From: a virus | Direction: 5' to 3' (one strand) | Virus genome (UHGV): UHGV-0036582 | DNA length: 64,000 nucleotides | Shown here: positions 1 to 64,000 of the stretch, in pieces | Numbering within the stretch: the stretch's first letter is position 1 | Layout: each line of letters opens with the position of its first letter | Translations under genes and position numbers: made by a program | The notes under the pieces: generated by a model | The model's database searches: none | The model's input: the letters and a program-made list of their open reading frames with translations, nothing else | Told to the model about the DNA's origin: nothing

Positions 1-3000
1 GAAAACGTTGAGTGGTATAAAAATAACACTGACGCGATTAATGCTGCTGGCGACAAAGCTCGTGAGGCGGCGGCCAGTGCTGCCGCAGCAGCAGAAAGCG
101 CCAATACCGCTGGAGAAAAAGCCTCTCAAGCGTCTCAAAGTGCATCCGCTGCGGCATCTTCACAAAGTGCTGCAAGTGCGAGCGCAACTGCTGCGAAAAA
201 ATCTGAAACGAACGCACAAGCCGCAAAAGAAGCGGCAGCAGAATCAGCATCTGTAGCGTCGGCCAAAGCATCGGAGGCAGCAACATCTGCGTCCAGTGCC
301 TCTGCATCTAAGGATGCAGCCAAAGTATCAGAGACTAACGCTTCATCGAGCGCAAACGCGGCAGCATCATCGGCAACAGAAGCTGCAAATTCGTCTAAGG
401 CAGCAAAAACGTCAGAGACAAACGCAAAAGCATCTGAAACGGCCGCCGGGCAGAGTGCAAAGTCTGCAAACAGTTCGAAATCTGCGGCAGAAGCCTCAGC
501 AAGCGCAGCCTCAGCAAGCGCGGATAGTGCTTCATCAAGTGCAACAGCGGCAGGAAAATCTGCGGAAAGTGCATCGTCATCAGCGACAACAGCTACCACA
601 AAAGCGACAGAGGCGACGAGTCAGGCTACAGCTGCTAAAAATTCAGCATCGGCAGCAAAAGCCTCTGAAACAAATGCAAAGACTTCAGAAGACAATGCTG
701 CTTCCTCTAAGGCGGCAGCTGCTGAATCTGCAAGTTCTGCGTCTGCATCAGCTACCTCGGCATCCGCTTCAAAAGATGAGGCGACTAAACAGGCGTCAGC
801 AGCGAAGGGCAGTGCCACGACGGCATCCACAAAGGCAACAGAGGCGGCAGGCAGTGCGACGGCTGCATCTCAGAGCAAAACTGCTGCCGAATCTGCTGCG
901 ACCCGTGCAGAAGCAGCCGCAGATCGTGCTGAAGAGATTGCCGGTGCAGTTGCGATGGAAGACGCAACCCTTACAACTAAAGGTGTTGTGAAACTTAGTA
1001 GTGCGACAGATAGCACCAGTGAATCGCTGGCTGCAACGCCAAAGGCAGTTAAAGCAGCCAATGACAATGCGAATAGTAGGGTGCCATCTAACCGAAAAAT
1101 TAACGGGAAAGCACTGACTGCGGATATCACATTAACGCCGAAAGATATTGGCACTTTAAATTCAGTAACGATGTCTTTCTCTGGCGGGGCTGGGTGGTTC
1201 AAACTGGCTACGGTTACCATGCCACAAGCGAGTTCCATCGTTTACATTGCATTGATTGGTGGCGCTGGTTACAACGTCGGCTCCCCACAGCAGGCAGGCA
1301 TTTCAGAACTGGTTTTACGAGCAGGCAATGGAAACCCCAAAGGGATTACCGGAGCTTTGTGGAAGCGTACAGCCGTCGGATTAACGAATTTCGCCTGGAT
1401 CAACACATCCGGCGATAAATATGATATTTACGTTGAGATTGGCAATTATGCGACGAGTGTAAATATCCATTGGGACTGTACTGCAAATGCGTCAGTTTCT
1501 GTTTATACCTCGCCAACATATTCAGCGAGTAAGCCTTCCGGCGTTACCGATGGCGTTGTTTATACGGTGTATAGCTCACACCAGAAACCTACACCATCAG
1601 ATATTGGAGCACTGCCAACAACGGGAGGGACTATTTCAGGTCCGTTGGCTGTTACTGGTGGGATCACCGGAACATTAAATGGCAATGCAAGTACCGCTAC
1701 GAAATTGCAGACTGCAAGAACTATCGGCGGCGTGGCCTTCGATGGCTCTGCGAACATAAATTTGCCTGGTGTAAACACGGCAGGTAATCAGAGCACTACT
1801 GGTAATGCCGCAACCGCTACAAAACTTCAAACGGCAAGAACGATTGGTGGCGTTTCATTTAACGGAACTGCCAACATCGACTTGCCCGGAGTTAACAAAA
1901 CTGGCAACCAAAGCACCACAGGTAATGCTGCTACAGCTACTAAATTGCAGACTGCAAGAACCATCGGTGGTGTTAGCTTTGATGGCACTGCGAATATTAA
2001 TTTGCCAGGTGTAAATACGGCAGGTAATCAGAGCACTACAGGTAACGCGGCCACAGCGACCAAGTTGCAAACTGCTAGAACTATTAACGGGGTGTCGTTT
2101 AACGGCTCTGCGAATATTTCAATACCAACAATTACGTCCAGAGGACGCGTTACTGCGCTCACCGGTACAACACAAGGTGCTGCGACTGGATTGCAGATGT
2201 ACGAGGCATATAACAATGGCTACCCTTCGACTTACGGGAATGTGCTTCATCTTAAGGGCGCAACGGCCGTTGGTGAAGGTGAGTTGTTCATAGGTTGGAG
2301 CGGTACAAGTGGCGCTCATGCACCTGTACATGTACGTTCGCGACGAGATACGGATACATCCAGTTGGTCTGAATGGGCGCAAGTTTATACGTCCAAAGAC
2401 TCAATTCCAGGTGTTAATGCCACCGGTAATCAGAACACTACTGGCAACGCGGCAACCGCCACCAAATTGCAGACAGCGAGAAGAATTAACAATGTGGCTT
2501 TTGACGGCACGAAAGATATTACTCTAACGCCTGGTAATATCGGCGCTGCTGCTTCGTCTCAGGCATGGCTGAATACTGGCGATTCAGGACAATCATTATC
2601 CACATCGTCATTTATTACGCTGCTGCAAAATAACGGCGCATTCAATCAGCGTACATGGATTGCTCGCTGTTCGTGGGCTTATGCTAATAACGCCTCAATA
2701 CCGGATAGCGAAACAAAATGCGGCACTATTCCGCTTGCTGGCGCACTGATTGAAATAACCAGCTTTGGCATGACTAACTACACAATTAGGATCACCACCG
2801 CAACGACTACCAGCGTTTCCGGTGCAAAAGTAAACGCCGAATTTATTTACGTTTACAATGGGGATGGTTATTCGCCAGGCTGGCGCAGGCAGTACAATAC
2901 TAAAAACCTGCCGACGCCACTTGAGATAGGAACTTACAGCAAATCGGAGATTGACAATTTAAATAGGAATTTTCTCACATCGTCAAGACTTGAAGCTGGC

Positions 3001-3471
3001 TCGTTAGATGCAAACTTCCAGACGTTAACTTGTTATTATTTGCAAATATTCGACATTCAGACAACAACCGATAGTCCTAACATGTTCGTAAGTCCGATTG
3101 CTGGCTACAACATGGTTTTTCGTTCGACTTCATCCCGTCGATACAAGACGGATATCGAGTCTTTAGAGAACAAGTACGCGGACGAGCTGTTGAAACTTCG
3201 TCCTGTATGGTATCGCTCGACTTGTGAAAGGGACAGAAAGGACTGGGGACATTATGGCCTTATTGCAGAAGAAGTCGGAGAGATAGCACCGCAATATGTT
3301 CACTGGCGTCCTCTTACAGACGAAGATGATCCAAGTATAGCGTCTGATAATGGGATGGTTGCTGAAGGCGTGATGTATGACCGTCTGGTTGTTCCACTCA
3401 TTCACCATATTCAAAAACTGACAAAAAGGGTTGAGGAGCTTGAAGCGAAGTTAAATTCACCTGAAGAATAA
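1..3471 (+). CDS. Tail fibre protein, 5'-truncated by the window edge; Ala/Ser-rich N-terminal repeat region, internal 40-aa tandem repeats, C-terminal intramolecular-chaperone-like domain
   Basis: Frame 1 is open from base 1 to the stop at 3469-3471; the listed ORF 955..3471 is only its Met-initiated tail. N-terminal region is Ala/Ser/Thr/Lys-rich repeats. Five copies of GN(A/Q)(S/A)TATKLQTARTIGGV.F.G.ANI.LPGVN. C-terminus (YKTDIESLENKYADELLKLRPVWY...LEAKLNSPEE) resembles the self-cleaving chaperone domain of phage tail fibres and spikes. Confidence 0.8.
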   Translation, partial: ENVEWYKNNTDAINAAGDKAREAAASAAAAAESANTAGEKASQASQSASAAASSQSAASASATAAKKSETNAQAAKEAAAESASVASAKASEAATSASSASASKDAAKVSETNASSSANAAASSATEAANSSKAAKTSETNAKASETAAGQSAKSANSSKSAAEASASAASASADSASSSATAAGKSAESASSSATTATTKATEATSQATAAKNSASAAKASETNAKTSEDNAASSKAAAAESASSASASATSASASKDEATKQASAAKGSATTASTKATEAAGSATAASQSKTAAESAATRAEAAADRAEEIAGAVAMEDATLTTKGVVKLSSATDSTSESLAATPKAVKAANDNANSRVPSNRKINGKALTADITLTPKDIGTLNSVTMSFSGGAGWFKLATVTMPQASSIVYIALIGGAGYNVGSPQQAGISELVLRAGNGNPKGITGALWKRTAVGLTNFAWINTSGDKYDIYVEIGNYATSVNIHWDCTANASVSVYTSPTYSASKPSGVTDGVVYTVYSSHQKPTPSDIGALPTTGGTISGPLAVTGGITGTLNGNASTATKLQTARTIGGVAFDGSANINLPGVNTAGNQSTTGNAATATKLQTARTIGGVSFNGTANIDLPGVNKTGNQSTTGNAATATKLQTARTIGGVSFDGTANINLPGVNTAGNQSTTGNAATATKLQTARTINGVSFNGSANISIPTITSRGRVTALTGTTQGAATGLQMYEAYNNGYPSTYGNVLHLKGATAVGEGELFIGWSGTSGAHAPVHVRSRRDTDTSSWSEWAQVYTSKDSIPGVNATGNQNTTGNAATATKLQTARRINNVAFDGTKDITLTPGNIGAAASSQAWLNTGDSGQSLSTSSFITLLQNNGAFNQRTWIARCSWAYANNASIPDSETKCGTIPLAGALIEITSFGMTNYTIRITTATTTSVSGAKVNAEFIYVYNGDGYSPGWRRQYNTKNLPTPLEIGTYSKSEIDNLNRNFLTSSRLEAGSLDANFQTLTCYYLQIFDIQTTTDSPNMFVSPIAGYNMVFRSTSSRRYKTDIESLENKYADELLKLRPVWYRSTCERDRKDWGHYGLIAEEVGEIAPQYVHWRPLTDEDDPSIASDNGMVAEGVMYDRLVVPLIHHIQKLTKRVEELEAKLNSPEE
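1681..2160 (+). repeat. Four tandem 120-bp (40-codon) repeats inside the tail fibre gene, with a fifth diverged copy near 2444
   Basis: Repeat units begin at 1681, 1801, 1921 and 2041 (ggyaaygc..accgctac.aaa.tgca.actgc.agaac.at.gg.gg.gt); protein-level repeats GNQSTTGNAATATKLQTARTIGGVSF.GTANI.LPGVN. Confidence 0.85.
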
Positions 3472-3597
3472 ACAACCTCAACGAGAATTAGTTTAGAAAC
3501 AAGTTCTCATTAGTTTTTTAATATATATAGGTAAGTACACGCCTATTAATTGAGGGGTGAAATATGATATAAATCCGCCATCCCGATTTGGCTTTTC

Positions 3598-3933
3598 ATG
3601 GAGGAAAACATGTCGAACGAGATGGCGGGCGTTACAACAGAGCAAGTTGAGCGTATTGCCGCGATCGTTGCTCGGGAGGTTGTTGGCAAATTAGGTAAAG
3701 AGCTACGTGAAGAAATTGGCCAGGAGGTCAACGATCAGCTGAAAACCTACTTTGGTGATATGACCCCGGCGCAACATAGTATTCAACACTCCAACCTGGA
3801 CAAACTCCTTAACCGGTTAGATTCCATCTCAAGTGGGTTCTTTGGCGGCATTGTTTCTAAAATAACGTCGTTCATTATTACCGCACTGCTTTTGGGGTTA
3901 GCCGCGTATGGCGTAAAAAATGGACTGCAATAA
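3598..3933 (+). CDS. Small membrane protein with C-terminal TM helix, possible holin or lysis regulator
   Basis: 111 aa; hydrophilic N-terminus and one hydrophobic helix ITSFIITALLLGLAAYGV near the C-terminus; sits directly upstream of the putative endolysin and spanins. Confidence 0.35.
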   Translation: MEENMSNEMAGVTTEQVERIAAIVAREVVGKLGKELREEIGQEVNDQLKTYFGDMTPAQHSIQHSNLDKLLNRLDSISSGFFGGIVSKITSFIITALLLGLAAYGVKNGLQ

Positions 3934-3946
3934 CAGGAGATCAAGG

Positions 3947-4639
3947 ATGAAGACTCCGAGAGGCATTCGTAATAATAACCCCGGTAATCTTGATAAAGGA
4001 TCACCGTGGCAAGGTCTGGTTGCGAATCCAGACGAACCGCGCTTTTGCACGTTTAAAGACCCTGTTTGGGGGATTCGTGCACTGGCGGTGACTCTAATTA
4101 CCTACCACGACAAGCGTCGCGCAAAAGACGGCTCAAGTATCGATACCATTCGTGAAGTTATTGAACGTTGGGCACCGCCGAATGAAAACAACACTGACGC
4201 CTACATTAATGAGGTGTCTAAAGCCGTTGGTGTAACCGCAGACATGATTATCGATCTGCATGATTACGACATTCTTCGACCTTTGGTTGAGGCAATCATT
4301 CGCCATGAGAATGGGCGAGGTCCGCTAAAAACGCTGAACACCTGGTATGCGGCAGAAGTTATTGAGGAAGGTCTGCGTCGAGCTGGCGTCGTTAAGCCGG
4401 TGAAAACCGTGAAGGCTGTTCCTGTAACTAAAGAAACGGCAGGCGCAACTGTTACAGCAGGTATTGGTCTGGCGCAGCTGGCCGATGTTATGCCGCAGGT
4501 TTCCGCTGCTATGGATAAAGCACAAGGTCATATCTCTAGCGGGGATACAGTACGCATCATCTTCGGTATTGCCACTATTGTTGTGGCTGGATTTATCGCC
4601 TGGTCGCAGGTAAGAAGACACCAGAAAGGGATGGTCTAA
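3947..4639 (+). CDS. Putative endolysin or cell-wall hydrolase with C-terminal membrane anchor
   Basis: Start moved to the ATG at 3947, which has an AGGAG RBS at 3935-3939. N-terminal RNNNPGNL motif, C-terminal hydrophobic helix IIFGIATIVVAGFIAWSQV. The call rests mainly on position between the membrane protein and the spanin pair. Confidence 0.4.
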   Translation: MKTPRGIRNNNPGNLDKGSPWQGLVANPDEPRFCTFKDPVWGIRALAVTLITYHDKRRAKDGSSIDTIREVIERWAPPNENNTDAYINEVSKAVGVTADMIIDLHDYDILRPLVEAIIRHENGRGPLKTLNTWYAAEVIEEGLRRAGVVKPVKTVKAVPVTKETAGATVTAGIGLAQLADVMPQVSAAMDKAQGHISSGDTVRIIFGIATIVVAGFIAWSQVRRHQKGMV

Positions 4640-4640
4640 T

Positions 4641-4892
4641 ATGCTAGGCAGCCTGATGACAAAGCTAAAAGTTGCTTTGATTACGCTGGCTGCCGTTCTT
4701 TTCGTTCTGGTCGGCGCTTACACGATGGGCGGAAATGCGGCGCGACGAGCAATGGAAGAGAAGGCAAAACAGGAAGACAGGAAACGACTTCAAAGCACAG
4801 TGGACGTCAAAAATGAAACACTTGATGAGTTACGGCGCAAGGATGCTTCTACTGTTCATCATGAGTTGCACAATAAGTGGTTGCGTGATTAA
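4641..4892 (+). CDS. i-spanin (Rz-like): N-terminal TM helix plus periplasmic coiled coil
   Basis: 83 aa; TM helix LKVALITLAAVLFVLVGAYTM followed by a charged helical region; the o-spanin gene is nested in its 3' end in the +1 frame. Confidence 0.7.
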   Translation: MLGSLMTKLKVALITLAAVLFVLVGAYTMGGNAARRAMEEKAKQEDRKRLQSTVDVKNETLDELRRKDASTVHHELHNKWLRD

Positions 4893-5043
4893 GCCTCAAC
4901 CCGCTGGTGTGCTTTTCTGCGATGCGGCTACACCGCTATACATCAGCCGTGATGATCTCATGACCGAAGAGACTGAAAGAGAGGTGCTTTTTCACAATAT
5001 GATTGGGGAGCGATTGTGTGGATGGGGCAGAAAAGTGCCATAA
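4813..5043 (+). CDS. o-spanin (Rz1-like) outer-membrane lipoprotein, overlapping the i-spanin gene
   Basis: ATG at 4813 inside ORF 4735..5043; signal peptide MKHLMSYGARMLLLFIMSCTISGC with a lipobox Cys; Pro-rich mature part; classic overlapped Rz/Rz1 layout. Confidence 0.65.
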   Translation: MKHLMSYGARMLLLFIMSCTISGCVIKPQPAGVLFCDAATPLYISRDDLMTEETEREVLFHNMIGERLCGWGRKVP

Positions 5044-5217
5044 CAAAAGTGGCGTTTTCTAACATAAAATTTGCATATTATTAGAGCACAAGGTAGATTT
5101 GATGCATGGATGTCAAGTAAATCATACCTTGTTTTAATAAATCGACGCATACTCGTAGCCTCTAAACCGACAAGGTCGCCGCTATGACATAAAGTTATTA
5201 CCGGCTAAGGTGGAAAC

Positions 5218-5616
5218 ATGCATACTGCACTTAACGCATCTCGTTCTATTCAGACGATAAGAGACTGTACCAAGATGATCGCATCGGTTCCGTTGCGGCA
5301 TTGGAATGACTCGCTCCAAATTCGTGAAATGAACAAACCGGGTATGCTTAAGGATCAGCGTTTCATCGTTAACCTTAAAAGTGACGTTGAAGAAGGCAAG
5401 TTTACCATCAAATTGTTTGCAGAAATGATGGTGCTCAACAATCGGTTACGTTTTCTTGTTAAGCCAGAAAAACAGTTTCCCGATGTTGTGCGTTGTGAAC
5501 AGGATGCTTTCTATGAGATTGAAAGCAAAATAGCTAAATTTATCAAAGATAAATACCGCGTAGATGTTAAAATAGCGAAACTGGATTCATCTACGGATAT
5601 GCGGCTTGCTAACTAA
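5218..5616 (+). CDS. Hypothetical protein
   Basis: 132-aa ORF, no recognisable motif; stop abuts the next ORF start (TAAATG). Confidence 0.5.
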   Translation: MHTALNASRSIQTIRDCTKMIASVPLRHWNDSLQIREMNKPGMLKDQRFIVNLKSDVEEGKFTIKLFAEMMVLNNRLRFLVKPEKQFPDVVRCEQDAFYEIESKIAKFIKDKYRVDVKIAKLDSSTDMRLAN

Positions 5617-6393
5617 ATGTCACCATCATTCATAGCAGAGTATTCAAAAGTACTGTCTGGTTTCCCTGAATGTGAAGCAAGAGAGAAAATCAGAGTTGGC
5701 TACATGGTTAACTCTGATTTTTCTGTTTTACGGCTCACAGAGTGGTCCTTGATCGGGTCTAATTATGATTACTGTTTGACAGTGTCATTTGTAGGCGACC
5801 CTGATGCAGATTGGCTTCAAGAACATGCAATGGATCTTGACGAGCAGGGGTATTCAGAAGCAGAGATAGTTCATAGTGTTCGTGAATTAGTTGGTGATGA
5901 GCAAGAAGATGATGACGGCATTCAGATCGCCAGGTTCGTCTACAAACGATTCCAGTTTCGCTCACAAAAAGGCTCTCATCTTGGGGTCCAGATTAAAGGG
6001 GCATTTGTAACCCCTTCAAAGGAACAAAAGGGACTTGCTAGAAGAGTTTACAATTTCCTTCTCAATTGGCATGACCATGTGGTATGTGATGACCATCAGA
6101 CGGTTTACGGTGCCAGAATTTGGGCGGTCGGTATGCTTCTGGTCGGGCGTGTCCAAATCTATGACAATTTAAACAAAGAATTTATAGATGTCCTTGTTGA
6201 AGGTGGTATTGGGCAGAATGGCGTCAAACCGTGGGACGCGCTGCTATTGAGCAGCGAGGCCCAGTTACGTCACTGGAACCCTATGGCCGTCAGCATAGAC
6301 CCATCTAGTCAGATTCTCGCCATCATCTCCAAAGAAGACCGTCACATTGAAGTGGGCGTTACAACTTTTGACGCCAGGTCTACCAACCATTAA
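5617..6393 (+). CDS. Hypothetical protein
   Basis: 258-aa ORF translationally coupled to the preceding ORF; followed by a terminator. Confidence 0.5.
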   Translation: MSPSFIAEYSKVLSGFPECEAREKIRVGYMVNSDFSVLRLTEWSLIGSNYDYCLTVSFVGDPDADWLQEHAMDLDEQGYSEAEIVHSVRELVGDEQEDDDGIQIARFVYKRFQFRSQKGSHLGVQIKGAFVTPSKEQKGLARRVYNFLLNWHDHVVCDDHQTVYGARIWAVGMLLVGRVQIYDNLNKEFIDVLVEGGIGQNGVKPWDALLLSSEAQLRHWNPMAVSIDPSSQILAIISKEDRHIEVGVTTFDARSTNH

Positions 6394-6397
6394 TTCC

Positions 6398-6422
6398 TAA
6401 ACCCGCTTCGGCGGGTTTTTGA
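6398..6422 (+). terminator. Rho-independent terminator
   Basis: aaacccgc-ttcg-gcgggttttt: GC stem, tetraloop and T-tract directly after the stop at 6393. Confidence 0.75.
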
Positions 6423-6548
6423 TGTTTCAGTTTCTTTATCAACCTACTAATTAACCTTTACACCGCAGCCGTAGGCATTTAGGCTATATCACATATAAGA
6501 AAACAAGTTGTTTCAGACGATAATTATATACGCAAAGGGAACTCTCCA

Positions 6549-7217
6549 ATGACCAAGATCTTTGTGGTTGGCGGCACAAAGGGCGGGCCTGGCAAATCCA
6601 CCGTTGCCCAGCAAATTGCCGTTTGCCTGAAAGTCAAAAAGAAGAAGAAGGTTTATATCACTGATATAGATATTCAGCGCACGACAACAAGCTGGTGTGA
6701 AGACCGTCGACAGAACGAAGACCTTGAGCTGATTCCTTTTGCATACGTTCAGGATGACATCATTAAGCACCTAAAATCGCTTCAGGGTAGAGCTGAGTTT
6801 GTAGTGGTAGATGCTGGTGGCTTTGACTCCGAAATTCAGCGACAAGCGATGCTGATGGCCGACGTTATCATTATCCCGCTGCGTCCTAAGCGTCGTGATT
6901 TGAAATCTTTACGTGACATCGATCCTATTATCGACAATGTTCGTAATGTAAACGATAAAGTGAAGGTCCGCGCGGTCATGAACCAGTGCCCGGCTTTGCC
7001 ATCACAAGTGTCTCGCATTTTGGCGGCTAAAGAGATTGTCGAGACGTTTGGCATCGAGTCTGCGCCAGTCAATTTATATAACCGCAACGTCTATGATGAT
7101 GCGGAAGAGTCTGGTCGTTCTATCTTTGAAATGACCGGTAGCGAGCGCGACAAAAAGGCGGAAGCCGAGTTTGAAGAATTTGTAGATTATCTGTTGAGTC
7201 TGGAGGAAGAAGAATAA
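6549..7217 (+). CDS. parA: ParA/MinD-family partition ATPase
   Basis: Deviant Walker A motif KGGPGKST in MTKIFVVGGTKGGPGKSTVAQQIA; 222 aa; followed by a small overlapping ORF as in type Ib partition operons. Confidence 0.8.
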   Translation: MTKIFVVGGTKGGPGKSTVAQQIAVCLKVKKKKKVYITDIDIQRTTTSWCEDRRQNEDLELIPFAYVQDDIIKHLKSLQGRAEFVVVDAGGFDSEIQRQAMLMADVIIIPLRPKRRDLKSLRDIDPIIDNVRNVNDKVKVRAVMNQCPALPSQVSRILAAKEIVETFGIESAPVNLYNRNVYDDAEESGRSIFEMTGSERDKKAEAEFEEFVDYLLSLEEEE

Positions 7218-7576
7218 TGTCCATGAAAATGGGTGACCTAGCAAAGCGCAAAGAGTCTGATGCACCGGCTAAGAACACAACTCCTTTGCGCCAACCAGTC
7301 AGACCACAGGGACGCCCGACTCGTGGCAAAGAGAAAATTAAAAGCCGCACAATGTCACTGGAGGACGAATACTTCGAACTGCTGGAGATGATGAAGTTCA
7401 TCCCTCGCTTCGAGAAGTTCACTCGTTCTGACGTGATTCGAGCAGCCATTTTCCATCTGGCAGAGAAGTCACCGCAGGAAATCGAGGACATCGTGAAATT
7501 GAATGAGGCGATCACCGCTGCCGATGTCACGATGCGTACCGATGAAATCAAACGAGAGTTGATGAAGAAAGGTTAA
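7217..7576 (+). CDS. Small DNA-binding partition partner, ribbon-helix-helix-like (ParG-like)
   Basis: 119 aa, start overlaps the parA stop; basic N-terminus; C-terminal segment RTMSLEDEYFELLEMMK...RSDVIRAAIFHLAEK has a strand-helix-helix pattern. Confidence 0.45.
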   Translation: MSMKMGDLAKRKESDAPAKNTTPLRQPVRPQGRPTRGKEKIKSRTMSLEDEYFELLEMMKFIPRFEKFTRSDVIRAAIFHLAEKSPQEIEDIVKLNEAITAADVTMRTDEIKRELMKKG

Positions 7577-7579
7577 AAA

Positions 7580-7614
7580 TCATGCATTGGCGTAATGTAC
7601 GCGCCAATGCATGA
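7580..7614. terminator. 13-bp inverted repeat between convergent genes, possible bidirectional terminator
   Basis: tcatgcattggcg / cgccaatgcatga arms with a 9-nt loop; no clear T-tract. Confidence 0.4.
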
Positions 7615-7628
7615 GTACAATGTCAGTT

Positions 7629-8396
7629 TTATGCCGCGCTAACACTATGTTCAGTCCTAACCACTCCAACCTTCACAAAAGGGCTACCGTAGCTTGGTGG
7701 CTTCTTGATTAATTTGCCAACATACAGTTTTCTAATATGCTCATCGGCTATTCTGCCAACAAATTCATAACGTTTTGTGTCGGGGCCAAGAGCTATATCC
7801 CTTGTAAAGTACTGCTGAGAACCGGCTTTGACCCAGCATTCAATCTGATAAACTTCCATTATCAGCCCACCATATGTAGCGTAGGCATATTTGAGATTCT
7901 CGTCTCTTGGAACCTTTGCCCATACGCCACGCGTAGCTTCATATAATGCCAGAGCGGACATTCCTGACTTGTAGGTGCTGTTTAGCAGGAAGGCAAGACC
8001 GGCGTGCTCAGGAGCAATTTCAGTTTCCTCTTGCAGCACTAAGTGATGGTAGGCGTCCAGTGATATTCTGCCCATCATGGAACCACTTCCTCGTACCTTA
8101 TTCGTAAGCTCTCCGACCCCCATAAGGTCGATGCATGTCGCCTCAACAAGTTTGGCTGTGGTTTCATCCATACCATGACGAAGTATATCTATGCCTAATT
8201 TTTTATTAGCCAAAAGTTCTTTGATCCGCATGGATTTGGGAGAGTCATCGGGATACTTGATGTGATCGAGACAACGAGTCGATTTGCCTTTTCCTATGTA
8301 AAACGGTCTTTTCATCTTGTCTTCTGTATCATAGAGACAGTAAACATAGTATTTAGCCTTATCCAATGATCTCGCGTATACCGATAAATCGTCCAT
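7629..8396 (-). CDS. GIY-YIG nuclease-domain protein with an uncharacterised C-terminal domain
   Basis: N-terminus YYVYCLYDTEDKMKRPFYIGKGKSTRCLDH matches the GIY...YIG...R...H pattern; about 150 aa of unrecognised C-terminal sequence. Confidence 0.6.
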   Translation of the reverse strand: MDDLSVYARSLDKAKYYVYCLYDTEDKMKRPFYIGKGKSTRCLDHIKYPDDSPKSMRIKELLANKKLGIDILRHGMDETTAKLVEATCIDLMGVGELTNKVRGSGSMMGRISLDAYHHLVLQEETEIAPEHAGLAFLLNSTYKSGMSALALYEATRGVWAKVPRDENLKYAYATYGGLIMEVYQIECWVKAGSQQYFTRDIALGPDTKRYEFVGRIADEHIRKLYVGKLIKKPPSYGSPFVKVGVVRTEHSVSAA

Positions 8397-8504
8397 TATT
8401 GCATCTCTTAGCTACTGACTAATGCGTTCTATTTTACACATAAGTTTTTAATCAATTTAACAGGCTCAAAGTGTAGAGCTTCTGGGCGTCTAAGACGACA
8501 AGTT

Positions 8505-8562
8505 ATGCCTGCTTCTGTATATATTTAATAAGTTACTTATTATTTATATATACAGAAGCAGG
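8505..8562. repeat. Perfect 17-bp inverted repeat (cctgcttctgtatatat) around an AT-rich loop; a near-identical copy lies at 55689-55750
   Basis: Arms cctgcttctgtatatat / atatatacagaagcagg; the loop contains ataagttacttat, related to the genome-wide palindromic motif. Confidence 0.7.
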
Positions 8563-8671
8563 TCTTTTAAAAAGACACCCACCAGAACAACTCCCTTCCG
8601 TTTCCACTTCCAAAAACTGTCACCAGTCGCTATCATCCGCTCATTGTGATAAGTAAGTAACTACCTACCAG

Positions 8672-9421
8672 GTGAGCCACATGAGCCAAATCTTTTTCGA
8701 TACCATTGACAACGACCAGTACGACTTCATGACAGAGTGGAATACCGCTGTTATGGACAAGTGGGTCGCTGAAAACATTGGTTTGTCGCGCTGCAAAGAC
8801 GAGGCTGAACTCTTCGAGACGAAGTGGTTTGATTACCGCGATATGCATCCTCTCATGGCCACCTGTCTTTTTACGGAGGCATACAAACGTCAGTACTCAA
8901 ATATCATGCTGACGCACGGTCGCGAACACTTTGAAACAGCTCCGTTCACCACCGGGTTAAAACGCCTGCCTTATCAGGAGTTGTCGACTGCCAATAAAAC
9001 GTCTCTATGGAAAGCACGCCAGTTTGCTGACCGCTATTGCTGCTCATACGACTACTTTATCTCCACCGTTCTTTCCGCAGCTGCACGACGTCTGTGGGAC
9101 AAGCTGCCGCGTCCGCAGCATTTATGGCAGCCAGAACTGATTGAGATATTTGAAGAGAAATTAGCCAGACGCGCAATAACCCGTCTGGATGACTCTCTGG
9201 TTAGCTTTAAGCATATGGGAGACATGCAGTTCAACCCGATTCAGGAAAGCTATTTTGAGTGGATTCTGGAGCGTTTGCGCACCATCCCTCGCAGCAAGCG
9301 CATACGCGCAATTTTCTCCGCTATCTGGCTAATGGAAATCGTTCCAGAGCGCCTTATTTCCGCCCACTTTCCAGAAGAACTGGAAGAAGCACGGCGGTTT
9401 ATTGATCCCCTATCTAATTAA
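8672..9421 (+). CDS. Hypothetical protein upstream of the helicase gene (possible replication accessory factor)
   Basis: 249-aa ORF, no recognisable motif; position is the only basis for the suggested role. Confidence 0.45.
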   Translation: MSHMSQIFFDTIDNDQYDFMTEWNTAVMDKWVAENIGLSRCKDEAELFETKWFDYRDMHPLMATCLFTEAYKRQYSNIMLTHGREHFETAPFTTGLKRLPYQELSTANKTSLWKARQFADRYCCSYDYFISTVLSAAARRLWDKLPRPQHLWQPELIEIFEEKLARRAITRLDDSLVSFKHMGDMQFNPIQESYFEWILERLRTIPRSKRIRAIFSAIWLMEIVPERLISAHFPEELEEARRFIDPLSN

Positions 9422-9464
9422 CTAATACTAGAAAACAATTTGTTTAAAAAACAAAGGAAAGCAC

Positions 9465-10805
9465 ATGACCGAACTTTGCCATACAGGACGCGGGCTGTCC
9501 GAAGAGTTTGATGAAGATTTTCAGAACAGATTGACGGCCTATTTTTGTCGTGATCACGAGTTTCTTACTCGTGCTGGAGATCTGGTTGTACCTAGCCAAT
9601 TTGCCAATGCGGCCAATGCCATATTGGTTAATATGGTTTCGGGCTATTACCGTATGTACAAGAGCGCGCCCTCTTCATCTGCGATTCTGGATATGCTTAA
9701 GCGTGCGAAACGCGATAAGACTATCCGTGAGGAACTATTCGCCGATGTTGTTGCTGCGTTTAAGCGCATCCTTGCAGAAAAATTGTCTGATACCTCGTAC
9801 ATGGTTGACCAGGTATCAACCTTCGCAAAAAGCGTAGCGTTTGATGATGCTCTGATTAAGGCTGCTGAACTGAAAGAGAAGGGCGACTTTCAGGGGGCGA
9901 TGGCAATCATGGCCAAGGTTCAGCAGATTGGATCGAACGAAGCGACCGGAATCTATGACTACTACACCTCCGCAAGTGAGCGATTGAAAGCGCGTGAATA
10001 TGAGGCTTCAGAGGAGTATGTGCCAAACAGCATTACAACTGGACTCCCTCTGCTCGATAGGTTGCTGTACCAAAAAGGCTGGGCGAAGCGTGAAATGGTG
10101 CTCTTCATGGGGTTCGCTAAATCCGGTAAATCGACCGCAATGGGTGAGTTTTCCATAAACGCAACGCTTGCTGGCTACAATGTTCTGTATCTCTCGCTGG
10201 AGGTTCACACCAACATTTTGTCCGACCGCTTTGATGCAAGATTGTCGGAGACGGAAATGTCCAAGCTGGTGGAACGGCGCGATGAAGTTCATCGTAAGTT
10301 GGCAGAGTTGGGAGCCACTAAGGGGATTGGTAGTTTGTGGGTTGTTGAGCGTCCGTCAGGAAGTATGTCACCGGCAGATCTGGACCGTATGCTTAACAGT
10401 ATGAAAGCCAATGGCATGGTGCCTGACATGGTTGTTGTCGACTACGCAGATTTGATGCGTGCCAGTTATGACCTTCGTGATGATCGCGCCAATATTCGTA
10501 GTATCTACACCGATTTACGTGCTCTTTATGACAAGCATAACGTTGCTGGGATCACGGCATCGCAGACAAACCGTGAAGGTGGCGCGTCAGAAGTTGCCAC
10601 AATGATGCACGCCGCCGATAACATCGAAAAAGTACGTATTGCTGACCTGGTAATAACGATCAACAAAACCGAAGAAGAAGAAGCGAAAGGAGAGGCTCGT
10701 CTCTACTTTGCTGGTTCACGTAACCAGCAGGGTGGGATCAGCATTCGCGTTAAACAAAACCTCGAACAAATGCGTTTCATTGAGCGAATCTTAGACGTTA
10801 CCTAA
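9465..10805 (+). CDS. DnaB-like replicative helicase
   Basis: 446 aa; Walker A GFAKSGKST; RecA-fold C-terminal domain with the DnaB-typical VVVDYADLM segment; conserved leader aaaggaaagcacATG. Confidence 0.75.
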   Translation: MTELCHTGRGLSEEFDEDFQNRLTAYFCRDHEFLTRAGDLVVPSQFANAANAILVNMVSGYYRMYKSAPSSSAILDMLKRAKRDKTIREELFADVVAAFKRILAEKLSDTSYMVDQVSTFAKSVAFDDALIKAAELKEKGDFQGAMAIMAKVQQIGSNEATGIYDYYTSASERLKAREYEASEEYVPNSITTGLPLLDRLLYQKGWAKREMVLFMGFAKSGKSTAMGEFSINATLAGYNVLYLSLEVHTNILSDRFDARLSETEMSKLVERRDEVHRKLAELGATKGIGSLWVVERPSGSMSPADLDRMLNSMKANGMVPDMVVVDYADLMRASYDLRDDRANIRSIYTDLRALYDKHNVAGITASQTNREGGASEVATMMHAADNIEKVRIADLVITINKTEEEEAKGEARLYFAGSRNQQGGISIRVKQNLEQMRFIERILDVT

Positions 10806-10886
10806 AAAATAAGCGTGGAGAACACCTCCACGCTTGATTCATTTGTGAAACAACTTTTCTTTTGCCAAACCACAAAAGAAAAACAC

Positions 10887-12068
10887 ATGAGCCTTTATGT
10901 TATATCAACATTTAGGTTGGTCACAATATTGCCTGTTAAAAGTGGAATTATCGTGAGCGAGCTGAAAGAGCTAATTGCCGAATTAGATTTTGAACAATGG
11001 TTGGATACTGAAGGTATCGTTTATCGACGTGGAGGCGTGAGTGCTCGCGGTCGTGAAGTGAATATCAAGGAATGTCCGGTATGCGGCAGCTCCAACTGGA
11101 AGGTATATTTCAATCTGACCAGTGGCGTCGGCAAATGCTTTGCTGGTGATCATCCCGAAGAGATTCAGTTCAATAAGCTGGTCTTCCTCAAGCACTACAG
11201 CGGCAAATCACGACGACAGTTCGAGGAATATGTGCAGAACGCTCTTCTTTCCCAGGGGTGGGCACCAAAGAAAGAAGAGATAGTGCTTGCAAGCACAGTC
11301 GAGTTAGAGGGACCAGTTGCCCTCCCTCGTCATTACGAACTTCCTATAGATGGCCGTCTTCCAGACTATCTGGTTGAACGAAACATATCGCCTGAAATGG
11401 CAAAGTATTTTGACCTACGATACTGCGTCGAAGGCAAGCACGCTTATGTAGATCCGTATACAGATCAGGTAAAAGGACAGATATTCGATATGCGAATACT
11501 CATACCGGTTTACGATCTGGATGGGGTAATGAAGACATTTCAGGGACGAGACATTACCGGTACAGCAGAACGTCGCTACCTCTTTCCTATGCAGCTTCCA
11601 GCTTCAGGTAAGTTTCTCTACAACGGCCATAATGCAGTCGGCAAACAGACGGTAGTTGTCTGTGAGGGGGCGTTCGATGTTATGGGGGTCAAACGAGCTA
11701 TTTTTGACGAAGAAACATTACGTGATTACGTGGAACCAATAGGAACGTTCGGGATGCATCTATCTGGCAACACCACTCAGGATGCAGAAGATCAGCTGGG
11801 CGCGTTCCTGACGCTCAAGGCGCGTGGATTACGTAATGTGATCATGATGTGGGATAGTGAAAAGCAAGCTATACGCAACACTATGGCCGCAGCTAGGCGA
11901 CTCACAAGTATTGGCCTTAATGTCAAAGTTGCGTGTTTGGGCGAGGAAGGACTCGACCCCGGCGATGCGACACCGGGGCAGATTATCAAAGCCTACTATT
12001 GCGCAAAACCTTATTCACGACAGCTTGAACTCTTAAGCAAGGTGAAAGGCATTGCAGCACTAGTTTGA
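10887..12068 (+). CDS. DNA primase (zinc-ribbon plus Toprim)
   Basis: Start set at the ATG at 10887, preceded by aaaagaaaaacacATG; Zn-ribbon CPVCGSSNWKVY...C..DH; Toprim-like VVVCEGAFDVMG; lies directly after the helicase. Confidence 0.7.
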   Translation: MSLYVISTFRLVTILPVKSGIIVSELKELIAELDFEQWLDTEGIVYRRGGVSARGREVNIKECPVCGSSNWKVYFNLTSGVGKCFAGDHPEEIQFNKLVFLKHYSGKSRRQFEEYVQNALLSQGWAPKKEEIVLASTVELEGPVALPRHYELPIDGRLPDYLVERNISPEMAKYFDLRYCVEGKHAYVDPYTDQVKGQIFDMRILIPVYDLDGVMKTFQGRDITGTAERRYLFPMQLPASGKFLYNGHNAVGKQTVVVCEGAFDVMGVKRAIFDEETLRDYVEPIGTFGMHLSGNTTQDAEDQLGAFLTLKARGLRNVIMMWDSEKQAIRNTMAAARRLTSIGLNVKVACLGEEGLDPGDATPGQIIKAYYCAKPYSRQLELLSKVKGIAALV

Positions 12069-13097
12069 ACCAGTATTAGTCACGTAAACATTGACCGAAA
12101 ATGATTTAACTTCTGTGTTGAAGTTGTCAGTCATTACCGCGAGGTAGGCATTCTTGGTATCTCTGAATTGCTTCAGGATGATTTGAACGTTATCGGTGCA
12201 AACAAACGAGGTAGCCAGATTGCCTCCTTTCTCTGAAAAATCCTTTAGGAAAGTGCAGTCAATTTTGCCATCATTAGCGGTGAAGGTGGCATCATCACCC
12301 TGCCAGGTAAATGTTGCGTTAACGCCTTTATCAATGGATTTAGCAATAAGTCGCTGAGTGGAGGATTTTGCTTTAGATCTTGCTGCTGATGGTTGGTATT
12401 TACCGCTTTCTTTTAGTTCTGCAATGTAATCACAGCCATTTTTATCTTCTTTATCGCAAGCTGCCTGATAAAGCTCAGCTGCTTTTTTATAATCTTTTTT
12501 AACCCCTTCACCATACTCATACATAATGCCAAGATTCGCCAATGCAGATGCACTGCCTAGTTCGATTCCTTTTTTATAATACTCTATTGCCTTTTTGTAG
12601 CTTTTTGGCACGCCTGCGCCAACATAATATAACTGTCCTAAATATGACGCAGATTCAGGGTCGCCAGCCTCTACTGCAAGTTTGTGATATTTCAGGGAAA
12701 GTTTTTGGTCTTTCTTACCCGCAAGTCCTTTATGATAAATAACACCCAGATTGTGATAAGAGTTGCCTCCAGCTGCATCACCAGCTTTCTTAAAGAGTTC
12801 CTCTGCCTTTTTGAAATTTTTATCAACCCCATACCCAAGGGCATACATTATACCTAGAGCATTAAACGCTTCTTTGTTCCCCTTAGAAGTCGCCAGTTCA
12901 AGCCATTTTCTGGCTTCATCGTAGTTTTTTTCGACACCATGAATACCTTTCATATAGTCGATACCTAAAGCACTCTGTGACTCAACGTCGCCTGCTTTTG
13001 CCGCATCGATCAGCTTTTGTATTTCATAGGCATGTGCACTCCCCGAAACAAGTAATAGCGACAACATAAAGAAAGATATTGGTTTGAAATGTTTCAT
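12060..13097 (-). CDS. Secreted Sel1-like repeat protein
   Basis: Signal peptide MKHFKPISFFMLSLLLVSGSAHA; repeated units G..(A/S).(N/Y/A)LG..Y..G.GV.K(N/D/S)Y.(K/E)A..(W/L/Y) typical of Sel1/TPR-like repeats; C-terminal about 110 aa non-repeat. Confidence 0.7.
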   Translation of the reverse strand: MKHFKPISFFMLSLLLVSGSAHAYEIQKLIDAAKAGDVESQSALGIDYMKGIHGVEKNYDEARKWLELATSKGNKEAFNALGIMYALGYGVDKNFKKAEELFKKAGDAAGGNSYHNLGVIYHKGLAGKKDQKLSLKYHKLAVEAGDPESASYLGQLYYVGAGVPKSYKKAIEYYKKGIELGSASALANLGIMYEYGEGVKKDYKKAAELYQAACDKEDKNGCDYIAELKESGKYQPSAARSKAKSSTQRLIAKSIDKGVNATFTWQGDDATFTANDGKIDCTFLKDFSEKGGNLATSFVCTDNVQIILKQFRDTKNAYLAVMTDNFNTEVKSFSVNVYVTNTGSN

Positions 13098-13278
13098 TTT
13101 TGGATTTTCACAAGATGGTTAGGTGGTTGTGGCTACTCGGTGTAAGGCTTTGTAATCACCGATTGGTAAGGTTACTTCAATTTAGCTTAACTGTCAGCAT
13201 ACCCAATCGCCGAAAAGATAAGTAGATGATTACTTATTGGTGTGTAAGAATACTGCCATCTGTTAGCTAGGAGTTGGT

Positions 13279-14061
13279 ATGAAAGAAGAAATTAAGAGAT
13301 TAGCCTGCAACATCATTGATAAAACTGGTTTAGAAATCAGCGAGAGCAATCGGCTAGACATCATTGAAAAAGCCGTCAATACGGCAATGGATCATATCGC
13401 CACTCGTTTGGTCGAGATCCCGCTACCGGGGCTACCTTATCTGAAGGTTAAGTTGCGCGTATGGGGCGAACCTGCACATGCACGACGTTCTGCATTAGTT
13501 GTTTTTGTACGCAAAGAAAACTTACGAACTCTAAAAGTGCAGGTTGGGGCGTGGTTTGATGGCAGAGTCATCTATACAGATACCATTATCTGTCCTCCAG
13601 GTGACGAACATATTGAAGCCGTCATTCGAGAATCAATTCGAGCTATGCGCAGTTTAGCTTTGCTGGAAGACAAGCAAAACTTTGAAGATTACTTGCTGTC
13701 GGTAAAAGCTGAACCAACATTGTCTCTGAAAGCCGATTTCGTCACCCCGACAAATCTGTTGGAGGTTTTGATTAATAAAGGGGCTAATGATGCTGTAAAC
13801 CTAATCAGGGAAAGCGAATATTCGACTCTTTGCGACATGTGCAAAAGCCAGTTGGATCTTGTGCATATCATTGTTGATGCGGGGAAGGCGTGTGATGGCG
13901 TAATGGCGGAATTTGCTGGGAAGATGGTCAGGATTGCTAATGAATTACCGATGATAGAGCAAGAGGCCAAATCATACGCCACCAATCATGTCACAGAGCT
14001 TCTTGCCCCCTATCGCTTAGAAAGCGATCAGCGCAAGATGATTAGCTGGGGAAGTTGGTAA
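13279..14061 (+). CDS. Hypothetical protein
   Basis: 260-aa ORF, no recognisable motif. Confidence 0.45.
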   Translation: MKEEIKRLACNIIDKTGLEISESNRLDIIEKAVNTAMDHIATRLVEIPLPGLPYLKVKLRVWGEPAHARRSALVVFVRKENLRTLKVQVGAWFDGRVIYTDTIICPPGDEHIEAVIRESIRAMRSLALLEDKQNFEDYLLSVKAEPTLSLKADFVTPTNLLEVLINKGANDAVNLIRESEYSTLCDMCKSQLDLVHIIVDAGKACDGVMAEFAGKMVRIANELPMIEQEAKSYATNHVTELLAPYRLESDQRKMISWGSW

Positions 14062-14128
14062 GCTCTCTGTGTGTCGTTTTTTACGCAAATAATGATAGGT
14101 AAGCACAAGATTATTTCTGGCGGTAATT

Positions 14129-14599
14129 GTGAAAGCTGATTTGTCAAAAATCCCTTCTATTTCAGGAAATAACGGTTATTCACTTCGTTGTGAGGAAGTA
14201 AAGATAAACGGTGAGTCGGCATATTGCAGCTATTCCGTTTGCCAGCACACCATTCTTGCCTTCAAAGAAAACCGTCTTCCTCGAACTTCTTTCCAGTCGT
14301 GCGCAACCGCTATTAAAGCAGGCAAATGTAAGGCGTTAAAAATGATGGTTGAAGAGATTCGTAAAGGAGAATCTCTGTATTTCGAAGATATGACCGCACT
14401 CATTAAGGAGGTTGAAGAACGGAATAAACAAGCCAGAACTTTAAAACGAAAACGTGACAGTGTAACTATTAATAGCATGGTTAAGAAGAGCGCCACATCA
14501 CAAACATCGATCTCTGACGTGTATGCGGCATTGCTTGAAGAAACAACAAAAGAAACACATGAGCAAATCGATCAACATATGGAGGCAAAACAACAATGA
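14129..14599 (+). CDS. Hypothetical protein (start uncertain)
   Basis: 156-aa ORF ending where the ligase gene starts. Confidence 0.4.
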   Translation: MKADLSKIPSISGNNGYSLRCEEVKINGESAYCSYSVCQHTILAFKENRLPRTSFQSCATAIKAGKCKALKMMVEEIRKGESLYFEDMTALIKEVEERNKQARTLKRKRDSVTINSMVKKSATSQTSISDVYAALLEETTKETHEQIDQHMEAKQQ

Positions 14600-15918
14600 A
14601 AAAGTTGATCGCACTTAAGCATAAGCTGGACGAAATGAAAGCTATGGGAACCAATGCAAAAAAAGAGGCATTGGCCAACATGGATGACTTCGAGCAAAGC
14701 ATGGTTTCATTGATGCTCAACCCTTTCATCCGTTTTGGGGTAAAGAAATACAAAGTGGCAGAGCCGCTTAGTGAGTCCGTCCCAAGTGACGAAAAAGCCA
14801 TTGATGTACTGAATAAGCTGGCCTCTCGCGAGCTGACGGGGAACGCAGCAATAGCTGCTGTTGAGTCTATCGTGGCGTCAATGTGCGCCGATGGGCAGGA
14901 CGTGTTCCGTCGTTTCCTCTTAAAAGACCCGAAAGCGGGTGTTGGGATTAGCCTATGCAACAAGGTTTTTGAAAATCCCATTCCGAAATTCGAGGTGCAG
15001 CTGGCGTCACCGTATAAAGAAAAAGGCGACAAATACCCCTTCAAGCCAAACCCTAAAGCAAAATGGCCGATGATTGGCAGCCTTAAGCTCGATGGTTTGC
15101 GAGTAATTTGCGAGGTTATTGTTGACGAAGAAGAGGTTAACTTCCTTTCTCGTACTGGTAATCCAATCACGTCTCTCGATCACCTAAAGCCAGCCATGCT
15201 CGAATTAGGCAAACTTTCAGGCCACAAACACATCTTCTTCGATGGTGAAGGCACAGCCGGTTCATTTAACCAGTCCGTATCTGCATTGCGCAAAAAGAAC
15301 GTGCAGGCAATTGGCGCTATTTATCATGTTTTCGACTTCTTCCTACCGGAATGGCGAGCACAGGCTAAATCCAAAGAGTATGCAAAGACAGGTATGAAGC
15401 TGAAAGAGCGCCTGGCTATGCTCGTGGCGTTGTTCAAAAACGATCGCAGTGAAGGCTACGCACAAGACATTCACCTGCATCCGTTCTACATCATCCATAG
15501 CCACGAAGACTTCATCGAACGCTTCATGAAACGCCTGGACGATAACGAAGAAGGGGAGATGGGCAAAGATCCGAACTCTGTTTACGAGTTTAAACGTACC
15601 CGCAGCTGGTGGAAGTTAAAAGACGAAGATTCAGAAGATGGTGAAATTATCGATTTTGAGCCGGGCGACCCGGACTCTGGTTTTGCCAACACGCTTGGGA
15701 AAATTGTTATTCGTCTTGAAAACGGCGTCATCGTTCGTGCGAGCGGCATTAAGCATAAATATCTGGACGAGATCTGGAACAACAAAGAGAAGTACCGTGG
15801 TCGTATTGTCGAGGTTCATTGTCACGAGAAAACACCTGATGGCAGCTTACGCCACCCACGACTGAAATGGCCGCGTTGCTTACGCGATACCGAAGATCGA
15901 ATCGGAGATAAAGAATGA
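14596..15918 (+). CDS. ATP-dependent DNA ligase
   Basis: Adenylation motif I KLDGLR (SLKLDGLRVICEV); 440 aa; motif-like segments FDGEG and EGEMGKDPNSVYEFKRT. Confidence 0.75.
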   Translation: MKKLIALKHKLDEMKAMGTNAKKEALANMDDFEQSMVSLMLNPFIRFGVKKYKVAEPLSESVPSDEKAIDVLNKLASRELTGNAAIAAVESIVASMCADGQDVFRRFLLKDPKAGVGISLCNKVFENPIPKFEVQLASPYKEKGDKYPFKPNPKAKWPMIGSLKLDGLRVICEVIVDEEEVNFLSRTGNPITSLDHLKPAMLELGKLSGHKHIFFDGEGTAGSFNQSVSALRKKNVQAIGAIYHVFDFFLPEWRAQAKSKEYAKTGMKLKERLAMLVALFKNDRSEGYAQDIHLHPFYIIHSHEDFIERFMKRLDDNEEGEMGKDPNSVYEFKRTRSWWKLKDEDSEDGEIIDFEPGDPDSGFANTLGKIVIRLENGVIVRASGIKHKYLDEIWNNKEKYRGRIVEVHCHEKTPDGSLRHPRLKWPRCLRDTEDRIGDKE

Positions 15919-16130
15919 TCGTATTAAGTAAACGGGAGAAAGAAACGCTTCATGAAATAAGTAAGTGGCCGGAGTTCCCTGAGTACTGGAAGCCTAAAAC
16001 GCGAGCTAAGTTAGAGCGTTTAGGGTTGGTTGCAAACGTTTCTGAAACGTGGTGCTCGGCCAACTACCAGTTAACTGATAAAGGGAAATTATTGCTACAG
16101 CAATTAGTAGAATCAGGAGCCTTTAAATGA
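15915..16130 (+). CDS. Hypothetical small protein
   Basis: 71-aa ORF overlapping the ligase stop. Confidence 0.35.
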   Translation: MIVLSKREKETLHEISKWPEFPEYWKPKTRAKLERLGLVANVSETWCSANYQLTDKGKLLLQQLVESGAFK

Positions 16131-16275
16131 TTCCATACATCTCATTAGCTTTTATGGCTGGCTTCCTTATCGGCTTCGGCATCTGTCGTGATTTGATTAA
16201 GCAGGAACTTAAAACCAAAACACTGTGCATCGGGAAGCGTGTGTATCGGGTAGTTCATGAAACAAAGGTGAGAAA

Positions 16276-16566
16276 ATGAGTAATTTAACTTCTTGGGAAT
16301 GGTGGTTGGCAACCTATTTTATGGCAGCCGGAGTCGCATTCGCTTTTTACGTAGGGCAGTTAGTCGTAAAACTGCTGCTGATTAAATTTGCTAGCCATAA
16401 ACGTATTGATGATGGCCTGTGGCGTCTTGGTACCCTTGTGGAAACTCGCTACGGGCAACTTAATGAGAACGAAACCATTACTATCCAAGCGAAACGATTC
16501 ACTGCCACGATCACAAGAACACCTGATCGTAGAGTGGCCTTGATCAAAAAAGTCACAACCGAATAA
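16276..16566 (+). CDS. Hypothetical small membrane protein
   Basis: 96 aa with an N-terminal hydrophobic helix WWLATYFMAAGVAFAFYVGQLVV. Confidence 0.4.
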   Translation: MSNLTSWEWWLATYFMAAGVAFAFYVGQLVVKLLLIKFASHKRIDDGLWRLGTLVETRYGQLNENETITIQAKRFTATITRTPDRRVALIKKVTTE

Positions 16567-17342
16567 AAACATCTCGATAAGTATTTACTTACTTATCTTT
16601 TATGTATAAGATGACTTTGTTTTCGTTGAGACGCGACTGTTTGAACTTAAATACAAGTGCAAACGAAGAAGTCTATCTGGCAGTAGCCTAATAAGCCAAA
16701 CACCAGCGAGGTCAGTTTCCAGCCTCGTTACCGAAATGGGACACACTGAGCGAGTGTGATTGCAGAACGCAGGAGGGAACATTCATGTTCCCTCCGATGA
16801 AGTAACAGAATGGGCGGTTGGTATATTTTCAACTCCATATGACTCCCGGATTCTTAGCCACTGACCGCCCATCCTGTTACGTCATTTTGTTCAATTATGT
16901 CGTTTATACTGGGTTAAAAAGCGGCGACGTAGCCCGGCTGGTATGGTTAGCCAGCACACAACGTTGAGGCCATTACATTTTTATCAATTCTAAGGTTCTA
17001 TTCACAGAGATACCGGCGAGCGTTGATATGTAACATGTTGGGCAAACATTCAATCGGAGTAGTGGCCTCAACGTTGTGAAGACGGGATTGTTGTGTAGGT
17101 TTAACCACTGTTGCCATTGGTGCCTGTTTTCACAACAAATGATTCCATACATCACATTGTATAAATTACAAAGTAGGTGCTGTCCTCAGAAACATCATCT
17201 ACTTAAAGATTTTGCCTTCTATTGAGCGAAGTCGAAAACGTCTGGCACTAACGGAAAGTGCAAGTAGCGGTGCGTTTCCTGGCAGAAACTAACACCGCCG
17301 CGATTGGCACTGTTGAGTAATAAATACTGGCAGTGCTGAATT

Positions 17343-17417
17343 GATGGTGTAGCTCAGCGGTAGAGCAGTTGGCTGTTAACCAACTGGTCGGTGGTTCGAA
17401 TCCACCCACCATCGCCA
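17343..17417 (+). tRNA. tRNA-Asn (anticodon GTT)
   Basis: Hand-folded cloverleaf: acceptor gatggtg/caccatc, D-arm gctcagcggtagagc, anticodon stem gttgg/ccaac with loop ctGTTaa, T-arm ggtggttcgaatccacc, encoded CCA. Confidence 0.8.
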
Positions 17418-17422
17418 ATTTA

Positions 17423-17509
17423 GGGGAGTTAGTCCGTAGGGGCAGCGGGGTAGACTGTAAATCTACTGTCATTGCGACTCGGGTGGTTCGACTCCATCAC
17501 TCCCCACCA
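17423..17509 (+). tRNA. tRNA-Tyr (anticodon GTA), long variable arm
   Basis: Acceptor ggggagt/actcccc, anticodon stem gtaga/tctac with loop ctGTAaa, long variable arm, T-loop ttcgact, encoded CCA. Confidence 0.7.
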
Positions 17510-17513
17510 AATT

Positions 17514-17589
17514 GCCGGTTTAGCTCAGTTGGTAGAGCGCCTGCCTTGTAAGCAGGATGTCAGCGGTTCGAGTCCGCTAACCGGCACCA
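17514..17589 (+). tRNA. tRNA-Thr (anticodon TGT)
   Basis: Acceptor gccggtt/aaccggc, D-arm gctcagttggtagagc, anticodon stem cctgc/gcagg with loop ctTGTaa, T-arm agcggttcgagtccgct, CCA. Confidence 0.8.
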
Positions 17590-17814
17590 ATACAACGATA
17601 AGATCATTACGGTTAATCGTCGTTCATGTGCACAATGACTGGTCGAAAGGTAGTGATCTTACCGTTGTGGTGGATTCGCAGACTGATGCGATAGCTTTCT
17701 TGGATGTTAGGGAAATGCGGCCGCAAATCTTCCCTTTCGCGAGCGGTGATCGTCCGTAGTCCTAATTGGCTGCACCGTATGCCGGAGATTCAGTACCGGC
17801 CACCACAACGGCCG

Positions 17815-17901
17815 GAGAGTAGGGAGCATGGTGCTCAAGCGGTCTTGAAAACCGTCCCATTGCGCAAGCGATGATGGTTCGATTCCATTACTCTCCGCCA
17901 G
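17815..17901 (+). tRNA. tRNA-Ser (anticodon TGA), long variable arm
   Basis: Acceptor ggagagt/actctcc, anticodon loop ctTGAaa, long variable arm, T-arm gatggttcgattccatt, CCA; some stems rely on G-U pairs, so less certain. Confidence 0.6.
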
Positions 17902-18054
17902 ACACAGCGTTGAGCGGTTTGGCCTTTTAATCAACTCGATTAAGACTCCGCTAACATAAACCAGACCGCTCAACGCTGTGATAGACAATTACGGCAGACG
18001 TTCTTAACCATAGCTTGCTAACATCCTAGCAACACTTTTTTCAGCGCAAAATTC

Positions 18055-18078
18055 AAAGGGGCTTCGGCCCCTTTTTTG
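18055..18078. terminator. Bidirectional rho-independent terminator between the tRNA cluster and the convergent minus-strand gene
   Basis: aaaggggc-ttcg-gccccttttttg: GC stem with an A-tract on one side and a T-tract on the other. Confidence 0.8.
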
Positions 18079-18092
18079 TTGAACAGTGCAAT

Positions 18093-19355
18093 TTACTTTG
18101 CATAGTCGCCCAATTTTAATATTTCGCGCTTATATTCATTAACCATGCTACTGGATTCAGTATAAATTCGATTTAAAAGATTATCGTTATCTTTATTTTC
18201 ATTTATCTTAATTAGTGCTAATTTATATTCATAGTCATCAAATGCCACAATTAAATGGTGGCCTGGGATTATATCTTCGTCACTCTTAAAGTATATATCT
18301 TCAAGTATGTAATCTAGTTGATTAGATTTTCTTTTCTCGATGTAATCTTCAGCCATAGCTATTACATCATTCCTGTCATTTAACCTGTTTTTTTCGGAAG
18401 GCACATCTTCGTAATGTTGCACGATTGAACAACCAATAAGGCGTGGGATGTAAACGTCAAAATGAGTAACTCTATCATTCGCGGTTTTAAGTAGTTCCTC
18501 AAAGTAGTTTCTTACATGTAAAGGCAACTTCTCAAAGTAATCATTAATTATAGGAGAACAAGGAGTTTTATAATTCATAAGAACCGACGGTACGAGCTTT
18601 GGGTGTCGAAACATCCAGTCCCTTTTAACGTCCGATGGAACATAATAACTTTTAATGATATTATCAAAATAATTTATCATTCGAGATTTGAATATTTTGT
18701 TGAATCTAAGGTTTATGAATGTATCCAGATAAGGCATATTTGAATAAGCATCATCAAAAAATATTTCATCATTGAAAAAATCATATTTATTCAATAAACA
18801 ACACAGTTTTTCCGAATTAATATGTTCACAATAATCGATTTTTAATCCAAAGATAGCAATGATCAACTTCATCTGAGGTGGGATTTTAAAAATTAATTGT
18901 GACACATACGCTCTTTTTTCCTTGAGACATTCCCCATCAATATAAAATGAACCATCCACATACTCAAATATATTAATAATATGCTTCACATACTGTATTA
19001 CCTCATGCTGTCTTACCAATGGATAATATAGTCTATGTAACTCATCGCTGTTTAAATTAATTTTGTGTTTATCGATAATTTGTTTTGCAAGAAGACATAA
19101 CTCATCATGTTGATTTAATAAGGAATCAAACCATTGTTTAAATGCACTCTTTCGCATTTCGAACAATGATTCAGTTGTTAATTGAAGGGCTGAAAAAGCT
19201 GCTTTTGCACTTTTTCTCGCTTCGTAGGCATTCCATGCTGTTGCTATAAAAGCAAATGCTGTAGCCAATGTTCCAACAGTTTGACCATTTAAAACAACCC
19301 AATCCCAAAAAATGACGGTGAGCAGTAGTATAATAATGAAAATTAAAAAAGGCAT
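18093..19355 (-). CDS. Low-GC membrane-anchored protein of unknown function (two N-terminal TM helices, about 350-aa cytoplasmic domain)
   Basis: 420-aa ORF, visibly far more AT-rich than its neighbours; TM helices FLIFIIILLLTVIFWDWVVL and LATAFAFIATAWNAY; Asn/Tyr/Phe/Lys/Asp-rich remainder with no recognisable catalytic motif. Confidence 0.6.
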   Translation of the reverse strand: MPFLIFIIILLLTVIFWDWVVLNGQTVGTLATAFAFIATAWNAYEARKSAKAAFSALQLTTESLFEMRKSAFKQWFDSLLNQHDELCLLAKQIIDKHKINLNSDELHRLYYPLVRQHEVIQYVKHIINIFEYVDGSFYIDGECLKEKRAYVSQLIFKIPPQMKLIIAIFGLKIDYCEHINSEKLCCLLNKYDFFNDEIFFDDAYSNMPYLDTFINLRFNKIFKSRMINYFDNIIKSYYVPSDVKRDWMFRHPKLVPSVLMNYKTPCSPIINDYFEKLPLHVRNYFEELLKTANDRVTHFDVYIPRLIGCSIVQHYEDVPSEKNRLNDRNDVIAMAEDYIEKRKSNQLDYILEDIYFKSDEDIIPGHHLIVAFDDYEYKLALIKINENKDNDNLLNRIYTESSSMVNEYKREILKLGDYAK

Positions 19356-19529
19356 GTATGTATTTCACTCTACTAACTATAAAATATTAGGCTAATGTTA
19401 ACCAAACAATGCCTTAATTAATAGATTGATCGAGGCTTTAATAGCTTTATAATGCAGACTGTAAAGATAAGTATGCACATACCTATCTTCTTTGTAAGTA
19501 AAGTTGCATATCAATTCTATGAGGTAACA

Positions 19530-19775
19530 ATGACGATCACTATCTACGGACGAGATAACTGCTCATACTGCAAACGTGCGGTCGAGCTGGCGAAGCAACT
19601 AAAGGGACATGGCTACGGTGATTATGAGTACATCGACATCACCACTGCCGGTATCGACAAGGAAAAACTAAGTGAAATTGTTGGTAAACCGGTAGAGACT
19701 ATCCCCCAAGTGCTGATCGATGGCCAACCGATTGGCGGATACACAGAACTGGCTGCATACGTCAGCACCCTCTGA
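19530..19775 (+). CDS. Glutaredoxin or NrdH-like redoxin
   Basis: Start set at the ATG at 19530; MTITIYGRDNCSYCKRAVELAK with a CxxC active site (CSYC); about 81 aa; GG pair near the C-terminus. Confidence 0.7.
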   Translation: MTITIYGRDNCSYCKRAVELAKQLKGHGYGDYEYIDITTAGIDKEKLSEIVGKPVETIPQVLIDGQPIGGYTELAAYVSTL

Positions 19776-19779
19776 TTTT

Positions 19780-19805
19780 AACGGCTCACAGGAGCCGTTT
19801 TTATT
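19780..19805 (+). terminator. Rho-independent terminator
   Basis: aacggctc-acag-gagccgtt followed by tttttatt. Confidence 0.75.
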
Positions 19806-19855
19806 CCCACCAAACTCACTCCCGTTTCCCTTAAAATTCAAAAAACAACGTCAAA

Positions 19856-19886
19856 ATGATTCCATACCTACTATGTATGGAATCAT
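19856..19886. promoter_or_regulatory. Candidate tyrosine-recombinase core site: 12-bp perfect inverted repeats around a 7-bp spacer
   Basis: atgattccatac-ctactat-gtatggaatcat, about 100 bp upstream of the recombinase gene; geometry resembles lox/dif-type sites. Confidence 0.4.
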
Positions 19887-19985
19887 TGCTGAAAATGAGT
19901 TACTTTTACTCTTGATCCTATAAGAATCTATGCCTAATATACTGTTTACTTATACAGTGCATCGGCGTAACTCGGTGATTGTCAT

Positions 19986-21089
19986 ATGAAAAATAGCTTT
20001 GACAGAGCACGCGCTGCGGAGAACACCTCAAAAGAGGCGATAGAGTATCTCGAAAGAGCATCTCAAATGCAGGCCGTTATGATCTCCCAGGTCAGCAATG
20101 ACATGAGATTCTCGGACGCATTCATGTTATTCACTCGCTTATCTCTGCTGATAACCAGACGTCGGCCAGAGATCGCTGTTCATTGTATTTTGATACATGT
20201 TTTGCCGCACCTTGCCGATGTAAAAGTAAGTGACATTAATAGGTTCATGGTGAACCAACTGGTCAACCCACTAATACTGGATGGCAAAATTGTTATGGGC
20301 CGCCGCGTTTTCTCTCTGATGAAGCAGTTCCTTAGCTGGTGCGCCTTCCAGGGGATGATAGACGTGTCACCGTTAAACGATATGTCACTTAACAATGTTG
20401 CCGGTGGCGCAAAGCCCACACCTCGCGAGCGGAAGCTGACCGACGCAGAGGTATGGGTGTTCTGGAATATATGGGACTACTTCAATGTGTGCGCTGGTAC
20501 AAAATGGGCGGCCAGGCTATGTCTTGTATCCGCAAGACGACCTGACGAAGTACTGCGGGCTAAAAAAAGTGAGTTCAACCTCCAGCGTGGGGTTTGGAAT
20601 CAAGGCAAGAGAAACAAATCAGCCCGTGAGCATTCTCTGCCTTTAAGCACATTAATGCGCACATGCATTGAAGAGTTATTCGAATATGGTAAAGGCAGCC
20701 AGTGGCTTGTGCCTTCGAATAAAAAAATCGGGAATGATCTTCCGATGTCTAAAGTGGCAATAGCCCAGGCATTACGCCGTATCCTGGAACGACCAGAACT
20801 GATGGAGCTTGAGCCATTTACACCCCGAGATTTGCGTCGTACTGCGCGTAGTTACTTCCCAGCATTAGGCATAAGCCAGGAGGTATCACGCAAAATCATG
20901 AACCACAGTCTTGAGGGGATAGATCGGGTCTACGACCGGCACGATTATATGGACGAGATGCGAGACGCCTTAGAAAGTTTCTCGACGTACATCGCATCAA
21001 TCGTAGAGCAACCGGATTTAGACGAAATTGACCACAAATTCAAGGGAGATCGTCTATCAACAGAGCTTATTCGTGTAAATTTTTCATAG
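19986..21089 (+). CDS. Tyrosine recombinase (integrase or resolvase family)
   Basis: Segments consistent with the catalytic R..K..H.R..H..Y set: VSARRPDEV, PRDLRRTARS, MNHS, RVYDRHDY. Confidence 0.75.
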   Translation: MKNSFDRARAAENTSKEAIEYLERASQMQAVMISQVSNDMRFSDAFMLFTRLSLLITRRRPEIAVHCILIHVLPHLADVKVSDINRFMVNQLVNPLILDGKIVMGRRVFSLMKQFLSWCAFQGMIDVSPLNDMSLNNVAGGAKPTPRERKLTDAEVWVFWNIWDYFNVCAGTKWAARLCLVSARRPDEVLRAKKSEFNLQRGVWNQGKRNKSAREHSLPLSTLMRTCIEELFEYGKGSQWLVPSNKKIGNDLPMSKVAIAQALRRILERPELMELEPFTPRDLRRTARSYFPALGISQEVSRKIMNHSLEGIDRVYDRHDYMDEMRDALESFSTYIASIVEQPDLDEIDHKFKGDRLSTELIRVNFS

Positions 21090-21470
21090 AGACTTTATGG
21101 CCTCAACAACCTTTTGTGATGCGCCTTTCTCTTTACCGAATCGCTCGTTATATGCAGCAAGAACCTGTTTTTCGTCCTCGTTAAGAGGCGCAGTGCCTTC
21201 TTTGTATAAAAATGCTGCGAGTTCAGGTTGGCGTTCTTCCAGCACCATCATCATAAGACGACTTGGCTCAATACCCAGCGCCAGCGCCAGCGGACGAACC
21301 TTATCGATAGGCAAAGGAATTTTGCCACTTTTAATTAAAGAAAGGTTGTTGGCATTTTTATAACCAATAAGTCTAGCTATTTGGGCCTGACTCATAGGTG
21401 AGGATTCAATCAGCCCTGCGATAAAAGCAGCATAGCGACTTTCTATAAATTCAATCTTGTTGTCAGACAT
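21084..21470 (-). CDS. Helix-turn-helix DNA-binding protein, possible transcriptional regulator
   Basis: 128 aa; HTH-like segment SQAQIARLIGYKNANNLSLIKSGK; convergent with the recombinase gene. Confidence 0.5.
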   Translation of the reverse strand: MSDNKIEFIESRYAAFIAGLIESSPMSQAQIARLIGYKNANNLSLIKSGKIPLPIDKVRPLALALGIEPSRLMMMVLEERQPELAAFLYKEGTAPLNEDEKQVLAAYNERFGKEKGASQKVVEAIKSL

Positions 21471-21721
21471 TGTTACAACCTTTGCGCGTTTAATTCTCTC
21501 TGGTAAGTGCTTACCGATATTACATCAAAGGTTAGGGTTGTAAAGCTATTATCATTTTTTTCGGCAGGCACTTGTAAGACCGAGCAAAGGCCCACGCATG
21601 GAGAAAAACTAGCCCAAAATAGGTAAGAAAATTAACTTGCATCTGATATGGATGTATTCAGTATTGATATAATTTTTAGTAGTATTCCTTACCATAGTAT
21701 AAGTTAGAATGGATTGATTGA

Positions 21722-21934
21722 ATGAACACCACTATTTCCAGCCTAATCGCTCTTGAGATCGGACACGTACAAAAATTAGCTGATGAATGTGTAGCTGACA
21801 TTCTCACCGATCTACCGAATGAGCAGATTCAGGTTGGTGTGAATGACACAACTGGCTTTATATTCGAACTTAACAACAAACGCTTCACGCTTCTCAATAC
21901 CGGCTCCGGGTCTTTAGCCGTCAGAATCTGTTAA
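21722..21934 (+). CDS. Hypothetical small protein
   Basis: 70-aa ORF after an AT-rich intergenic region. Confidence 0.3.
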   Translation: MNTTISSLIALEIGHVQKLADECVADILTDLPNEQIQVGVNDTTGFIFELNNKRFTLLNTGSGSLAVRIC

Positions 21935-22032
21935 CCCCTCTTCTCCCTGCGCGAATGGCTTAGTTCCCTGTTCGCGCAGTGCTACATTAAACATACTAGT
22001 AAATAATTTGTTTTCATAACAAAGGATTAGCC

Positions 22033-24132
22033 ATGTCTAAAAAACGTTCCATCAAAGAGGTTCAGGACTTCCGTGACAGTGTAAAACGAGTAGTCGCTCT
22101 CCTTTCAGGTAAAAACATCCCTGTTGCAGAACGAGGGGACGACGCTTATGTACGCTATAACGATGATGGAGAGCCAATTCTCGTAAACATCCCATCAATC
22201 CCGGATAACGCAACACCAGCATTGATGAATGCTGTGCGCGGATTTCTCGATCATGAGGTTGCTCACATTTTGTTTACCGATATTCATGTGTCCAACAAAA
22301 TGAGAGAAAAAGGACGCGTTCCTTCCTGGTCGCTATGGAATGCCTTAGAAGACGTGTTTATCGAGCGAAAAATGGGGCAGGTCTTTAACGGAACAAGACG
22401 TAATCTGATGGCAACTCAGCGCCTTATAATCGAAAAAGTCTTTAAACCAAAGGCTTCAGAGGCTATTACTTATTGTGGCAAAGATCAGCGCGCGCTTTTT
22501 CTAAACTTCTTTCTCTGTCCGGTTGTAAGAGCCTGGGATGGCCAAGCACCGTTCGTAGATTTCATGGATGAATACTGGCCTGTCATTGAGAAACCAATTT
22601 CATTATTAAAAGAACATGGTATCGATGTGGCCGTGCGTAACATGTCTTGCACCGGGGATTGTTTAAAGGTGGCTGCGACCATCGCTAAGATCCTCAAAGA
22701 CACAGAAAGTGAAAGCAAAGGTAAGGAGTCAGCTCCGGGAAAAACTTCCGATCCTTCAGACGCTGATCACGCGGATTCCTCTGGAGAAGGCGATGAAGAT
22801 CACAAGACACCCGAATCGTTAGATAATCACATATCTATTAAAGAAAATTCAAAAGGTAAGCACAAATACGATAATAACAACAGTGATAATTCAGATAACT
22901 CTGAATCATCAGAAACAATATTCGATGATACAGAAAATGATAAAGAGGTATCAGATTCTGGTGCTTCTGATAACGCGGCGTCAGAAGCATTGACCACTGA
23001 CCACGAAAAAAGAAAATCGACAGAAGACGGCTCTTCAGACATTCCAACTCCGTCAAAAATGAGTCTGGAAGAGGCTTTAGAGGAGTTGGATAGCATGGAA
23101 GATGAAGTCGGAGGCATGACAGAAGATGCGCTATCCGAAACGATTAAAAGCGAGTTAACAGAAAGCTCGAAAAGCGAATACAGGCCATACAATCGCTCAT
23201 ACGACTTCATCGGCTCGATTGATCAGGCAGAAGCCCATATCAAACGGCTTATTAAAACATTCTCCGATATTGATTTAGGTGGATATCCAATCAGCCGTTA
23301 TCGCATCGTTCCTGAAGGCAACCAACTCTTCGACAAATATATTGAAAAGCACCTTTCGTCAGGTGTTTCGTCGACGCTGGCAAAAGACCTGGAACGTGCA
23401 ATAGCAAGCAGAAACAGAGTTCAGTTTATACCTGGCCAGCGTCGGGGGCGCATTCATGGTTCAAGTATCTACAGATTAACAATGAATGATGATCGCGTGT
23501 TTCGTAAAAAAGAAGAATCTAAAGCCGTTAACGCCTGTGTTCAACAAGTGATTGATTTATCAGGTTCAATGAGTGGTATAACGATACAATTGGCTCTTGC
23601 AAGTGCATATACCATCGCCGATGCCCTTGATCGAATAAATGTTCCCAACATTATCACCGGCTTCACTACATTTGGTAGTCATATGGCGGCAGGAGAACTT
23701 AAGGCTGTCAAGTATGAGTTCTCTCGCTTTGAATCTTTAATGCTACCTATCATCAAAAATTGGAATGAAAAGGTAAATTCTCGCGAAGTTCGCTCACGTA
23801 TGGGGTGCGTAGGCTACACATTCCCACTTCTTAATAACGTGGATGGTGAAAGCATAGCCAGCCTTGCATCGTTATTTTCCGGTCGCATGGAGGACAGGAA
23901 GATCATGCTTGTTCTGAGTGATGGCGCGCCGTGGGCTGTTGGGAGAGGTTTTGACGCTCATTTGCGTTCGGTTGCGAAGCAAATTGAAACGCAGACTGAT
24001 ATTGATTTGATGGCAATTGGCATCATGACTGACGCACCGGAGAGATTTTACTCAAATCATGCCCTGGTAACGAGCGTTGATAGTCTTGGTTCATCTGTAG
24101 TTACTGAACTATCTCGTATCATTTTAAAGTGA
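22033..24132 (+). CDS. vWA-domain protein (CobT-like) with acidic low-complexity linker
   Basis: 699 aa; MIDAS-like motif DLSGSMSG; central Asp/Glu/Ser-rich tract; followed by an AAA+ ATPase gene, the usual CobS/CobT-like pairing seen in large phages. Confidence 0.65.
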   Translation: MSKKRSIKEVQDFRDSVKRVVALLSGKNIPVAERGDDAYVRYNDDGEPILVNIPSIPDNATPALMNAVRGFLDHEVAHILFTDIHVSNKMREKGRVPSWSLWNALEDVFIERKMGQVFNGTRRNLMATQRLIIEKVFKPKASEAITYCGKDQRALFLNFFLCPVVRAWDGQAPFVDFMDEYWPVIEKPISLLKEHGIDVAVRNMSCTGDCLKVAATIAKILKDTESESKGKESAPGKTSDPSDADHADSSGEGDEDHKTPESLDNHISIKENSKGKHKYDNNNSDNSDNSESSETIFDDTENDKEVSDSGASDNAASEALTTDHEKRKSTEDGSSDIPTPSKMSLEEALEELDSMEDEVGGMTEDALSETIKSELTESSKSEYRPYNRSYDFIGSIDQAEAHIKRLIKTFSDIDLGGYPISRYRIVPEGNQLFDKYIEKHLSSGVSSTLAKDLERAIASRNRVQFIPGQRRGRIHGSSIYRLTMNDDRVFRKKEESKAVNACVQQVIDLSGSMSGITIQLALASAYTIADALDRINVPNIITGFTTFGSHMAAGELKAVKYEFSRFESLMLPIIKNWNEKVNSREVRSRMGCVGYTFPLLNNVDGESIASLASLFSGRMEDRKIMLVLSDGAPWAVGRGFDAHLRSVAKQIETQTDIDLMAIGIMTDAPERFYSNHALVTSVDSLGSSVVTELSRIILK

Positions 24133-24227
24133 ACAAAACAGCCTTAATGATAAGTAACCACTTACGATAGATAATGATATATTTATATAAGAAGTTGAAC
24201 GCTCATTAGAGAACAAAGGAAAAACGC

Positions 24228-25463
24228 ATGACGACTACTGCACTGCAAAATGAAAAAAATCCTTCTGATTACCTTGTTTGCAAGTGGTGCGGCAAATCAT
24301 TTCACTATTTTAAGTCCCATGTAGCCAATGGTAATTGCGAGGGCATTCCTGAGTCAGTAAAAGATGCCGATCCTGACACCGTACTGAAAATGTACACAAC
24401 GCAGTTTCCAGATGAACCAACGCTATCGAAAAAGGCACTTGATGCAATTCAAGCTAAACGTGCCGAGCAAAAAAGCGAAATGGCCAAATCTTCTGGCTTG
24501 ACCAGTAGCCCTGGCTACACAGGCACAGTTGAGTACAAGACAGATCTGGTCGCAGCTCACGAACTGCTAAACGTAACGGTGGAAGAACTCGGAACAAAAC
24601 GTGGGACGCCGCTCATGGTTAGCGTCAACGTCAATACGCCGTATCCAGAGTTCGTTCCCGAAGTGAAGAAAGGCTACGTATATGGCGACTTCGAACTGAT
24701 CAAAGATATTTTCATGATGCTTGAACTTGGCATACCTGGCTATTTGTGGGGTCATGCAGGAACAGGCAAATCGTCATTGCCTACACAGCTATGTGCTTTG
24801 CTCAATCGTCCGTTGATCCGTGCCCAACATACAGCATCAATGGAAGAGGCACATGTTACGGGGCAAATTCTGGCGCGTGATGGCTCTACGTATTTCGAAC
24901 CTGGCTTGCTTGCGCTCGCAATGAAGCATGGCTGGGTTTACCTCGCAGATGAATACGACTTTGCGTTTCCACAAATTCTTGGCGTGTATCAGCCAGTGCT
25001 GGAAGGTGAAGCGTTGGTCATCAAAGAGGCAACTCCAGAATGGCGTCGCATTACTCCGCATGAACGGTTTGCTTTCATTGGCACTGGCAACACGAACGGA
25101 TCTGGTGATGAAACCGGCTTGTACCAGGGTACAAACATCCAGAACGCCGCGAACTTTTCGCGTTTTGGCATCGTTTCGAATGTGAAATACATGAGCAAAG
25201 ACGCAGAGATCAACATGTTGACAAATGCAGGCATCGTGGATGAATACGCTGAAAAGATGGTTAAGTTTGCCGGTATCGTTCGCGATGGATACGAAGAACA
25301 CCTTATTAGTCAGCCAATTGGCCCTCGTGAACTTTTGTTGTCGGCCAAGATTGGAATGATGCGAGGCGACTTTGTGACAGGTATTGAGCGTTCTTTCATT
25401 AACAAACTCCCTTCAGCTTCTGCACAAGCGGCTCGTGAAGTTGTTCAAAAAATATTTGGTTAA
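24228..25463 (+). CDS. MoxR/CobS-like AAA+ ATPase with N-terminal zinc-ribbon
   Basis: Walker A GHAGTGKSS, Walker B-like WVYLADEYD; N-terminal CKWCG...GNCEG cysteine cluster. Confidence 0.7.
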   Translation: MTTTALQNEKNPSDYLVCKWCGKSFHYFKSHVANGNCEGIPESVKDADPDTVLKMYTTQFPDEPTLSKKALDAIQAKRAEQKSEMAKSSGLTSSPGYTGTVEYKTDLVAAHELLNVTVEELGTKRGTPLMVSVNVNTPYPEFVPEVKKGYVYGDFELIKDIFMMLELGIPGYLWGHAGTGKSSLPTQLCALLNRPLIRAQHTASMEEAHVTGQILARDGSTYFEPGLLALAMKHGWVYLADEYDFAFPQILGVYQPVLEGEALVIKEATPEWRRITPHERFAFIGTGNTNGSGDETGLYQGTNIQNAANFSRFGIVSNVKYMSKDAEINMLTNAGIVDEYAEKMVKFAGIVRDGYEEHLISQPIGPRELLLSAKIGMMRGDFVTGIERSFINKLPSASAQAAREVVQKIFG

Positions 25464-25465
25464 TC

Positions 25466-25669
25466 GTGCGTAAAGGATGTTTCGGCTCTCTTATCGCTGC
25501 TTCTGAAACTGGTAAGGCTTGTCTGGTGTGTCCAGACAAGCCCGATTGTCACCAATCAGCAAAAGAAGTTGCGATTTCGATGCATGGGAAGTTCGTAGGC
25601 TTCCCCAATGACAAAATCAAAAAAACCAGAAAGGTAAAAACACATGAAGGCACTGATGGTTCGAACTGA
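25466..25669 (+). CDS. Hypothetical small Cys-rich protein
   Basis: 67-aa ORF with C..C...C.C..C pattern; overlaps the dnaE start. Confidence 0.3.
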   Translation: MRKGCFGSLIAASETGKACLVCPDKPDCHQSAKEVAISMHGKFVGFPNDKIKKTRKVKTHEGTDGSN

Positions 25670-28600
25670 CTTCTCACTTGGGGAGTCGGCTCTAAAAGCA
25701 GAAAACGCGGTGAAGATTGCCAGAGAAGCTGGCTACACCGCTGTAATTTCAGCAGATAGCATGAATATTGCGAGCGTTATTCCACTACAACGTGCCGCTG
25801 GTGACGACATGGCGGTTATTTGTGGTGTGAAACTAAACATTGTTGATGATCCCACATACGAGCACCGGGCTAAACTTGCTAAAGAATCTATGAGATGTAT
25901 GGAATCATTAGAGCGGGGACGTAACTACTCGTTTACCGCTCTAATTAAAAATGAGCAAGGATATCGCGACATCTGCGAACTAATGACGGTGGCCAACACA
26001 CGAGAACAGTTCTACTTTGTACCGCGTCTCTCGCTCGAACAGTTGGTTTCTACATATGCCAAAGGCAACATCATCCTGCTCACTTCCGACATCGGTAGCG
26101 TGTTCCAACGCAACGATTTTGCAAAAATCATAAGCTCACTGATTACAGCGGGCGGGAAAGACAACTTCTATAGCGTGGTTTATCCGCACCCTACCCCATT
26201 CTACGACCAGATTAACGTCCGAGCGATGAAAGTAGCCAGCGCACTGAAAATAGAGCCAGTAGCGTTCTATCCCGCTTATTACGAATCGATCGACGATGCA
26301 GACATTAAAGACATTGCGCACATGGTTACGAACAACATAAAAATCGACCAGCCGCATCGTCTGCGTATCCCCCACCAGCGAGATAACGCCATCAATGGTC
26401 GTCGCCATCTCCTTGAGGCGCTTAAAGCCTTCTCCGTTCGCATGGATGTGCCGGTAACAGCTGCAATGGCCTCAACAACGCAGGACTCCATTATCGATGC
26501 CTGCACATGGCGCTGGCATGAATTGCCACCAGCACTGCCCAAGATGGCAGACGACGAACCTGCAACGCTGATGAAACTGGCTGTTGCAGGGCTGCGTAAA
26601 CGTCTTACCACAAAAGAGTTTGGATACACACCACCTGCTTCTGAGAACAGGGTTTATGTTGAGCGGCTAAAGTACGAAATGGACACGCTGACTCGCCTGG
26701 GATTCTGTGGTTACTTCCTGATGGTACGCGATCTGATGAATCACAGCCGTGAAACTGGCATTCCTGTCGGGCCTGGTCGTGGTTCCTCTGCCGGTTCTCT
26801 GGTGGCGTGGTGCATAGGCATAACCAACGTCGACCCAATCCGTCACGGTCTTCTGTTTGAGCGTTTCATCAACCCTGAGCGTCTCGACTTGCCGGATGCG
26901 GACTTGGACTTCAGCCAGGCACGTCGCCATGAGGTGATCGAGTATCTGAATGAACGCTACGGCGAAGATTACGTTGCAGGCATTCCGAACTTCACCTACC
27001 TGGGCGCAGCCTCTGCACTACGTGACACCGCTCGTATTTATGGTGTGGAGTCCGCAGATATGGCGGTATCAAAAGAACTGAAGAACGTCGAGGATGATAG
27101 CCTTCCATTGGAAGAGCTGCGCGAACAACTGGCAAGTCTCGACAAATACGCAACAAAATATCCTGATGCATTCAATGCAGCCTGCAAGTTACAAAGCCTT
27201 ATGCGTGGCTTTGGTAGACATGCGGCAGGGATGATCGTAGCAGGTGTTCCTCTGACAGAACGTACACCGGTTGAACGCCGTGGTGACGCGCGTTGTATCG
27301 CATTTGACAAGCGTTACTGCGAGGCTATGGGCCTAATTAAGCTGGACGTACTTGGTCTGGCAACTCTCGATTTGCTCGATAGTGCAAAACGCTACATAAA
27401 AGAGAACACAGGTGAAGATATCAATCTTGATGCCATTTCTCTTGAAGATCGCAAGGTGCTGGATGGTTTTGCTGCTGGGTACACTCAAGGTGTTTTCCAG
27501 CTTGAATCAGGCCCAATGCGCAAGCTGCTTAAAGATTTAGGTGGTGGAATTGAGCCAATGAGCTTTAAAACGGTTGTTGCTACGACTGCGCTCTTCCGGC
27601 CGGGTCCAATTCAGTCAGGCATGTTGGATGACTATGTTTCTGTAGCCAAAGGCTTTATGACGCCGGAATCATTACACCCCGTTCTTGATGAACTTACCGC
27701 AGAAACAAATGGCGTGATTCTCTATCAGGAACAGACGATGAACGCGACTCGATTGCTTGCTGGCTTCACAATGGCTGAAGCTGACGGCGTTCGTAAAGCG
27801 ATCGGCAAAAAAGACATGGAAAAAATGAAGAGCATGGGCGAGAAGTTCATCGTTCAGGCTCAAGCTGGCTGGATAGACGTTGAGCTGGAAGATGGCACTA
27901 CACAGCGCATTCACCGTGCGGAACATTTTAAATGCGAAGACGGAACTCTGAAAACTGTCGAAGAGGCACTTGAGTACGGCGCAAAACTACCTATAAACGC
28001 AGTACGCGTTACAGCGTCACATCCAGGGCTATCAGAGATGAAAGCGAAGGAGATCTGGACCGCATTCGAAAAGAATGGTGCCTACCAGTTCAACAAATCA
28101 CACTCTGTTGCTTACTCCTTAATCAGTTATCAATCTATGTGGTTGAAAACTCATTATCCCGCGGAGTTCTTCGCTGCTGCTCTCACTATTCTTGGCGAAG
28201 ATAAACACCAGGGGCTGGTTAAAGATGCGCTGACCTATGGTATTCGCGTATTGCCACCAGACGTTAACGTGTCATCTAACCGAATCGAGATCCGCACGCT
28301 TGAAGATGGCAGCCAGGTGCTGTATGCGCCCTTCTCTGCTGTGAAAGGGTGTTCTGAGAATGGCTGCCAAGCCATCATGAGAGCGCGAGAAAAAGTTGGC
28401 GGCAAATTCGAGTCACTGGCGCAATTCGAAGAAGCTGTCGAGAAACGTGCCTGTAATAGTCGAGTGCGCGAATCACTGCAAAAAGTAGGTGCGTTTGCAT
28501 CCATCGAGCCAGGTAGTCTGCCAGCAACTGATCCAGAGCGTCTCCGCGACCAGGCTGAATTGATGGGAAACCTTGTCATAGACGCAGTTAAAGCCTCACG

Positions 28601-29162
28601 TCCGTTTGAGATGAACCCCAAACGTTCGGCTGAGATTAACGTGCTCATGACACGGATGGCGGCTGAAATGGGATTAGGTGATGAACTAATCCGCCCTAGC
28701 ATTGGCATTAAGCCGAAAATCATGATCATTCTGGACAATGCGAACGGCAATGATGCTCGAACCGGTTACTTTATGGAGAACGGATACGACGACTTTAAGG
28801 CCAAGCTATTGACGGCTGGAGATTTACGCATGGGCGATCTCTATGTCACAGGCGTTTGCAAGAAGGTTAAAGACAAAGAAAAAGACTACACCAAAGACGA
28901 GATCGGCCAGTTCACCGACTTTATACGTGAAGAGATCAATCTGGTGCGTCCGACCTATGTGCTGACGTGTGGCAGCCGGGCAACGGCATTGTTTAACAAC
29001 AAAAACAAGCCATCCGATTTGGTCGGCAGGAAGGAGTACCTTCCAGACCTTGACGTTACTGTCTTTTACGGGTTTAACCCCAACATTCTTTACTTCAGAC
29101 CTGAAGAGGGAGAACGACTAGAAGCGATATTAGCCGACGTAGCAGAAACCATTAAGACGTGA
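25644..29162 (+). CDS. dnaE: DNA polymerase III alpha subunit (DnaE-type C-family polymerase)
   Basis: 1172 aa; palm region [38 protein letters not shown]...LPDADLDF closely matches bacterial DnaE; PHP-like N-terminus. Confidence 0.9.
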   Translation: [1172 protein letters not shown]

Positions 29163-29170
29163 TCCCATAA

Positions 29171-29196
29171 ACATGGCCTCTATGGCCATGTTTTCC
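29171..29196 (+). terminator. Hairpin after dnaE, probable terminator
   Basis: aacatggcc / ggccatgtt stem then ttttcc; weak T-tract. Confidence 0.5.
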
Positions 29197-29287
29197 CTTA
29201 TCCCCTCATATCCCCTATCCTCGAACTCCTTGCCTTATCATCACAATGATATAATCAATATAAAATGATAAGTAAAAAGGAAAGCAC

Positions 29288-29719
29288 ATGATCACCGATA
29301 TTTACGAGAAAATAATGTCTGATCTCGAGTTTGACCGAGACAATCTGGAGGAAGTCTGGCGTAGACAACCCCGCCTTTTAATGGAGTATGGCTCAAAACT
29401 CGCTCATGCAGAAAGAAGTGTCGCAGAGGCAAAACTTAACCTTGAAGCTGTTGAAGCAAAGCTATACGACACAGAGCGTAAGAACTTGAGTATGAACGGC
29501 ATTAAGTTCAACGAGTCTGTACTGGACGCTAAGGTTAAAACAAACCCACAGTATCTGTCTAAACGGCAGAAGTTGGATGAAGCACGGCACATCGCAGACA
29601 TATACAAACATGCTGTCGCCGCCTTTTCGCATCGCCGAGACATGATCGTTCAGGCGTCAAAGATGGCCATCGTTGAATTAGAGCGATTAGGCTCTGAACG
29701 CTTTATTACTCCCCGTTGA
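29288..29719 (+). CDS. Hypothetical protein (predicted coiled coil)
   Basis: 143 aa; conserved leader aaaaggaaagcacATG. Confidence 0.45.
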   Translation: MITDIYEKIMSDLEFDRDNLEEVWRRQPRLLMEYGSKLAHAERSVAEAKLNLEAVEAKLYDTERKNLSMNGIKFNESVLDAKVKTNPQYLSKRQKLDEARHIADIYKHAVAAFSHRRDMIVQASKMAIVELERLGSERFITPR

Positions 29720-29836
29720 TTTTTGATAGATAATAAGTAAGTACTGATCTATCATTTAACAGCTCGAAAGAGCCACGAATGAACGAAAGCCCAACGCGCA
29801 TAGCGCCATCGGCCAAATCACAACAAGGAGAAACAC

Positions 29837-30865
29837 ATGTCTAAGACATTACTTGATTTGCTTAACAAAACTCGTGAAGACATTGCCGCCAAACGTGGTA
29901 ACAACGTTGATCTGACTCGCTTAAAAGACGGCGTCAACTATATCCGCATCTTCCCGAATAAAGACGACCCAAACGGTAAGTTCTTCCAGACTTTCGGTAT
30001 GCACTACGTTAAGTATCAGAACGAGGAAGGTAAAGAAGCAACCAACGCTTATATTTGTGAGCAACATACTCACGGTCGCGCTTGTCAGCTATGCGAAATG
30101 GTGATGGAAGGTCGCGCTCGTCACAAGGGTAACAAAGCAATGGAAGAACGCATCGGTCAAATGCGTGCCACTCCTCGCTACCTGGTCAACGGCATTCTTT
30201 CTGCTCGTGAGGATTTCGCAGATGCTGAGAAATGCCAGTTAATCGAGCTGCCGTCTACTGTATTCGATGATATCTGCAAAGCAATCACCGAAGACATCGC
30301 TGATGATATCGGCAATCCACTGAGCAAAGAGGAAGGCTACGCATTCCTGATTAAACGTACTGGCTCTGGTCGCGATACCAAATATGACGTCTCGCCTAAG
30401 CGTAAAGTCTACAAAGGCGATATCGAAGATAAATTCTGGAATACCCAGCATGATCTGATCGCATACGCAAATCAGGCTGATGAAACTCGTCTTCTGTCGA
30501 CAGTTCGCACTATGGGTCGTCTGATTGGCATCGCTGCACCAACTGCCGCAGCATCTGCACCAGCAATTTCCTCAACCGCGAAAACATCGGCTGCGGCACT
30601 ACCTGGATTTGGCTCTGTCACTGGTCATACAGAAGGAGCGACGGCTGTAGCAACCGCGCACACACCGGCTTCTGAACCAACCAGTCTGGTTGATGAAGAA
30701 ATCCTCCGTGCCGTTGAAACTGAATTTAAACCAGAGGCAAGTTCCGCTGCCGTTGCTGTATCAGTCAAAGAGTCTGAAGCAGTCGCAGCGACATCTGTAG
30801 CAACCGCATCTGCGACGGAAGATGAAGGTCTGGATGACCTACTGAGAGAGCTGGACTCTCTGTAA
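29837..30865 (+). CDS. Putative single-stranded DNA-binding protein (gp32-like) with acidic C-terminal tail
   Basis: 342 aa; Cys/His cluster CEQHTHGRACQLCE suggests a Zn site; Ala/Ser/Thr-rich linker; acidic terminus EDEGLDDLLRELDSL as in SSB interaction tails; sits inside the replication block. Confidence 0.5.
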   Translation: MSKTLLDLLNKTREDIAAKRGNNVDLTRLKDGVNYIRIFPNKDDPNGKFFQTFGMHYVKYQNEEGKEATNAYICEQHTHGRACQLCEMVMEGRARHKGNKAMEERIGQMRATPRYLVNGILSAREDFADAEKCQLIELPSTVFDDICKAITEDIADDIGNPLSKEEGYAFLIKRTGSGRDTKYDVSPKRKVYKGDIEDKFWNTQHDLIAYANQADETRLLSTVRTMGRLIGIAAPTAAASAPAISSTAKTSAAALPGFGSVTGHTEGATAVATAHTPASEPTSLVDEEILRAVETEFKPEASSAAVAVSVKESEAVAATSVATASATEDEGLDDLLRELDSL

Positions 30866-30881
30866 TCCCATTACGTGACCA

Positions 30882-30910
30882 GTAAGGCGTCTACGGACGC
30901 CTTACTTTTT
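30882..30910 (+). terminator. Rho-independent terminator
   Basis: gtaaggcgtc-tacg-gacgccttac then ttttt. Confidence 0.75.
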
Positions 30911-30925
30911 GGAAGGAATGTACCG

Positions 30926-31870
30926 GTGAATTATCTCTTCGTAGATGGCAATAGCCTGGGTTATTACCACCAACAATCTGACAAATTGCACAACGGCGAA
31001 ATGGAAGTACAGGCTGCTTTCGGCTTTGTTAAGAACGTCCGTCGTTATGCCTCCATCCTCCATGCCCGACCTATGATTCTTTGGGATGGATTTAGTGACA
31101 AGCGTCGCGACTTTTACCCGGACTACAAAGCAAATCGCGACGACGATCCTGATATGAAAAAGATGAAGGAAGGCTTTGCTATCCAGAAGCCATACATCCT
31201 CAAAATGATGACCGCGCTTGGTGTTAACCAAATCATTGCAAAAGATGCAGAAGCGGATGATCTGGCCGGGCTGCTGGTATCCCGCATGGCACCGCAGCCA
31301 ACCGTTGAACACATCTATCTGTTAACAGGCGATAGCGACTGGCTTCAGTTAGTTCGCGAAAACGTAAGCTGGGTAAGCCTGCGTGAAGACGCCAAAAACA
31401 AGCAGGTTAATTTTGAGCAATTTGCGGAGCTGACAGGATTCGCCACGCCTCGCGCATTTTTGGAAGCAAAAGCATTACAAGGCGATAACTCGGACAACAT
31501 TAGCGGTGTTGGTGGCATTGGTGCTGGCGGTGCGAAAGAGCTGCTGCATGAATGGGGAAGTGTCGCAACGATGGTACGCGGCATCAACGACGGCTCAATC
31601 GTGGTTAATAAAGGGCGTCATAAGACCGCCTTCAACAAACTAGCGAAGAATGCCTTCAACGAGAAAACAGGCTGTCGAATGCTCGAAGCGTTCAAGAGAA
31701 ACATCACCCTAATGAACCTGATTGAGACGAAGTTTCCGCCTACCGAAATCGAAACAATCAAAGGCAATCGTGACGTGAAAGCATTCGAGCAACTGTGCTA
31801 CGAGCTGAATTTCCGTTCGTTCCTTGAAGACCTTGAAGTGTTTGTTCTTCCATTCGAAAGGTATTGCTAA
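30926..31870 (+). CDS. 5'-3' exonuclease / flap endonuclease (RNase H-like, FEN family)
   Basis: Start set at the GTG at 30926 (GGAAGG RBS at 30911-30916) because the ATG at 30875 lies inside the upstream terminator hairpin. Motifs LFVDGNSLGYY and helix-hairpin-helix GDNSDNISGVGGIGAGGAKELL. Confidence 0.8.
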   Translation: MNYLFVDGNSLGYYHQQSDKLHNGEMEVQAAFGFVKNVRRYASILHARPMILWDGFSDKRRDFYPDYKANRDDDPDMKKMKEGFAIQKPYILKMMTALGVNQIIAKDAEADDLAGLLVSRMAPQPTVEHIYLLTGDSDWLQLVRENVSWVSLREDAKNKQVNFEQFAELTGFATPRAFLEAKALQGDNSDNISGVGGIGAGGAKELLHEWGSVATMVRGINDGSIVVNKGRHKTAFNKLAKNAFNEKTGCRMLEAFKRNITLMNLIETKFPPTEIETIKGNRDVKAFEQLCYELNFRSFLEDLEVFVLPFERYC

Positions 31871-32136
31871 TGCTTAAATCGATTATCAATGGCGCTACAA
31901 CCACCCCTGCCCAACTGGCAAAAGAGATTGTCTTTTATCACGGTGAGTACGCTGTCATCGCACTGCCGTCAATTCTAGGCGCTGCCGGAATGAAAGCGAC
32001 AGATCGCGAGTTTGGATTAGTCAGCGAGCAGGTCGTAAAAATCCTCGCTCGTGTATCCAGACTCCTTAACCACGATGCGATTGTATTCGACGAATCCGCC
32101 GCTTTAAAACGAATCAACGAAACAAAAGGAGCCTGA
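31864..32136 (+). CDS. Hypothetical protein
   Basis: 90-aa ORF between the exonuclease and recombinase genes. Confidence 0.4.
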   Translation: MLMLKSIINGATTTPAQLAKEIVFYHGEYAVIALPSILGAAGMKATDREFGLVSEQVVKILARVSRLLNHDAIVFDESAALKRINETKGA

Positions 32137-32138
32137 TC

Positions 32139-33212
32139 ATGGCAAAAGGAAAATCCGCACTGGCACTTGCTCTGAAAAAGAAAATCGGTAGCAACGACGA
32201 AATTCAGAAAGTAACTCATTGGATTGATACAGGCTTTCCACCGTTAAACAAAGCTATTTCTGGTCGTTACGATGGCGGCTTCCCATGTGGTCGTATCGTC
32301 GAAGTATTCGGTCCTCCAAGTGCAGGGAAAACGTTCCTTGCAACAGCAGCGATGATCTCCGCTCAAAAACAAGATGGTCTGGCGGTATTCCTCGATCATG
32401 AAAACAGTTTTGACGTTGGCCTGGCTGTAGCCAATGGCCTGAACGCAGATGAGGATGACGGTCAGTGGGTATACAAGCAGCCTGATACCTTCGAAGACTC
32501 TGTAGAGTTGATCGGCACAATTCTTAAATTGGTACGTGATGAAGAGCTTATTCCTGAATCAGCACCTATCTGTATCGTGGCTGACTCACTTGCGTCTATG
32601 GTTCCGAACTCCAAAGCCGAGAAGTTCGAAAAGATGGCTGAAGGCACTGCCAAAGACAAAGATCAGCTAAACATGAACGACAATACGGCACTGGCTCGTG
32701 CGACAAGTGCGAACTTCCCTACTCTGGCTTTGTGGGCACGCAAATACAACGCCTGCATCATCTTCTTGAATCAGGTTCGCACAAAAATCGGTGTAATGTT
32801 TGGCGACCCTACTACGTCGCCAGGTGGAGATTCACCGAAGTTCTACGCTTCTGTACGTATCCGTCTTGGTGCATCGGTGATGAAGGATGGTAAAGAGAAG
32901 ATCGGCCAGGACGTAGGCGCAGAATGCATCAAAAACAAAGTTGCACCACCGTATGGTAAATGCACCTGGAAATTCTACTTCGATCCTACTCGTGGCCTCG
33001 ACGTTATCGAATCGCTCGTCGAGTACATGCTGGAAGAAGGATACCTGCCAAAGAACGCCAGCGGGCGAGTTGAAATTGGTGACAAGAAATACACCAAATC
33101 GCAGATCGTCGAGATGTATCGGGAGAAGCCACTGGCTGAAATCATTGCGGCTTTGCAGGCAATCGACGACCGAAGAGCAAAAGACAACCCCACCGAGTCA
33201 GTAGAAGAGTAA
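32139..33212 (+). CDS. RecA/UvsX-like recombinase
   Basis: RecA-type P-loop GRIVEVFGPPSAGKTFLA; 357 aa. Confidence 0.8.
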   Translation: MAKGKSALALALKKKIGSNDEIQKVTHWIDTGFPPLNKAISGRYDGGFPCGRIVEVFGPPSAGKTFLATAAMISAQKQDGLAVFLDHENSFDVGLAVANGLNADEDDGQWVYKQPDTFEDSVELIGTILKLVRDEELIPESAPICIVADSLASMVPNSKAEKFEKMAEGTAKDKDQLNMNDNTALARATSANFPTLALWARKYNACIIFLNQVRTKIGVMFGDPTTSPGGDSPKFYASVRIRLGASVMKDGKEKIGQDVGAECIKNKVAPPYGKCTWKFYFDPTRGLDVIESLVEYMLEEGYLPKNASGRVEIGDKKYTKSQIVEMYREKPLAEIIAALQAIDDRRAKDNPTESVEE

Positions 33213-33216
33213 ACAC

Positions 33217-33242
33217 AAGGCGTCCACAGGACGCCTTTTTTA
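33217..33242 (+). terminator. Rho-independent terminator
   Basis: aaggcgtcc-aca-ggacgcctt then tttttt. Confidence 0.8.
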
Positions 33243-33304
33243 TCTCTTGAAAATATATAAGTACTTACTTATTATTTTCGCATAACAACCACATAGGAAA
33301 ACAC

Positions 33305-33505
33305 ATGATCAAAATCTATCTATTGGCAGTAGCCACAGGCCTTTCAGTGGCTCTCATCTACGGTTTACTGGTTCCGTCGCTGATTTCTACCAAGAGTGAT
33401 TTAGCCGTCATGTTTGGAGTTATCGTTGGTTTTGGTGCTCCTGTAATCGGTCTTATTGCTGGTCGTAAGTTTATCAACTCATTAATCAAAGCAAAGGGGA
33501 AATAA
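33305..33505 (+). CDS. Small two-TM membrane protein
   Basis: 66 aa; helices IYLLAVATGLSVALIYGLLV and VMFGVIVGFGAPVIGLIAG; immediately upstream of the SPFH lipoprotein gene. Confidence 0.5.
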   Translation: MIKIYLLAVATGLSVALIYGLLVPSLISTKSDLAVMFGVIVGFGAPVIGLIAGRKFINSLIKAKGK

Positions 33506-33508
33506 GTA

Positions 33509-34339
33509 ATGAAGAAAGGTTTACTTGCAGTTGCTCTGGCGGCTATTTGCACAATGGGTCTTACTGGCTGTGATCGCGTGGAGCCTGGATACGTTGGCAT
33601 CAAAGTAAACAAATTAGGTGAAGACAAAGGGATCGGTGAAGTGGTTGGCGTTGGTCGCCAATGGACAGGTCTTAACACCGAACTTTACGTATTCCCGACC
33701 TTCAAACAAATGAAGACCTACGACGAGCCGTTCACATTCCAGATGAGTGACGGTACTGCTATTGGTCACAAAATTGGCGTTGCGTATCTGGTTAATCGTG
33801 ACAAGGTAACGACGGTGTTCCAGACCTATCGCAAAGGCGTAGACGATATCACCGAATCAGATCTGCGTCAGAAAATTGCCGACTCTCTAAACCGTTTGGC
33901 CAGCCGTATGACCACTGACTCATTTATCGACGGTGGTAAGGCGCAATTGCTGGACAACGCACTGAAAGATATTCAGAAAGAGATGTCTCCGGTTGGTATT
34001 GAGGTACTGAGCCTGTCATGGGTTGGAAAGCCTGATTACCCAAAAACCGTCATTGAATCTATCAACGCCAAAGTAACGGCTAACCAGCGTACTCTGCAAC
34101 GTCAGCAGGAAGTTGAACAGCGTAAAGCTGAGGCGAATATGCTACGTGAACAGGCTAATGGTGAAGCTGATGCTATCCGTGCTCGTGCGCAAGCAGAAGC
34201 CGACGCCATTCGTCTGCGCGGTGAAGCTCTGCGTCAAAACCCGAACGTTATGGAGCTGGAAGCCATCAATAAATGGAATGGCCAGTTACCGCAGTACATG
34301 ACTCAAGGGGCTAACACTCCTTTCATTACAGTGAAATAA
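33509..34339 (+). CDS. SPFH/band-7-like lipoprotein
   Basis: Lipoprotein signal MKKGLLAVALAAICTMGLTGC; central domain followed by a coiled-coil Ala/Glu/Arg/Gln-rich region typical of SPFH proteins. Confidence 0.55.
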   Translation: MKKGLLAVALAAICTMGLTGCDRVEPGYVGIKVNKLGEDKGIGEVVGVGRQWTGLNTELYVFPTFKQMKTYDEPFTFQMSDGTAIGHKIGVAYLVNRDKVTTVFQTYRKGVDDITESDLRQKIADSLNRLASRMTTDSFIDGGKAQLLDNALKDIQKEMSPVGIEVLSLSWVGKPDYPKTVIESINAKVTANQRTLQRQQEVEQRKAEANMLREQANGEADAIRARAQAEADAIRLRGEALRQNPNVMELEAINKWNGQLPQYMTQGANTPFITVK

Positions 34340-34357
34340 CTCTCATTAAGAAGATCA

Positions 34358-34383
34358 GGCGTCCAGTTGGACGCCGTTTTATT
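34358..34383 (+). terminator. Rho-independent terminator
   Basis: ggcgtcc-agtt-ggacgcc then gttttatt. Confidence 0.75.
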
Positions 34384-34434
34384 CTCGTTATTATCACACA
34401 CAAGAAAACAATTTGTTAAAAGGTTAAGTTAATT

Positions 34435-35259
34435 ATGCCCAACCACATTACAAACGAAATCCGAGTCATAGGTGGTACAAATAAACAACGCTTAGATTTC
34501 ATACGTGCCATAACTAACAAAAAAGGTCTAATTGACTTTAATACCATTTGCAGACGTCCGAAAAGTATAGAAATGGAAGAAAACAATCATATCAGGCGCA
34601 TGGCCTCTGCAATGGCGGGCGAAACAGTTTACGACCACATGTTCGGTGAATTAAAGACTCCAGAACAGGTCGAATTAGCTATGCGTGAATCAGGAATGAC
34701 ACGCAAGGAAATTCGCAAAATCAAAGAGCAGGCTCTTATGCGGCTTGAGAATTATCGTCGCTATGGCTATTACTCATGGTTTGACTGGTCGCGAGCTAAT
34801 TGGGGAACAAAATGGAATGCCTACAACATCGAAATGCCCGTAAAACGTATCCCTACACGTATTAAGTACGGCCATAATTTCCGCCATACACACGTTCGAG
34901 CATATGCAAAACGAATCTATAAAAAACGTCTTGCAAGACATGCCGCAACTGGTGGTGAGTTGGTGATTCGCTTTGAAACAGCCTGGTCTATGCCAAAACC
35001 AATTTATCAAGCGATGGCTAGAAAGTTCCCGCACCTTGAGTTTGTAATACGTTATGCAGACGAAGACTTCGGCAATAACTGCGGATTCATTTTACTTCGC
35101 AACGGCAAATGGGAATATGACTACATTGCACCGGCGAATAACAAACAATCGTCAGAAGAAAAAATCAAATGGCGCAAGTTCGCCTTTGAGTTATGTTGTC
35201 CTGGTATCACTCCACAAGAATACGGTCTAAATGAAGAATACGAATACGCCGGATATTAA
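34435..35259 (+). CDS. Hypothetical protein (Trp-rich motif SWFDWSRANWGTKWNA)
   Basis: 274-aa ORF in a slightly AT-richer accessory block; no recognisable motif. Confidence 0.45.
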   Translation: MPNHITNEIRVIGGTNKQRLDFIRAITNKKGLIDFNTICRRPKSIEMEENNHIRRMASAMAGETVYDHMFGELKTPEQVELAMRESGMTRKEIRKIKEQALMRLENYRRYGYYSWFDWSRANWGTKWNAYNIEMPVKRIPTRIKYGHNFRHTHVRAYAKRIYKKRLARHAATGGELVIRFETAWSMPKPIYQAMARKFPHLEFVIRYADEDFGNNCGFILLRNGKWEYDYIAPANNKQSSEEKIKWRKFAFELCCPGITPQEYGLNEEYEYAGY

Positions 35260-35306
35260 AAAAAATTGTCATTTAGCTTTACGCATGAAGCATAGAGGTT
35301 AATAAG

Positions 35307-36047
35307 ATGAAAAGAAAAATTGAAGAACCAAAAACGACTCTTAATAAACATGGGGAAAAAATTCAAACACATCCAGCGTTCGGTCTTGTGAAAACAAGCC
35401 GTGTTAGCACAACTGGCATTCGCCTATTTGATTCAGAACTGGAACATAGAGACTATATTGAAATAGGCGTTTACGAGGCGGAACTGTCCTTAGACAATGA
35501 ACGAACCCGCCCACAAAGAAGTTGCAATAGACGGCCTTTAGTTGAAATTAGACTTAGCCAGGCACAATGGGCTGCTATGGTTAGCAGTTTTGGAGTGGGC
35601 GAAGGTGTGCCATGCACTATTTCATATAAAACCATTGGAGACTCAATTAGAGTTCATGATATTGCCGAGCAAAAAAGTATTCGGCAAAAATTCAACGATC
35701 AAATAAAGGCCGCTACGAATAGTGAGATTGATCGACTTAATCAGCAAGTTTCAGAGCTAGGTGAACTTGTGAAAAAAGGAAGAGCTGGAAAACGTGACCT
35801 TGAAGAACTATATAGAAAACTAGCATCTGCTGTAGCTAACCTTCCTGAAAATCTGTGCTTTGCTACCGAATTAATGCAGGAACAAATGGATGAAATTGTC
35901 TCTTCTGGAAAGGCGGAGATTGAGGCGTATGTTGCGGGCACGGTTATGCGTAAAGGGTTAGCAGCATTAGGCACAGAATCATGCATTAACGATGATCCTA
36001 CTGTCTCTATCACCAAAATGGAAAGCGGTAAAGAATTACTGCCATAA
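35307..36047 (+). CDS. Hypothetical protein
   Basis: 246-aa ORF. Confidence 0.45.
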   Translation: MKRKIEEPKTTLNKHGEKIQTHPAFGLVKTSRVSTTGIRLFDSELEHRDYIEIGVYEAELSLDNERTRPQRSCNRRPLVEIRLSQAQWAAMVSSFGVGEGVPCTISYKTIGDSIRVHDIAEQKSIRQKFNDQIKAATNSEIDRLNQQVSELGELVKKGRAGKRDLEELYRKLASAVANLPENLCFATELMQEQMDEIVSSGKAEIEAYVAGTVMRKGLAALGTESCINDDPTVSITKMESGKELLP

Positions 36048-36114
36048 ATGCATCTGAGGTACTGACAATGCTTTTAATTCAACCTGGGTTCGGTTTAAAG
36101 ATAAAAAAGGGCAT

Positions 36115-36456
36115 ATGTTTGGTGAGCGAGATTCCAAACGAAAAATTCTGTCTATTCGATTACCATTTATCACCATTCATTGGTTAAACAGAGAGTCAAC
36201 CGATTATTGGTATAAATGCGCAAGAGCAGCATTTAACGACCCTGACTGGTTTGTAGAAAATCACCACGCGGTTCGTCAGGCAAAAAGAAAGGCTAATACG
36301 ACATATATGAAGGCATATCAGGATGCCTGGGAAGAACATCGTGGCCGATACCAAAAAAACATTGAAAAACTTGAATCAGAAAATATGGACCTAAGAAGAA
36401 AACTCGGTGAAGCACGTCGAGACATCGAAGCATATAAACGTCTTGTATCGGAGTGA
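36115..36456 (+). CDS. Hypothetical protein with C-terminal coiled coil
   Basis: 113-aa ORF. Confidence 0.4.
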   Translation: MFGERDSKRKILSIRLPFITIHWLNRESTDYWYKCARAAFNDPDWFVENHHAVRQAKRKANTTYMKAYQDAWEEHRGRYQKNIEKLESENMDLRRKLGEARRDIEAYKRLVSE

Positions 36457-36517
36457 ATATATCTTTGCTTTATTTTTTCAAAGGTGATTATTTTCCTATT
36501 TATAAGGAGAAGTAAAC

Positions 36518-36943
36518 ATGGCAGCAATTAAGAAACTCTACGATGCCGCAAACGCGGCTCTGGATGTTATTGATGATGAAGTATCAAAAGGCTTTCCTGA
36601 ACCTGATTGGGCGCATCAGCTACGAAACGCTATCGCAGAAATGACCCCATCAGATCCACCCCCCGACGAGACAAACTGGCAGCGATTCATCCGTATGTAC
36701 GCTCAGGAAATAGGTCCAACGCCAACGGCAGAGCAGGCAATGCTGCTGAAATACTTCAAAGAGGCGGGAGAGGATTTACCAATTGATGACTCAGCATATT
36801 GGTTCCACTGCGCATGGCGTAAGTATGACGTGATATTCACACAAGGCATGGGAAGCAAAGATATGGTTGTGTGGCATCTACTCCATATAGACACAGCCGT
36901 TGACAGAGTTATTGAACAGTTTTTCCCTAACCAAGAAGATTGA
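36518..36943 (+). CDS. Hypothetical protein
   Basis: 141-aa ORF with an RBS-like AAGGAGAAG leader. Confidence 0.45.
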   Translation: MAAIKKLYDAANAALDVIDDEVSKGFPEPDWAHQLRNAIAEMTPSDPPPDETNWQRFIRMYAQEIGPTPTAEQAMLLKYFKEAGEDLPIDDSAYWFHCAWRKYDVIFTQGMGSKDMVVWHLLHIDTAVDRVIEQFFPNQED

Positions 36944-36998
36944 TCGCCTATTCATAACTAACAAAATAAGTAAACACTAACCACAAAAGGAAAAACAC

Positions 36999-37274
36999 AT
37001 GAGAGTTTTAGTTCGAATCGTTACCAGCACTGTCTATGACGTGTTTCCGCTTTTTATGGTCAAAGTCGATGGCCTTAACGATGAAGAAACTGACGCGCTG
37101 ATCCAGCGTATTCTCGTTGAATATACAGGTCATGACGCTGATTCAGTGATGGTTGATGATGATGGTGTTTGTTGGCATAACGGCAACTGTTGGTACGTAG
37201 AAGAGACTCAACAAATCAGTGATGAAGATGCCGCACATCTTGAGCGTATTTTAAGCATCAGCACTTTTGAGTGA
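36999..37274 (+). CDS. Hypothetical protein
   Basis: 91-aa ORF with conserved leader aaaggaaaaacacATG. Confidence 0.45.
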   Translation: MRVLVRIVTSTVYDVFPLFMVKVDGLNDEETDALIQRILVEYTGHDADSVMVDDDGVCWHNGNCWYVEETQQISDEDAAHLERILSISTFE

Positions 37275-37313
37275 GTTTACAGTAAAATTTATATAAGTTA
37301 GTATCTACCTATC

Positions 37314-37493
37314 ATGAAGATTTTTATTGAATACTTGTTACTCATCGTTTCAATAGCTTTTGTCATCGACTGCATTTTCACCGGTGTCATTCGTAAAGTC
37401 TTTTCCCCGGTGAACGACGTAGTCATAAACGCTTTGGCTATCGTGCTCGTATTTAATTCAGCATTTGATGTAATCAAAGAGGTGGCAGCATGA
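37314..37493 (+). CDS. Small hydrophobic (two-TM) protein
   Basis: 59-aa ORF MKIFIEYLLLIVSIAFVIDCIFTGV...; its stop overlaps the next start (ATGA). Confidence 0.3.
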   Translation: MKIFIEYLLLIVSIAFVIDCIFTGVIRKVFSPVNDVVINALAIVLVFNSAFDVIKEVAA

Positions 37494-37825
37494 AGGCCAT
37501 CCCATTCGCGCTGTTGTTCCTTTCTTCGATTGTTGTGGCCGACACCACTGTTTATCAGTGTGAAATGTCTGTAGCCGACGTTAAGAATGGCGCTCTTACC
37601 GACGTCATAAAAGCACCATATGGAGCGATGGTCGTAGACAGCGGCGACCAGTTCTATGTTGTGCGTGACGATCGAGTGTTGTCATCCCCATATCTCACAA
37701 ATCGTAATGGCAAATTAACCGGCGTCGGAGAAGACCACTTCGTATACAACAAATACAAGGGCTTCTATGGCGTTCACGCTTCTCAGCAAAGCTACCTTTT
37801 CGATGACTGCAAGGAGGTTGGGTAA
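37490..37825 (+). CDS. Secreted protein of unknown function
   Basis: Signal peptide MKAIPFALLFLSSIVVA; 111 aa; two Cys in the mature part. Confidence 0.45.
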   Translation: MKAIPFALLFLSSIVVADTTVYQCEMSVADVKNGALTDVIKAPYGAMVVDSGDQFYVVRDDRVLSSPYLTNRNGKLTGVGEDHFVYNKYKGFYGVHASQQSYLFDDCKEVG

Positions 37826-38037
37826 TGGCATTAACACTGGCAGGTCTGGAAATCGAGAAAACAAGCGGCTACTGGCGTGCTAAGGGTTTCAAGCAGCCTG
37901 GCATTCTTGAGCGTCTGGAACGTGAAGATGGGTATATCGTCCACCAGCGGCGTGAATGGCGTATGTACGATCCAGAAACAGGAAAACTGACTACAAAAGC
38001 CGGAACACTTTGGGGTCTGTTGAAGAAAATACACTAA
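37825..38037 (+). CDS. Hypothetical small protein
   Basis: 70-aa ORF overlapping the previous stop. Confidence 0.4.
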   Translation: MALTLAGLEIEKTSGYWRAKGFKQPGILERLEREDGYIVHQRREWRMYDPETGKLTTKAGTLWGLLKKIH

Positions 38038-38083
38038 ATGCAAACTGACTGCGGCTCGTTCCGCAGTCATATTTCATAGTCGT

Positions 38084-38618
38084 CACCGCTGACAGCATAC
38101 ACAATCAACTACCGCTGATAGCATATCGAGAGTCTATCTCACCGCTCACAGCATACTTTACTCGATTTTTTACCGCTGACAGCATACTTAAGAAATTGCA
38201 TGAATAATGTGTCCCGGTATGGGTATAACCAGAACAAAATTACCGCTGGCAGCATACGAATGTCTGACATATACCATTAATTACCGCTGATAGCATATCC
38301 AAACAAAAATTCCTCAATAAAACACCGCTGACAGCATACGTTCTATCAGGGAGTAGCAGGCAATAAATGCCTTTCACTACAAGCAATCAGCGCAATAGCA
38401 ATAGAATGTTAGTGAGCGCAAACCTATATGGAATGCACTCTTCGAGGTTAGTAACCACTGGGGAGGTATGACAGAGCATTGAGTGGTGATAGATGATTTA
38501 CCGCTCACAGCATACGTTCATCTCACTATACCGCTGGTAGCATATCTTTAACCGTTCACAGCATACTTTTCAGAAAAATAGCCGCTGATAGCATACATTT
38601 CACCGCTGACAGCATATC
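38084..38618 (+). repeat. Iteron array: about 12 direct copies of a 16-bp repeat (consensus ACCGCTGACAGCATAC) downstream of rep
   Basis: Copies at about 38085, 38111, 38141, 38172, 38242, 38283, 38324, 38490, 38530, 38551, 38581 and 38602, all in one orientation with irregular spacing, plus an approximately 150-bp repeat-free spacer at 38340-38489. Confidence 0.85.
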
Positions 38619-39711
38619 AAAGCAGTTTGAGACTATTGGAAAGGATCTCAATCATCTTGATATTTTCAGGCGTCAAATTCTGCGAAAGTTCGGTTATCTT
38701 GTTGATAATGTTCTGTTTGGCATCAATTTCCCCAGCTTTCTCATCTGGTTTTTTGGGTTCGATGTCTTCAGGTTTTGGCGGTGCGACTTTGAGTTTTGGA
38801 TTGCGGCTGTGAATCTGGATATAGATCGACCGCCCACGCTTAATCTCGCTGTATTCGAGATAGCCCAAATCTTGGAGAGCTTTTAAGCCGTTACGTATAG
38901 TCTGATTCTGCGAGCTGACATTCCTGCTACTCAAATTGAGTCGCGCACGCAATCGAGCAAGCGATACCGGCGCAGGCTTGGTTGGAAGACTTTCGATGAA
39001 GGTGTACAGAGCCTGTGCTGTTTCTTTGCGTGGTAGCTTATTGATAACCTTTAACTGCAAAAGAACCTTATGGTCAAAGCGATATAGTTCGGCCAGCTTC
39101 GGTTCTGCATAGAACACCACCGTATCTTTCTGCTCGTTGTAGTCCACGCTATTGATGAGGTGCACCATCAGAAGCGAGATCTTGTTAGAGCCGTCGACGT
39201 TCTTTTCTTCATACGTTCTCTGGAAAGACAGAGTTGTACGCATGATCTTCAAAAGACTGTTTGTAAGCCGGTCGCGGAGTGTTTTGCGGATCTGTGACGA
39301 TGGATAGCCACAAAACTTAGCAAATTTCGTGATGCTTAACTCGACACGACCGTTAGGTTCGCCGTATTCTGCCAGCGAACGCACAACGCCCACCCACGTT
39401 TTGAAATCATGATCCATGTCGAGACGAGGACCGGTTATCTTGATATCGGAATAGCCTTCAGAACGGGCTACTTCGAGCTGGACAAGCTCCTTTGAAGCAT
39501 CGATCTCATTTGGCTTGTTACGTTTACTGTATTTTGTTCCCTTAAGCGTGGGGACGAACAACCCCAGTCGCATCAACGCAATTGGTTGGACTGTATTGTT
39601 GCTATTAGGGACAAGTTCCCCTGTGTACAATTCAAGGGAACCTTCTTCAAAGTTGTCGATGTTATCTTCTACTTCTTTGTTATTTTTACCTTTTTTATTT
39701 TTTGTGGACAT
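38617..39711 (-). CDS. repA: Plasmid-type replication initiator (Rep) flanked by iterons
   Basis: Start set at the ATG at 39711 (MSTKNKKGKNNK...) because longer starts would run through the upstream iterons; 364 aa; iteron clusters on both sides. Function inferred from this architecture, not from recognised motifs. Confidence 0.6.
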   Translation of the reverse strand: MSTKNKKGKNNKEVEDNIDNFEEGSLELYTGELVPNSNNTVQPIALMRLGLFVPTLKGTKYSKRNKPNEIDASKELVQLEVARSEGYSDIKITGPRLDMDHDFKTWVGVVRSLAEYGEPNGRVELSITKFAKFCGYPSSQIRKTLRDRLTNSLLKIMRTTLSFQRTYEEKNVDGSNKISLLMVHLINSVDYNEQKDTVVFYAEPKLAELYRFDHKVLLQLKVINKLPRKETAQALYTFIESLPTKPAPVSLARLRARLNLSSRNVSSQNQTIRNGLKALQDLGYLEYSEIKRGRSIYIQIHSRNPKLKVAPPKPEDIEPKKPDEKAGEIDAKQNIINKITELSQNLTPENIKMIEILSNSLKLL

Positions 39712-39731
39712 GTGGACACCTTTGTCATTCA

Positions 39732-39833
39732 ACCGCTGACAGCATACTTGATTTGCCGCTGACAGAATACCAAAAACAGTTGGCAGCATACGGTGAACCG
39801 CTGACAGACTATCAATTACCGCTGACAGCATAC
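39732..39833 (+). repeat. Second iteron cluster (4-5 copies) immediately upstream of rep, probable promoter/operator and origin
   Basis: accgctgacagcatac at 39732 and 39818; variants gccgctgacagaatac at 39755, accgctgacagactat at 39797; a partial copy tggcagcatac at 39781. Confidence 0.8.
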
Positions 39834-40032
39834 ATGAACATGACTTCAGACCAGTCGTGGCGCGGCTTACAGCGATCGGGGATCTTATTTGATCTATATA
39901 AGGATCTATCTATGGATCTCTTTATTAGGATCTATCCTGTGGATATGTGAATAATTAAAACAGGCATTTACTACCTTCGGCGCACCTGGTGGGTTATCGT
40001 TGCCTCGGCTAACAATCACAGAAAAATGACAT

Positions 40033-40677
40033 ATGGATCTAAAACGCACGCGCTGGGTTCGTCGTCTTGAAGACGGCTCCTACACTATCGAATCAAATTC
40101 CAACCTGAATAAGCAGAAGTTGCTTTGTGACATCTGCGGTATAGCGGCGAAGTGCCCGATCTACGAAACCAGAATTAAACTTGATAAGGCTGGTGTGAAT
40201 TTTCATTTAAACAGTTGCATCAGGTACGTTCCATTACTCGCATTTCGTAAACCGATCATCGGATTGGATGCTCCCTACTTCAACACACTCCGTTCAGGTG
40301 TGACGTGGCGAGATCGTTTATCACCAGACAAGCTGATTTGCCTCGTATCCGCAGACACAGGGAAAATCATCCGTTTTGGGAAAGTAGACAAGGTTTACTC
40401 AGGCCCAGTAGACGAAATGTTGCGGAAACACAGCCGGTTTAATCATCTCTGTATGGGTGGTGAGAAAATCGAGAAGGTAGAAGAAGTGATCCGCAAATCC
40501 TACGGACACTTTCTGACCAAAGATAGCCTGCTCACCGCAATCTACATCAGACATGTAAAACGTGAGTTCGACCTCGAATACCACAGCGAAGAAGAGCTTA
40601 ACCTTGTTGACCCACGTCCAAAAGCTGGCGTCATAAGCATAAACGCAGCGCGTAAAAAGCCCACTGACGCGCTGTAA
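40033..40677 (+). CDS. Hypothetical protein
   Basis: 214-aa ORF between rep and sbcD. Confidence 0.45.
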   Translation: MDLKRTRWVRRLEDGSYTIESNSNLNKQKLLCDICGIAAKCPIYETRIKLDKAGVNFHLNSCIRYVPLLAFRKPIIGLDAPYFNTLRSGVTWRDRLSPDKLICLVSADTGKIIRFGKVDKVYSGPVDEMLRKHSRFNHLCMGGEKIEKVEEVIRKSYGHFLTKDSLLTAIYIRHVKREFDLEYHSEEELNLVDPRPKAGVISINAARKKPTDAL

Positions 40678-40931
40678 CCCTCCAGATCGTATATTGGCGT
40701 AGATAGAATCTACGCCTCCTCAAAATAGCTCTCATAGCGTTCTACAGTGATCCTGTCTTATTTTTAGTCATACAGACAAGCAAAGTTGCGCCACAATAAA
40801 TAGGTATATACTTACTTATAAATTTTGTATATTAAGATGCTCGTTTCATTCCTAACATACCGTTATGCATAGTTGTTTACCTTCTCATTGCTCTTAAAAT
40901 TTGTATCAAAATAACCACAAAGGAAAAACAC

Positions 40932-42017
40932 ATGACTTTGCCATACGGCGTCATTTCTGACTGCCACTACCACAAATGGGATGCGTTCTCCACGACGAAC
41001 GCAGAGGGGCTTAACTCCAGACTTGAAATACAGTTGGAAGCAACGAAAGAAGCAGCCATCGCCATGAAGAAGGCCGGTTGTAAGTACATGTTGGTTGCCG
41101 GTGATACATTTCACGTCCGAGGAACTGTGTCCCCTTCTGTTTTGCATTACGTAACTGAAACGTACAAGTGGATTATCAACGAGCTTGATCTGACAGTAGT
41201 AATGCTGGCCGGTAATCACGATCTTGAAACCAACGATTCAGTATATAGCGCCAACGCAGCAGCATCGCTGAGTTCTATCGGCGTGGTAATCGTATGTGGC
41301 AAACGCCCACACTCAATAAAAATTGGTGATGTGACTGTCCACCTGATTAGCTGGCGTAACAATCATGCGGAGCTTATCAGCGATCTGAAAGCATTACGTA
41401 AGAGCGTAGAAGGTGATAATCATGACGTTGTTATCCATACATCCATTAACAAAGCCATTCCAACAATGCCTGACGTCGGTATCGATGCGCAGGAGTTAAA
41501 GGATATCGGCTTTCGTCTCGTGCTTAGTGGGCATTACCACAACCACAAAGAGGTCATTCCTGGAGTTATCAGTGTCGGTGCGCTGACCCATCAAAATTGG
41601 GGAGATGTTGGATCTCTGGCTGGTTACATGATCGTAAACCCGGACGGCAGTTTCAGTCACTACGAAACCAGTGCGCCTAAATTCATTAACCTGGAAGATT
41701 ATGTTGCCGATGACCAAATTCGCGGCAACTACGTGCGTTTCCGCGCCGTAATTGAGAACGATGAAGAAGGCATTAAGTACCAGAACATCCTCAAAACAAT
41801 GGGTGCAAAAGGTGTCGTGTGCAACTTCATCCGTAAGTCATCAATGATGGAAGGGACAGCAAGCGCAACGGAAACCAGCAAAATCGATAGCCTGGGAGAG
41901 TCGGTATCTGCTTATTGCAAGATTGTCCACGATACTGACGGCGGATTTGATCTGAGCAAGTTGGATATTTTGTGTCAGGAAATCCTCACCGAAGCGGAGA
42001 GTTCGGAGGCTGTGTGA
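40932..42017 (+). CDS. sbcD: SbcD/Mre11-like nuclease (calcineurin-like metallophosphatase)
   Basis: Metallophosphatase motifs GDTFHVRG, LAGNHD and GHYH; directly precedes the SbcC-like ATPase gene. Confidence 0.75.
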   Translation: MTLPYGVISDCHYHKWDAFSTTNAEGLNSRLEIQLEATKEAAIAMKKAGCKYMLVAGDTFHVRGTVSPSVLHYVTETYKWIINELDLTVVMLAGNHDLETNDSVYSANAAASLSSIGVVIVCGKRPHSIKIGDVTVHLISWRNNHAELISDLKALRKSVEGDNHDVVIHTSINKAIPTMPDVGIDAQELKDIGFRLVLSGHYHNHKEVIPGVISVGALTHQNWGDVGSLAGYMIVNPDGSFSHYETSAPKFINLEDYVADDQIRGNYVRFRAVIENDEEGIKYQNILKTMGAKGVVCNFIRKSSMMEGTASATETSKIDSLGESVSAYCKIVHDTDGGFDLSKLDILCQEILTEAESSEAV

Positions 42018-42246
42018 GGCAAAGTCGTTATGGGAGCTTTCGAGACTTTGCCATCACGATGAAAAGACTTGAACGAGGCCAGACGGTGATGTTTCACAAG
42101 CCCTACCCGCCACAAGGAAATCCCGTAGCGTTTTATCTTGGAAGGTTAACCAGAAAAGGCGTATTGAGGCGCAGATCCTTCCCGGCGCATACGGAGTTCA
42201 GATTGAAAGAAGGTCAAAAGCTAACACACGGTATCAAAGGTGTTAT

Positions 42247-44163
42247 ATGAAGTTTTTAAAGCTCCAGGTTGAGAATTTTATGGCTATCGCCAGCGCGGAG
42301 GTCGAGTTAGATCAGCGTGGTTTAGTGCTCATTCAGGGTGTTAATAGTGATGATAGTTCCGCATCAAGTAATGGCTCTGGAAAGTCAACGCTAATGAATA
42401 GCCTGATGTGGTGTCTTTATGGCGAAACAGCTCATGGTGTGAAGGGTGACGATGTGTTGTCTACCGACCATGAAAAGAACTGTCGTGTTGCAGTAACCAT
42501 CGAGGATGAAGGCAAGAGATATGCGATCATTCGTCACCGTAAACACAAAGAGTTCAAAAATCGGCTTATCGTTCGTGGTGAAGACGGCGATATGACGAAA
42601 GGCAAAGATGCGCTGACGCAAGAGTTCGTCGAGCGTCTGATCGGTGCATCTAAAGAGGTTTTCATGGCTTCCATCTATGCGAGCCAAGAAGCTATGCCAG
42701 ATTTACCTGGAATGTCCGACAAAAACCTCAAAACCATCGTAGAAGAAGCCGCTGGCGTTGACAGACTGACACGCGCCTACGCTATTGCTCGTGAGCGAGC
42801 TAATGCAGCTGCCGCACGTATGGATGTGGTTAAAACCAAATTGGAGTCGACAATCTCGACCATTGAGGCAACACAGTCAGAAATTGAGTCAGCGAAAGCC
42901 TCCTCTGAATCATGGGAGCAAGAGCGTTCTAAACGTTATGACGATGCCCTGGCTGGGCTGGCCAGTGCCGAAGTTGAGTTAACGGAAGTTGAACTTGAGA
43001 TCCGCACTCTTCCCGAACAGATCCGTGATACCGAGAAGGCAATCGAAAGTGAGCGCAAAAAGTTAGCCTCAAAAGAAGAACATGACGCCAAGTTGCTCAA
43101 AGTTCGTGGTGCGATAACTGATATTCGGGCAAGCATCAAAGCTACAGAAAATAGTCAGGCTGATGCAATGAACCGCGCGCGTAATTTTAAGACCAAAGCA
43201 GAAGAGGTTGGTACTAAAGTGGGATCACCATGCCCTACTTGTGGCAAAGCCTACTGCGAAGAAGATCTATCAACGGTGAAGGAGAATTTCATTGAACAAG
43301 CACGTCAGGAAATTGGTCAGGCGAAGACACTTGCAGAGGCAATGGCTAAACACAAAACGAATCTTGAGAAAGCGTTAAGCATTGAGTCTGCCCTTGTTAA
43401 AACGACACCTGATGTAACGGCTATCATTGCCCGGATTGAAGAGCTTACGAAACAACTCTCATCTTTGCGTCATCGTGAGAAGGAGGTTGTTGCTATTGAG
43501 TCTCTTGTGACTCGTGCTCGTACTGAGGTCGATCGTATATCAAAAGAGATTAATCCGTTTATTGCTCTTATCGCCAGACACGAAGATAACCTGGTATCCA
43601 GTAAGTCTACCTTCAAGTCCTTAAAAGATGAGTTGAAGGCTATTCAGGAACAAACGTTGCTATTGGAAAAAGCTCGTCAGGTCTACTCTCCTGCCGGGGT
43701 GCGTTCTCATATTTTGACGTCTGTTACGCCTTTCCTGAATACACGCACTGCCGAGTATCTCAATACGTTGTCTGACGGGAATATTACTGCTGAGTGGTCG
43801 ACGATGGATGTCACTAAAAAAGGTGAGTATCGCGACAAATTCAACATTAGTGTGCAGAAGAAAGGTTCAAGTAAGTCGTTCCAGACCCTCTCTGGTGGTG
43901 AGAAGCGGAAGGTTCGCATTGCGTGTTCTTTGGCATTGCAGGATCTGGTTAGTAACCGGGCGAGTAAAAACATCGATTTGTTTATCGGCGACGAAATTGA
44001 CGATGCACTCGATACAGCCGGTCTTGAACGCCTCATGGGTATTTTGGAGTCCAAAGCTCGCGAGCGAGGTACTGTGCTGATTATCTCCCATAAAGAGATG
44101 AAGTCATGGTTCCGGGAAACTATTACGCTGGAAGTTAAAGAGGGGCGCAGCTATGTCGTTTAA
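42247..44163 (+). CDS. sbcC: SbcC/Rad50-like SMC ATPase
   Basis: N-terminal Walker A GSGKST (NGSGKSTLMNSL); long coiled-coil middle; C-terminal signature LSGGEKRKVRIACSLAL and Walker B-like DLFIGDEIDDALD. Confidence 0.8.
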   Translation: MKFLKLQVENFMAIASAEVELDQRGLVLIQGVNSDDSSASSNGSGKSTLMNSLMWCLYGETAHGVKGDDVLSTDHEKNCRVAVTIEDEGKRYAIIRHRKHKEFKNRLIVRGEDGDMTKGKDALTQEFVERLIGASKEVFMASIYASQEAMPDLPGMSDKNLKTIVEEAAGVDRLTRAYAIARERANAAAARMDVVKTKLESTISTIEATQSEIESAKASSESWEQERSKRYDDALAGLASAEVELTEVELEIRTLPEQIRDTEKAIESERKKLASKEEHDAKLLKVRGAITDIRASIKATENSQADAMNRARNFKTKAEEVGTKVGSPCPTCGKAYCEEDLSTVKENFIEQARQEIGQAKTLAEAMAKHKTNLEKALSIESALVKTTPDVTAIIARIEELTKQLSSLRHREKEVVAIESLVTRARTEVDRISKEINPFIALIARHEDNLVSSKSTFKSLKDELKAIQEQTLLLEKARQVYSPAGVRSHILTSVTPFLNTRTAEYLNTLSDGNITAEWSTMDVTKKGEYRDKFNISVQKKGSSKSFQTLSGGEKRKVRIACSLALQDLVSNRASKNIDLFIGDEIDDALDTAGLERLMGILESKARERGTVLIISHKEMKSWFRETITLEVKEGRSYVV

Positions 44164-44911
44164 ATTAAGCCGCTCGCAGTTTTTGCAGGTATTTGCAGTG
44201 ATGCAGTCGATAAAACTGATCAATGGGCATACTTCCAATGGTGCGGCTCCACGTATTCTGTGGGGCAGCAACAATATTGACGGAGTACAATTCGCCGCGT
44301 TGCTTGGTCTAATATCCGAGACGCCATTGATGCAAAGTTTGAAATCACTACCACCTGGATGTATTGCGCCGATCCTGATTAATCCTTTTGTTGAGGGGGG
44401 ATATCTTCCCAACGTCGGGCCTGGGTTTATTGCATCCCATGAAACTGAAGATCTTAACATTAATAGCGAAGGGTTCTTTGGGGGAATGGGTGCGCATCAC
44501 TGTATGGCTTTCACGAACCTTATTCGACTTGCCAATAAGCGGGTGGATAGTTTGGCATCGCCAGGTGATGCTTTTACTGGTTTCCTTATCCAAAGGAGGG
44601 ATAAAAAGTACAGTGCGGACAAACTACAGTTTGTTGGTAAGTATGGAGAAATGGTAGAAATCGAACTTCAGCTCCCTCATGTTTTAGCAAACGATAGTGC
44701 AGACAGTCGGAGGCTGTTGGGCATCATGCGTCATTTCATAGCAAGTGGTGTTAAACATGCCGCAGATAAACATGCCGTAGATAAACGTGTCACGCAGGAA
44801 AATGAGTATTCAGACTTTGCAAACTCTCCCCAACCAACGTTGCAAACGGCAATAGTAACCAATTCGTTGGAGGCGAGATTATTGGAAAACCCTATATGGG
44901 GAACATGGTAA
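44153..44911 (+). CDS. Hypothetical protein
   Basis: 252-aa ORF overlapping the sbcC stop. Confidence 0.45.
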   Translation: MSFKLSRSQFLQVFAVMQSIKLINGHTSNGAAPRILWGSNNIDGVQFAALLGLISETPLMQSLKSLPPGCIAPILINPFVEGGYLPNVGPGFIASHETEDLNINSEGFFGGMGAHHCMAFTNLIRLANKRVDSLASPGDAFTGFLIQRRDKKYSADKLQFVGKYGEMVEIELQLPHVLANDSADSRRLLGIMRHFIASGVKHAADKHAVDKRVTQENEYSDFANSPQPTLQTAIVTNSLEARLLENPIWGTW

Positions 44912-44920
44912 GGAGACTAT

Positions 44921-45490
44921 ATGAGTAAAAAAATCAGCGTAGTTGGTGTTGATCCCTCAATGAGCAACTTTGGGCTTGCTGTGGGCACTTTAGACCTTGA
45001 GACGGACGAACTTGAGATTCACGGCCTTACTCTTGTTGAGACTAAAGCGGGGAGTAACAAAAAGACCGTTCGTGTGAACAGTGACGATCTGCGCCGAGCC
45101 AGTGAAATATGGCGTGTTGCGAAGCCAATCATTGATAAGGCAAATATGGTTTTTTGTGAGCTACCGGTTGGGAGCCAAAACTCTCGTTCGCAGACGTCTT
45201 ACGGTATTTGTATCGGTGTACTTGCGTGTGTGGATAAGCCATTGATCCAGGTTACTCCAAACGAAATCAAGCATTTTGTCGGCAATAAACTTACTACATC
45301 GAAAGAAGAGATTATCCAGTGGGCTACGAAAAAACACCCTAAAGCACCGTGGCTGCGTCGTAAGCAATCTGGACAGGATGTTCTCGTGAACAAAAACGAA
45401 CATTTGGCTGATGCGGTGGCTGCCATCCATACCGGTATGCAAACAGATCAGTTCCGCCAGGTGCGCGATGTTCTTAAGTCTCTCATTTGA
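44921..45490 (+). CDS. RuvC-like Holliday-junction resolvase
   Basis: N-terminal VVGVDPSMSNFGLAV and C-terminal HLADAVAAIHTG match the RuvC-fold pattern. Confidence 0.55.
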   Translation: MSKKISVVGVDPSMSNFGLAVGTLDLETDELEIHGLTLVETKAGSNKKTVRVNSDDLRRASEIWRVAKPIIDKANMVFCELPVGSQNSRSQTSYGICIGVLACVDKPLIQVTPNEIKHFVGNKLTTSKEEIIQWATKKHPKAPWLRRKQSGQDVLVNKNEHLADAVAAIHTGMQTDQFRQVRDVLKSLI

Positions 45491-45524
45491 TTTCATTGAT
45501 AGGTAAGTGCTTATCTATTAACAT

Positions 45525-45556
45525 GGGCCACTATATTTAGTGGCCCTCTTTATTTG
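45525..45556 (+). terminator. Rho-independent terminator
   Basis: gggccact-atattt-agtggccc then tctttattt. Confidence 0.7.
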
Positions 45557-45563
45557 GTGATAC

Positions 45564-47879
45564 ATGATAAGCATCGTAAAACGTAACGGCCAAACAGAGC
45601 CGTTATCCGAAGAAAAATACAACCGCGTCGTAATGTATGGCGTAGAAGGCATTCGTGGTGTAAGCGCATCCGCTGTAGCAATGGGAGCTGCGGCCAGCAT
45701 TTTTGATGGGATGACCACCAGCCAGTTGCATGAGGCTTTGGTTAAATCTGCCGCTGATTTGATCTCACCAGAAGCACCAAATTACTCACAGGTGGCTGCC
45801 CGCCTGAACATTTTTAAAATCCGCAAAGATGCCTTCGGTCGTTACGACTATCCGAACTTCTACCAACACATTGTCAAGAACGTTAACAAGGGCGTTTATG
45901 ACAAGGATTTGCTGACACATTATTCGTTTGAAGAGATCGAAGAACTCGGCAATTACATTAAGCCGAAACGTGACGATCTTTTTGGCTATGCAGCTACGGT
46001 GCAGTTGCAAAGCAAATACCTCGTTCAAAACCGTGTTACTGGTGAGATTCATGAGGGGCCGCAACATATCTATATGCTGGTAGGCATGTGTCTGTTCCAG
46101 AATTGGGAAGACGACTGCGCTGGCAAAACACGTATGGAGATGGTCAAAGGTTTCTATGACGTTACAAGTACGTTCAAACTGTCTCTGCCCACACCAATCA
46201 TGGCCGGCGTCCGTACTCCAACCCGTCAGTTCTCCAGTTGTGTGCTGATTGAGTCTGGCGATAGTCTGAAAGGGATTAGTGCAGCTTCAGCCGCAATTAT
46301 CGACTACGTTTCACGTCGTGCTGGAATTGGTATTGGTTTTGGCCGTATCCGTGCGCTGGGCAGCGAGATCCGCAATGGTGAAGCCACCCATACTGGAGTT
46401 ATTCCATTCCTGAAGCATTTCCAGACGGCTGTTAAATCTTGTTCGCAAGGTGGTGTTCGTGGTGGCGCAGCAACAGCGTTTTACCCGATCTGGCATCTTG
46501 AAGTTGAAAGTCTGCTGGTGGTGAAAAATAACCGTGGTATTGATGAAAACCGCGTTCGCCATCTTGATTACGGCGTCATGAGTAACCGTCTAATGTACCG
46601 TCGACTCGTCAGAAGCGAGAACATCACTCTGTTCAGCCCGCATGATGTGCCTGATATGTACGAAGCCTTCTTCACAGACCAGGAGCTGTTTGAAAAGCTG
46701 TACCATAAATACGAAGCCGATGATTCAATTCGCAAGAAGTCAGTACCTGCCATTGAGCTGTTCTCATCTCTGATGCAGGAACGAGCGTCCACGGGCCGAA
46801 TTTATATTGCGAACGTCGATCATATTAATGAGCATGGCGCTTTCATTCCTGCTCTTGCACCTGTTCGCCAGTCAAACCTGTGTATGGAGATCACCCTACC
46901 CACCCGTCCACTGGCATTTACCGACGACCCGAACGGTGAGATCGCGCTATGCACTTTATCCGCTTTTAACCTCGGAGCCATCCGTTCACTGGAGTCTCTT
47001 AAAGAGGTGGCGTTCTATGCCGTTGCTGCACTGGATTCGTTACTGGATTATCAAGACTATCCGATGGAGGCAGCCGAAGTGCCTGCCAAAGCTCGTCGTA
47101 GCTTGGGAATTGGTGTAACCAACTTTGCTTATTACCTGGCAAAGAATGGCGTTCGTTATTCTGATACCGCTGGCAATAAACTGGTGCATGAAACGTTCGA
47201 AGCTATCCAGTATTACCTTCTTGATGCCAGCTGCCGACTTGCTGAAGCAAAAGGTGAGTGTGACTGGTTTGAGCAGACCAAATACGCAATTGGTCAGTTG
47301 CCGATCGACCATTACCGTTCTTCATTAGACGAAAGTGGCGAAACCAACTTTGAGTTAAAGATGCCGTGGGAAGAACTGCGTGAACGTATTGCAAAATACG
47401 GCCTTCGCAACTCCACACTGACGGCACAAATGCCATGCGAGACTTCCAGCCAGATCACTAATTCCACCAACGGCATCGAACCGCCTCGTGGCCCGGTGTC
47501 AGTGAAATCTTCTAAGGACGGCATCGTCAAGATGGTCGTGCCTGAGTTTGAAAAACTGAAGGAACAGTATGAATACCTGTGGGATATGCCGGACAACCGC
47601 GGCTATCTGACAAAGGTGGCGATCATCCAGAAGTTCTTTGACCAGGCTATTTCAGCCAATACCAACTATGACCCTTCTCGCTTTGAAGGCGATAAAGTCC
47701 CAATGATGACGCTACTGTCAGATTTGCTTCTCGCCTACAAGATGGGAGTTAAAACGCTTTACTACCACAACACCAGAGATGGGGCAGGAAAGCGTGATGA
47801 CGACGAACCGCAGAATCCACTGACGCAAGCTGTAGCCGTCGAGCCAGAAGATGAGTGCGACGGAGCCTGCAAAATCTGA
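45564..47879 (+). CDS. nrdA: Ribonucleoside-diphosphate reductase large subunit (class Ia)
   Basis: 771 aa; N-terminal ATP-cone (IVKRNGQTEPL); catalytic region FSSCVLIESGDSL and NLCMEITLP; C-terminal Cys pair. Confidence 0.9.
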   Translation: MISIVKRNGQTEPLSEEKYNRVVMYGVEGIRGVSASAVAMGAAASIFDGMTTSQLHEALVKSAADLISPEAPNYSQVAARLNIFKIRKDAFGRYDYPNFYQHIVKNVNKGVYDKDLLTHYSFEEIEELGNYIKPKRDDLFGYAATVQLQSKYLVQNRVTGEIHEGPQHIYMLVGMCLFQNWEDDCAGKTRMEMVKGFYDVTSTFKLSLPTPIMAGVRTPTRQFSSCVLIESGDSLKGISAASAAIIDYVSRRAGIGIGFGRIRALGSEIRNGEATHTGVIPFLKHFQTAVKSCSQGGVRGGAATAFYPIWHLEVESLLVVKNNRGIDENRVRHLDYGVMSNRLMYRRLVRSENITLFSPHDVPDMYEAFFTDQELFEKLYHKYEADDSIRKKSVPAIELFSSLMQERASTGRIYIANVDHINEHGAFIPALAPVRQSNLCMEITLPTRPLAFTDDPNGEIALCTLSAFNLGAIRSLESLKEVAFYAVAALDSLLDYQDYPMEAAEVPAKARRSLGIGVTNFAYYLAKNGVRYSDTAGNKLVHETFEAIQYYLLDASCRLAEAKGECDWFEQTKYAIGQLPIDHYRSSLDESGETNFELKMPWEELRERIAKYGLRNSTLTAQMPCETSSQITNSTNGIEPPRGPVSVKSSKDGIVKMVVPEFEKLKEQYEYLWDMPDNRGYLTKVAIIQKFFDQAISANTNYDPSRFEGDKVPMMTLLSDLLLAYKMGVKTLYYHNTRDGAGKRDDDEPQNPLTQAVAVEPEDECDGACKI

Positions 47880-47986
47880 CATATGGTGGGGGATATCCCC
47901 ACCTTCTCTTTGATTTGTAAGCCTTGTTTAAACACATAAGATAACAACTTGTTTAAACGCACCAAAAAAAGAAAAAGGAAAAACAC

Positions 47987-49129
47987 ATGTCATATTCAAC
48001 GTTCCGTTTGGGTGCTAATGATGCAACCAAAGAGCCTATGTTCCTCGGACAATCTGTCAACGTGGCACGTTACGATCAGCAAAAATACCGTGATTTTGAA
48101 AAGTTGATTGAACGTCAATTGTCTTTCTTCTGGCGGCCGGAAGAAGTTGATATTTCGAGCGATCGTATCGACTTCAACACGAAGCTGCGGGACCACGAAC
48201 GTCACATTTTTCTGAGCAATCTCCGTTATCAAACGTTACTCGATTCAGTTCAGGGACGTAGCCCAAATGCAACGCTGCTGCCGCTTATCTCTATTCCTGA
48301 ACTGGAAACGTGGGTTGAAACGTGGTCTTTCTCTGAGACTATCCATAGCCGTAGCTACACCCACATTATTCGTGGCATGGTGGACGATCCGAGTATTGTT
48401 TTTGACGGTATTGTTACGGATGAAGAAATCATCAACCGAGCGATCAGTATCTCTGCTGAATATGACAGGCTTTATGGGATGACATGCGAGCGCCAGTCGT
48501 TAGGTGAGAAGGAGTTTGAACGTCTGTACGTAAATGAATATGGCTGGGAGCCATACCCTTTGCATCGTCAGCTTTTCCGCACGTTGGTGTCCATTAATGC
48601 GCTTGAGGCGATCCGTTTCTATGTAAGTTTTGCATGTACGTTTGCCTTTGGCGAACGGAAGTTGCTTGAGGGTAACACCAAAATTATGCGCTTTATTGCC
48701 CGTGATGAAGCTCTGCATTGCGAAGGAACTGAACGCATGATCCGCTTCATGCGTACCGGTCGCGAAGGTTTATTGTGGAAAGAGATTGCTGCTGATGAAG
48801 AAAACGTCATTTACGACACCATGAAATCAGTCGCCGAACAAGAAATGAACTGGGCAGACTATCTCTTCAAAGACGGTTCGATGATTGGTTTAAACGCGGA
48901 TATTCTGAAGACCTATGTAAAATACCGCACCAATCTGGCTATGAATCGTCTTGGCCTGAAGGCTTTATTTCCAGAAGTTACCACAGATCCGCTGGTCTGG
49001 ATGAACAAGTGGTTGTTAACCGACACACTGCAAATTGCACCACAAGAGGCAGAGCAAAGCACATATCTGGTAGGTCAGATCGATTCTACCGTGGATAAGG
49101 CTTCTCTAAGCCAGTTTGCAGACCTGTAA
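47987..49129 (+). CDS. nrdB: Ribonucleoside-diphosphate reductase small subunit (class Ia)
   Basis: 380 aa; di-iron/radical-site region [19 protein letters not shown] and IARDEALH. Confidence 0.9.
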
Positions 49130-49206
49130 ACCGATACAAAGCATTATGTGGCCTGGCAACGCTGGGCCACAATGGATCACAAGAATTAAGAAGGAACAAA
49201 ACTAGC

Positions 49207-50076
49207 ATGAACTTTACCAAACTGACTGACCACCTGAAACTTGCCACCGATCGTCTCATTGGATTTAAGCCAGAACCATATGAGTTGCATGAAGGTCATG
49301 GTGTAGCTACTGAAAGTATTTACAAGATGGTCGATCAGTTTCATGAACTCTTCCAGCATCCGAGACGCGTTATGCCGACACCAGAGCTGCTTCGTCTCCG
49401 TGCAAGCCTGATTCATGAAGAAGCTGTAGTGGAAGGTATTCCAGCCGCAATGAATGGGGATATTGAGCAACTGCTGGATGCAATGGCCGACTTTTTATAC
49501 GTTGGTGTTGGTACGATGGTCGCCATCAAAGGTGGTATTTCTACCGGCATGACCTATTACACGCAGGAACAGAGCATTGATCGCTTTATGCAGACAATTT
49601 TTGTGCCCGGTAACACTGTTTTCGATGATATGGCAATGCCATTTCAGGAAGCTCGTGAGGCGTCATATATGCTCGAAGAGCTGGCAGATAAACTTGAGAA
49701 CAAGACTGTTAAGGATTCTGAGCTGATTCAGGAACTGCGCCGTGTCATGAACAAAATCTATGTGGCGTGCATGATGACCTATCGACTGGCTGATTTCCTC
49801 GGTATCAATGTAGTCGAGCTGGTTGGCGAAATTCATCGGTCTAACATGACAAAATTATGGCCTGCTGATGTCGAGGAACGTCGCCAGGCTGTGGCCAACT
49901 GCAAATACGACTCTTCAGACCTGGGATTTCGCCATGCTGATGGTACCGATAAGATGATCGGTTTTCGAATTTCCGATGGAAAGATTCTGAAGTCTCCAAC
50001 CTATAGTGATGTCGATTTATCCTCCTTTGTTGAGCAAGCTAAAGCCTCAGCAATGTACGGAATGATCAAAAAATAA
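49207..50076 (+). CDS. Possible MazG-like all-alpha nucleotide pyrophosphohydrolase
   Basis: 289 aa; acidic helical segments EEAVVEG...DIEQLLDAMADFLYV loosely resemble the MazG/HisE EExxE...D motif; tentative. Confidence 0.3.
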   Translation: MNFTKLTDHLKLATDRLIGFKPEPYELHEGHGVATESIYKMVDQFHELFQHPRRVMPTPELLRLRASLIHEEAVVEGIPAAMNGDIEQLLDAMADFLYVGVGTMVAIKGGISTGMTYYTQEQSIDRFMQTIFVPGNTVFDDMAMPFQEAREASYMLEELADKLENKTVKDSELIQELRRVMNKIYVACMMTYRLADFLGINVVELVGEIHRSNMTKLWPADVEERRQAVANCKYDSSDLGFRHADGTDKMIGFRISDGKILKSPTYSDVDLSSFVEQAKASAMYGMIKK

Positions 50077-50144
50077 TTGTAGGTAGTTATCTATCTATGT
50101 ATATTGTGTTAGCGCGTTAAATTCCTGAAACAACTATTCGTTTT

Positions 50145-50169
50145 GGTGGCCTATGGCCACCATTTTTTT
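50145..50169 (+). terminator. Rho-independent terminator
   Basis: ggtggcc-tat-ggccacc then attttttt. Confidence 0.8.
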
Positions 50170-50219
50170 ATCTATCTGGCCTTGTTCCCTCAATAAATGT
50201 AAACTCACGCAATGAATAA

Positions 50220-51350
50220 GTGATTACTTATCTTTGTGAGGTTTTTGTGTCACTCCTTTTGAATCGTGAGCATACGAACGGTCAGGTAACAAACGCATCG
50301 TATGCAAAAGTTATTGAGACGGTGCTTAAAAGCGGCGTGCAGGCTGATGATCGCACAGGCACTGGTACTTTAAGCACCTGCTACGTTCCCTCTTACTACA
50401 TGCTTACTGGTGGGACTGTGCCGCTTATTTCTGGAAAGGCGGTAAATCTTAAGCCACTGCTTGTCGAACTTGAGTGGTATCTGAAAGGCACGGGCAACAT
50501 CCAATTTCTCAAGGATAACGGCGTTAAGATTTGGGATGCATGGGCCGATGAGAATGGCGATTTGGGGCCGGTTTACGGTAAGCAGTGGCGTCGATGGGAA
50601 GATACCCGCATCGTGAGCCATAGTGAATATCTGAGCAAGATCGCTACTTTCCGTGAACGCGGGTACAAAGTCGAGGGATACCTGGGTATCAGTGAAGATC
50701 GCGTAGTGCTGTCCCGTGAAATCGATCAGCTACAGCGTATTGTCGATACACTGCGCACGAACCCTACCGATCGTCGCATCATGCTTAACGCATGGAACGT
50801 AGGCGAGCTTGAGGATATGAAACTGCCACCTTGCCACTTTGTCTTCTCTTTGTGGAGTCGTGAACTGGATTTTGAAACCCGTTTAACGATGGCAACTGAC
50901 ATTGGTCTACAACACAGTCGCCTCGGTTATGAGTCTATCTACACCAAGATGCTATACGATCTGGAGATGGACGGCAGTGTTACTGAAACTGAACTGGATG
51001 AACTTGGAATCCCCAAACGCATCCTCAACTCCTGCCTCGTACAGCGTAGCGTAGACACTTTTGTTGGTATGCCATTCAATATTGCTGGCTATGGCATTCT
51101 CACTCATTTTCTCGCGAAGATTACGGGTCACATGGCCGGTGCATTTGTGCATTTTGGCTTTGACGTGCATTTGTACAACAACCACATGGAAGGTGTGTGT
51201 GAGCTAATGCAACGACAGGCTCCAGAGCATTCAGATCCGGTCGTTATATTCCCTAATGAATGGTCTGAGCTGGATGATTTCAAATGGGACGAGATTCTTA
51301 TTCTTGGCTATGCCCCTCTACCGTGGATCAAGGTTCCAGTGGCGGTGTGA
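50220..51350 (+). CDS. thyA: Thymidylate synthase homologue with insertions (start codon uncertain)
   Basis: DRTGTGTLS, WADENGDLGPVYGKQWRRWE, NAWNVGELEDMKLPPCH and MPFNIAGYG match ThyA blocks; two insertions of about 30 and 45 aa relative to E. coli ThyA as recalled. Confidence 0.8.
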   Translation: MITYLCEVFVSLLLNREHTNGQVTNASYAKVIETVLKSGVQADDRTGTGTLSTCYVPSYYMLTGGTVPLISGKAVNLKPLLVELEWYLKGTGNIQFLKDNGVKIWDAWADENGDLGPVYGKQWRRWEDTRIVSHSEYLSKIATFRERGYKVEGYLGISEDRVVLSREIDQLQRIVDTLRTNPTDRRIMLNAWNVGELEDMKLPPCHFVFSLWSRELDFETRLTMATDIGLQHSRLGYESIYTKMLYDLEMDGSVTETELDELGIPKRILNSCLVQRSVDTFVGMPFNIAGYGILTHFLAKITGHMAGAFVHFGFDVHLYNNHMEGVCELMQRQAPEHSDPVVIFPNEWSELDDFKWDEILILGYAPLPWIKVPVAV

Positions 51351-51351
51351 T

Positions 51352-51765
51352 ATGGCAAGAGGTATGTATGTCTTATGCGAAATTGAAGGTGTGCTGGCAA
51401 ATACCAGCCATCGTAAATCTGTATCTGACTCGGATGCAGGCCAATTCATTGCCGGTGATGAACTCATTTTCCCCACCAGCCGTATGTTGCGTGGTTTTGC
51501 TCGCTCAGGGGCTGAAGTGGTGCTTATCAGTAGCCGCTCTGAAACTCTTGAAGCGCCCACTAAACGATGGCTGAAAGATTTTGGTGTTGATTACGACTGG
51601 CTTCACCTCGTACCGAATAGCACTAGTTATGAGAAGCATATTAAGCGCACATTAGCGGAGCATAAAGGCGATCTGCTTATCGCTGCGCTGGTGCACGATC
51701 CTCGACTCCGTGCCGCTTTAGCTGACTCACATCATAGACCGGTCATCTATGAGGTGAGCAAATGA
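51352..51765 (+). CDS. Hypothetical protein between thyA and the DHFR gene
   Basis: Start set at the ATG at 51352, just after the thyA stop; the listed start at 51256 would overlap thyA by about 95 nt; 137 aa. Confidence 0.45.
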   Translation: MARGMYVLCEIEGVLANTSHRKSVSDSDAGQFIAGDELIFPTSRMLRGFARSGAEVVLISSRSETLEAPTKRWLKDFGVDYDWLHLVPNSTSYEKHIKRTLAEHKGDLLIAALVHDPRLRAALADSHHRPVIYEVSK

Positions 51766-52238
51766 AGATGATAGCTGCTGTTGGCCGTAACTATGAGATC
51801 GGCATAGCGAACGAACTGCCCTGGCGTTGTTCTACCGATCTGAAGCTATTTAAGAGACTCACCAAAAACGCCACTGTCGTTATGGGGCGTAAAACGATGG
51901 AAAGTCTCAAACGCCCTCTTCCAGAGCGTCATAACCTCGTTTTGACGCGCTCTCATGGCTTTGTACCAAATGGATTCTACCCTGCTGGTGTGGATGATGT
52001 GTTGCGATTACCAGAGCCTGTGTGGGTGATTGGCGGGGAACAAATTTACTCGCTATTCATGCCGCATGTTGAAGAGATTTGGCTCTCCCACATCGGCGTT
52101 GATGTGCCAAACGCCGATGCATTCTTCCCGGCAAGCATGATGCGTAATTTAGGCTTTGTGCCTGTTGAAACAGCTTATACCCAACGAGCCAGCGAGGAAG
52201 AGCCTGGCTTTTCGCAGATCGTATACAGAAGGTCGTAA
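51762..52238 (+). CDS. folA: Dihydrofolate reductase
   Basis: N-terminus MKMIAAVGRNYEIGIANELPWR..DLKLFKRLT and VVMGRKT match the DHFR signature; 158 aa; adjacent to thyA. Confidence 0.85.
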   Translation: MKMIAAVGRNYEIGIANELPWRCSTDLKLFKRLTKNATVVMGRKTMESLKRPLPERHNLVLTRSHGFVPNGFYPAGVDDVLRLPEPVWVIGGEQIYSLFMPHVEEIWLSHIGVDVPNADAFFPASMMRNLGFVPVETAYTQRASEEEPGFSQIVYRRS

Positions 52239-52882
52239 TGGATTACCGGATTGGGATCACTGGTGCTCAGGGCAGTGGGAAAACAACCCTGGCTAAATAT
52301 ATCGACAAACATTACGGAATCCCTTACGTGGATGCTGGTGTCGGAAGTTTGATGAGCCGCCTCGGTGTTCGAGTAGGTGATTCTATGCCTCTATATGAGC
52401 GGCTTCAGATTCAAATGGAAATAGCAAAGCATATAGAGCTACTTACGCGTGGTGCTGAAGGCTTTGTTATCGATCGCACACCTGCTGATGTTATGGCCTA
52501 CACGTTGGATTTGGTCGGCCATACAAATGAAGATCGGTGTATTGAGTTAGCCCTCGATATCGAAAAGTTTTGCCACAAAACTGCTATTTCAAACTTTAAC
52601 GCCATTGCTGGCCTACGCCCGGGGGTCGCTCTCTCAGAGCGAGATTACTTGCGGTCACAACGAGCATCATTAGACCGTCTGTATGTCGCTCGTATTGATG
52701 CGTTGATGTGCGGGGAACTGACAAAAATTCACCTGCATCCGCAAAGGGGAGATCTGCAAACCTTCGTCGTTTCCAACCGGTATCGCACAGTTGAAGCAAG
52801 AGCCAGATCAGTGATGAGAATGCTAGATAACGCGGTAGAAAAGATAGAAAACCGGTTCTGTGGCCGAGTGACCGTTCATTAG
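52238..52882 (+). CDS. P-loop nucleotide kinase (deoxynucleoside monophosphate kinase-like)
   Basis: Walker A GITGAQGSGKTT at the N-terminus; 214 aa; lies in the nucleotide-metabolism block. Confidence 0.5.
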   Translation: MDYRIGITGAQGSGKTTLAKYIDKHYGIPYVDAGVGSLMSRLGVRVGDSMPLYERLQIQMEIAKHIELLTRGAEGFVIDRTPADVMAYTLDLVGHTNEDRCIELALDIEKFCHKTAISNFNAIAGLRPGVALSERDYLRSQRASLDRLYVARIDALMCGELTKIHLHPQRGDLQTFVVSNRYRTVEARARSVMRMLDNAVEKIENRFCGRVTVH

Positions 52883-52943
52883 AAATTGTTCGCCTCTTCG
52901 ACATTGCGACAATAAAACTCTCAAAATGGGTTAAGGATAAAAA

Positions 52944-53363
52944 ATGTTTAGTGAAATGTTGCTTGAAGATGAACTGGATCGGAAAACAACAGAGGCTTTG
53001 ATTCGTGTAGCGGACGAACATTCCCGGTCGCTTATGAGCGATCGAGAGGCTCGTCTGGCTATTCGTGCCATATTCGAAACTGCGCAGGGGCTTGTTGGTA
53101 CACAAGTGGGTGAAGCCATTAACATCGCCATGTCTCAGTTCAGTGAAGGCAGTAAAAAGTCTCTGTTTCCTATGCATTTGATGCTGGCTGGTGGCACGGT
53201 GCTTTATATCTCTGTTTGTCTGGATAGCAACCAAATCAATATTCTCAACACTGTGTCAGGTAAGTGGAAAGATCCGATTGTCTGTGAAACCAGTGAAGAA
53301 ACTTTGAAAAAAGCGGCTCAATTTGTACGTAGCGCACTACTTAAGGGCGCTAAGAAGTTGTAA
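52944..53363 (+). CDS. Hypothetical protein
   Basis: 139-aa ORF. Confidence 0.45.
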   Translation: MFSEMLLEDELDRKTTEALIRVADEHSRSLMSDREARLAIRAIFETAQGLVGTQVGEAINIAMSQFSEGSKKSLFPMHLMLAGGTVLYISVCLDSNQINILNTVSGKWKDPIVCETSEETLKKAAQFVRSALLKGAKKL

Positions 53364-53372
53364 GGAGTTCTG

Positions 53373-53930
53373 ATGACAACGATTGTTGCAGGCATCGATA
53401 TCGAGTCTACGGGACTGGATTTCCTTGCTGGTCATAAAATTATTGAAATCGCAATTACCCGCTATGAACTGGAGACACAGAGACATATTGATAGTCTGGA
53501 GATGCGTTTTAACCCTCGCAGAAACATAGATCCGAAAGCTCAAGCCGTTCATGGCATTTCATTGGAACAGCTCGCAGCTGAACCTTTGTTGTCAAATCAT
53601 GCCAGCGAAATTGGCGCTTATATGGGGGCATGTAGTGTGTGGGTTGCTCATAACGGCGAAGCATTTGATATACCATTTATTCGACACGAGTTTTCAGGGT
53701 ATGGAGTAAGACTGCCAGAAGTTCCTGTTATAGATACTATGTTATCGGGATTGTGGGCCACAGAAGACGGTAAACGTCCCCGCCTTGAAGAGTTGGCCTT
53801 CTCTCTTGGCTATATATACGATCATGCCAAAGCACATAGTGCCTTATATGACACAAACTTAATGATGCAATGCTTCTTTAAGGCACGTAATAAGTACGGA
53901 TTTTTTAAATTACCCTCTGAAATTGTGTAA
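53373..53930 (+). CDS. DnaQ-like 3'-5' exonuclease (DEDDh family), candidate proofreading subunit
   Basis: Exo I GIDIESTGL, Exo II WVAHNGEAFDIPF, Exo III HSALYD. Confidence 0.75.
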   Translation: MTTIVAGIDIESTGLDFLAGHKIIEIAITRYELETQRHIDSLEMRFNPRRNIDPKAQAVHGISLEQLAAEPLLSNHASEIGAYMGACSVWVAHNGEAFDIPFIRHEFSGYGVRLPEVPVIDTMLSGLWATEDGKRPRLEELAFSLGYIYDHAKAHSALYDTNLMMQCFFKARNKYGFFKLPSEIV

Positions 53931-53934
53931 AACA

Positions 53935-53972
53935 AAAGCCTACTTTAAAAAGTTTAAAGTAGGCTTTCTTTT
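53935..53972 (+). terminator. Rho-independent terminator
   Basis: aaagcctactttaaa-aag-tttaaagtaggcttt then ctttt. Confidence 0.7.
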
Positions 53973-54088
53973 AAAGAACAGTCGCCTTTCAATCATTTCC
54001 TGCCTGTATTTAATACTTTTCCGCCTGATAGGTTTAGTCAAAATGCAGCCATCGAAACGCAAATGTAACCAAACAGAAGGAGACTTAC

Positions 54089-54898
54089 ATGAGTTCGGTT
54101 GAAAATGTAATGACAAATGATGATCTGGACGAGCTGACAGCCATGTTGCAATCACTTGATGAACCAGTAAAAAAAGCTGCACAGGTTGAAAATACTGATG
54201 ATATTGACGATCTGCTGCTCGGCCTAGATGCTGGCGTAGCCATGAGTTCTGATGATGTTGCCGAAGAACTGTTCAATGAAGAAAAAGCAGGTGATTTCAG
54301 CTCTGCTTTAAATGAGTTGGAGTTAGCGCATGAGCCTATAAACGTAATTAACGCTGAAAGTGTTGAAGCTGCCGAAAACGAGCCAGAACAATTGGGATTT
54401 ATTGAGGTTGAAGAGTGTGTTGAGGTTAATGATGAATTAAAAGTTCAACAGTCAAATGATAGCAATACAAATAAAAAAGCTCGTACTGCAAGAGGTCCTC
54501 GTTTTACTTTAAGTGATAAAGATGATTCGTTTTTCAATAAAGCGGGCTTAGAAAAAGATATTTTCTTAGACGCTTACGATAACGCGCCTGTCAAAGCAAA
54601 GGATAAGATATTAAACCTTCTTAATTGGTTTAGCGGAGGTCCAGATATTAGTGTTTACACGGTAATTTCCATGAGACACCTTCTCACAGAAAAGAAGGCT
54701 ACAAGTAATAGTATTAAGATTGCTTTAATGAGCAATCCAGAAAAACCGTATCCGCTTAATACTGCGTCAACTCAGGCTGGGCAAATGATGGCTGTATTTC
54801 CAGCGACAGGAATTGCCGTTAGAGACGGTGGAAATCTAACATTGAACGAAGAATCACCGATCGTTAAGAAGTTTGTCGCGGAGTACACTATTGGATGA
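54089..54898 (+). CDS. Highly acidic protein of unknown function
   Basis: 269 aa; N-terminal half dominated by Asp/Glu (DDLDELTAMLQSLDE...DDIDDLLLGLD...); lies upstream of the Dam-like methyltransferase. Confidence 0.5.
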   Translation: MSSVENVMTNDDLDELTAMLQSLDEPVKKAAQVENTDDIDDLLLGLDAGVAMSSDDVAEELFNEEKAGDFSSALNELELAHEPINVINAESVEAAENEPEQLGFIEVEECVEVNDELKVQQSNDSNTNKKARTARGPRFTLSDKDDSFFNKAGLEKDIFLDAYDNAPVKAKDKILNLLNWFSGGPDISVYTVISMRHLLTEKKATSNSIKIALMSNPEKPYPLNTASTQAGQMMAVFPATGIAVRDGGNLTLNEESPIVKKFVAEYTIG

Positions 54899-55081
54899 CG
54901 TTCCCCTACTTAAAATAAAGCCCATAGAGAGCTTTATAGTACTGGGTAAGCCAATCACATACCCAGCACTACAAAAACGCGCCAGAGAGCTTCTCGTTTG
55001 CATTTCTGGCGCGTTTTATTTGATTGCCAGACATAAAATCAAATGCAAAAATAGGTATATACTTACCTATCGAGAAAGAAG

Positions 55082-55675
55082 ATGATTGCAGCCGAAAAAA
55101 TCAAACAGCGAAAGCGCGACAACTCTCTTCGTGACCTCTGGAGAACACCTGACTGGCTGTTTTCTGCCATTCAACGTTATCTTGGAGTGACATTTGATGT
55201 TGACGTTGCCTGCAACAAGGACAATGCAAAGCTGCCTAATTTCATAGGCGTTGAGCGTGATGCTTTGAAATCTGAATGGGGACAGCCAGGTACAATTGCC
55301 TTCCTAAATCCACCCTACTCCAAAATCTCCCCCTGGATTGATGCGGCTATACGTGAGCAGGCTCGCGGAGTTACAACAGTGATGCTAATTCCTCAATCCC
55401 TAGATACAAAGTGGTATGAGCGTGCAACAGAGTGTGCGAATGAGACGATTATTCTGTCTGGTGGCCGCGTAGCGTTTGTCGAGCCTGACGTAAATCTGGG
55501 TCAGGTAGAAGTAAACATCAACCCAGGTGGCAGTATGCTCGTTGTTTTTCGAGGATTCTGTCAGGACGCTGGGCACTCTATAAGCAAGATCCCTTTGGAC
55601 GTCATGAAAAGTCTGGGAGGGTATGATCCTGCGAATGTGATCAGGAAAAAAAGACCATCAAAGAAGGCTGCTTAG
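55082..55675 (+). CDS. Phage Dam-type DNA N6-adenine methyltransferase
   Basis: Catalytic motif NPPY in IAFLNPPYSKISPWIDAAIRE; 197 aa. Confidence 0.7.
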   Translation: MIAAEKIKQRKRDNSLRDLWRTPDWLFSAIQRYLGVTFDVDVACNKDNAKLPNFIGVERDALKSEWGQPGTIAFLNPPYSKISPWIDAAIREQARGVTTVMLIPQSLDTKWYERATECANETIILSGGRVAFVEPDVNLGQVEVNINPGGSMLVVFRGFCQDAGHSISKIPLDVMKSLGGYDPANVIRKKRPSKKAA

Positions 55676-55688
55676 TTTGTTCTGGCGT

Positions 55689-55750
55689 CTGTAATTAGCC
55701 TGCTTCTGTATATATAAATAACTACATATTAATTATTAATATACGGAAGC
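55689..55750. repeat. Second copy of the 17-bp-arm inverted repeat (agcctgcttctgtatat / atatacggaagcaggct)
   Basis: Arms share the core cctgcttctgtatat with the element at 8505-8562; one arm mismatch; AT-rich loop. Confidence 0.65.
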
Positions 55751-55836
55751 AGGCTGTTTTGTATCAGAGACTCCAGACCTGAACATCACTACAGAATCCA
55801 CTAGAACCCCTTCCCAGACGCTTTAAAATCGATTTT

Positions 55837-56091
55837 ATGAACCACTTTAAGGAAACCAACATGTCATACCCGACTAATGTCGTTGCGCTCGTAGAGAGCG
55901 ATTTTCTGGCCCAGGCTCGTGAAATGATGAAAGATCGTGAGCAGGCTTTCAACTTGTACGAATGGGCAATTAAGTGCTTGCATCTTGGCGAGCATCGCGA
56001 ACTTGTTGAACAGCTTTTAGGTGAGTTGATCAATGAGGTGTTTGCCTTGAATGTTCAACTACATGGTAGAGAAAATAATCAATCACAATGA
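55837..56091 (+). CDS. Hypothetical small protein
   Basis: 84-aa ORF. Confidence 0.4.
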   Translation: MNHFKETNMSYPTNVVALVESDFLAQAREMMKDREQAFNLYEWAIKCLHLGEHRELVEQLLGELINEVFALNVQLHGRENNQSQ

Positions 56092-56675
56092 TAGATAAGT
56101 ACAAACTATTCATAAAGTGAATTGTAAGTGCTAAGATCTGATAGTTTCCAGTCGTAGACTGGAGACTCGACCTGATGGGTGGGGGTAAGCGTCACTGGCG
56201 TCAGGTTTAAAAAAGCTCACTACCAGCGTAGAACTGGTGCCGTTTAGGTGTCGGGGAAGGGGGGAACCAAAGTGAGCAGAGACAAGGGTCACTTTATGAT
56301 TGTCGAGTCTGGGGTGTTTCGAGAGGTTGAATCCAGTACTCCCCTTCATAAAGTGTGGGAAGATCTCGGTTCTGGGGTGCTGTCATCCATAACTTCCCAA
56401 GTCTAAGCTGGCAGTAGACTTAGACCATAACTTTTCAGGTTATGAAACGACCAGGTTGGTGAGAGATTTTTATACTCACCTCCCTGGGAGAGTATTACCT
56501 GAAAAGACAACCTCTCACTTCGTTCGAGGTGAACTTCACTCACTTCGTTCGTTCAGTTCAGGTTTATAAAAACCTGTTCTGGGAAGTAATTTGTTTATTT
56601 TAATAATTATTAACACGCACGCGTGTGCGCACGCGCGAGGAAAAATCGGCGCGGCGCTTGATTCAGGAGTTTATA

Positions 56676-57265
56676 TGACGACGAAGACACCAGCCCGATC
56701 GCAAGCAAAAACTCGCAAAAAAGCCAAAAACAAAAATTCCCCCCGCACCAATCCCACAACGCCTGTCGTAGAGTTCAATCCCCAGCTTAAAACCGTGAAA
56801 ATCTTTAGTGATGGCTCTTGCCTTAAAAATCCGGGTGGCCCGGGCGGTTACGGTATCGTTCTCCAGTATCGTGGTGAGGAACGCGAGTTCTCAGATGGTT
56901 TTCATAGCACCACCAATAACCGCATGGAGATGATGGGGGCACTTATCGGGCTGGAGCGTTTGAAATATCCATGCAACGTTATTTTGCACTCTGATAGCCA
57001 GTATCTGAAAAACGGCATGACACAGTGGATGAAATGGTGGAAACGCAATGGATGGATGACTTCTGACAAAAAACCGGTAAAGAATGTTGATCTGTGGAAG
57101 CGTCTGGATGAGGCCGCAAGTCGACATAATGTTCGCTGGAAGTGGGTTAAAGGCCACGCCGGGCATCGTGAAAATGAAATATGCGATCGACTCGCGAAGA
57201 TCGCAGCTTTTTCAGCAGCAGATATGCCTCACAAGAAAGATATTGGTTTTGTTTATAATAAGTAG
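56676..57265 (+). CDS. rnhA: Ribonuclease HI
   Basis: Start set at the ATG at 56676; [26 protein letters not shown] and [20 protein letters not shown] match RNase H catalytic blocks. Confidence 0.85.
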
Positions 57266-57413
57266 TAAGTAAGTGTTTACCTATCATTTTAAATCATGTA
57301 TCTTATCGGCGTCAGGATGACAATGTGTCGGTAAGACACAGTTCCAGGATGGAACGAGAAAGGCGGCTGGCAATCGCCAGCCGCAACTCTTTCTGACACT
57401 GGATGGGGTCCAC

Positions 57414-57908
57414 ATGGCACGTCAAACCTATTTCACTTCTGCAACTAAACGTCCTCGTTCTTTACGTCAAATTTTGGCCGAATTATTTAGCGGTCGTGTT
57501 ATGTCACGTCTTGATGAACTAGAGACTACCGTTCGGTTGCTGAATGAACGTTTAGATAATCAAGCGTCAGTTGTTGCGAACGTGGGGGCGATTGTTGCCT
57601 CTGGTTCTTCACGCGAAGCGAAAAGTACACGGCCTTTAGTGAAGGAGAAAAACAACAAGGACAGTTCGAATGGAAAATTTTCAAAGAAAGAGGCTGAAAC
57701 CAATGGCCTACGTTCTCATTATAGTTTCACTGGCGACGGTAGCCGTTCCAGCCGGCCAGAGCCTTTTGATGCCGGATTCATCCATCACCACACCTTCGTC
57801 GACGACAATTACCACCACTCCAGTGGAGCGTCCTGTCACTCTGGATGGGATGGCGGTGGATGCGATACCTCAAGTTCATCCAGTTACTCAGGATCATGCT
57901 GTGACTAA
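57414..57908 (+). CDS. Hypothetical protein; C-terminal half may be a non-coding read-through
   Basis: 164-aa ORF; N-terminal 80 aa look protein-like, C-terminus is a Ser/Gly/Cys/His low-complexity tail; an overlapping ORF in another frame (57670..57921) encodes a signal-peptide-like protein. Confidence 0.3.
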   Translation: MARQTYFTSATKRPRSLRQILAELFSGRVMSRLDELETTVRLLNERLDNQASVVANVGAIVASGSSREAKSTRPLVKEKNNKDSSNGKFSKKEAETNGLRSHYSFTGDGSRSSRPEPFDAGFIHHHTFVDDNYHHSSGASCHSGWDGGGCDTSSSSSYSGSCCD

Positions 57909-57917
57909 GGCGGTTGT

Positions 57918-58106
57918 ATGAACTGGTTTTCAAATCACTTTGGAAAAATTTGGCTGGCAATTCTTGCCCTTATGGTCGCCGGTTGGGTATCGAACATTAT
58001 AAAACTTGTTTGCTCTGGCGATCTCCAGTTTCAGGCTGGCATGACCTTGGCTCGTGTAGTTGGGATTTTTATTTTTCCAGTCGGTTCGGTACTTGGTTAT
58101 TTCTGA
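57918..58106 (+). CDS. Small membrane protein
   Basis: 62 aa; two hydrophobic helices (IWLAILALMVAGWV and VVGIFIFPVGSVLGYF); ATGA overlap with the upstream frame. Confidence 0.4.
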   Translation: MNWFSNHFGKIWLAILALMVAGWVSNIIKLVCSGDLQFQAGMTLARVVGIFIFPVGSVLGYF

Positions 58107-58199
58107 CGGTTGTTAGTGCATATGCATTGACCGTCTCTGCGTAAGCAATTTATGTAACCAGAAAACAATTTGTTTTGACAAATAGCAAAAGGAAAACAC

Positions 58200-58625
58200 A
58201 TGTTAGGTTTCTTCAAAAAGAAAACTCGTAAAGCTGTTATCGAAGTCAAAAAAATGGAGAACCGTGATGCGGTTGAGGCCACCGTGTGGGGCGCGTACAT
58301 GATCTCCTATGCCGACGGCACATGTGACGCAAAAGAAATTGCCATTCTTGAGAAGACAATTGCAGCTCTGCCTGCGTTTTCTCCGTTTGCTGGTGAAATT
58401 GCCCAAATGAGCGCCAATATCCGTGCTCGTTACGAAGCGTCCCCTCGTTCTGCTAATGCACAGGCTATTCGTGAGCTGTCTGATATTGCGGGTACTCCAG
58501 AGGCGGTCGATGTTCTGTGTCTGTGCCTTGATATTGCCGATCAGGACGGCATTGGTGAACAAGAAGAGCAGGCACTGAAAAAGATCGCCCAGGCGCTTCA
58601 GTTGTCACTGGATGCTTATCTCTAA
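58200..58625 (+). CDS. TerB-like domain protein
   Basis: 141 aa; helical protein with paired acidic motifs (SYADGTCDAKE and DIADQDGIGEQEE) resembling the TerB fold; conserved leader aaaaggaaaacacATG. Confidence 0.4.
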   Translation: MLGFFKKKTRKAVIEVKKMENRDAVEATVWGAYMISYADGTCDAKEIAILEKTIAALPAFSPFAGEIAQMSANIRARYEASPRSANAQAIRELSDIAGTPEAVDVLCLCLDIADQDGIGEQEEQALKKIAQALQLSLDAYL

Positions 58626-58783
58626 TGCTTGAGAGATTCCGGCTTGTGATCGTCATTGCTCTTCTGGTGATGGCGGTGTTGGTGGATTTTACGGGAAAGA
58701 TGATGTCTGTCATTTCTGATGGCGTCCTCATTGGTTTGGCGATCTACTTCGCTTATCCGTTAGTTCGTAAAGCAAAGTGTTAA
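58625..58783 (+). CDS. Small two-TM membrane protein translationally coupled to the TerB-like gene
   Basis: 52-aa ORF below the ORF-track cutoff; start overlaps the upstream stop (TAATG); MLERFRLVIVIALLVMAVLVDF...VLIGLAIYFAYPLV. Confidence 0.35.
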   Translation: MLERFRLVIVIALLVMAVLVDFTGKMMSVISDGVLIGLAIYFAYPLVRKAKC

Positions 58784-58785
58784 TG

Positions 58786-58812
58786 ACAAGGGCCAAATGG
58801 CCCTTGTGTTTC
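58786..58812 (+). terminator. Rho-independent terminator
   Basis: acaagggcc-aaat-ggcccttgt then gtttcg. Confidence 0.65.
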
Positions 58813-58922
58813 GTTGACCGAAATAGAGAGTTTGCACCTTTACGTTTAGCTTGCTCCCCTTTTATGCCACATCACAATAAAGCCAATAAGAAAACAACTT
58901 GTTTAAGCATTAGGAAAAACAC

Positions 58923-59492
58923 ATGTGCAAGAAATGCAAAGCGATAGCTGATGAACAAAACGCCTTATTCGAAGAAATGGATGCTAATGAACTGGTCAAA
59001 ATGTTAGCCATTCTTCGAGGAATAGAAGACGTTTCCATATTTGAGAGAGTGGTTACAGCACTTAATTTTGAGTCCACCTTTGAAGAGCCAACTCAGGTTG
59101 TAGCTTTAGCACATCATTTCGGTGTTCATTATCTTGCTGAAAAAGAGCGCGCTGATAAGTTGCAGGCGACTTTGGATATGGTGAGCGAGACTCAACGAAC
59201 TGATGACACTAACAAGAGTGAGGCGATTATTGCCAGCAAAGATCGTGAAATTGCTGGGCTTAAATCCTCTCTAACGATGTTGATGTCTGCGTTCAATCTT
59301 ATGTCTTCTCAGGCGGGTTATAAAATGCCATCACTAAACAGCGATGATCCGATGGCCGTTCGTCAGCTTTTGGGAGCAATGGCCGACCAACTCGACGACA
59401 CAAAGAGTCGGCTTGAAGACATGATGCGTGAGTTAAGCCATCGACATAACCTCGCAACACAGCCACACAAAGCCTTTCAAAGCTCTAATTGA
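58923..59492 (+). CDS. Hypothetical protein
   Basis: 189-aa ORF with leader ggaaaaacacATG. Confidence 0.45.
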   Translation: MCKKCKAIADEQNALFEEMDANELVKMLAILRGIEDVSIFERVVTALNFESTFEEPTQVVALAHHFGVHYLAEKERADKLQATLDMVSETQRTDDTNKSEAIIASKDREIAGLKSSLTMLMSAFNLMSSQAGYKMPSLNSDDPMAVRQLLGAMADQLDDTKSRLEDMMRELSHRHNLATQPHKAFQSSN

Positions 59493-59547
59493 TCTGATAT
59501 GGCCGCATGATCGGCCATATTGTGTTGATAAAAAACAAGGATGAAAA

Positions 59548-59829
59548 ATGGCATACGGTACAGGGATTTACAACAATAAAGGAATTAACGTTACTGGCTT
59601 CCTTACTCCTATTTTTTTTCTTGATCGATTTACGGCGTCATCAGGCTCTAAGACGTACTCCAATCCGCCACCGGGTAAATCGCTACATGCCGTGTGGTCA
59701 TTGATGCCTCTTAACAACGACAACTACATTAATTTACCTGTTCCAACAGTTACTATTAATGGAAATACGGTTAGTTGGTCAAATTTATATACGGGGCTTG
59801 GTTCTTACATATACACATACTGGGGATAA
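59548..59829 (+). CDS. Hypothetical Asn/Tyr/Gly-rich protein (AT-rich gene)
   Basis: 93-aa ORF; lower GC than the surrounding genes. Confidence 0.4.
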   Translation: MAYGTGIYNNKGINVTGFLTPIFFLDRFTASSGSKTYSNPPPGKSLHAVWSLMPLNNDNYINLPVPTVTINGNTVSWSNLYTGLGSYIYTYWG

Positions 59830-59831
59830 TT

Positions 59832-60446
59832 ATGTTCGGGATGTCAATTACTCAATCAGATGGAAGTTTGTGGATGAGTCCAGAATTTACTCCGCAAAAT
59901 CTGATTAATAAAGGGACAATGTCTACATCTAAAGGTTCTGTTTTTCAAACATCAATCCCATCAAACAAATCATGCTTTTTCTTCATAAAAAGCAGTAATA
60001 AGGCGAACATGATGTTTATTCATGAGCATAGTAACGGATACAATGCTCTCAGATTGCATCAGGTAAATGGTAGCCCCGGAACAATAACAGTTTATGCTTT
60101 TTCTGATATGGTGTTACCACATTCTGGCTATGGCATTGCCATGTATAACAGCGCAGGCGCAATGGTGTATCACGGTGAGATGATGCCCCTTGATGCGAAA
60201 CTTATCACTATTTCGGACCCTCAATTTACCATAGATGTGGGGTATCCGTGTGCGGTAATGCCTGCTATGGTTGGGGTTTATAACTATAGACGAACCGATT
60301 ACGACAGACCTGTCTATGTAACTATGACCGGTGCAACTGGAAACCAAGTATATAACGGTCAATGGTATTCCGGTAATGTCACATGGGATATTAAGAAGAT
60401 TTATACAAACAAAATCCTGGTTATAAATACCTCAAAGTATGATTAG
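59832..60446 (+). CDS. Hypothetical protein (AT-rich gene)
   Basis: Start set at the ATG at 59832, directly after the previous stop; 204 aa. Confidence 0.4.
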   Translation: MFGMSITQSDGSLWMSPEFTPQNLINKGTMSTSKGSVFQTSIPSNKSCFFFIKSSNKANMMFIHEHSNGYNALRLHQVNGSPGTITVYAFSDMVLPHSGYGIAMYNSAGAMVYHGEMMPLDAKLITISDPQFTIDVGYPCAVMPAMVGVYNYRRTDYDRPVYVTMTGATGNQVYNGQWYSGNVTWDIKKIYTNKILVINTSKYD

Positions 60447-60508
60447 CAAATACCTTTATTTAAAGGATTGCCTGTTAATTTCTATTTAGCACCTTTTCAT
60501 TTTTGAAA

Positions 60509-60550
60509 TAATTGCACCATTAAACAAATCTTTTCTTAATGGTGCAATTA
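60509..60550 (+). promoter_or_regulatory. Perfect 15-bp-stem hairpin covering the translation-initiation region of the methyltransferase gene
   Basis: taattgcaccattaa ... ttaatggtgcaatta; the right arm ends at the A of the ATG at 60550. Confidence 0.5.
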
Positions 60551-62235
60551 TGAATACAGCTCTTTCCATCATCGACGATGCCAACTCAAACACTGCTATC
60601 GATTATCGTCAGGAAATGAACGTCATCCACGAAATTGTGGCCGAGTGCGAGAAGGAGATCGCCTTCATGTATCAGGTTCACGACTTCGTTTATGGAGACG
60701 AACGCCACAACATGATTAATCGCCTGCTGCAACTGAACCACCGACCAGATGAAGAACGCTCACGTTTGAATCGAGCTTGGCTGGATAAAGTCGATCTGGA
60801 ATGGGTGAAACAGAATATTTGGGCCGAGTACTGGAGGAAGGTCACGGATATGACTAACGTTCTGCTGATCATGCCAGCTTCCCGTCGCGACGAGTGGCGT
60901 GAGCAGTTTATCGAGGGTAAGCAGGAAGTCATCAAAACTGACAGAACCGGCTATCAGATGAAGGTAAAAGAGTTCGTTGGTGTACCGGAGTTCAAAGCAG
61001 AAACGGTCATACCCACGATGCTTAATTTGCTGAATGACAGGCACAAATATCTCTCTGAGCGCGTGTATGGCTTGTTTAAGGCGCTGAGTCCTGCGCACAA
61101 GACAAATAAGACAAACGGTTTCAGCGAACGTCTGATAATCGCTGACTGCATTTCTGATTTCTGGCGGGACAGCGTTAGTGTGAACTATCGCAAAGAGGAC
61201 TATATCGACGATCTGCGTGTCTTGCTTCATTTCTTCGCGCACAAAGAATTTATTACCATCAACCGCACTGCTGAGGTGCTATCAGCTGCGTATCGGGCAA
61301 ACGACTGCCAGACCGGTGACTGGATGAACGTCGATGGAAATCTGATGCGCGTGAAGATGTTCAAGAACGGCAACGTTCACTTTGAAATACATCCTGACGT
61401 GGCCTGGAAGTTGAATGAGGTGCTGGCTTACAGTATGCCTGCTGCAATCCCCGCGCCATGTCGCACCGCGCCAAAAACACGGGCACCAAAGCAGTTCGGG
61501 TTAATCCAGAAGACGATCTCCGTGCCGGTTCGCACTGCGCTTCGTGACGGGCGATTGAGCAAAGACAAAGGCGTATGGTACTTCTCTGATTCAGCTCTCC
61601 AGAAGTCGCAGGTGGAAGAGCTTGAGCGCACACTGAGCTTCATTGGCGGCGTGCAGGAGAAAAAGCACTGGCAGTTCCCGTATGACATCGTCCATACGCT
61701 AAATACGATTGTGGCTACCGGTTTAATACCGGATACAAAATCACACCAGTTCTACCCTACCCCACGCTTGATTGCTGAGTACGTTGCCAGAGCCACTGAA
61801 TTGAAGTCTGGTGAGAAGCTGCTGGAGCCTCAAGCCGGACGTGGGGATCTTCTGGCCTATATTAACGCCGATCTGGAAGATGTTACCTGCATAGAAATCG
61901 CACCTCTCTTCGCTGATATCCTGCGTGGAAAAGGGTATACGAACACGATTTGCTGCGACTTCATAAAGTGGTCTGAGGACAACGTAGGTTATCAGTTCGA
62001 CAAAATCGTTATGAACCCGCCGTATTCGCTTGGTCGTCATAGAGAGCACACGCTGGCTGCGCTGGGGCATCTGAAAGTCGGCGGGCGTCTTGTAGCAGTA
62101 TTGCCGGGCACTGCGCCAATACTGGACTGGATGACGATGGATAATTACGTTTATGCCAGAGGGAAGTCGTTTACCAACGAGTTTGAAGACACAGGGATCA
62201 CAGTCAGCGTATACGTTTTCAAACGCGTTAAATGA
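60550..62235 (+). CDS. Orphan DNA methyltransferase (N6-adenine type) fused to a large N-terminal domain of unknown function
   Basis: C-terminal 150 aa carry QFYPTPRLIAEYV, SAM-binding LLEPQAGRGDLL and catalytic IVMNPPY; the N-terminal 400 aa or so have no recognisable motif. Confidence 0.7.
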   Translation: MNTALSIIDDANSNTAIDYRQEMNVIHEIVAECEKEIAFMYQVHDFVYGDERHNMINRLLQLNHRPDEERSRLNRAWLDKVDLEWVKQNIWAEYWRKVTDMTNVLLIMPASRRDEWREQFIEGKQEVIKTDRTGYQMKVKEFVGVPEFKAETVIPTMLNLLNDRHKYLSERVYGLFKALSPAHKTNKTNGFSERLIIADCISDFWRDSVSVNYRKEDYIDDLRVLLHFFAHKEFITINRTAEVLSAAYRANDCQTGDWMNVDGNLMRVKMFKNGNVHFEIHPDVAWKLNEVLAYSMPAAIPAPCRTAPKTRAPKQFGLIQKTISVPVRTALRDGRLSKDKGVWYFSDSALQKSQVEELERTLSFIGGVQEKKHWQFPYDIVHTLNTIVATGLIPDTKSHQFYPTPRLIAEYVARATELKSGEKLLEPQAGRGDLLAYINADLEDVTCIEIAPLFADILRGKGYTNTICCDFIKWSEDNVGYQFDKIVMNPPYSLGRHREHTLAALGHLKVGGRLVAVLPGTAPILDWMTMDNYVYARGKSFTNEFEDTGITVSVYVFKRVK

Positions 62236-62296
62236 TAGGTAAATACTTACCTAATTTGTGTAAGAATGTAGTTACTAAACGATAAGAGAAAAACAC

Positions 62297-63001
62297 ATGA
62301 ACAACCTCCAGTTAGAGCATTTTAACGTCACAGGCCATTCTGATTTTCCTTTCAAGTTTACATTGAAAGGTTATGCAGAGGATGCGGTAGGCCAGATCAT
62401 TATTGATAAAGGCATCGTTAAGTTTGAGGGGGATTTTGATGAATCCGCGAAAACATTCATAGACTTCGTTGCCAAACGTTGGAGCGAGCAATGGAAAAAC
62501 CTGGAAAAGCGCGCCAATGAGTTTGATCGGTTCATGGATGCAATGGATACAGCAAAAGAGGCTCTTGATGCCGGGACTCCGTTAGATCTGGAGTCACTTT
62601 TCAACGGCGAAGTGGCCTCTGCGATGTTTGCCACCATGTTCGCGGGTGAGTTCGTCCGCAGCGGTGCCAAAAACTACCTTGAGCTGGATTACAACGTCCC
62701 TGCAATTGGCGATTTCGTCGTTACCATCCAACGCAAAGAAGGTAAGACGCCAGGTGAACGCGTCGCAGAGCTTGAGGCCGTTGTGGATCAGCGTAACGGA
62801 GAGTGTGACCGTTTGATCAACGAGCTTCATGCACTTCGGGAAGAAAGAATATGTGCGGGTAGCAATACACGTAATGCAGCGGATATCTACTTCCAGTTAG
62901 TTGAGGAATGCCAGATTCCACCAGGTGGCTCTCTTGTCGATTACGTCAGACATTTAATGGCGGAAGTTAACTCCAGCCATAAAGATGGTGAGGTGCGCTG
63001 A
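62297..63001 (+). CDS. Hypothetical protein
   Basis: 234-aa ORF with leader gagaaaaacacATG. Confidence 0.45.
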   Translation: MNNLQLEHFNVTGHSDFPFKFTLKGYAEDAVGQIIIDKGIVKFEGDFDESAKTFIDFVAKRWSEQWKNLEKRANEFDRFMDAMDTAKEALDAGTPLDLESLFNGEVASAMFATMFAGEFVRSGAKNYLELDYNVPAIGDFVVTIQRKEGKTPGERVAELEAVVDQRNGECDRLINELHALREERICAGSNTRNAADIYFQLVEECQIPPGGSLVDYVRHLMAEVNSSHKDGEVR

Positions 63002-63381
63002 TGTTTGGCATTGACGCACAGCGTATAGCCGCTTTTGCAAAAAGCCCTCTTGATAATCCCTTGTCTCGTAGTGAGCAAATGGAGCTGGCAAGGCTTTTTC
63101 TTCACATTCAAAAACAGGCAGACATTTTCAATAACATGCCTAATCAACCTATTCTGGATGGTCACATCCAGATGGTCATTAACAGTCATGAGAAAGGCTG
63201 GGCTGCAATCGTCCCCTGCACAATTACATACAAGTTGGCGAAAGAGGTTCAAGAGTTTCGAAAAGCCAGTGTCGAATCGGAGTCTACCAAAGCCGCAATA
63301 AACACTCTTATTCGCATGGGGTTCACATGGACCGGTGGAGCCTACTGGCAAGCACCTCACCCCATTTTATCCGGCAATTAG
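63001..63381 (+). CDS. Hypothetical protein
   Basis: 126-aa ORF overlapping the previous stop. Confidence 0.45.
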   Translation: MFGIDAQRIAAFAKSPLDNPLSRSEQMELARLFLHIQKQADIFNNMPNQPILDGHIQMVINSHEKGWAAIVPCTITYKLAKEVQEFRKASVESESTKAAINTLIRMGFTWTGGAYWQAPHPILSGN

Positions 63382-63500
63382 ACGCTACAAATCCTTCGGC
63401 ATGAATAAATAAAGGCCATAAGTTGTGGCCTTAAATAAATTGTTTTCTACCTTTTCTTATTTGTGAAAATAACCACAACTAGAAAACAACGGAGTTAAGA

Positions 63501-64000
63501 ATGTCTAGTATTTCCGAAGCTCATATGTTCGCCGCTGGCGCTCATGGTGGCGTTGGTCAGAAAAGAAAATATACCGGCGAAGACTACATCAACCACCCGG
63601 TTGCTGTCCGAGAGATTGTTGCATTGCATGACGGAACCGTGGAGATGCAAATCGCGGCGCTTCTGCATGATGTGGTCGAAGACACCCATGTAACCATAGA
63701 GATGGTTCGTGATCACTTCGGTGAGCGCGTAGCTGAAATGGTTCAGGCTCTGACCAACATTGCAAGGCCAGAAGACGGCAATCGAATACAGCGTTTCATC
63801 ATCAATGTCCGGGAGCTGGAGCAAAATCTCGACATGCAGACGCGCATGATCAAGCTGGCTGACCTGCTCGACAATACCTCTTCTATCGTGAGTCGCGATC
63901 CCGAGTTTTCAGCTGTCTACCTCGCAGAGAAAGAACTGATGCTGGACGTACTCTTTCACGGCAAAGAGATTGGTGCCAATGCTGATGTTGTCGAGTACAT
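63501..64000 (+). CDS. HD-domain hydrolase of the RelA/SpoT type (small alarmone hydrolase-like), 3'-truncated by the window edge
   Basis: Not in the ORF track because it runs off the window. ATG at 63501; translation MSSISEAHMFAAGAHGGVGQKRKYTGEDYINHPVAVREIVALHDGTVEMQIAALLHDVVEDT...KLADLLDN matches the HD pyrophosphohydrolase signature. Confidence 0.6.
   Translation, partial: MSSISEAHMFAAGAHGGVGQKRKYTGEDYINHPVAVREIVALHDGTVEMQIAALLHDVVEDTHVTIEMVRDHFGERVAEMVQALTNIARPEDGNRIQRFIINVRELEQNLDMQTRMIKLADLLDNTSSIVSRDPEFSAVYLAEKELMLDVLFHGKEIGANADVVEY

Follow-up and report, generated by a model that had tools for sequence, protein, structure and literature searches.

A 33-bp palindrome upstream of the integrase gene of SSU5-type phage-plasmids is the probable core site of a multimer-resolution module

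Results

The tyrosine recombinase gene (int) of the phage-plasmid analysed here is preceded by a perfect 33-bp palindrome, which has been inherited together with int across many replicons and which, among complete E. coli genomes, was confined to plasmids. This palindrome is probably the core recombination site of Int, and the two would constitute a single-site multimer-resolution module that resembles Cre/loxP in function, though not in phylogeny. All positions given below refer to the window, i.e., the whole stretch of 64,000 nucleotides that was analysed (UHGV virus genome UHGV-0036582).

Genomic context

The window was identified as a phage-plasmid of the SSU5/pHCM2/pMT1 type. The closest records were Escherichia phage CMS-2020a, Cyrano (= pLF82) and PhiR41_1, while Klebsiella phage-plasmids showed ~73% DNA identity to the window. 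The gene order ran from DNA ligase through small ORFs, four tRNAs, a 420-aa ORF and glutaredoxin, which has its own terminator (19780-19799, identified by a terminator scan; a hairpin separate from the palindrome), to the palindrome and int; these were followed by a convergent gene for an HTH 'putative repressor' (21084-21470, minus strand), which overlaps the 3' end of int, and then by a 70-aa ORF, CobT-like and CobS-like genes, and dnaE. Cyrano is maintained as a replicating plasmid, with ~5.5 copies in each cell, and ciprofloxacin induces it (PMC9928086). Its annotation includes ParA, RepA and several toxin-antitoxin pairs, and has Int as the sole site-specific recombinase, 'RuvC' being a junction resolvase.

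Structure of the palindrome

Inspection of the sequence read ATGATTCCATAC-CTACTAT-GTATGGAATCAT at 19856-19886, exactly matching the inverted arms and 7-bp spacer that the initial annotation had reported from this position. Since A19855 pairs with T19887, the arms are in fact 13 bp long in the window, and the complete 33-bp palindrome, AATGATTCCATAC-CTACTAT-GTATGGAATCATT, occupies 19855-19887. The left arm (19855-19867, plus strand), AATGATTCCATAC, is a putative recombinase-binding element with a 12-bp core that was invariant in 82 loci, representing 57 unique sequences; the right arm (19875-19887, minus strand), GTATGGAATCATT, is its reverse complement. Between them, the 7-bp central spacer CTACTAT (19868-19874) is presumed to be the region of strand exchange (overlap). 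With the end of the right arm at 19886/7 and the start of the int ORF at 19986, 99 bp separate the palindrome from the start codon, in agreement with the ~100 bp that had been estimated.

A single occurrence of the complete pattern was found in the window, while 100 shuffles yielded none, even when three mismatches were permitted. Perfect inverted repeats (arms of at least 12 bp, spacer of 4-10 bp) numbered three in the window, compared with an expectation of 0.05 from 40 Markov simulations; the other two were a bidirectional terminator (53935-53967) and an unrelated repeat (7580-7614). The architecture of the palindrome (13/7/13) consists of two inverted elements around an asymmetric centre, the length of which lies within the 6-8-bp range of Cre/Flp-type targets. 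A repeat search around the site found no direct (arm-type) repeats near the palindrome. A site of the Xer (cer/dif) type was also considered and rejected, because the palindrome is unrelated to the arms bound by XerC and XerD (GGTGCG..., ...TTATGTTAAAT); no Xer-type site was found in the window, where two XerD-arm-like matches occurred at chance level, neither of them with a XerC arm.

Conservation of the arms and spacer

All 75 close relatives that were found through the Int protein had perfect 12-bp arms and a 7-bp spacer, and every one of these loci contained one full site. When 57 unique segments of 181 nt (from 82 loci) were compared, the two arms were the only contiguous stretch that was fully invariant, and they are evidently under selective constraint. 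The spacer was constant in length, being 7 bp in more than 190 loci across clades. The arm and spacer lengths match those of recombinase core sites, as the initial annotation had noted. Its sequence was variable. At least 19 variants were observed, including at least five pairs that were reverse complements of one another (CTACTAT/ATAGTAG, CTATTAA/TTAATAG, CTATAGA/TCTATAG, TAATTAC/GTAATTA and TTATATA/TATATAA), and the spacer type tracked the int clade rather than the left flank.

In one comparison, of L040 with L002/PhiR41_1, the same flanks were associated with opposite spacers, demonstrating that the spacer flips in situ. Small inversions arise in stem-loops by template switching, and the flips may have come about in this way, through a hairpin formed by the arms. 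Given this drift and flipping, neither the sequence of the spacer nor its orientation relative to int is selected; such freedom would be tolerated only if the partner of the site were its own copy.

Co-inheritance of the site with int

Homologs of Int with 44-60% identity, located on other replicons, were all preceded by a palindrome of 12-14/7/12-14 at a distance of 43-108 bp upstream of the ATG. In a 108-kb viral contig (L077) and in Nissabacter, the palindrome had TGATTCCATAC arms and the spacer TTATATA. Sites of the form ATGACTCCAGAC-N7-GTCTGGAGTCAT were found on the Pectobacterium plasmid Drgb1 and a Providencia phage-plasmid, and also on a 165-kb Erwinia plasmid, a 274-kb Pantoea plasmid and 500-kb Rahnella megaplasmids, while small Photorhabdus plasmids had a hybrid arm form. 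The arms of the clades differed at two positions each (T to C and T to G), and these differences were mirrored in both arms.

The non-phage plasmids of Erwinia, Pantoea and Rahnella were informative because the neighbours of int were unrelated (H-NS, Qnr-like, MFS transporter, type VI secretion and chemoreceptor genes) and the HTH gene was missing beside it. Therefore, int is the sole gene shared with the palindrome, and the HTH protein is excluded as its binder. The possibility that the palindrome is an operator of the HTH 'repressor' was rejected on two grounds: no copy of the motif was present upstream of the HTH gene, and the palindrome persists where that gene is absent.

The association was also recovered in the opposite direction, when viral contigs were searched with a degenerate site first; of the 117 new loci recovered in this way, 110 had int no more than 200 bp away. 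The seven exceptions comprised five loci that ended at the edge of their stretch, one intron insertion and one orphan. A group II intron (Rfam RF02005, 183 bits) lay between the LexA box (see below) and int at one locus found in this search, and L212 contained an orphan site without int, beside which there was at best a decayed int remnant. The co-inheritance of the palindrome with int across ~1,000 plasmids makes it very probable that this is Int's own crossover site.

It is most improbable that the palindrome functions instead as a nucleic-acid hairpin (an RNA stem-loop, a terminator or processing signal, a DNA cruciform or a single-strand signal) and not as a protein-binding site, even though its predicted fold, a 13-bp stem closed by a 7-nt loop, has an energy of -11.9 kcal/mol (z = -7.6). 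The mirrored arm changes between clades do keep the pairing intact, and flips of the loop are typical of hairpins. However, within clades the sequence of the stem was frozen, without compensatory or wobble changes over hundreds of plasmids; the Photorhabdus variant breaks the pairing; and the same 12-15-mer is conserved elsewhere as lone copies that lack a pairing partner. The stem has no match in Rfam and is not followed by a T-run. An intrinsic terminator in particular was rejected on these last two counts, the terminator of glutaredoxin being the separate hairpin at 19780-19799.

Affinities of the recombinase

The int gene (19986-21089, plus strand) encodes a protein of 367 aa with core-binding and catalytic domains, which matched Pfam PF00589 (Phage_integrase) with 38.3 bits, against a cut-off of 27.1. 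In an alignment of 42 sequences, the catalytic residues R185, R284 and Y316 were invariant, and H307 nearly so; judged by its sequence, Int is a bona fide tyrosine recombinase. The AF2 model of Int (pLDDT 85) had a helical N-terminus. Its best Foldseek match was to residues 75-356 of lambda Int (E = 8e-7), followed by Tn1549 Int and XerH; IntI was also matched, the match to the IntI structure 2a3v being weaker than that to lambda Int, while Cre was matched only at E of 0.07 or above. No solved structure was related to Int by sequence in a phmmer search of the PDB (E up to 0.01). The nearest outgroup in sequence comparisons was the P4-like integrases, with at most 34% identity, and a weak match was recorded to NCBIfam PRK09692. 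The arm-binding domain PF13356 was present in this outgroup and absent from the Int family. By both sequence and fold, Int belongs to the lambda/P4-Int lineage.

The initial annotation suggested that the recombinase acts as a dimer-resolution system like Cre/lox and not as an integrase. This reading is supported by the co-inheritance of site and int, and by a plasmid-only distribution, with the qualification that Int is like Cre in its logic and not in its descent.

Replicon distribution

Int was identified by tblastn in 1,078 plasmids from PLSDB, mostly 105-115 kb in length, in Klebsiella, Escherichia, Enterobacter, Yersinia and Salmonella. Among 5,426 complete E. coli genomes, 252 contained int together with the site, at 255 places, all of which were plasmid and none chromosomal. 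The 39-bp site region, when searched alone, likewise had no chromosomal match in these genomes and returned the same plasmids only. The chromosomal absence refers to E. coli, the other host genera having been sampled through plasmid and contig collections. The full site was present in single copy per ~108-kb element (the window plus the rest of Cyrano), and the same sequences yielded no second site with which it might produce inversion or excision. Sequence traces of recombination at the site, in the form of hybrid sites, resolved or unresolved dimers, or junctions, were not found.

A few proteins identical to Int occurred on contigs of 0.2-0.9 Mb, and contigs of this size raise the alternative that the palindrome is the core of attP, with Int, in certain hosts or circumstances, integrating the element into the chromosome (e.g., at a tRNA gene). 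Integration at a tRNA gene had been mentioned as a residual concern in the first reading of this DNA. The placement of Int in the lambda/P4 integrase lineage, by fold and remote sequence similarity, is compatible with this; so is the 7-bp spacer, which resembles the lambda overlap region, also 7 bp in length. LexA control of int would fit a switch between excision and integration, and in L077 one lone site is directly adjacent to a tRNA gene. Yet in E. coli the concern found no support, since none of the 255 copies was chromosomal and the site alone likewise had no chromosomal copy. Furthermore, ~1,000 plasmid records carry Int, which lacks the arm-binding domain, just as the site lacks arm-type repeats. 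A spacer that varies among relatives in the same host species, and that flips, is a poor fit to a fixed attB overlap, and attP cores do not typically have arms of perfect symmetry. An attP function was considered improbable.

LexA box and promoter of int

A putative sigma-70 promoter of int was read from the sequence at 19912-19940 (plus strand), with a -35 element TTGATC at 19912-19917, a 17-bp spacer and a -10 element TAATAT at 19935-19940. It was kept in the Klebsiella relative, but matched the consensus at only 8 of 12 positions and fell below the threshold of strict promoter-scan calling. The putative -10 element is overlapped by a LexA (SOS) box, TACTGTTTACTTATACAGTG (19940-19959), recognised by its match to the consensus; this was the single instance of ACTGT-N8-ACAGT in the window, where 0.03 were expected. 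The Klebsiella relative pJN2-26 keeps CTGT-N8-ACAG with different inner bases, while L077 has no LexA box. The location of the box over the -10 element predicts that int is induced during the SOS response, and its transcript would then be predicted to run into the convergent, overlapping repressor gene. SOS control is unusual in a housekeeping resolvase.

Lone half-sites

Besides the palindrome, the window contains three isolated but exact copies of the 12-mer arm, at 16127 (+), 17139 (+) and 25897 (-), which the initial annotation had missed. Each forms part of a longer half-site, ATGATTCCATACATC. The first (16127-16141, plus strand) is located at the start codon of a 50-aa ORF; the second (17139-17153, plus strand) is non-coding, ~200 bp upstream of the tRNA cluster; and the third (25894-25908, minus strand) lies within the DNA polymerase III alpha gene (dnaE). 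The half-sites were invariant islands within flanks that were 65-82% identical (65-96% around the half-site at 16127). In dnaE, for instance, TGTATGGAATCATT was invariant while the neighbouring codons varied (79-82% identity). These three were the only further copies of the arm in the ~108-kb element (the window plus the rest of Cyrano); all were situated within 6 kb of the palindrome (2.7-6 kb), with their inner ends facing it. They were missing from the megaplasmid loci, and no lone half-sites, covariant or otherwise, were found in 50 kb of Drgb1, which belongs to the ATGACTCCAGAC clade. For simple resolution such half-sites are superfluous. Their conservation suggests that Int also recognises specific DNA sequences at locations other than the crossover site.

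The half-sites bring in an alternative interpretation, according to which the palindrome is mainly a regulatory operator, bound along with the half-sites by Int or another dimeric protein, with recombination absent or secondary. Candidate targets would be int itself (through autoregulation), the tRNA operon and dnaE (in antisense). A lone half-site is incapable of recombining, and yet three of them are invariant amid diverged flanks, one inside dnaE. Recombinase-fold phage repressors do exist, e.g., SroF of phi3T (Foldseek rank 35). Frozen arms, a free spacer and fixed spacing would be equally expected of a symmetric operator for a dimeric protein, although the combination of a 7-bp, AT-rich, asymmetric spacer with 12-13-bp arms matches recombinase core sites. 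Similarly, the palindrome is ~25 bp upstream of the putative -35 element of int, but this places it upstream of the promoter and not over it. Whereas the palindrome was universal, neither the ATGACTCCAGAC clade (50 kb of Drgb1) nor the megaplasmid loci contained the lone sites; and the catalytic residues, including the tyrosine nucleophile, were conserved throughout the family. A mainly regulatory palindrome is quite unlikely on this evidence, although an operator role can coexist with that of a crossover site.

Such coexistence would be realised if Int had a dual function, resolving multimers at the palindrome and binding the three lone half-sites as an SOS-inducible regulator or architectural protein, and so linking maintenance of the plasmid to lysis-lysogeny or replication. 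By one possible route, int transcription released from LexA would proceed antisense into the convergent repressor gene. The scheme is put forward tentatively, as a possibility of low probability.

The left flank

To the left, homology among relatives extended no more than ~25 bp past the left arm; the flanks further out were of at least 12 unrelated types, and the cargo between glutaredoxin and the site ranged from 83 bp to more than 1.7 kb. Comparison of left flanks identified the interval between the glutaredoxin terminator and the site module in the window (19776-19830) as the empty state of this hypervariable cargo hotspot. A weak A-rich motif, similar to AGAWTTYAAAAAA, was found 10-25 bp to the left of the palindrome (19831-19846) and recurred in left flanks that were otherwise unrelated. 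This motif could serve in an accessory capacity or in bending the DNA, or it could mark where the module ends on that side. Resolution systems of the classical kind usually include accessory sites that confer selectivity, and here none is evident bar this motif.

The hypervariable region would be explained if the site were an intermolecular platform, either capturing circular cargo beside int, in an integron-like and SOS-induced fashion, or fusing replicons with compatible sites. Homology that stops so close to the palindrome, with 12 or more unrelated cargo sets beyond, is in keeping with this, but such hotspots are common in phages without any involvement of a recombinase. Integron integrases are under LexA control, and int likewise carries a LexA box. 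The arm type is common to phage-plasmids and megaplasmids, and the cargo gene adjoining int in Cyrano is divergent from it and highly expressed (PMC9928086). However, the cargo was not flanked by a second site, whether full or degenerate; matches with up to two mismatches were at chance level, and there was one full site per locus. Cargo genes were of mixed orientation, and the spacer type followed the int clade and not the left flank. There is little likelihood, therefore, that capture or fusion is the purpose of the site.

Discussion

Mechanism of multimer resolution

An intact recombinase without an arm-binding domain, accompanied by a single, symmetric 13/7/13 site that co-evolves and migrates with it and has a free spacer, and found only on plasmids, fits a lox-like target that has itself as partner. 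By analogy with known systems, one Int monomer would bind each 12-13-bp arm, and two Int-bound sites would synapse to form a tetramer, within which strand exchange would span the asymmetric 7-bp spacer, in the manner of Cre/loxP or of the core reaction of lambda Int. With one site per replicon, the sole natural partner is the copy of the same site within a plasmid dimer or multimer, and these copies would automatically be direct repeats with identical spacers. Recombination would convert multimers to monomers and thereby stabilise the inheritance of a low-copy phage-plasmid prophage. A possible minor role would be to circularise infecting DNA that is terminally redundant. The LexA box on the int promoter would provide more enzyme during the SOS response, at the time of RecA-driven multimerisation and prophage induction. 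Int would thus be expected to bind the palindrome, to be catalytically active there, and to confer a resolution phenotype.

Comparison with known systems

The closest functional parallel is Cre/loxP of P1 (and also Dre/rox, Vika/vox and VCre/VloxP). In both cases a phage-plasmid tyrosine recombinase has a target adjoining its gene, which consists of perfect 13-bp inverted arms around a short, asymmetric spacer, occurs once per replicon and lacks accessory arm-type sites; the presumed job is also the same, multimer resolution being the stated role of Cre/loxP in P1 (PMC7969092). The differences are that Int has no detectable sequence similarity to Cre, the Foldseek match to which (E of 0.07 or above) compares with 8e-7 for lambda Int; that the spacer is 7 bp long, against 8 in loxP, and the arm sequence is unrelated; and that a LexA box on the promoter and conserved lone half-sites nearby are found here. 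The affinities of Int with the lambda/P4 integrases, where the best structural match (lambda Int 75-356) and the nearest outgroup (P4-like) are located and where the 7-bp centre is shared, have to be set against a lack of PF13356 and of arm-type repeats, against the symmetry of the arms, and against the fact that the element was never found integrated in E. coli.

IntXO/PSL, from pXO1 of Bacillus anthracis, is another plasmid 'integrase' with a short perfect palindrome as its target, the 37-bp PSL. It is reported to be a component of plasmid maintenance and serves as a simple two-site excision tool (PMC5567495 and its reference 8). It differs in belonging to a Firmicutes plasmid and in having an unrelated site sequence. 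Palindromes beside Cre-type recombinase genes have proved to be active targets in ~50% of the cases tested (PMC10250229). Together with IntXO/PSL, this precedent supports the interpretation of the palindrome as a crossover site.

TnpI/IRS of Tn4430 (and also ResD/rfsF of F and Rsd/crs) may be likened to the present system, for there too a tyrosine recombinase has its site next to its own gene and acts on directly repeated copies to resolve them. The additional TnpI motifs are accessory sites that lie within ~100 bp of the core, whereas the lone half-sites here are 2.7-6 kb from it. In addition to the inverted core, TnpI makes use of further copies of the motif that it binds (PMC2847244). The integron integrase and attI have in common with int and the palindrome a tyrosine recombinase gene with a site just upstream and a region of variable genes beyond, and the LexA control of integron integrases is predicted for int also, from a box that L077 lacks; unlike integrons, the present elements have no attC-like or second sites and have cargo in mixed orientation, and the fold match to IntI (2a3v) is the weaker one. 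A literature search for the motif or system found no paper on the site, or on a resolution function, in SSU5-type elements. Tyrosine recombinases are listed as persistent genes of SSU5-group phage-plasmids (PMC7969092).

Significance

Comparative sequence data support the view that int and the palindrome represent a widespread, plasmid-borne and simple tyrosine recombinase with its target site. As such, they are a candidate orthogonal recombinase/target pair for genome engineering, with a 13/7/13 site, an enzyme of the lambda-Int lineage and two natural arm specificities (ATGATTCCATAC and ATGACTCCAGAC). Phage-plasmids of the SSU5/pHCM2/pMT1 type are very common, being present in ~5% of complete E. 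coli genomes; they include pMT1 of Yersinia pestis and pHCM2 of Salmonella Typhi, and they carry resistance and toxin cargo. The palindrome marks the fixed edge of the cargo hotspot, while the conserved lone half-sites and the SOS box provide new leads. The 'integrase' is a core gene of these elements, and to define a 33-bp target for it corrects a misleading annotation; such a target would explain how low-copy prophage-plasmids could stay monomeric.

Spacer inversion and distribution of arm sequences

The 7-bp spacer at the presumed crossover site (window 19868–19874, within the palindrome at 19855–19887) was seen in both orientations among the relatives; its exact reverse-complement flip occurred at least five separate times. 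The flipping spacer lay at the equivalent position in L002 (PhiR41_1), L007, L040, L068 and loci L098 and above, and L040 and L002 had opposite spacers while their flanks were identical.

Besides the palindrome, the only arm copies in the ~108-kb element were three lone half-sites, i.e., single arms without an inverted partner, at 16127–16141 (+), 17139–17153 (+) and 25894–25908 (-, antisense within dnaE). All three matched the arm exactly and shared the longer sequence ATGATTCCATACATC; they were situated no more than 6 kb from the palindrome and pointed toward it. The flanks of the three were 65–82% identical, such that the half-sites stood out as invariant islands. An arm-like sequence, TGATTCCATAC, was also present on the minus strand inside the tyrosine recombinase gene (int), 606 nt from the ATG, in Klebsiella relatives and L077, a 108-kb viral contig (L003 4736–4746; L077 10607–10617), where it encodes the conserved VWNQ motif of the recombinase. 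The window copy (20592–20603, -) had two mismatches, and therefore the resemblance may be a coincidence of coding sequence.

A further site, TGACTCCAGAC-CTCGTGA-GTCTGGAGTCA, was orphaned on another viral contig (L212 5271–5299); no intact recombinase gene was found near it, only a marginal match to a remnant (E ~0.7). Another inverted repeat in the window, TCATGCATTGGCG-TAATGTACG-CGCCAATGCATGA (7580–7614), had perfect arms of 13 bp around a spacer of 9 nt and bore no relation to the recombinase site.

Neighbouring regions

Upstream of the tRNA cluster was a non-coding region of ~770 bp (16570–17340), where one of the three lone half-sites was adjoined by TGTATAAAT, an extended -10-like sequence, and where a tmRNA-like Rfam match was sub-threshold (16640–16742; 17 bits, E 0.026). 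The cluster itself (17343–17900) comprised four tRNA genes (Asn, Tyr, Thr and Ser), while Cyrano (= pLF82), a close relative, had three and lacked Tyr. Adjoining the tRNA region was a 420-aa ORF (18093–19355, -), for which Pfam and PADLOC searches returned no match; Cyrano, in contrast, had no such ORF at the same position.

The interval from the glutaredoxin terminator to the palindrome constituted a cargo hotspot, with a weak A-rich motif marking its right edge. It was without genes in the window (19776–19846), while other loci carried unrelated genes there (L001 4410–5285; L003 2225–4000; L096 1967–3130), a YafO-family toxin pair being one example among relatives. Another example was CYRAN_43 of Cyrano, the expression of which is reported to be 723-fold above background (PMC9928086).

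Putative control of the recombinase gene

A consensus LexA (SOS) box at 19940–19959, the only one in the window (0.03 expected), overlapped the -10 element of the promoter proposed for the recombinase gene. The box was kept at the int promoter of Klebsiella relatives and was absent from the int locus of L077. In L161, a Klebsiella-type relative, a group II intron (13247–13472; Rfam RF02005, 183 bits) was inserted directly 3' of the box, between promoter and int. An HTH 'repressor' gene (21084–21470, -) is convergent with int and overlaps it by 6 nt; judging from this arrangement, SOS-induced transcription of int could interfere with expression of the repressor.

Follow-up and report, generated by a model that had tools for sequence, protein, structure and literature searches.

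The gene pair studied here lies in the window, that is, the whole 64,000-nucleotide stretch of virus genome UHGV-0036582 that was analysed, and consists of a CobT-like adaptor gene followed by a CobS-like AAA+ ATPase gene (Table 1). The initial annotation had described a vWA plus AAA+ CobT/CobS-like pair at 22033-25463, and this description holds: both open reading frames were confirmed at those coordinates on the plus strand, co-oriented and separated by a 95-nt gap, with Pfam matches to CobT, CobT_C, and AAA_5. Chance is no issue for either frame, since both are long and give very strong family matches. Viral profiles covered both proteins, with phrog_1576 matching residues 5-699 of the first (E 7e-297) and phrog_249 matching residues 11-410 of the second (E 1e-106); by these profile matches, the locus is a viral-type CobT/CobS-like motor-adaptor pair of the phrog_249 and phrog_1576 family. 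The source element, identified through relatives matched by sequence, is an SSU5-like phage-plasmid of E. coli. In phage Cyrano, CMS-2020a, and about 190 plasmids of E. coli, the pair is 95-98% identical at the nucleotide level. In total, 465 annotated plasmid records matched it, including those of Yersinia, Salmonella, and Enterobacter, and among 5,426 complete genomes of E. coli it occurred in 219, on plasmids only. The earlier statement that the pairing of a MoxR-type ATPase with a vWA protein is common in large phages and of unresolved function also agrees with the record: the pair is already known in SSU5-type phage-plasmids and widespread in tailed phages, and the literature on its function is speculative. 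Elsewhere, the element has defence cargo (a PD-T4-3 homologue at 7629-8396).

Table 1. Features of the CobT/CobS-like locus and its neighbours, with positions in the window.
Feature	Position	Strand	Basis
HTH repressor-like gene, divergent from the operon	21084..21470	-	weak HTH_19 match, below the Pfam cut-off
70-aa ORF, operon start before the CobT-like gene, divergent to the repressor	21722-21934		
CobT-like adaptor gene, 699 aa	22033..24132	+	ORF; Pfam CobT, CobT_C; phrog_1576; PDB 9uka_G
N-domain (aa 1-222), predicted M48-like zincin fold	22033..22698	+	
HEVAH (aa 74-78), predicted HExxH zinc-binding/catalytic motif	22252..22266	+	translation
E106-D107-x3-E111, candidate third zinc ligand, in the helix after the active-site helix	22348..22365	+	conservation; predicted helix
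Acidic low-complexity linker (aa 223-382, approximately), 160 aa	22699..23178	+	composition
Candidate equivalent of the CobT shaft (about aa 462-499)	23416..23529	+	positional equivalence to 9uka_G and the published shaft Q373-R413
vWA domain (aa 489-698) with MIDAS D508/S510/S512, N602, D630	23497..24126	+	Pfam CobT_C; translation
CobS-like AAA+ ATPase gene, 411 aa	24228..25463	+	ORF; Pfam AAA_5; phrog_249; PDB 9ujv_A
N-terminal Cys/His finger CKWCGKSFHYFKSHVANGNC (aa 18-37)	24279..24338	+	translation; conservation
AAA+ core, Walker A (aa 175-182) to Walker B (D241-E242)	24750..24953	+	alignment to Brucella CobS
Cys-rich ORF of 67 aa starting with GTG, placed between the CobS-like gene and dnaE	25466..25669	+	phrog_6337, E 3e-45
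Phage DnaE (Pol III alpha), conserved downstream neighbour	25644..29162	+	Pfam PHP, DNA_pol3_alpha, finger, HHH_6

The CobT-like protein is composed, in order, of a zincin-like N-domain, an acidic linker, a shaft-equivalent segment, and a vWA/MIDAS domain. Pfam models were matched at residues 9-296 (CobT, E 1e-24) and 489-698 (CobT_C, the vWA domain, E 1e-82), with an additional weak VWA match, and Brucella CobT (PDB 9uka_G) was retrieved with E 9e-17 from the single sequence and E 9e-58 from the family profile. The translated MIDAS motif DLSGS occupies residues 508-512. In a family alignment (A2), D508, S510, and S512 never vary and N602 and D630 hardly do; these residues correspond to Brucella D422/S424/S426/N518/D546. 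The shaft of Brucella CobT (Q373-R413) is inserted in the CobS ring pore (bioRxiv 10.64898/2026.07.21.739949); from its alignment position, the segment at about residues 462-499 of the window protein would be the equivalent that enters the pore.

The linker is rich in Asp, Glu, Ser, and Asn (47 D+E versus 15 K+R; 29% D+E; net charge about -32), and its length and sequence are hypervariable between close relatives. A long acidic linker had been reported for this protein and is indeed present, but it is not unusual: it ranks as the 12th shortest among 51 viral-family members (median 183 aa), and its acidity is below the family median. The SSU5-like close relatives of the CobT-like protein are mostly 743-790 aa in length versus 699 aa in the window. 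The Brucella CobT linker comprises about 90 aa and is disordered (bioRxiv 10.64898/2026.07.21.739949), and its sequence is seen to be acidic in the alignment; in a direct comparison (160 versus about 94 aa), the window linker is about twice as long. An acidic linker is a defining CobT trait, cellular CobT included, and is ordinary for the viral family.

The N-domain was modelled with confidence as strands at residues 31-53, a helix at 62-81 carrying H74, E75, and H78, and a helix at 96-117 carrying E106 and E111, that is, a sheet, an active-site helix, and a Glu helix in zincin order. Residues H74, E75, H78, E106, D107, and E111 are invariant in alignments A2 and A3 (44-51 sequences, down to about 27% identity), and gluzincin topology suggests the E106/D107/E111 set as the source of a candidate third zinc ligand. 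No sequence similarity of the N-domain to Pfam peptidase families was detectable. Among the 127 full-length representatives obtained by clustering the family at 50% identity, 126 keep HExxH, and the motif also occurs in the copies of cyanophage Syn33, ICP2-like phage JSF27, roseophage CRP-810, Gordonia phage Woes, and Rhizobium phage RHEph10. In contrast, none of the 76 cellular CobT proteins sampled has the motif, and hhalign places the cellular DSMALR at the position of the viral HExxH. On this comparison, the viral adaptor retains an intact zincin HExxH...E signature, unlike cellular CobT. We propose the signature, which is not a published criterion, as a hallmark of the viral family, and the window protein fits it. 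The motif has been lost in at least two viral lineages (Pseudomonas phage ZY21/Nickievirus and representative P0390), so peptidase chemistry is dispensable for at least some versions of the pair.

The CobS-like ATPase carries a Pfam AAA_5 domain at residues 173-293 and was matched to Brucella CobS (PDB 9ujv_A, E 1e-25) over residues 142-411. In total, 1,636 homologues were found, and the nearest solved ATPases after CobS were midasin, CbbQ, and NorQ. Walker A (GHAGTGKS, 175-182) and Walker B (DE, 241-242) are intact, and sensor-1 N288, Arg finger R312, and sensor-2 R367 are present. Mapped by hand on the Brucella CobS alignment, G175-S182, D241-E242, N288, R312, and R367 align with G71-S78, D141-E142, N186, R210, and R271, respectively, and all of the mapped catalytic residues are invariant in a family alignment (A1). 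Relative to Brucella CobS, the window ATPase is extended at its N-terminus by about 100-140 aa that include a Cys/His finger and stops 13 residues earlier, lacking the alpha10 patch. In Brucella, this patch contacts CobT_N (bioRxiv 10.64898/2026.07.21.739949), so the docking geometry may differ.

The N-terminal Cys cluster (C18-x2-C21-x4-H26-x4-H31-x5-C37) had been noted as a Zn-ribbon and as unusual. The cluster is present, and in alignment A1 its C18 never varies and its C21 and H31 reach 90% conservation or more, but its CxxC is shared by 103 of 113 full-length viral-type homologues. The ribbon label was rejected because there is a single CxxC knuckle (C18, C21) where two are required; the family pattern, CxxC-x4-H-x4-H-x4/5-(H/C), with C37 or a His as the last ligand, rather suggests a C2H2/C2HC-type finger. 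This finger is confined to the SSU5-like/Nickievirus/RHEph10 supergroup: its CxxC was found in none of the CobS genes of 59 cellular cobST loci, and the finger is missing from CobS of cyanophage Syn33 and ICP2-like phage JSF27.

The neighbours of the pair are an integrase, the HTH repressor, the 70-aa ORF, the 67-aa Cys-rich ORF, and DnaE, the small ORFs being without a Pfam match. The repressor-like gene is annotated as a "putative repressor" in phage Cyrano, the same divergent repressor/operon arrangement is found in two relatives (L082 and L083), and the gene may control the operon. The 67-aa ORF overlaps the dnaE start and shares its Cys motif with an ORF of 167 aa that takes this position in a distant relative, L084 (BLASTP E 2e-6); its position makes it a possible third component of the module. 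The order CobT-CobS-(small ORFs)-DnaE is retained in relatives at about 45% CobS identity and recurs in Pseudomonas phage ZY21 and Rhizobium phage RHEph10, and distant relatives conserve CobT-CobS-(small ORFs)-DnaE-gp32-exonuclease-RecA. The gp45 clamp and gp44/62 clamp loader genes come just downstream of the pair in cyanophage Syn33, and in an ICP2-like phage the helicase and PolA genes are found about 2.6 kb downstream of it. The linkage to replication is not universal, the neighbours in roseophage CRP-810 and Gordonia phage Woes being mostly hypothetical genes. Both in a large supergroup of phages and in T4-like cyanophages, the pair is part of the syntenic conserved core and not cargo of a variable hotspot.

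The same two-protein architecture is found in Brucella melitensis CobS/CobT (PDB 9ujv, 9uka, and related entries). In the Brucella complex, the CobT shaft is combined with a CobS6 ring, an acidic linker that is disordered, and a CobT_N resembling M48C (bioRxiv 10.64898/2026.07.21.739949). Both pairs have an AAA_5 ATPase with all catalytic motifs and a partner with an M48-like N-domain, acidic linker, shaft segment, and vWA/MIDAS domain; sequence homology reaches significance for the ATPase core and vWA domain, and the N-domains are related through Pfam CobT. The window pair differs in having HExxH...E where cellular CobT has DSMALR, in being without a CobN partner, and in its setting, a phage replication operon. 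In the solved CobST, CobT_N lies at the ring periphery, away from the pore exit (bioRxiv 10.64898/2026.07.21.739949), a placement that differs from that in true AAA+ proteases and speaks against a protease role. The M48/M56 zincins (Ste24/ZMPSTE24, HtpX, BlaR1) are membrane-embedded, whereas the window N-domain is soluble and its peptidase activity putative. The family of the window pair is the viral cobST cluster (cyanophage cobS plus "peptidase", ICP2 ORF41/42, and haloarchaeal virus CobS/CobT), with which it shares domain order, HExxH and MIDAS motifs, and genes that are adjacent or nearly so. The SSU5-like members are near-identical to it, while the roseophage and Gordonia phage versions have the reversed gene order. 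The architecture is identical to that of the widespread phage pair, an outcome that the initial annotation had itself counted against its proposal as far as architecture is concerned.

On balance and with modest confidence, we interpret the pair as an ATP-driven motor-adaptor, possibly a protease, which serves phage replication rather than B12 synthesis. A possible, though rather unlikely, alternative is a MoxR-type chaperone or assembly factor like CbbQO, NorQD, or RavA-ViaA, with HExxH in a metal-binding or structural role only and no proteolysis; its client would be a phage replication enzyme to be matured or metallated, e.g., the PHP-domain DnaE or ribonucleotide reductase. CbbQ-CbbO, NorQ-NorD, and RavA-ViaA likewise combine an AAA_5-type hexameric motor with a client-engaging vWA/MIDAS adaptor, and sequence relatives are detectable for the ATPase (CbbQ and NorQ, both among its PDB matches) and the vWA domain (NorD). 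The characterised relatives CobST, NorQD, and CbbQO are all remodellers or metal-insertion helpers and none is a protease, dnaE is a conserved neighbour, glutaredoxin and RNR genes are found on the same element, and some viral lineages keep the pair despite the loss of HExxH. The HExxH site could, moreover, bind a metal for structural or sensing use without catalysing cleavage. The MoxR-vWA chaperone adaptors have no HExxH zincin-like domain, unlike the window adaptor, and the clients of these pairs (Rubisco, NorB, and respiratory complexes) are absent from the window context. Against this alternative, the glutamate of HExxH is the catalytic base, which metal binding alone does not need, yet E75 is invariant. 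The association of the pair with three polymerase families (DnaE, T4 gp43 with its clamp, and PolA) argues against a DnaE-specific client.

It is improbable that the pair is a conflict module, either a defence system of the vWA-MoxR type or an anti-defence device for trapping and destroying an immune protein of the host. A link to predicted conflict systems had been suggested for this locus, and vWA-MoxR pairs do form the core of several such systems (Kaur et al. 2020, PMC7159879), which resemble the window pair in combining a MoxR-clade ATPase with a vWA protein that bears an extra, possibly effector, domain. A protease tethered to a capture domain would suit the destruction of a host defence protein, and the PD-T4-3 homologue is defence cargo on the same element. 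The link nevertheless found no backing in the searches: PADLOC gave no credible match for the pair (a spurious DrmE match, E 0.0013, in the low-complexity linker, and none for the ATPase), and the third component of the ternary systems (VMAP, iSTAND, FtsH, or beta-propeller) was not recognised in the neighbouring genes that carry an annotation or were scanned with Pfam. The domain order is also reversed, the extra domain being C-terminal to vWA in conflict systems and N-terminal in the window protein (PMC7159879). Conflict systems belong to multicellular bacteria, whereas the window pair is a phage core gene, syntenic and located within a replication operon rather than in hotspot cargo. This evidence bears on a defence role and leaves the anti-defence variant in place.

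The usual reading in the literature, in which such viral pairs are guessed to be B12 auxiliary genes, concerns archaeal and bacterial viruses (PMC8651126), ICP2 (PMC3037004), and an Alteromonas phage (PMC11705849). The CobS/CobT homology is clear, and the ATPase and MIDAS motifs are intact. However, the scores were 6- to 10-fold under the NCBIfam equivalog cut-offs for cobaltochelatase CobS/CobT (TIGR01650/TIGR01651, EC 6.6.1.2), with 72.8 bits versus 759 for the CobT-like protein and 86.6 versus 558.6 for the CobS-like one. The annotation of Cyrano, a complete related genome, lists no CobN/ChlH-like gene, and the scanned large ORFs of the window yielded none either. Cyrano encodes NrdAB and ThyX, which need no B12, and NrdA is also encoded in the window. 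To our knowledge, E. coli has no CobN, and the Salmonella, Klebsiella, and Yersinia hosts are likewise without it. In these enterobacterial hosts, the corrin ring is either not made at all or made by the anaerobic CbiK route. It is therefore very improbable that phage CobS and CobT act as auxiliary metabolic genes, joining a host CobN into an active cobaltochelatase that yields more B12 during infection, all the more so given that viral CobT retains the HExxH lost in all cellular CobT sampled (76 of 76) and that the pair is embedded in replication, not metabolic, operons.

For the favoured motor-adaptor, homology with the Brucella CobS-CobT complex suggests that the 411-aa protein would form an ATP-hydrolysing AAA+ hexamer, on which the 699-aa protein would dock with its pre-vWA segment entering the ring pore as a shaft. 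A client protein would then be gripped at the MIDAS face of vWA, with ATP hydrolysis passed on to it. CobN, which takes that place in cobaltochelatase, could not be this client, since there is none in Cyrano and, by textbook knowledge, none in E. coli. The N-domain would be held on the flexible acidic leash with a complete predicted zincin site. As cellular CobT has lost this HExxH...E site, the complex is proposed to capture, remodel, and probably cleave its client, which implies a putative peptidase activity. The extra Cys/His finger of the SSU5-group ATPase may be a zinc-binding element that anchors the motor on DNA or a partner. The pair would be expressed at the head of an early or lytic operon, directly upstream of the phage dnaE. 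This position, together with the linkage to replication genes seen in several phage lineages that are not related to one another, makes a replication-related client most likely, that is, a protein of host or phage origin that would have to be removed or matured for phage DNA replication. The zincin signature of the viral CobT-like N-domain is the new point of this analysis: the viral adaptor keeps a zinc-protease motif, unlike the B12 enzyme, and the pair is therefore probably not a cobalt chelatase.

The vWA plus AAA+ gene pair of CobT/CobS type proposed in the initial annotation was confirmed as described by its ORFs, Pfam domains, and PHROGs assignments. The CobT-like protein (adaptor) matched phrog_1576 (E 7e-297), and the CobS-like protein (ATPase), encoded 95 nt further on, matched phrog_249 (E 1e-106). 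The pair is an already known, widely annotated phage gene pair, and the features that had drawn attention to it are ordinary for the family. The value added here is the contrast between viral CobT with an intact HExxH motif and cellular CobT that has lost it, together with the replication-operon context. In RefSeq, the E. coli proteins are named 'cobaltochelatase CobT-related protein' and 'AAA family ATPase'. The public naming of the family is inconsistent, and records also use 'porphyrin biosynthesis protein'. In phage Cyrano (12534–15973), the pair is labelled 'dimethylbenzimidazole phosphoribosyltransferase' and 'cobalamin synthetase', which was rejected because it confuses the pair with the Salmonella proteins CobT and CobS, which are unrelated but bear the same names. 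The CobT-like homologue of cyanophage Syn33 (2967–5078) is labelled 'peptidase', and this label may be closer to the truth; one paper considered the cyanophage 'peptidase' annotation a mistake (PMC8651126).

Features of the window and of the two proteins of the pair (aa, residue positions in the protein named)
Feature	Position	Strand	Details
ORF, 255 aa	7629–8396	-	PADLOC match PD-T4-3, E 1.3e-23
Sel1-repeat protein, 345 aa	12060–13097	-	five Sel1 stretches, E 1e-37
ORF, 420 aa	18093–19355	-	hydrophobic N-terminus; no Pfam or PADLOC match
HTH repressor	21084–21470	-	divergent from the operon holding the pair
ORF, 70 aa	21722–21934		phrog_2627; precedes the CobT-like start
9-bp inverted repeat	21949–21980	+	CTGCGCGAA-n14-TTCGCGCAG; between the 70-aa ORF and the CobT-like start
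CobT-like ORF, 699 aa	22033–24132	+	Pfam CobT, aa 9–296, E 1e-24
CobT_C (vWA domain of CobT)	CobT-like aa 489–698		Pfam, E 1e-82
MIDAS motif	CobT-like aa 508–512		DLSGS
CobS-like ORF, 411 aa	24228–25463	+	Pfam match AAA_5
Walker A	CobS-like G175–S182		Brucella CobS G71–S78
Walker B	CobS-like D241–E242		Brucella CobS D141–E142
Sensor-1	CobS-like N288		Brucella CobS N186
Arg finger	CobS-like R312		Brucella CobS R210
Sensor-2	CobS-like R367		Brucella CobS R271
ORF, 67 aa	25466–25669	+	GTG start; C5, C19, C22, C28; phrog_6337, E 3e-45
DnaE	25644–29162		downstream of the pair

The window represents an E. coli phage-plasmid of the SSU5-like type. A 4.5-kb stretch around the pair shares 95–98% identity with Escherichia phages CMS-2020a, Cyrano (pLF82), and PhiR41_1, and 75% with Salmonella phage SSU5. 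In total, 465 plasmid records (Escherichia, Enterobacter, Yersinia, Salmonella, Citrobacter, and others) matched the pair region, and the pair was found in 219 of 5,426 complete E. coli genomes, on a plasmid in every case. The two genes are core genes of a phage-plasmid family common in E. coli, Salmonella, Klebsiella, and Yersinia. To the left of the pair, the order is helicase, primase, ligase, tRNAs, glutaredoxin, integrase, the divergent HTH repressor, and the 70-aa ORF; from the pair rightward, it is CobT-like, CobS-like, the 67-aa Cys-rich ORF, DnaE, gp32-type SSB, 5'-3' exonuclease, and RecA. The pair thus heads a rightward operon leaving the repressor region towards the replication genes, an arrangement from which we infer that the operon is early/lytic. 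Promoter and terminator scans around the pair gave only background-level signals. The inverted repeat ahead of the CobT-like gene has no T run after it and may be a regulatory hairpin. The 67-aa ORF, unannotated in phage Cyrano, begins 3 nt past the CobS-like stop and shares 26 nt with the start of dnaE. In the distant relative L084, a 167-aa ORF at the corresponding position opens with its motif GC[FY]GSL..C..CP...C (E 2e-6). The 67-aa ORF may belong to the pair's module as a third component.

Other genes of the element were noted in passing. The Sel1-repeat gene lies directly after the primase gene, on the opposite strand of an otherwise co-directional replication module. The 255-aa ORF, matched by PADLOC over nearly its full length, represents an anti-phage defence gene of the phage-plasmid. 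The 420-aa ORF, directly upstream of the glutaredoxin gene in an island of 34% GC (about 45% elsewhere), is probably variable cargo, since phage Cyrano has no such gene at that place.

The linker of the CobT-like protein (aa ~223–382, 160 aa) is enriched in Asp, Glu, Ser, and Asn and has 47 acidic versus 15 basic residues. The initial annotation had called it unusually long; however, viral-type linkers in an alignment of 51 diverse homologues ranged from 106 to 339 aa (median 183), which places it below the median as the 12th shortest. Its acidity was also below average for the family, at 29% D+E versus a median of 39%. Most of the closest SSU5-like relatives have 743–790 aa, against 699 aa here, and combine a hypervariable linker with conserved flanking regions. 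Throughout the viral family, the linker has roughly double the length seen in cellular CobT (~94 aa). Brucella CobT consists of an N-domain, a disordered linker of ~90 residues, and a C-domain (bioRxiv 10.64898/2026.07.21.739949). Its linker was seen to be acidic in the alignment to the window protein, and an acidic linker is a hallmark of CobT.

The ATPase carries an N-terminal Cys/His cluster, or finger (C18-x2-C21-x4-H26-x4-H31-x5-C37) followed by an intact AAA+ core. It had been labelled a Zn-ribbon, wrongly, since it has only one CxxC knuckle and then His, His, and Cys. Nor is the cluster unusual: CxxC was present in 103 of 113 full-length homologues, and CxxC-x3-6-H-x3-5-H in 95 of them. 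In an alignment reaching 44% identity, C18 was invariant and C21 and H31 were at least 90% conserved. The last ligand is His in most homologues and Cys in the SSU5 clade. The finger was not found in the cellular CobS of 59 alphaproteobacterial cobST loci, nor in cyanophage or ICP2-type CobS, so it marks the SSU5/Nickievirus/RHEph10 supergroup rather than the window element alone. A search with the N-terminal 146 aa of the ATPase returned only fragments of its own family, and the finger domain thus gives no lead to other architectures.

The N-domain of the CobT-like protein (aa 1–222) contains the motif HEVAH (aa 74–78). When 1.84 billion cluster representatives were searched with this domain using HMMER, 1,139 relatives were obtained. 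Of the best 150, 127 were full length, and 126 of these kept HExxH. Residues H74, E75, H78, E106, D107, and E111 were invariant in alignments of 44–51 sequences, down to ~27% identity. The motif extends to very remote viral versions, namely the Syn33 'peptidase' (HEVGH...LEDARIEK), ICP2-like JSF27 (HECYH), roseophage CRP-810 (HEAGH), Gordonia phage Woes (HEIGH), and Rhizobium phage RHEph10 (HEVAH). Pseudomonas phage ZY21 and one representative have lost it. The ZY21 protein (Nickievirus, 4847–6931; GFLDSEISKVLY) is a natural 'dead-peptidase' variant of comparative use, which keeps the MIDAS, the finger-bearing CobS-like partner, and the position upstream of dnaE.

In contrast, none of the full-length CobT proteins from 76 alphaproteobacterial genomes (0/76) had HExxH. 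A profile-profile alignment (E 7e-4, probability only 26%) placed cellular RGIGDSMALRR opposite viral GFLDHEVAHIL (H to S, E to M, H to R), with the downstream E..E partly retained in cellular CobT. The AlphaFold2 model of the N-domain, unusable from a single sequence (pLDDT 43), was confident (pLDDT 92, pTM 0.88) with a 44-sequence alignment. It showed the element order of a zincin: helix, three-stranded sheet, helix 62–81 (HExxH), and helix 96–117 (E106/E111). The structural scores are modest. Foldseek gave no significant match to this model in a PDB copy that may predate the CobT entries, and Pfam scans of 44 N-domains (E up to 5) detected CobT only and no peptidase family; therefore, the zincin fold assignment depends in part on how Brucella CobT_N was described in the literature. 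From these comparisons it was concluded that cellular CobT apparently contains a dead peptidase domain, and that the viral proteins keep a full candidate metal-binding/catalytic signature, apparently under strong selection. In the literature searched, we found no paper pointing out this viral-versus-cellular contrast or discussing HExxH of phage CobT, and none with knockout or biochemical data. Matches by tblastn in Stenotrophomonas phage BUCTxx99 and Salmonella Typhimurium (AB571791) were limited to the N-domain (aa 1–200), and several short N-domain-only representatives (218–375 aa) appeared in the HMMER search. The zincin-like domain may also be encoded by itself or by a split gene, a situation reported for haloarchaeal virus HHTV-2.

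The order CobT, CobS, one or two small ORFs, DnaE, gp32, exonuclease, and RecA was conserved in metagenomic relatives with CobS only ~45% identical, as well as in phages ZY21 and RHEph10. In T4-like Syn33, the CobT-like 'peptidase' gene follows glutaredoxin and is separated from cobS by two small genes, and a further small gene stands between cobS and the genes for the gp45 clamp and then the gp44/62 clamp loader; in JSF27, the pair lies ~2.6 kb upstream of helicase and PolA genes. The pair therefore occurs in or beside replication modules with three different replicative polymerase systems, which suggests, with modest confidence, a client linked to phage DNA replication rather than to one polymerase. 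The linkage is not universal, the neighbours in CRP-810 and Woes being mostly hypothetical genes. When IMG/VR was scanned with the N-domain profile, the matches were all close SSU5-like relatives (65–99% identity), and the context sample was not widened. The DnaE proteins of three distant relatives (L082, 10387–13809; L084, 9739–13083; L173, 11219–14487) have a C-terminal uracil-DNA-glycosylase-like domain (PF03167). No such match was reported for the window DnaE (1,172 aa), whose last ~200 residues had no Pfam assignment.

The ATPase aligned with Brucella CobS from aa 142 to the C-terminus (E 1e-25). The motifs counted through this alignment (Table) were all invariant in the ATPase family. 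The adaptor aligned with Brucella CobT from the pre-vWA segment to the end (E 9e-58, family profile), with conserved MIDAS residues. In the cryo-EM structure of CobSTN, CobS is a hexamer whose pore is entered by the CobT 'shaft' (Q373–R413) upon nucleotide binding, the CobT N-domain of M48C-peptidase-like fold is bound to the small AAA+ subdomain, and CobN is held between both CobT domains, beside the MIDAS (bioRxiv 10.64898/2026.07.21.739949). By homology, the window pair would assemble as a similar motor-adaptor complex.

A joint reading, to which we give a rather low probability, is that viral CobT proteins act as zinc proteases coupled to the AAA+ motor, at the phage replication fork. The client would be captured by the vWA/MIDAS domain, pulled by the CobS-like ring via the shaft, and cut by the zincin on its acidic leash. 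By analogy with SPRTN/Wss1 and Cdc48 in eukaryotes, the cut would clear or mature a replication-fork protein. Alphaproteobacterial cobaltochelatase CobST would then be a derived, catalytically dead offshoot of an older protease-remodeller. Among the rival explanations of the pair, the strongest is a non-proteolytic MoxR-type chaperone whose HExxH site binds metal only. In its favour, the characterised relatives are all remodellers and the motif is gone from some viral lineages; against it, the catalytic glutamate E75 is invariant. A defence or anti-defence role has no positive support, though an anti-defence protease is conceivable, and the possible link to conflict systems was not supported: PADLOC scans of four module proteins yielded no credible match, the third component of ternary vWA-MoxR systems was not recognised among the annotated or Pfam-scanned neighbours, their domain order is the reverse of that of the pair (PMC7159879), and the pair consists of syntenic core genes rather than hotspot cargo.

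The weakest alternative is that the pair serves vitamin B12 synthesis; it is probably not a cobaltochelatase, since its scores are far below the NCBIfam equivalog cut-offs (73 versus 759 bits for CobT-like, 87 versus 559 bits for CobS-like), CobN is annotated nowhere in the complete, closely related Cyrano genome and has no counterpart among the scanned large ORFs of the window, and the element's nucleotide enzymes (class Ia NrdAB, ThyX) are B12-independent. E. coli and its enteric relatives are also not known to encode CobN. The HExxH contrast and the replication-operon context likewise weigh against the B12 label, and they open the way to a simple test by mutation. If the protease reading is true, many 'cobS/cobT auxiliary metabolic genes' of viromes would not be B12 genes. 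If the viral zinc-peptidase signature is functional, cobS and cobT would be mis-assigned in marine and gut viromes, where they are routinely counted as auxiliary metabolic genes for B12, and the pair would represent a widespread, core, replication-linked phage function directly testable by a three-residue point mutation.

What the first reader, a model, noticed from the sequence alone, without database searches (positions are those of the whole stretch)
34435..38037. AT-richer accessory block of eight small genes ending in a membrane-peptide / secreted-protein pair
The block lies between the SPFH module and the rep origin. Its genes have no recognisable motifs apart from a Trp-rich segment in the first. 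It ends with a 59-aa two-TM peptide (37314-37493) overlapping a signal-peptide protein (37490-37825), an arrangement compatible with exclusion or immunity functions.
Basis: inference. Interest (0 to 1): 0.35.

Follow-up and report, generated by a model that had tools for sequence, protein, structure and literature searches.

The report
Phage-plasmid accessory slot plus early operon
The eight small genes are not one accessory block: three are swappable cargo genes, and five are conserved genes of SSU5-type phage-plasmids, the last three forming a separately switched operon (membrane peptide, secreted protein, P1 Cra-like protein) whose function is still unknown.

Summary
The window is an SSU5-like phage-plasmid, 99.4% identical to E. 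coli O104:H4 plasmid p09EL50. All eight ORFs exist at the stated coordinates, between the SPFH gene and the repA iterons.

The block is composite.
- ORF1-3 (34435-36456, GC 0.41) are truly variable cargo. They occur in 16 of the 210 complete E. coli genomes that carry this element. ORF3 is a lambdoid nin-region gene.
- ORF4-8 (36518-38037, background GC) are syntenic in 788 plasmid records (Klebsiella, Escherichia, Enterobacter, Y. pestis pMT1, Salmonella) and under purifying selection.
- ORF6-7-8 is the invariant core. It is a translationally coupled operon with its own promoter, and it ends at a hairpin just before the iterons.

A 20-bp motif overlaps the ORF6 promoter. It is conserved even in relatives with about 30% protein identity and recurs at about 12 operon heads, including the repressor gene.

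Published RNA-seq of the near-identical phage Cyrano shows ORF6-8 silent in LB lysogens and about 60-100-fold induced inside macrophages.

ORF7 founds a small family of secreted, all-beta proteins with two invariant Cys, and it has no solved structural relative. ORF8 is a P1 Cra homologue.

No defence, exclusion or lysozyme-inhibitor family matches. An envelope-acting early function (exclusion or protection) remains a plausible, untested guess. Interest is modest.

The parts
34358..34375 (+). Hairpin terminator after the SPFH gene; left boundary of the block
   Evidence: 7-bp GC-rich stem followed by GTTTTATTCT. The sequence is shared with Cyrano and SSU5 up to the ribosome-binding site of the next gene.
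34435..35259 (+). ORF1, 274 aa, DUF1281/Api92-like protein (variable cargo)
   Evidence: PF18406 DUF1281_C 1.1e-15. phrog_12644 7.5e-106. Full-length relatives at 24-30% identity in Xanthomonas, Pseudomonas ('Ydd'), Vibrio and Variovorax phages. RefSeq names it 'DUF1281 family ferredoxin-like fold protein'. Absent from Cyrano and SSU5.
35307..36047 (+). ORF2, 246 aa, N-terminal THPAFG / AQWAA...GVPCT domain plus coiled coil (shell gene of SSU5-like elements)
   Evidence: phrog_6452 2.2e-87. 64 homologue clusters; the named ones are enterobacterial and many sit on ~100-110 kb contigs, and none has a precomputed Pfam domain. Present at the same slot in the distant loci L011, L016 and L018. No PDB or Pfam relative beyond coiled-coil noise.
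36115..36456 (+). ORF3, 113 aa as it stands; a 5'-truncated copy of a lambdoid nin-region gene (between ninE and ninF)
   Evidence: 82% DNA identity to HK630_055 and Stx-phage homologues. phrog_1511 2.8e-64, aligned from profile position 17. A 1-nt deletion in the A-run 36103-36108 relative to pEA26_1 removes the ancestral start at 36068. p09EL50 annotates the 390-nt form.
36518..36943 (+). ORF4, 141 aa, acidic DUF7238 protein (conserved)
   Evidence: PF23885 6e-38. Syntenic in SSU5, pMT, Cronobacter, Serratia, L011 and L016. Not found in the Klebsiella locus.
36999..37274 (+). ORF5, 91 aa, acidic protein (conserved)
   Evidence: phrog_2209 8.6e-57. dN/dS 0.08-0.13 against SSU5, pMT, Enterobacter and Cronobacter.
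37276..37313 (+). Promoter-like site (TTTACA-17-TAGTAT) overlapped by the 20-bp motif TAAGTTAGTATCTACCTATC, directly in front of the ORF6 ATG
   Evidence: Promoter scan. The motif is nearly invariant (19-20 of 20 bases) in seven enterobacterial relatives and recognisable in L011 and L016, whose proteins are ~30% identical. Related copies occur at other operon heads: 5 hits at <=3 mismatches with 0 expected, and the core gives 9 hits with 0.46 expected.
37314..37493 (+). ORF6, 59 aa, two-segment membrane peptide
   Evidence: GRAVY 1.55, two hydrophobic 19-mers. phrog_2535 1.4e-31. Intact in all relatives including Klebsiella, with conserved LLLI..S..F..DC and KK/RK-a-l-x-PVN motifs; dN/dS 0.25-0.29.
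37490..37825 (+). ORF7, 111 aa, secreted all-beta protein with two invariant Cys
   Evidence: Signal-like N-terminus. The family has 27 representatives among 1.84 billion proteins, with invariant C24, F55, S66 and C107. AF2 pLDDT 88.7, ten strands. No PDB match at E<=1e-3. BFVD matches to phage 'lipoproteins' and uncharacterised proteins, TM 0.46-0.76. dN/dS 0.08-0.13.
37825..38037 (+). ORF8, 70 aa, basic P1 Cra homologue
   Evidence: 44% identity over 62 aa to P1 Cra, E 9e-13. Invariant GYWR.KGF motif. Among phage records it is found only in SSU5-like and P1-like phages, plus one weak Cronobacter phage hit. It is the most constrained gene of the block, dN/dS 0.03-0.12.
38046..38069 (+). Hairpin terminator closing the ORF6-8 operon
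   Evidence: 9-bp stem with a 6-nt loop. Pairing is kept by a compensatory change in pSTM_Phi, and Cronobacter has a different hairpin at the same place.
38080..38618 (.). Context: 11 iterons (ACCGCTGACAGCATA[CT]) of the repA origin; right boundary
   Evidence: Direct-repeat family D1. repA ORF on the minus strand at 38617-39831.
33252..33271 (-). Context: weaker copy of the same 20-bp motif upstream of the small membrane gene and SPFH gene pair
   Evidence: 4 mismatches to the consensus, intergenic. The Cyrano homologues CYRAN_56/57 are co-induced with CYRAN_60-62.
21502..21515 (.). Context: palindromic core GGTAAGTGCTTACC, 30 bp upstream of the repressor-like gene (21084-21470, minus strand)
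   Evidence: Exact core match on both strands, sequence read. The Cyrano homologue CYRAN_45 is annotated 'putative repressor' and is expressed in lysogens.

Best explanation
The block is a composite of three units in an SSU5-like phage-plasmid.

(1) ORF1-3 fill a recombination-prone cargo slot just after the SPFH terminator. Relatives carry nothing there, a NinX/DUF2591 gene, or shuffled combinations of ORF1, ORF2, ORF3 and NinX. ORF3 comes from the lambdoid nin-region gene pool. This part is shown.

(2) ORF4 and ORF5 are conserved small acidic proteins of unknown role.

(3) ORF6-ORF7-ORF8 is a separate, translationally coupled operon. Its promoter abuts the ORF6 start codon and it ends at a hairpin in front of the repA iterons.
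- Shown: its promoter is overlapped by a 20-bp quasi-palindromic motif that recurs at about a dozen operon heads, including the repressor gene's own upstream region.
- Inferred: I read this motif as the operator of the element's master repressor, in the style of the scattered C1 operators of P1. The operon would then be off in the quiescent plasmid state and switched on when repression is relieved.
- Shown in a near-identical element: silent in LB, then among the most induced genes of phage Cyrano inside macrophages.

Products of the operon:
- ORF6 inserts in the inner membrane.
- ORF7 is exported and probably disulfide-locked.
- ORF8 is a small basic cytoplasmic protein of the Cra family, which is found only in plasmid-prophages.

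Most likely function (inferred, about 30% confidence for this step): ORF6 and ORF7 act at the envelope early after derepression or infection. They would exclude superinfecting phage or protect the wall and membrane, rather than act as a constitutive lysogen immunity. ORF8 would serve the plasmid-prophage lifestyle.
For: Replicon identity: 99.4% to p09EL50 and phage CMS-2020a.

Variable versus conserved:
- The 5' part matches 65 plasmid records (27 near full length); the 3' part matches 788 (413 near full length).
- 16 versus 210 of 5,426 complete E. coli genomes.
- The slot contents differ in Cyrano, SSU5, pEA26_1 and pSTM_Phi.
- The junction lies at the ribosome-binding site and start codon.
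- ORF3 is a nin-region gene.

Deep synteny of ORF4-8 next to repA. Purifying selection with saturated dS.

Operon anatomy:
- Start/stop overlaps, promoter-like site, terminator with a compensatory change.
- In Cyrano, ORF4 and ORF5 homologues are not co-induced with the ORF6-8 homologues.

Motif:
- Conservation upstream of ORF6 exceeds that of the coding sequence.
- Genome-wide enrichment.
- The copy upstream of sbcD is also kept in SSU5, Serratia and L016.
- A perfect palindromic core lies in front of the repressor-like gene.

Expression (PMC9928086 S1 Table), log2(FPKM+5):
- CYRAN_60/61/62 are at 2.3-3.8 in LB stationary phase and 8.3-9.0 in THP1 macrophages at 6 h.
- CYRAN_46, next to the repressor, rises from 4.3 to 10.8.
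- The SPFH pair rises to 7.3-7.7.

Envelope location: hydropathy, invariant Cys pair, confident all-beta model.

Pairing with a tiny membrane peptide recurs in L011, L016, L018 and Pantoea phage PdC23. In PdC23 the ORF7-like gene is the second gene of the operon divergent from cro.

The ORF7 fold is shared with phage-encoded secreted proteins and lipoproteins. Cra occurs only in P1-like and SSU5-like phages.
Against: - No function is demonstrated for any of the eight genes.
- No PADLOC, NCBIfam or annotated-PHROG match supports exclusion.
- The operator reading rests on sequence pattern only. Several motif-bearing operons (homologues of CYRAN_31, 53, 65, 69, 79) rise only 1.4-1.8 log2 units in macrophages, while ORF6-8 rise about 6. 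Something more than simple derepression, for example a host envelope-stress regulator, may drive ORF6-8 and the SPFH pair.
- The ORF6 copy differs from the core consensus at 2 positions.
- The RNA-seq is from Cyrano, not from this exact element, and macrophage induction could reflect a host-adaptive role rather than a phage-cycle role.
- Adjacency to the origin, and the strongest constraint falling on ORF8, could point to a replication or maintenance role instead.
Confidence: 0.55

Rival explanations
1. One reading: the whole block is dispensable accessory cargo, and the ORF6/ORF7 pair is a lysogen-expressed exclusion or immunity determinant (lysogenic conversion).
For: ORF1-3 are variable and AT-richer. 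ORF6 is a membrane peptide and ORF7 is secreted. Small envelope proteins of prophages often give exclusion (general knowledge).
Against: ORF4-8 are core: 788 plasmid records with conserved synteny. The Cyrano homologues are at the detection floor in LB-grown lysogens and were not called morons by the authors. No PADLOC hit.
Confidence: 0.1
2. ORF6-8, or at least ORF8/Cra, serve plasmid replication, copy-number control or maintenance. Cra would act on DNA near the iterons as it might near lox in P1, and the membrane proteins would tether or modulate the replicon.
For: The operon is invariably adjacent to the iterons and repA, even in relatives with ~30% identity. Cra homologues occur only in plasmid-prophages, P1-like and SSU5-like. 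In P1, cra lies between lox and cre. ORF8 is the most constrained gene (dN/dS 0.03) and is basic (pI 9.6).
Against: RepA (CYRAN_63) is expressed in LB while CYRAN_60-62 are silent, so stable maintenance in LB does not need them. An exported protein has no obvious role in replication. The operon is closed by a terminator before the iterons. No DNA-binding domain was detected.
Confidence: 0.2
3. ORF6-8, together with the SPFH pair, are a host-adaptive envelope-stress module. The host cell uses it inside macrophages or under membrane stress, so it is a conditionally expressed moron rather than a phage-cycle function.
For: Induction of 60-100-fold in THP1 macrophages without detectable Cyrano virions. 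The lipoprotein SPFH pair is co-induced, while most motif-bearing operons stay low. The element family is carried by Y. pestis (pMT1), S. Typhi (pHCM2) and AIEC LF82.
Against: The operon is equally conserved in environmental and commensal Klebsiella, Enterobacter, Cronobacter and Serratia elements. CYRAN_46 next to the repressor and some capsid and tail genes rise at the same time, so partial derepression is a simpler reading. An ORF7-like gene sits in an early operon of Pantoea phage PdC23. I found no convincing PhoP or CpxR box by eye upstream of ORF6 (the palindrome TTTACAGTAAA is not repeated).
Confidence: 0.12
4. ORF7 is a periplasmic lysozyme inhibitor of the MliC/PliC type, protecting the wall from incoming tail lysozymes or from the element's own endolysin.
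For: ORF7 is a small secreted beta protein with Cys near both ends. P. aeruginosa MliC (3f6z_B) is among the top PDB hits with Foldseek probability 0.97. A phage RB49 protein named 'LprI-like lysozyme inhibitor' is a BFVD hit at E 1e-3, TMq 0.52.
Against: TM-score to MliC is only 0.39-0.44 with rmsd ~12 A and E 0.036; no PDB hit reaches E 1e-3. No Pfam MliC hit. The profile search of PDB does not retrieve MliC.
Confidence: 0.05

Closest known systems
P1 Cra (cre-associated protein, phrog_804)
   Same: ORF8 is a true homologue: 70 vs 73 aa, 44% identity over 62 aa, shared GYWRAKGF motif, basic, and restricted to plasmid-prophages.
   Different: In P1 cra lies between lox and cre and carries the cre promoters inside it. 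Here it is the last gene of a three-gene operon and abuts the repA iterons, with no cre beside it. Function is unknown in both.
Lambdoid nin region (ninE - orf - ninF; NinX/DUF2591)
   Same: ORF3 is 82% identical in DNA to the gene between ninE and ninF of HK630, HK629 and Stx phages. Relatives put NinX genes in the same slot. Small non-essential genes are swapped at gene boundaries.
   Different: The slot here lies downstream of the recombination and SPFH genes of a phage-plasmid, not between replication genes and Q. ORF1 and ORF2 are not nin genes.
P1 C1 repressor with operators scattered over many operons
   Same: One short motif recurs at the heads of about a dozen dispersed operons, including the repressor's own region. 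The operons are silent in the plasmid state.
   Different: The motif sequence differs from the asymmetric 17-bp P1 C1 operator (from my own knowledge). The repressor-like protein has no Pfam match. Binding has not been tested.
Early superinfection-exclusion pairs such as T4 Imm (membrane) and Sp (periplasmic)
   Same: A small inner-membrane protein plus a small exported protein, apparently expressed when the lytic programme starts rather than constitutively. This is an analogy of architecture only.
   Different: No sequence relationship: all PHROG hits are to families of unknown function. ORF7 is all-beta, whereas T4 Spackle is helical (from my own knowledge). No exclusion phenotype is known.
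Phage-encoded 'lipoproteins' and uncharacterised secreted proteins of Erwinia jumbo phages, Xanthomonas phage DIBBI, Pectobacterium phage Possum and phage SEGD1 (BFVD models)
   Same: Same predicted fold as ORF7 (TM 0.6-0.76, E 6e-7 to 7e-4), similar size, and secreted.
   Different: 12-28% identity. Several are lipoproteins, whereas ORF7 has no lipobox. None has a known function.

Membership tests
SSU5-like phage-plasmid backbone (recA-like ... repA segment) | Conserved gene order exonuclease - RecA-like - (SPFH pair) - small genes - Cra-like - iterons/repA - ASCH - sbcDC | tested here: met
   The same order is seen in SSU5, Cyrano, pMT, Enterobacter, Cronobacter, Serratia and L016. The window is 99.4% identical to p09EL50.
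P1 Cra family (phrog_804) | About 70-aa protein with significant sequence similarity to P1 Cra | tested here: met
   BLASTP 44% over 62 aa, E 9e-13. phrog_804 6.5e-34. tblastn retrieves P1, P7, SJ46 and RCS47 cra.
P1 Cra family (phrog_804) | Genomic association with cre/lox | tested here: not met
   ORF8 is followed by a terminator and the repA iterons. The integrase-like gene lies about 17 kb away at 19986-21089.
DUF1281 / Api92-like (PF18406) | Pfam score above the gathering cut-off for the C-terminal ferredoxin-like domain | tested here: met
   ORF1 residues 171-242, 57.8 bits against a cut-off of 22.8. No solved-structure relative by single-sequence search.
DUF7238 (PF23885) | Pfam score above the gathering cut-off | tested here: met
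   ORF4, 129.9 bits against a cut-off of 27. Homologues in L011, L016 and L018 carry the same precomputed domain.
Lambdoid nin-region ORF (phrog_1511) | Sequence membership, and occurrence between ninE and ninF in lambdoid phages | tested here: met
   ORF3 phrog_1511 2.8e-64. 82% DNA identity to HK630_055, which is flanked by NinE and NinF. The copy here is 5'-truncated.
MliC/PliC periplasmic lysozyme inhibitors | Sequence or profile similarity, including the conserved inhibitory loop motifs | tested here: not met
   No Pfam hit at E<=1. The PDB profile search lacks MliC. hhalign probability 15%.
MliC/PliC periplasmic lysozyme inhibitors | Eight-stranded beta-barrel fold (TM > 0.5 to a solved member) | tested here: not met
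   3f6z_B gives TM 0.39-0.44, E 0.036. The ORF7 model has ten strands.
MliC/PliC periplasmic lysozyme inhibitors | Inhibition of lysozyme | not testable with these tools
   Needs purified protein.
Known anti-phage defence systems (PADLOC-DB v2) | A significant match of any of the eight proteins to a defence-system model | tested here: not met
   The only hit is ORF3 coiled coil against LmuB at E 0.005, 13 bits.
Superinfection-exclusion determinants (functional class) | Reduces infection by homologous or heterologous phage when expressed | not testable with these tools
   Only circumstantial: envelope location, pairing with membrane peptides, early-operon position in PdC23.
Repressor-controlled early operon | Own promoter overlapped by a motif shared with other early operons and with the repressor gene region | tested here: met
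Repressor-controlled early operon | Repressor binds the motif; the operon is silent in the lysogen and derepressed on induction | tested here: inconclusive
   Silent in LB and strongly up in macrophages in Cyrano. But binding is untested, and other motif-bearing operons respond weakly.

The most novel reading that the evidence does not exclude
ORF6 (two-segment membrane peptide) and ORF7 (secreted, disulfide-locked beta protein with no solved structural relative) could be a previously undescribed envelope-acting system. It is universal in SSU5-type phage-plasmids, including Y. pestis pMT1, S. Typhi pHCM2 and AIEC pLF82. It would be switched by the element's master operator together with an SPFH pair and strongly turned on inside macrophages. 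Its role would be either a new mechanism of superinfection exclusion or wall protection, or a phage-plasmid contribution to intracellular survival. The Cra-like ORF8 would couple it to the plasmid-prophage lifestyle.
Probability: 0.12. Interest if true: 0.6.

Novelty: new member of a known kind. Interest (0 to 1): 0.33.

Why it matters
SSU5-like phage-plasmids are common in clinical Enterobacterales: 3.9% of complete E. coli genomes, plus hundreds of Klebsiella plasmids, Y. pestis pMT1 and Salmonella pHCM2-type plasmids. Almost nothing is known about their small genes.

Separating the real cargo slot from the conserved genes tells annotators and experimenters where to look.
- ORF1-3 mark a hot spot for gene exchange with lambdoid phages.
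- ORF6-8 are a compact, universally conserved operon with its own regulation and a striking published induction inside macrophages.
- The 20-bp motif gives a testable map of the element's early regulon.

If ORF6/7 prove to act on the envelope, they would add a new small-protein family to phage exclusion or envelope biology. If not, the block is simply ordinary phage dark matter.

Tried and rejected
- MliC/PliC lysozyme-inhibitor idea for ORF7, raised by the Y-x-C...C pattern. Not supported by Pfam, the PDB profile search or hhalign, and only weakly by Foldseek.
- Beta-propeller blade similarity. The ORF7 profile gives summed E 4e-4 to designed and natural PQQ-type propellers, but no single stretch is significant. 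The AF2 model did not retrieve these propellers among the listed Foldseek PDB hits. Treated as compositional or beta-hairpin resemblance.
- lox/dif-like recombination site for the 38046-38069 inverted repeat, prompted by Cra's position next to lox in P1. Rejected because relatives keep the pairing through a compensatory change, have unrelated hairpins, or run straight into iterons.
- PhoP or CpxR boxes upstream of ORF6. I saw only weak half-site resemblance by eye. The palindrome TTTACAGTAAA is unique and no more frequent than chance.
- Defence-system (PADLOC), NCBIfam and Rfam scans found nothing meaningful.
- Single-sequence or profile PDB searches for ORF1, ORF2, ORF4, ORF5 and ORF8 gave nothing significant; ORF2 hits are coiled-coil noise.
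- A first AF2 run with a shallow alignment gave one good model out of five. It was repeated with a deeper alignment, and all five models then agreed.
- One preprint on SSU5-type copy-number heteroresistance could not be read because it is not held.
- I looked for the repressor region at 18-19 kb by offset from Cyrano. I found instead an unrelated low-GC gene, and the repressor-like gene is at 21084-21470.

Full report
**What the window is.** The region around the finding encodes a gp32-like SSB, a 5'-3' exonuclease, a RecA-like recombinase, a small membrane protein, an SPFH lipoprotein, RepA with iterons, and SbcCD-like genes. The 3.9-kb query around the block is 99.4% identical over its full length to E. 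coli O104:H4 plasmid p09EL50 and to 'Escherichia phage CMS-2020a'. It matches Salmonella phage SSU5 at 75% over its 3' third. p09EL50 was described as a relative of pLF82, pHCM2 and pMT1 (PMC3486847). The window is therefore an SSU5-type phage-plasmid.

**Check of the observation.**
- The block starts after a hairpin terminator that follows the SPFH gene (34358-34375). It ends at a hairpin (38046-38069) that precedes 11 iterons (38080-38618) and repA.
- ORF6 is very hydrophobic, with two segments. ORF7 has a signal-like N-terminus ending VVA|D.
- ORF6/7 overlap by ATGA and ORF7/8 by TAATG.
- The AT-richness is real only for ORF1-3 (GC 0.411). ORF4-8 (0.447) match the window mean of 0.455.
- The statement that there are no recognisable motifs is not correct. 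ORF1 carries PF18406 (DUF1281_C) and ORF4 is PF23885 (DUF7238). ORF3 is a lambdoid nin-region gene and ORF8 is a P1 Cra homologue. All eight belong to PHROG families of unknown function.

**The block is composite.** Searching plasmids with the two halves separately gives very different pictures.
- The 5' half (ORF1-3) matches 65 records, 27 of them nearly full length.
- The 3' half (ORF4-8) matches 788 records, 413 of them nearly full length: Klebsiella 312, Escherichia 226, Enterobacter 91, Yersinia 63, Salmonella 49.
- Among 5,426 complete E. coli genomes, 210 carry the ORF6-8 segment, always on a plasmid. Only 16 carry ORF1-2.

*The cargo slot.* Annotated relatives show what occupies the slot between the SPFH terminator and ORF4.
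- Cyrano has nothing there.
- SSU5, Y. pestis pMT and Enterobacter have a NinX/DUF2591 gene.
- E. albertii pEA26_1 has ORF1-2-3-NinX.
- Salmonella pSTM_Phi has a shuffled ORF1-ORF3-DUF2591-ORF2-DUF2591.
- The junction between the window and Cyrano lies at the ribosome-binding site and start codon, the usual place for mosaic joints in phages.
- ORF3 is 82% identical in DNA to the gene between ninE and ninF in HK630, HK629 and Stx phages.
- In this window ORF3 has lost its first 16 codons through a 1-nt deletion in an A7 run.
- ORF2 is less sporadic than ORF1 and ORF3. Homologues of 42-70% identity occur in many Klebsiella, Salmonella, Enterobacter and Citrobacter assemblies, mostly on contigs of about 100-110 kb. 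Homologues also sit at the same slot in three distant relatives, but the family has no Pfam or PDB relative.

**The conserved part.** The order ORF4-5-6-7-8 followed by repA is kept in SSU5, Cyrano, pMT, pSTM_Phi, Enterobacter, Cronobacter (which lacks the SPFH pair) and Serratia. It is also kept in two metagenomic or read-assembled relatives whose ORF7 is only 28-31% identical.
- In Klebsiella the SPFH pair, ORF4 and ORF5 are missing, but ORF6, ORF7 and ORF8 are intact.
- Pairwise comparisons give saturated dS. dN/dS is 0.08-0.13 for ORF5, 0.25-0.29 for ORF6, 0.08-0.13 for ORF7 and 0.03-0.12 for ORF8.
- These are real genes under purifying selection, and ORF6-8 is the invariant core.

**ORF6-8 is its own transcription unit.** A sigma-70-like site (TTTACA-17-TAGTAT, 37276-37304) sits directly before the ORF6 ATG. 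ORF6 has no Shine-Dalgarno sequence, so the mRNA would be leaderless or nearly so (inference).
- The sequence TAAGTTAGTATCTACCTATC over the -10 and start region is nearly invariant (19-20 of 20 bases) in seven enterobacterial relatives. It is still recognisable in the two distant loci, which makes it better conserved than the proteins.
- Related copies (consensus TA[AG]GTAAGTAtnTACCTATC, a quasi-palindrome TAGGTA-N6-TACCTA) lie in intergenic positions at the heads of about twelve operons. At <=3 mismatches there are 5 hits with 0 expected. The core GGTAAGTNNNTACC gives 9 hits with 0.46 expected.
- One weaker copy precedes the small-membrane/SPFH pair (33252-33271).
- A perfectly palindromic core lies 30 bp upstream of the gene homologous to Cyrano's 'putative repressor' (21502-21515).
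- I read the motif as the operator of the master repressor, in the manner of P1 C1. A phage-specific promoter class is the alternative. Binding is untested.
- The hairpin after ORF8 keeps its pairing through a compensatory change in pSTM_Phi and is replaced by other hairpins elsewhere. It is therefore a terminator, not a recombination site.

**Published expression data.** Cyrano (pLF82) is 98% identical over ORF4-8. Re-analysed RNA-seq (PMC9928086, S1 Table) gives the following values as log2(FPKM+5), with a floor of 2.32.

| Cyrano gene | Window gene | LB stationary | THP1 macrophages, 6 h |
|---|---|---|---|
| CYRAN_60 | ORF6 | 2.32, 2.32 | 8.77, 8.44 |
| CYRAN_61 | ORF7 | 2.77, 2.32 | 8.28, 8.60 |
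| CYRAN_62 | ORF8 | 3.76, 3.72 | 8.83, 9.02 |
| CYRAN_58 | ORF4 | 2.69, 2.32 | 4.20, 3.94 |
| CYRAN_59 | ORF5 | 2.85, 3.50 | 4.84, 5.07 |

- ORF4 and ORF5 homologues therefore barely move, which supports a separate promoter for ORF6-8.
- The SPFH pair rises to 7.3-7.7. CYRAN_46, beside the repressor, rises from 4.3 to 10.8.
- Only the toxin-antitoxin genes change as much.
- The authors detected no Cyrano virions in macrophages, and they did not list CYRAN_58-62 among genes expressed in lysogens.
- Other motif-bearing operons (homologues of CYRAN_31, 53, 65, 69, 79) rise by only about 1.4-1.8 log2 units. Derepression alone may therefore not explain the strength of the response.

**The proteins.**
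- *ORF7.* A word-indexed search found only 23 clusters; the named ones are enterobacterial hypothetical proteins and the longest contigs are ~100-112 kb. A full HMM scan of 1.84 billion representatives found 27 at E<=1e-3. The family is about 113 aa long, with a signal peptide and invariant C24, F55, S66 and C107.
- With the deeper alignment, AlphaFold2 gives a consistent ten-strand all-beta model (pLDDT 88.7; the five models range 87.6-88.7).
- Foldseek finds no PDB match at E<=1e-3. The best meaningful hit is MliC 3f6z_B, with TM 0.39-0.44.
- In BFVD it matches phage 'lipoproteins' and uncharacterised secreted proteins of Erwinia jumbo phages, Xanthomonas phage DIBBI, Pectobacterium phage Possum and phage SEGD1. 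TM-scores are mostly 0.6-0.76 and E-values run from 6e-7 to 7e-4.
- Sequence tests for MliC membership fail.
- *Contexts of distant ORF7 relatives.* In L011, L016 and L018 the gene follows a 45-51-aa membrane peptide and precedes a Cra-like gene. In Pantoea phage PdC23 it is the second gene of the operon divergent from cro and is followed by an overlapping 46-aa membrane peptide. In a prophage island it sits among small membrane and secreted proteins next to a Tlde1-domain gene.
- *ORF8.* It shares 44% identity and the GYWRAKGF motif with P1 Cra. Among 50,697 phage records the family occurs only in SSU5-like and P1-like phages, plus one weak Cronobacter phage hit. It has no Pfam or PDB relative.

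**Interpretation.**
- Shown: the composite structure, the conservation, the operon anatomy, the motif and its distribution, the predicted envelope location of ORF6 and ORF7, and the conditional expression in a near-identical element.
- Inferred: that the motif is the repressor's operator; that ORF6/7 work together at the envelope early after derepression, for exclusion of superinfecting phage or protection of the wall and membrane; and that Cra serves the plasmid-prophage lifestyle.
It would be a core, conditionally expressed function, not a variable lysogen-expressed cargo.
- Rivals: a replication or maintenance role for the operon, a host-adaptive envelope-stress module, and a lysozyme inhibitor. 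I give these roughly 0.2, 0.12 and 0.05.

**Novelty and score.** The genes are already present, as 'hypothetical', in hundreds of database records, and gene-swap slots and small early genes are ordinary features of temperate phages. Three things appear new:
- the partition of the block into cargo and conserved parts;
- the conserved motif that ties ORF6-8 to a genome-wide regulon;
- the definition of the ORF7 family, and the link to macrophage-induced expression.

I rate the block as a new member of a known kind, with modest interest (0.33). The most novel reading not excluded, a new envelope-acting system of phage-plasmids, has about 0.12 probability.

Noticed in passing
window 8650, 13217, 16576, 19468, 21502, 29734, 33252, 37294, 40799, 45498, 55050, 57266, 62234 (each about 20 bp): A quasi-palindromic motif (consensus TA[AG]GTAAGTAtnTACCTATC, core GGTAAGTNNNTACC) recurs at intergenic operon heads across the element, including in front of the repressor-like gene. 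It is far above chance, and its positions are conserved in SSU5, Serratia and a metagenomic relative. It is probably the master operator or an early-promoter class of SSU5-type phage-plasmids.
   Followed up: partly
window 36103-36108 (ORF3): An A7 homopolymer is A6 here, unlike E. albertii pEA26_1. p09EL50 annotates the full 390-nt gene, and the closest relatives' matches are 1 nt longer. The change shifts the frame and removes the first 16 codons of the nin-type gene. It is either a recent mutation or a homopolymer sequencing error.
   Followed up: yes
protein P0016 (Salmonella enterica, seen on at least 1000 contigs, longest 108 kb): A 101-aa in-frame fusion of the N-terminal half of ORF6 to the core of ORF7, with the ORF7 signal peptide and first Cys region deleted. 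It is widespread in one Salmonella lineage, possibly pHCM2 of S. Typhi. This would be a natural loss or alteration of the pair.
   Followed up: no
window 33305-34339 and Cyrano CYRAN_56/57: The small membrane protein and SPFH lipoprotein pair upstream of the block is co-induced with ORF6-8 in macrophages. It is absent from the Cronobacter and Klebsiella relatives, so it is a second conditionally expressed envelope module and is not universal.
   Followed up: partly
window 18093-19355 (minus strand): A 420-aa gene in a very AT-rich kilobase (GC 0.315 over 18001-19000), with an N-terminal hydrophobic segment and no Pfam match. It does not correspond, by position or length, to the genes listed there in Cyrano (not compared by sequence), and it looks like recently acquired cargo.
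   Followed up: partly
window 17343-17900: A cluster of four tRNA genes (Asn-GTT, Tyr-GTA, Thr-TGT, Ser-TGA) on the + strand of the phage-plasmid.
   Followed up: yes
L020 (p09EL50) 4676-4892; L008 (Klebsiella) 4482-5114: The gene tables held for these records miss ORF6. It is not listed for p09EL50 or E. albertii pEA26_1 (the PLSDB tables are incomplete). In a Klebsiella plasmid a 633-nt ORF in another start context is listed instead of ORF6 plus ORF7.
   Followed up: partly
window 36460-38040 versus 34400-36460: The 5' half of the block is 99.9% identical to p09EL50 and S. sonnei plasmids, but the 3' half reaches at best 98.9% in any plasmid record. This suggests a recombination joint within the block.
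   Followed up: no
window 38617-39831 (minus strand): The open repA frame is 404 aa and runs back over the last iterons. Annotated RepA in close relatives is about 351-354 aa, so the true start is probably internal.
   Followed up: no
L014 2652-4711 and L015 158-2193: A distant ORF7 relative (27% identity) lies in a prophage island. It follows a Tlde1-domain (L,D-transpeptidase-type effector) gene and two small membrane proteins, and precedes another secreted protein and a tape-measure-like gene. This hints that the family may deal with cell-wall-acting enzymes.
   Followed up: partly
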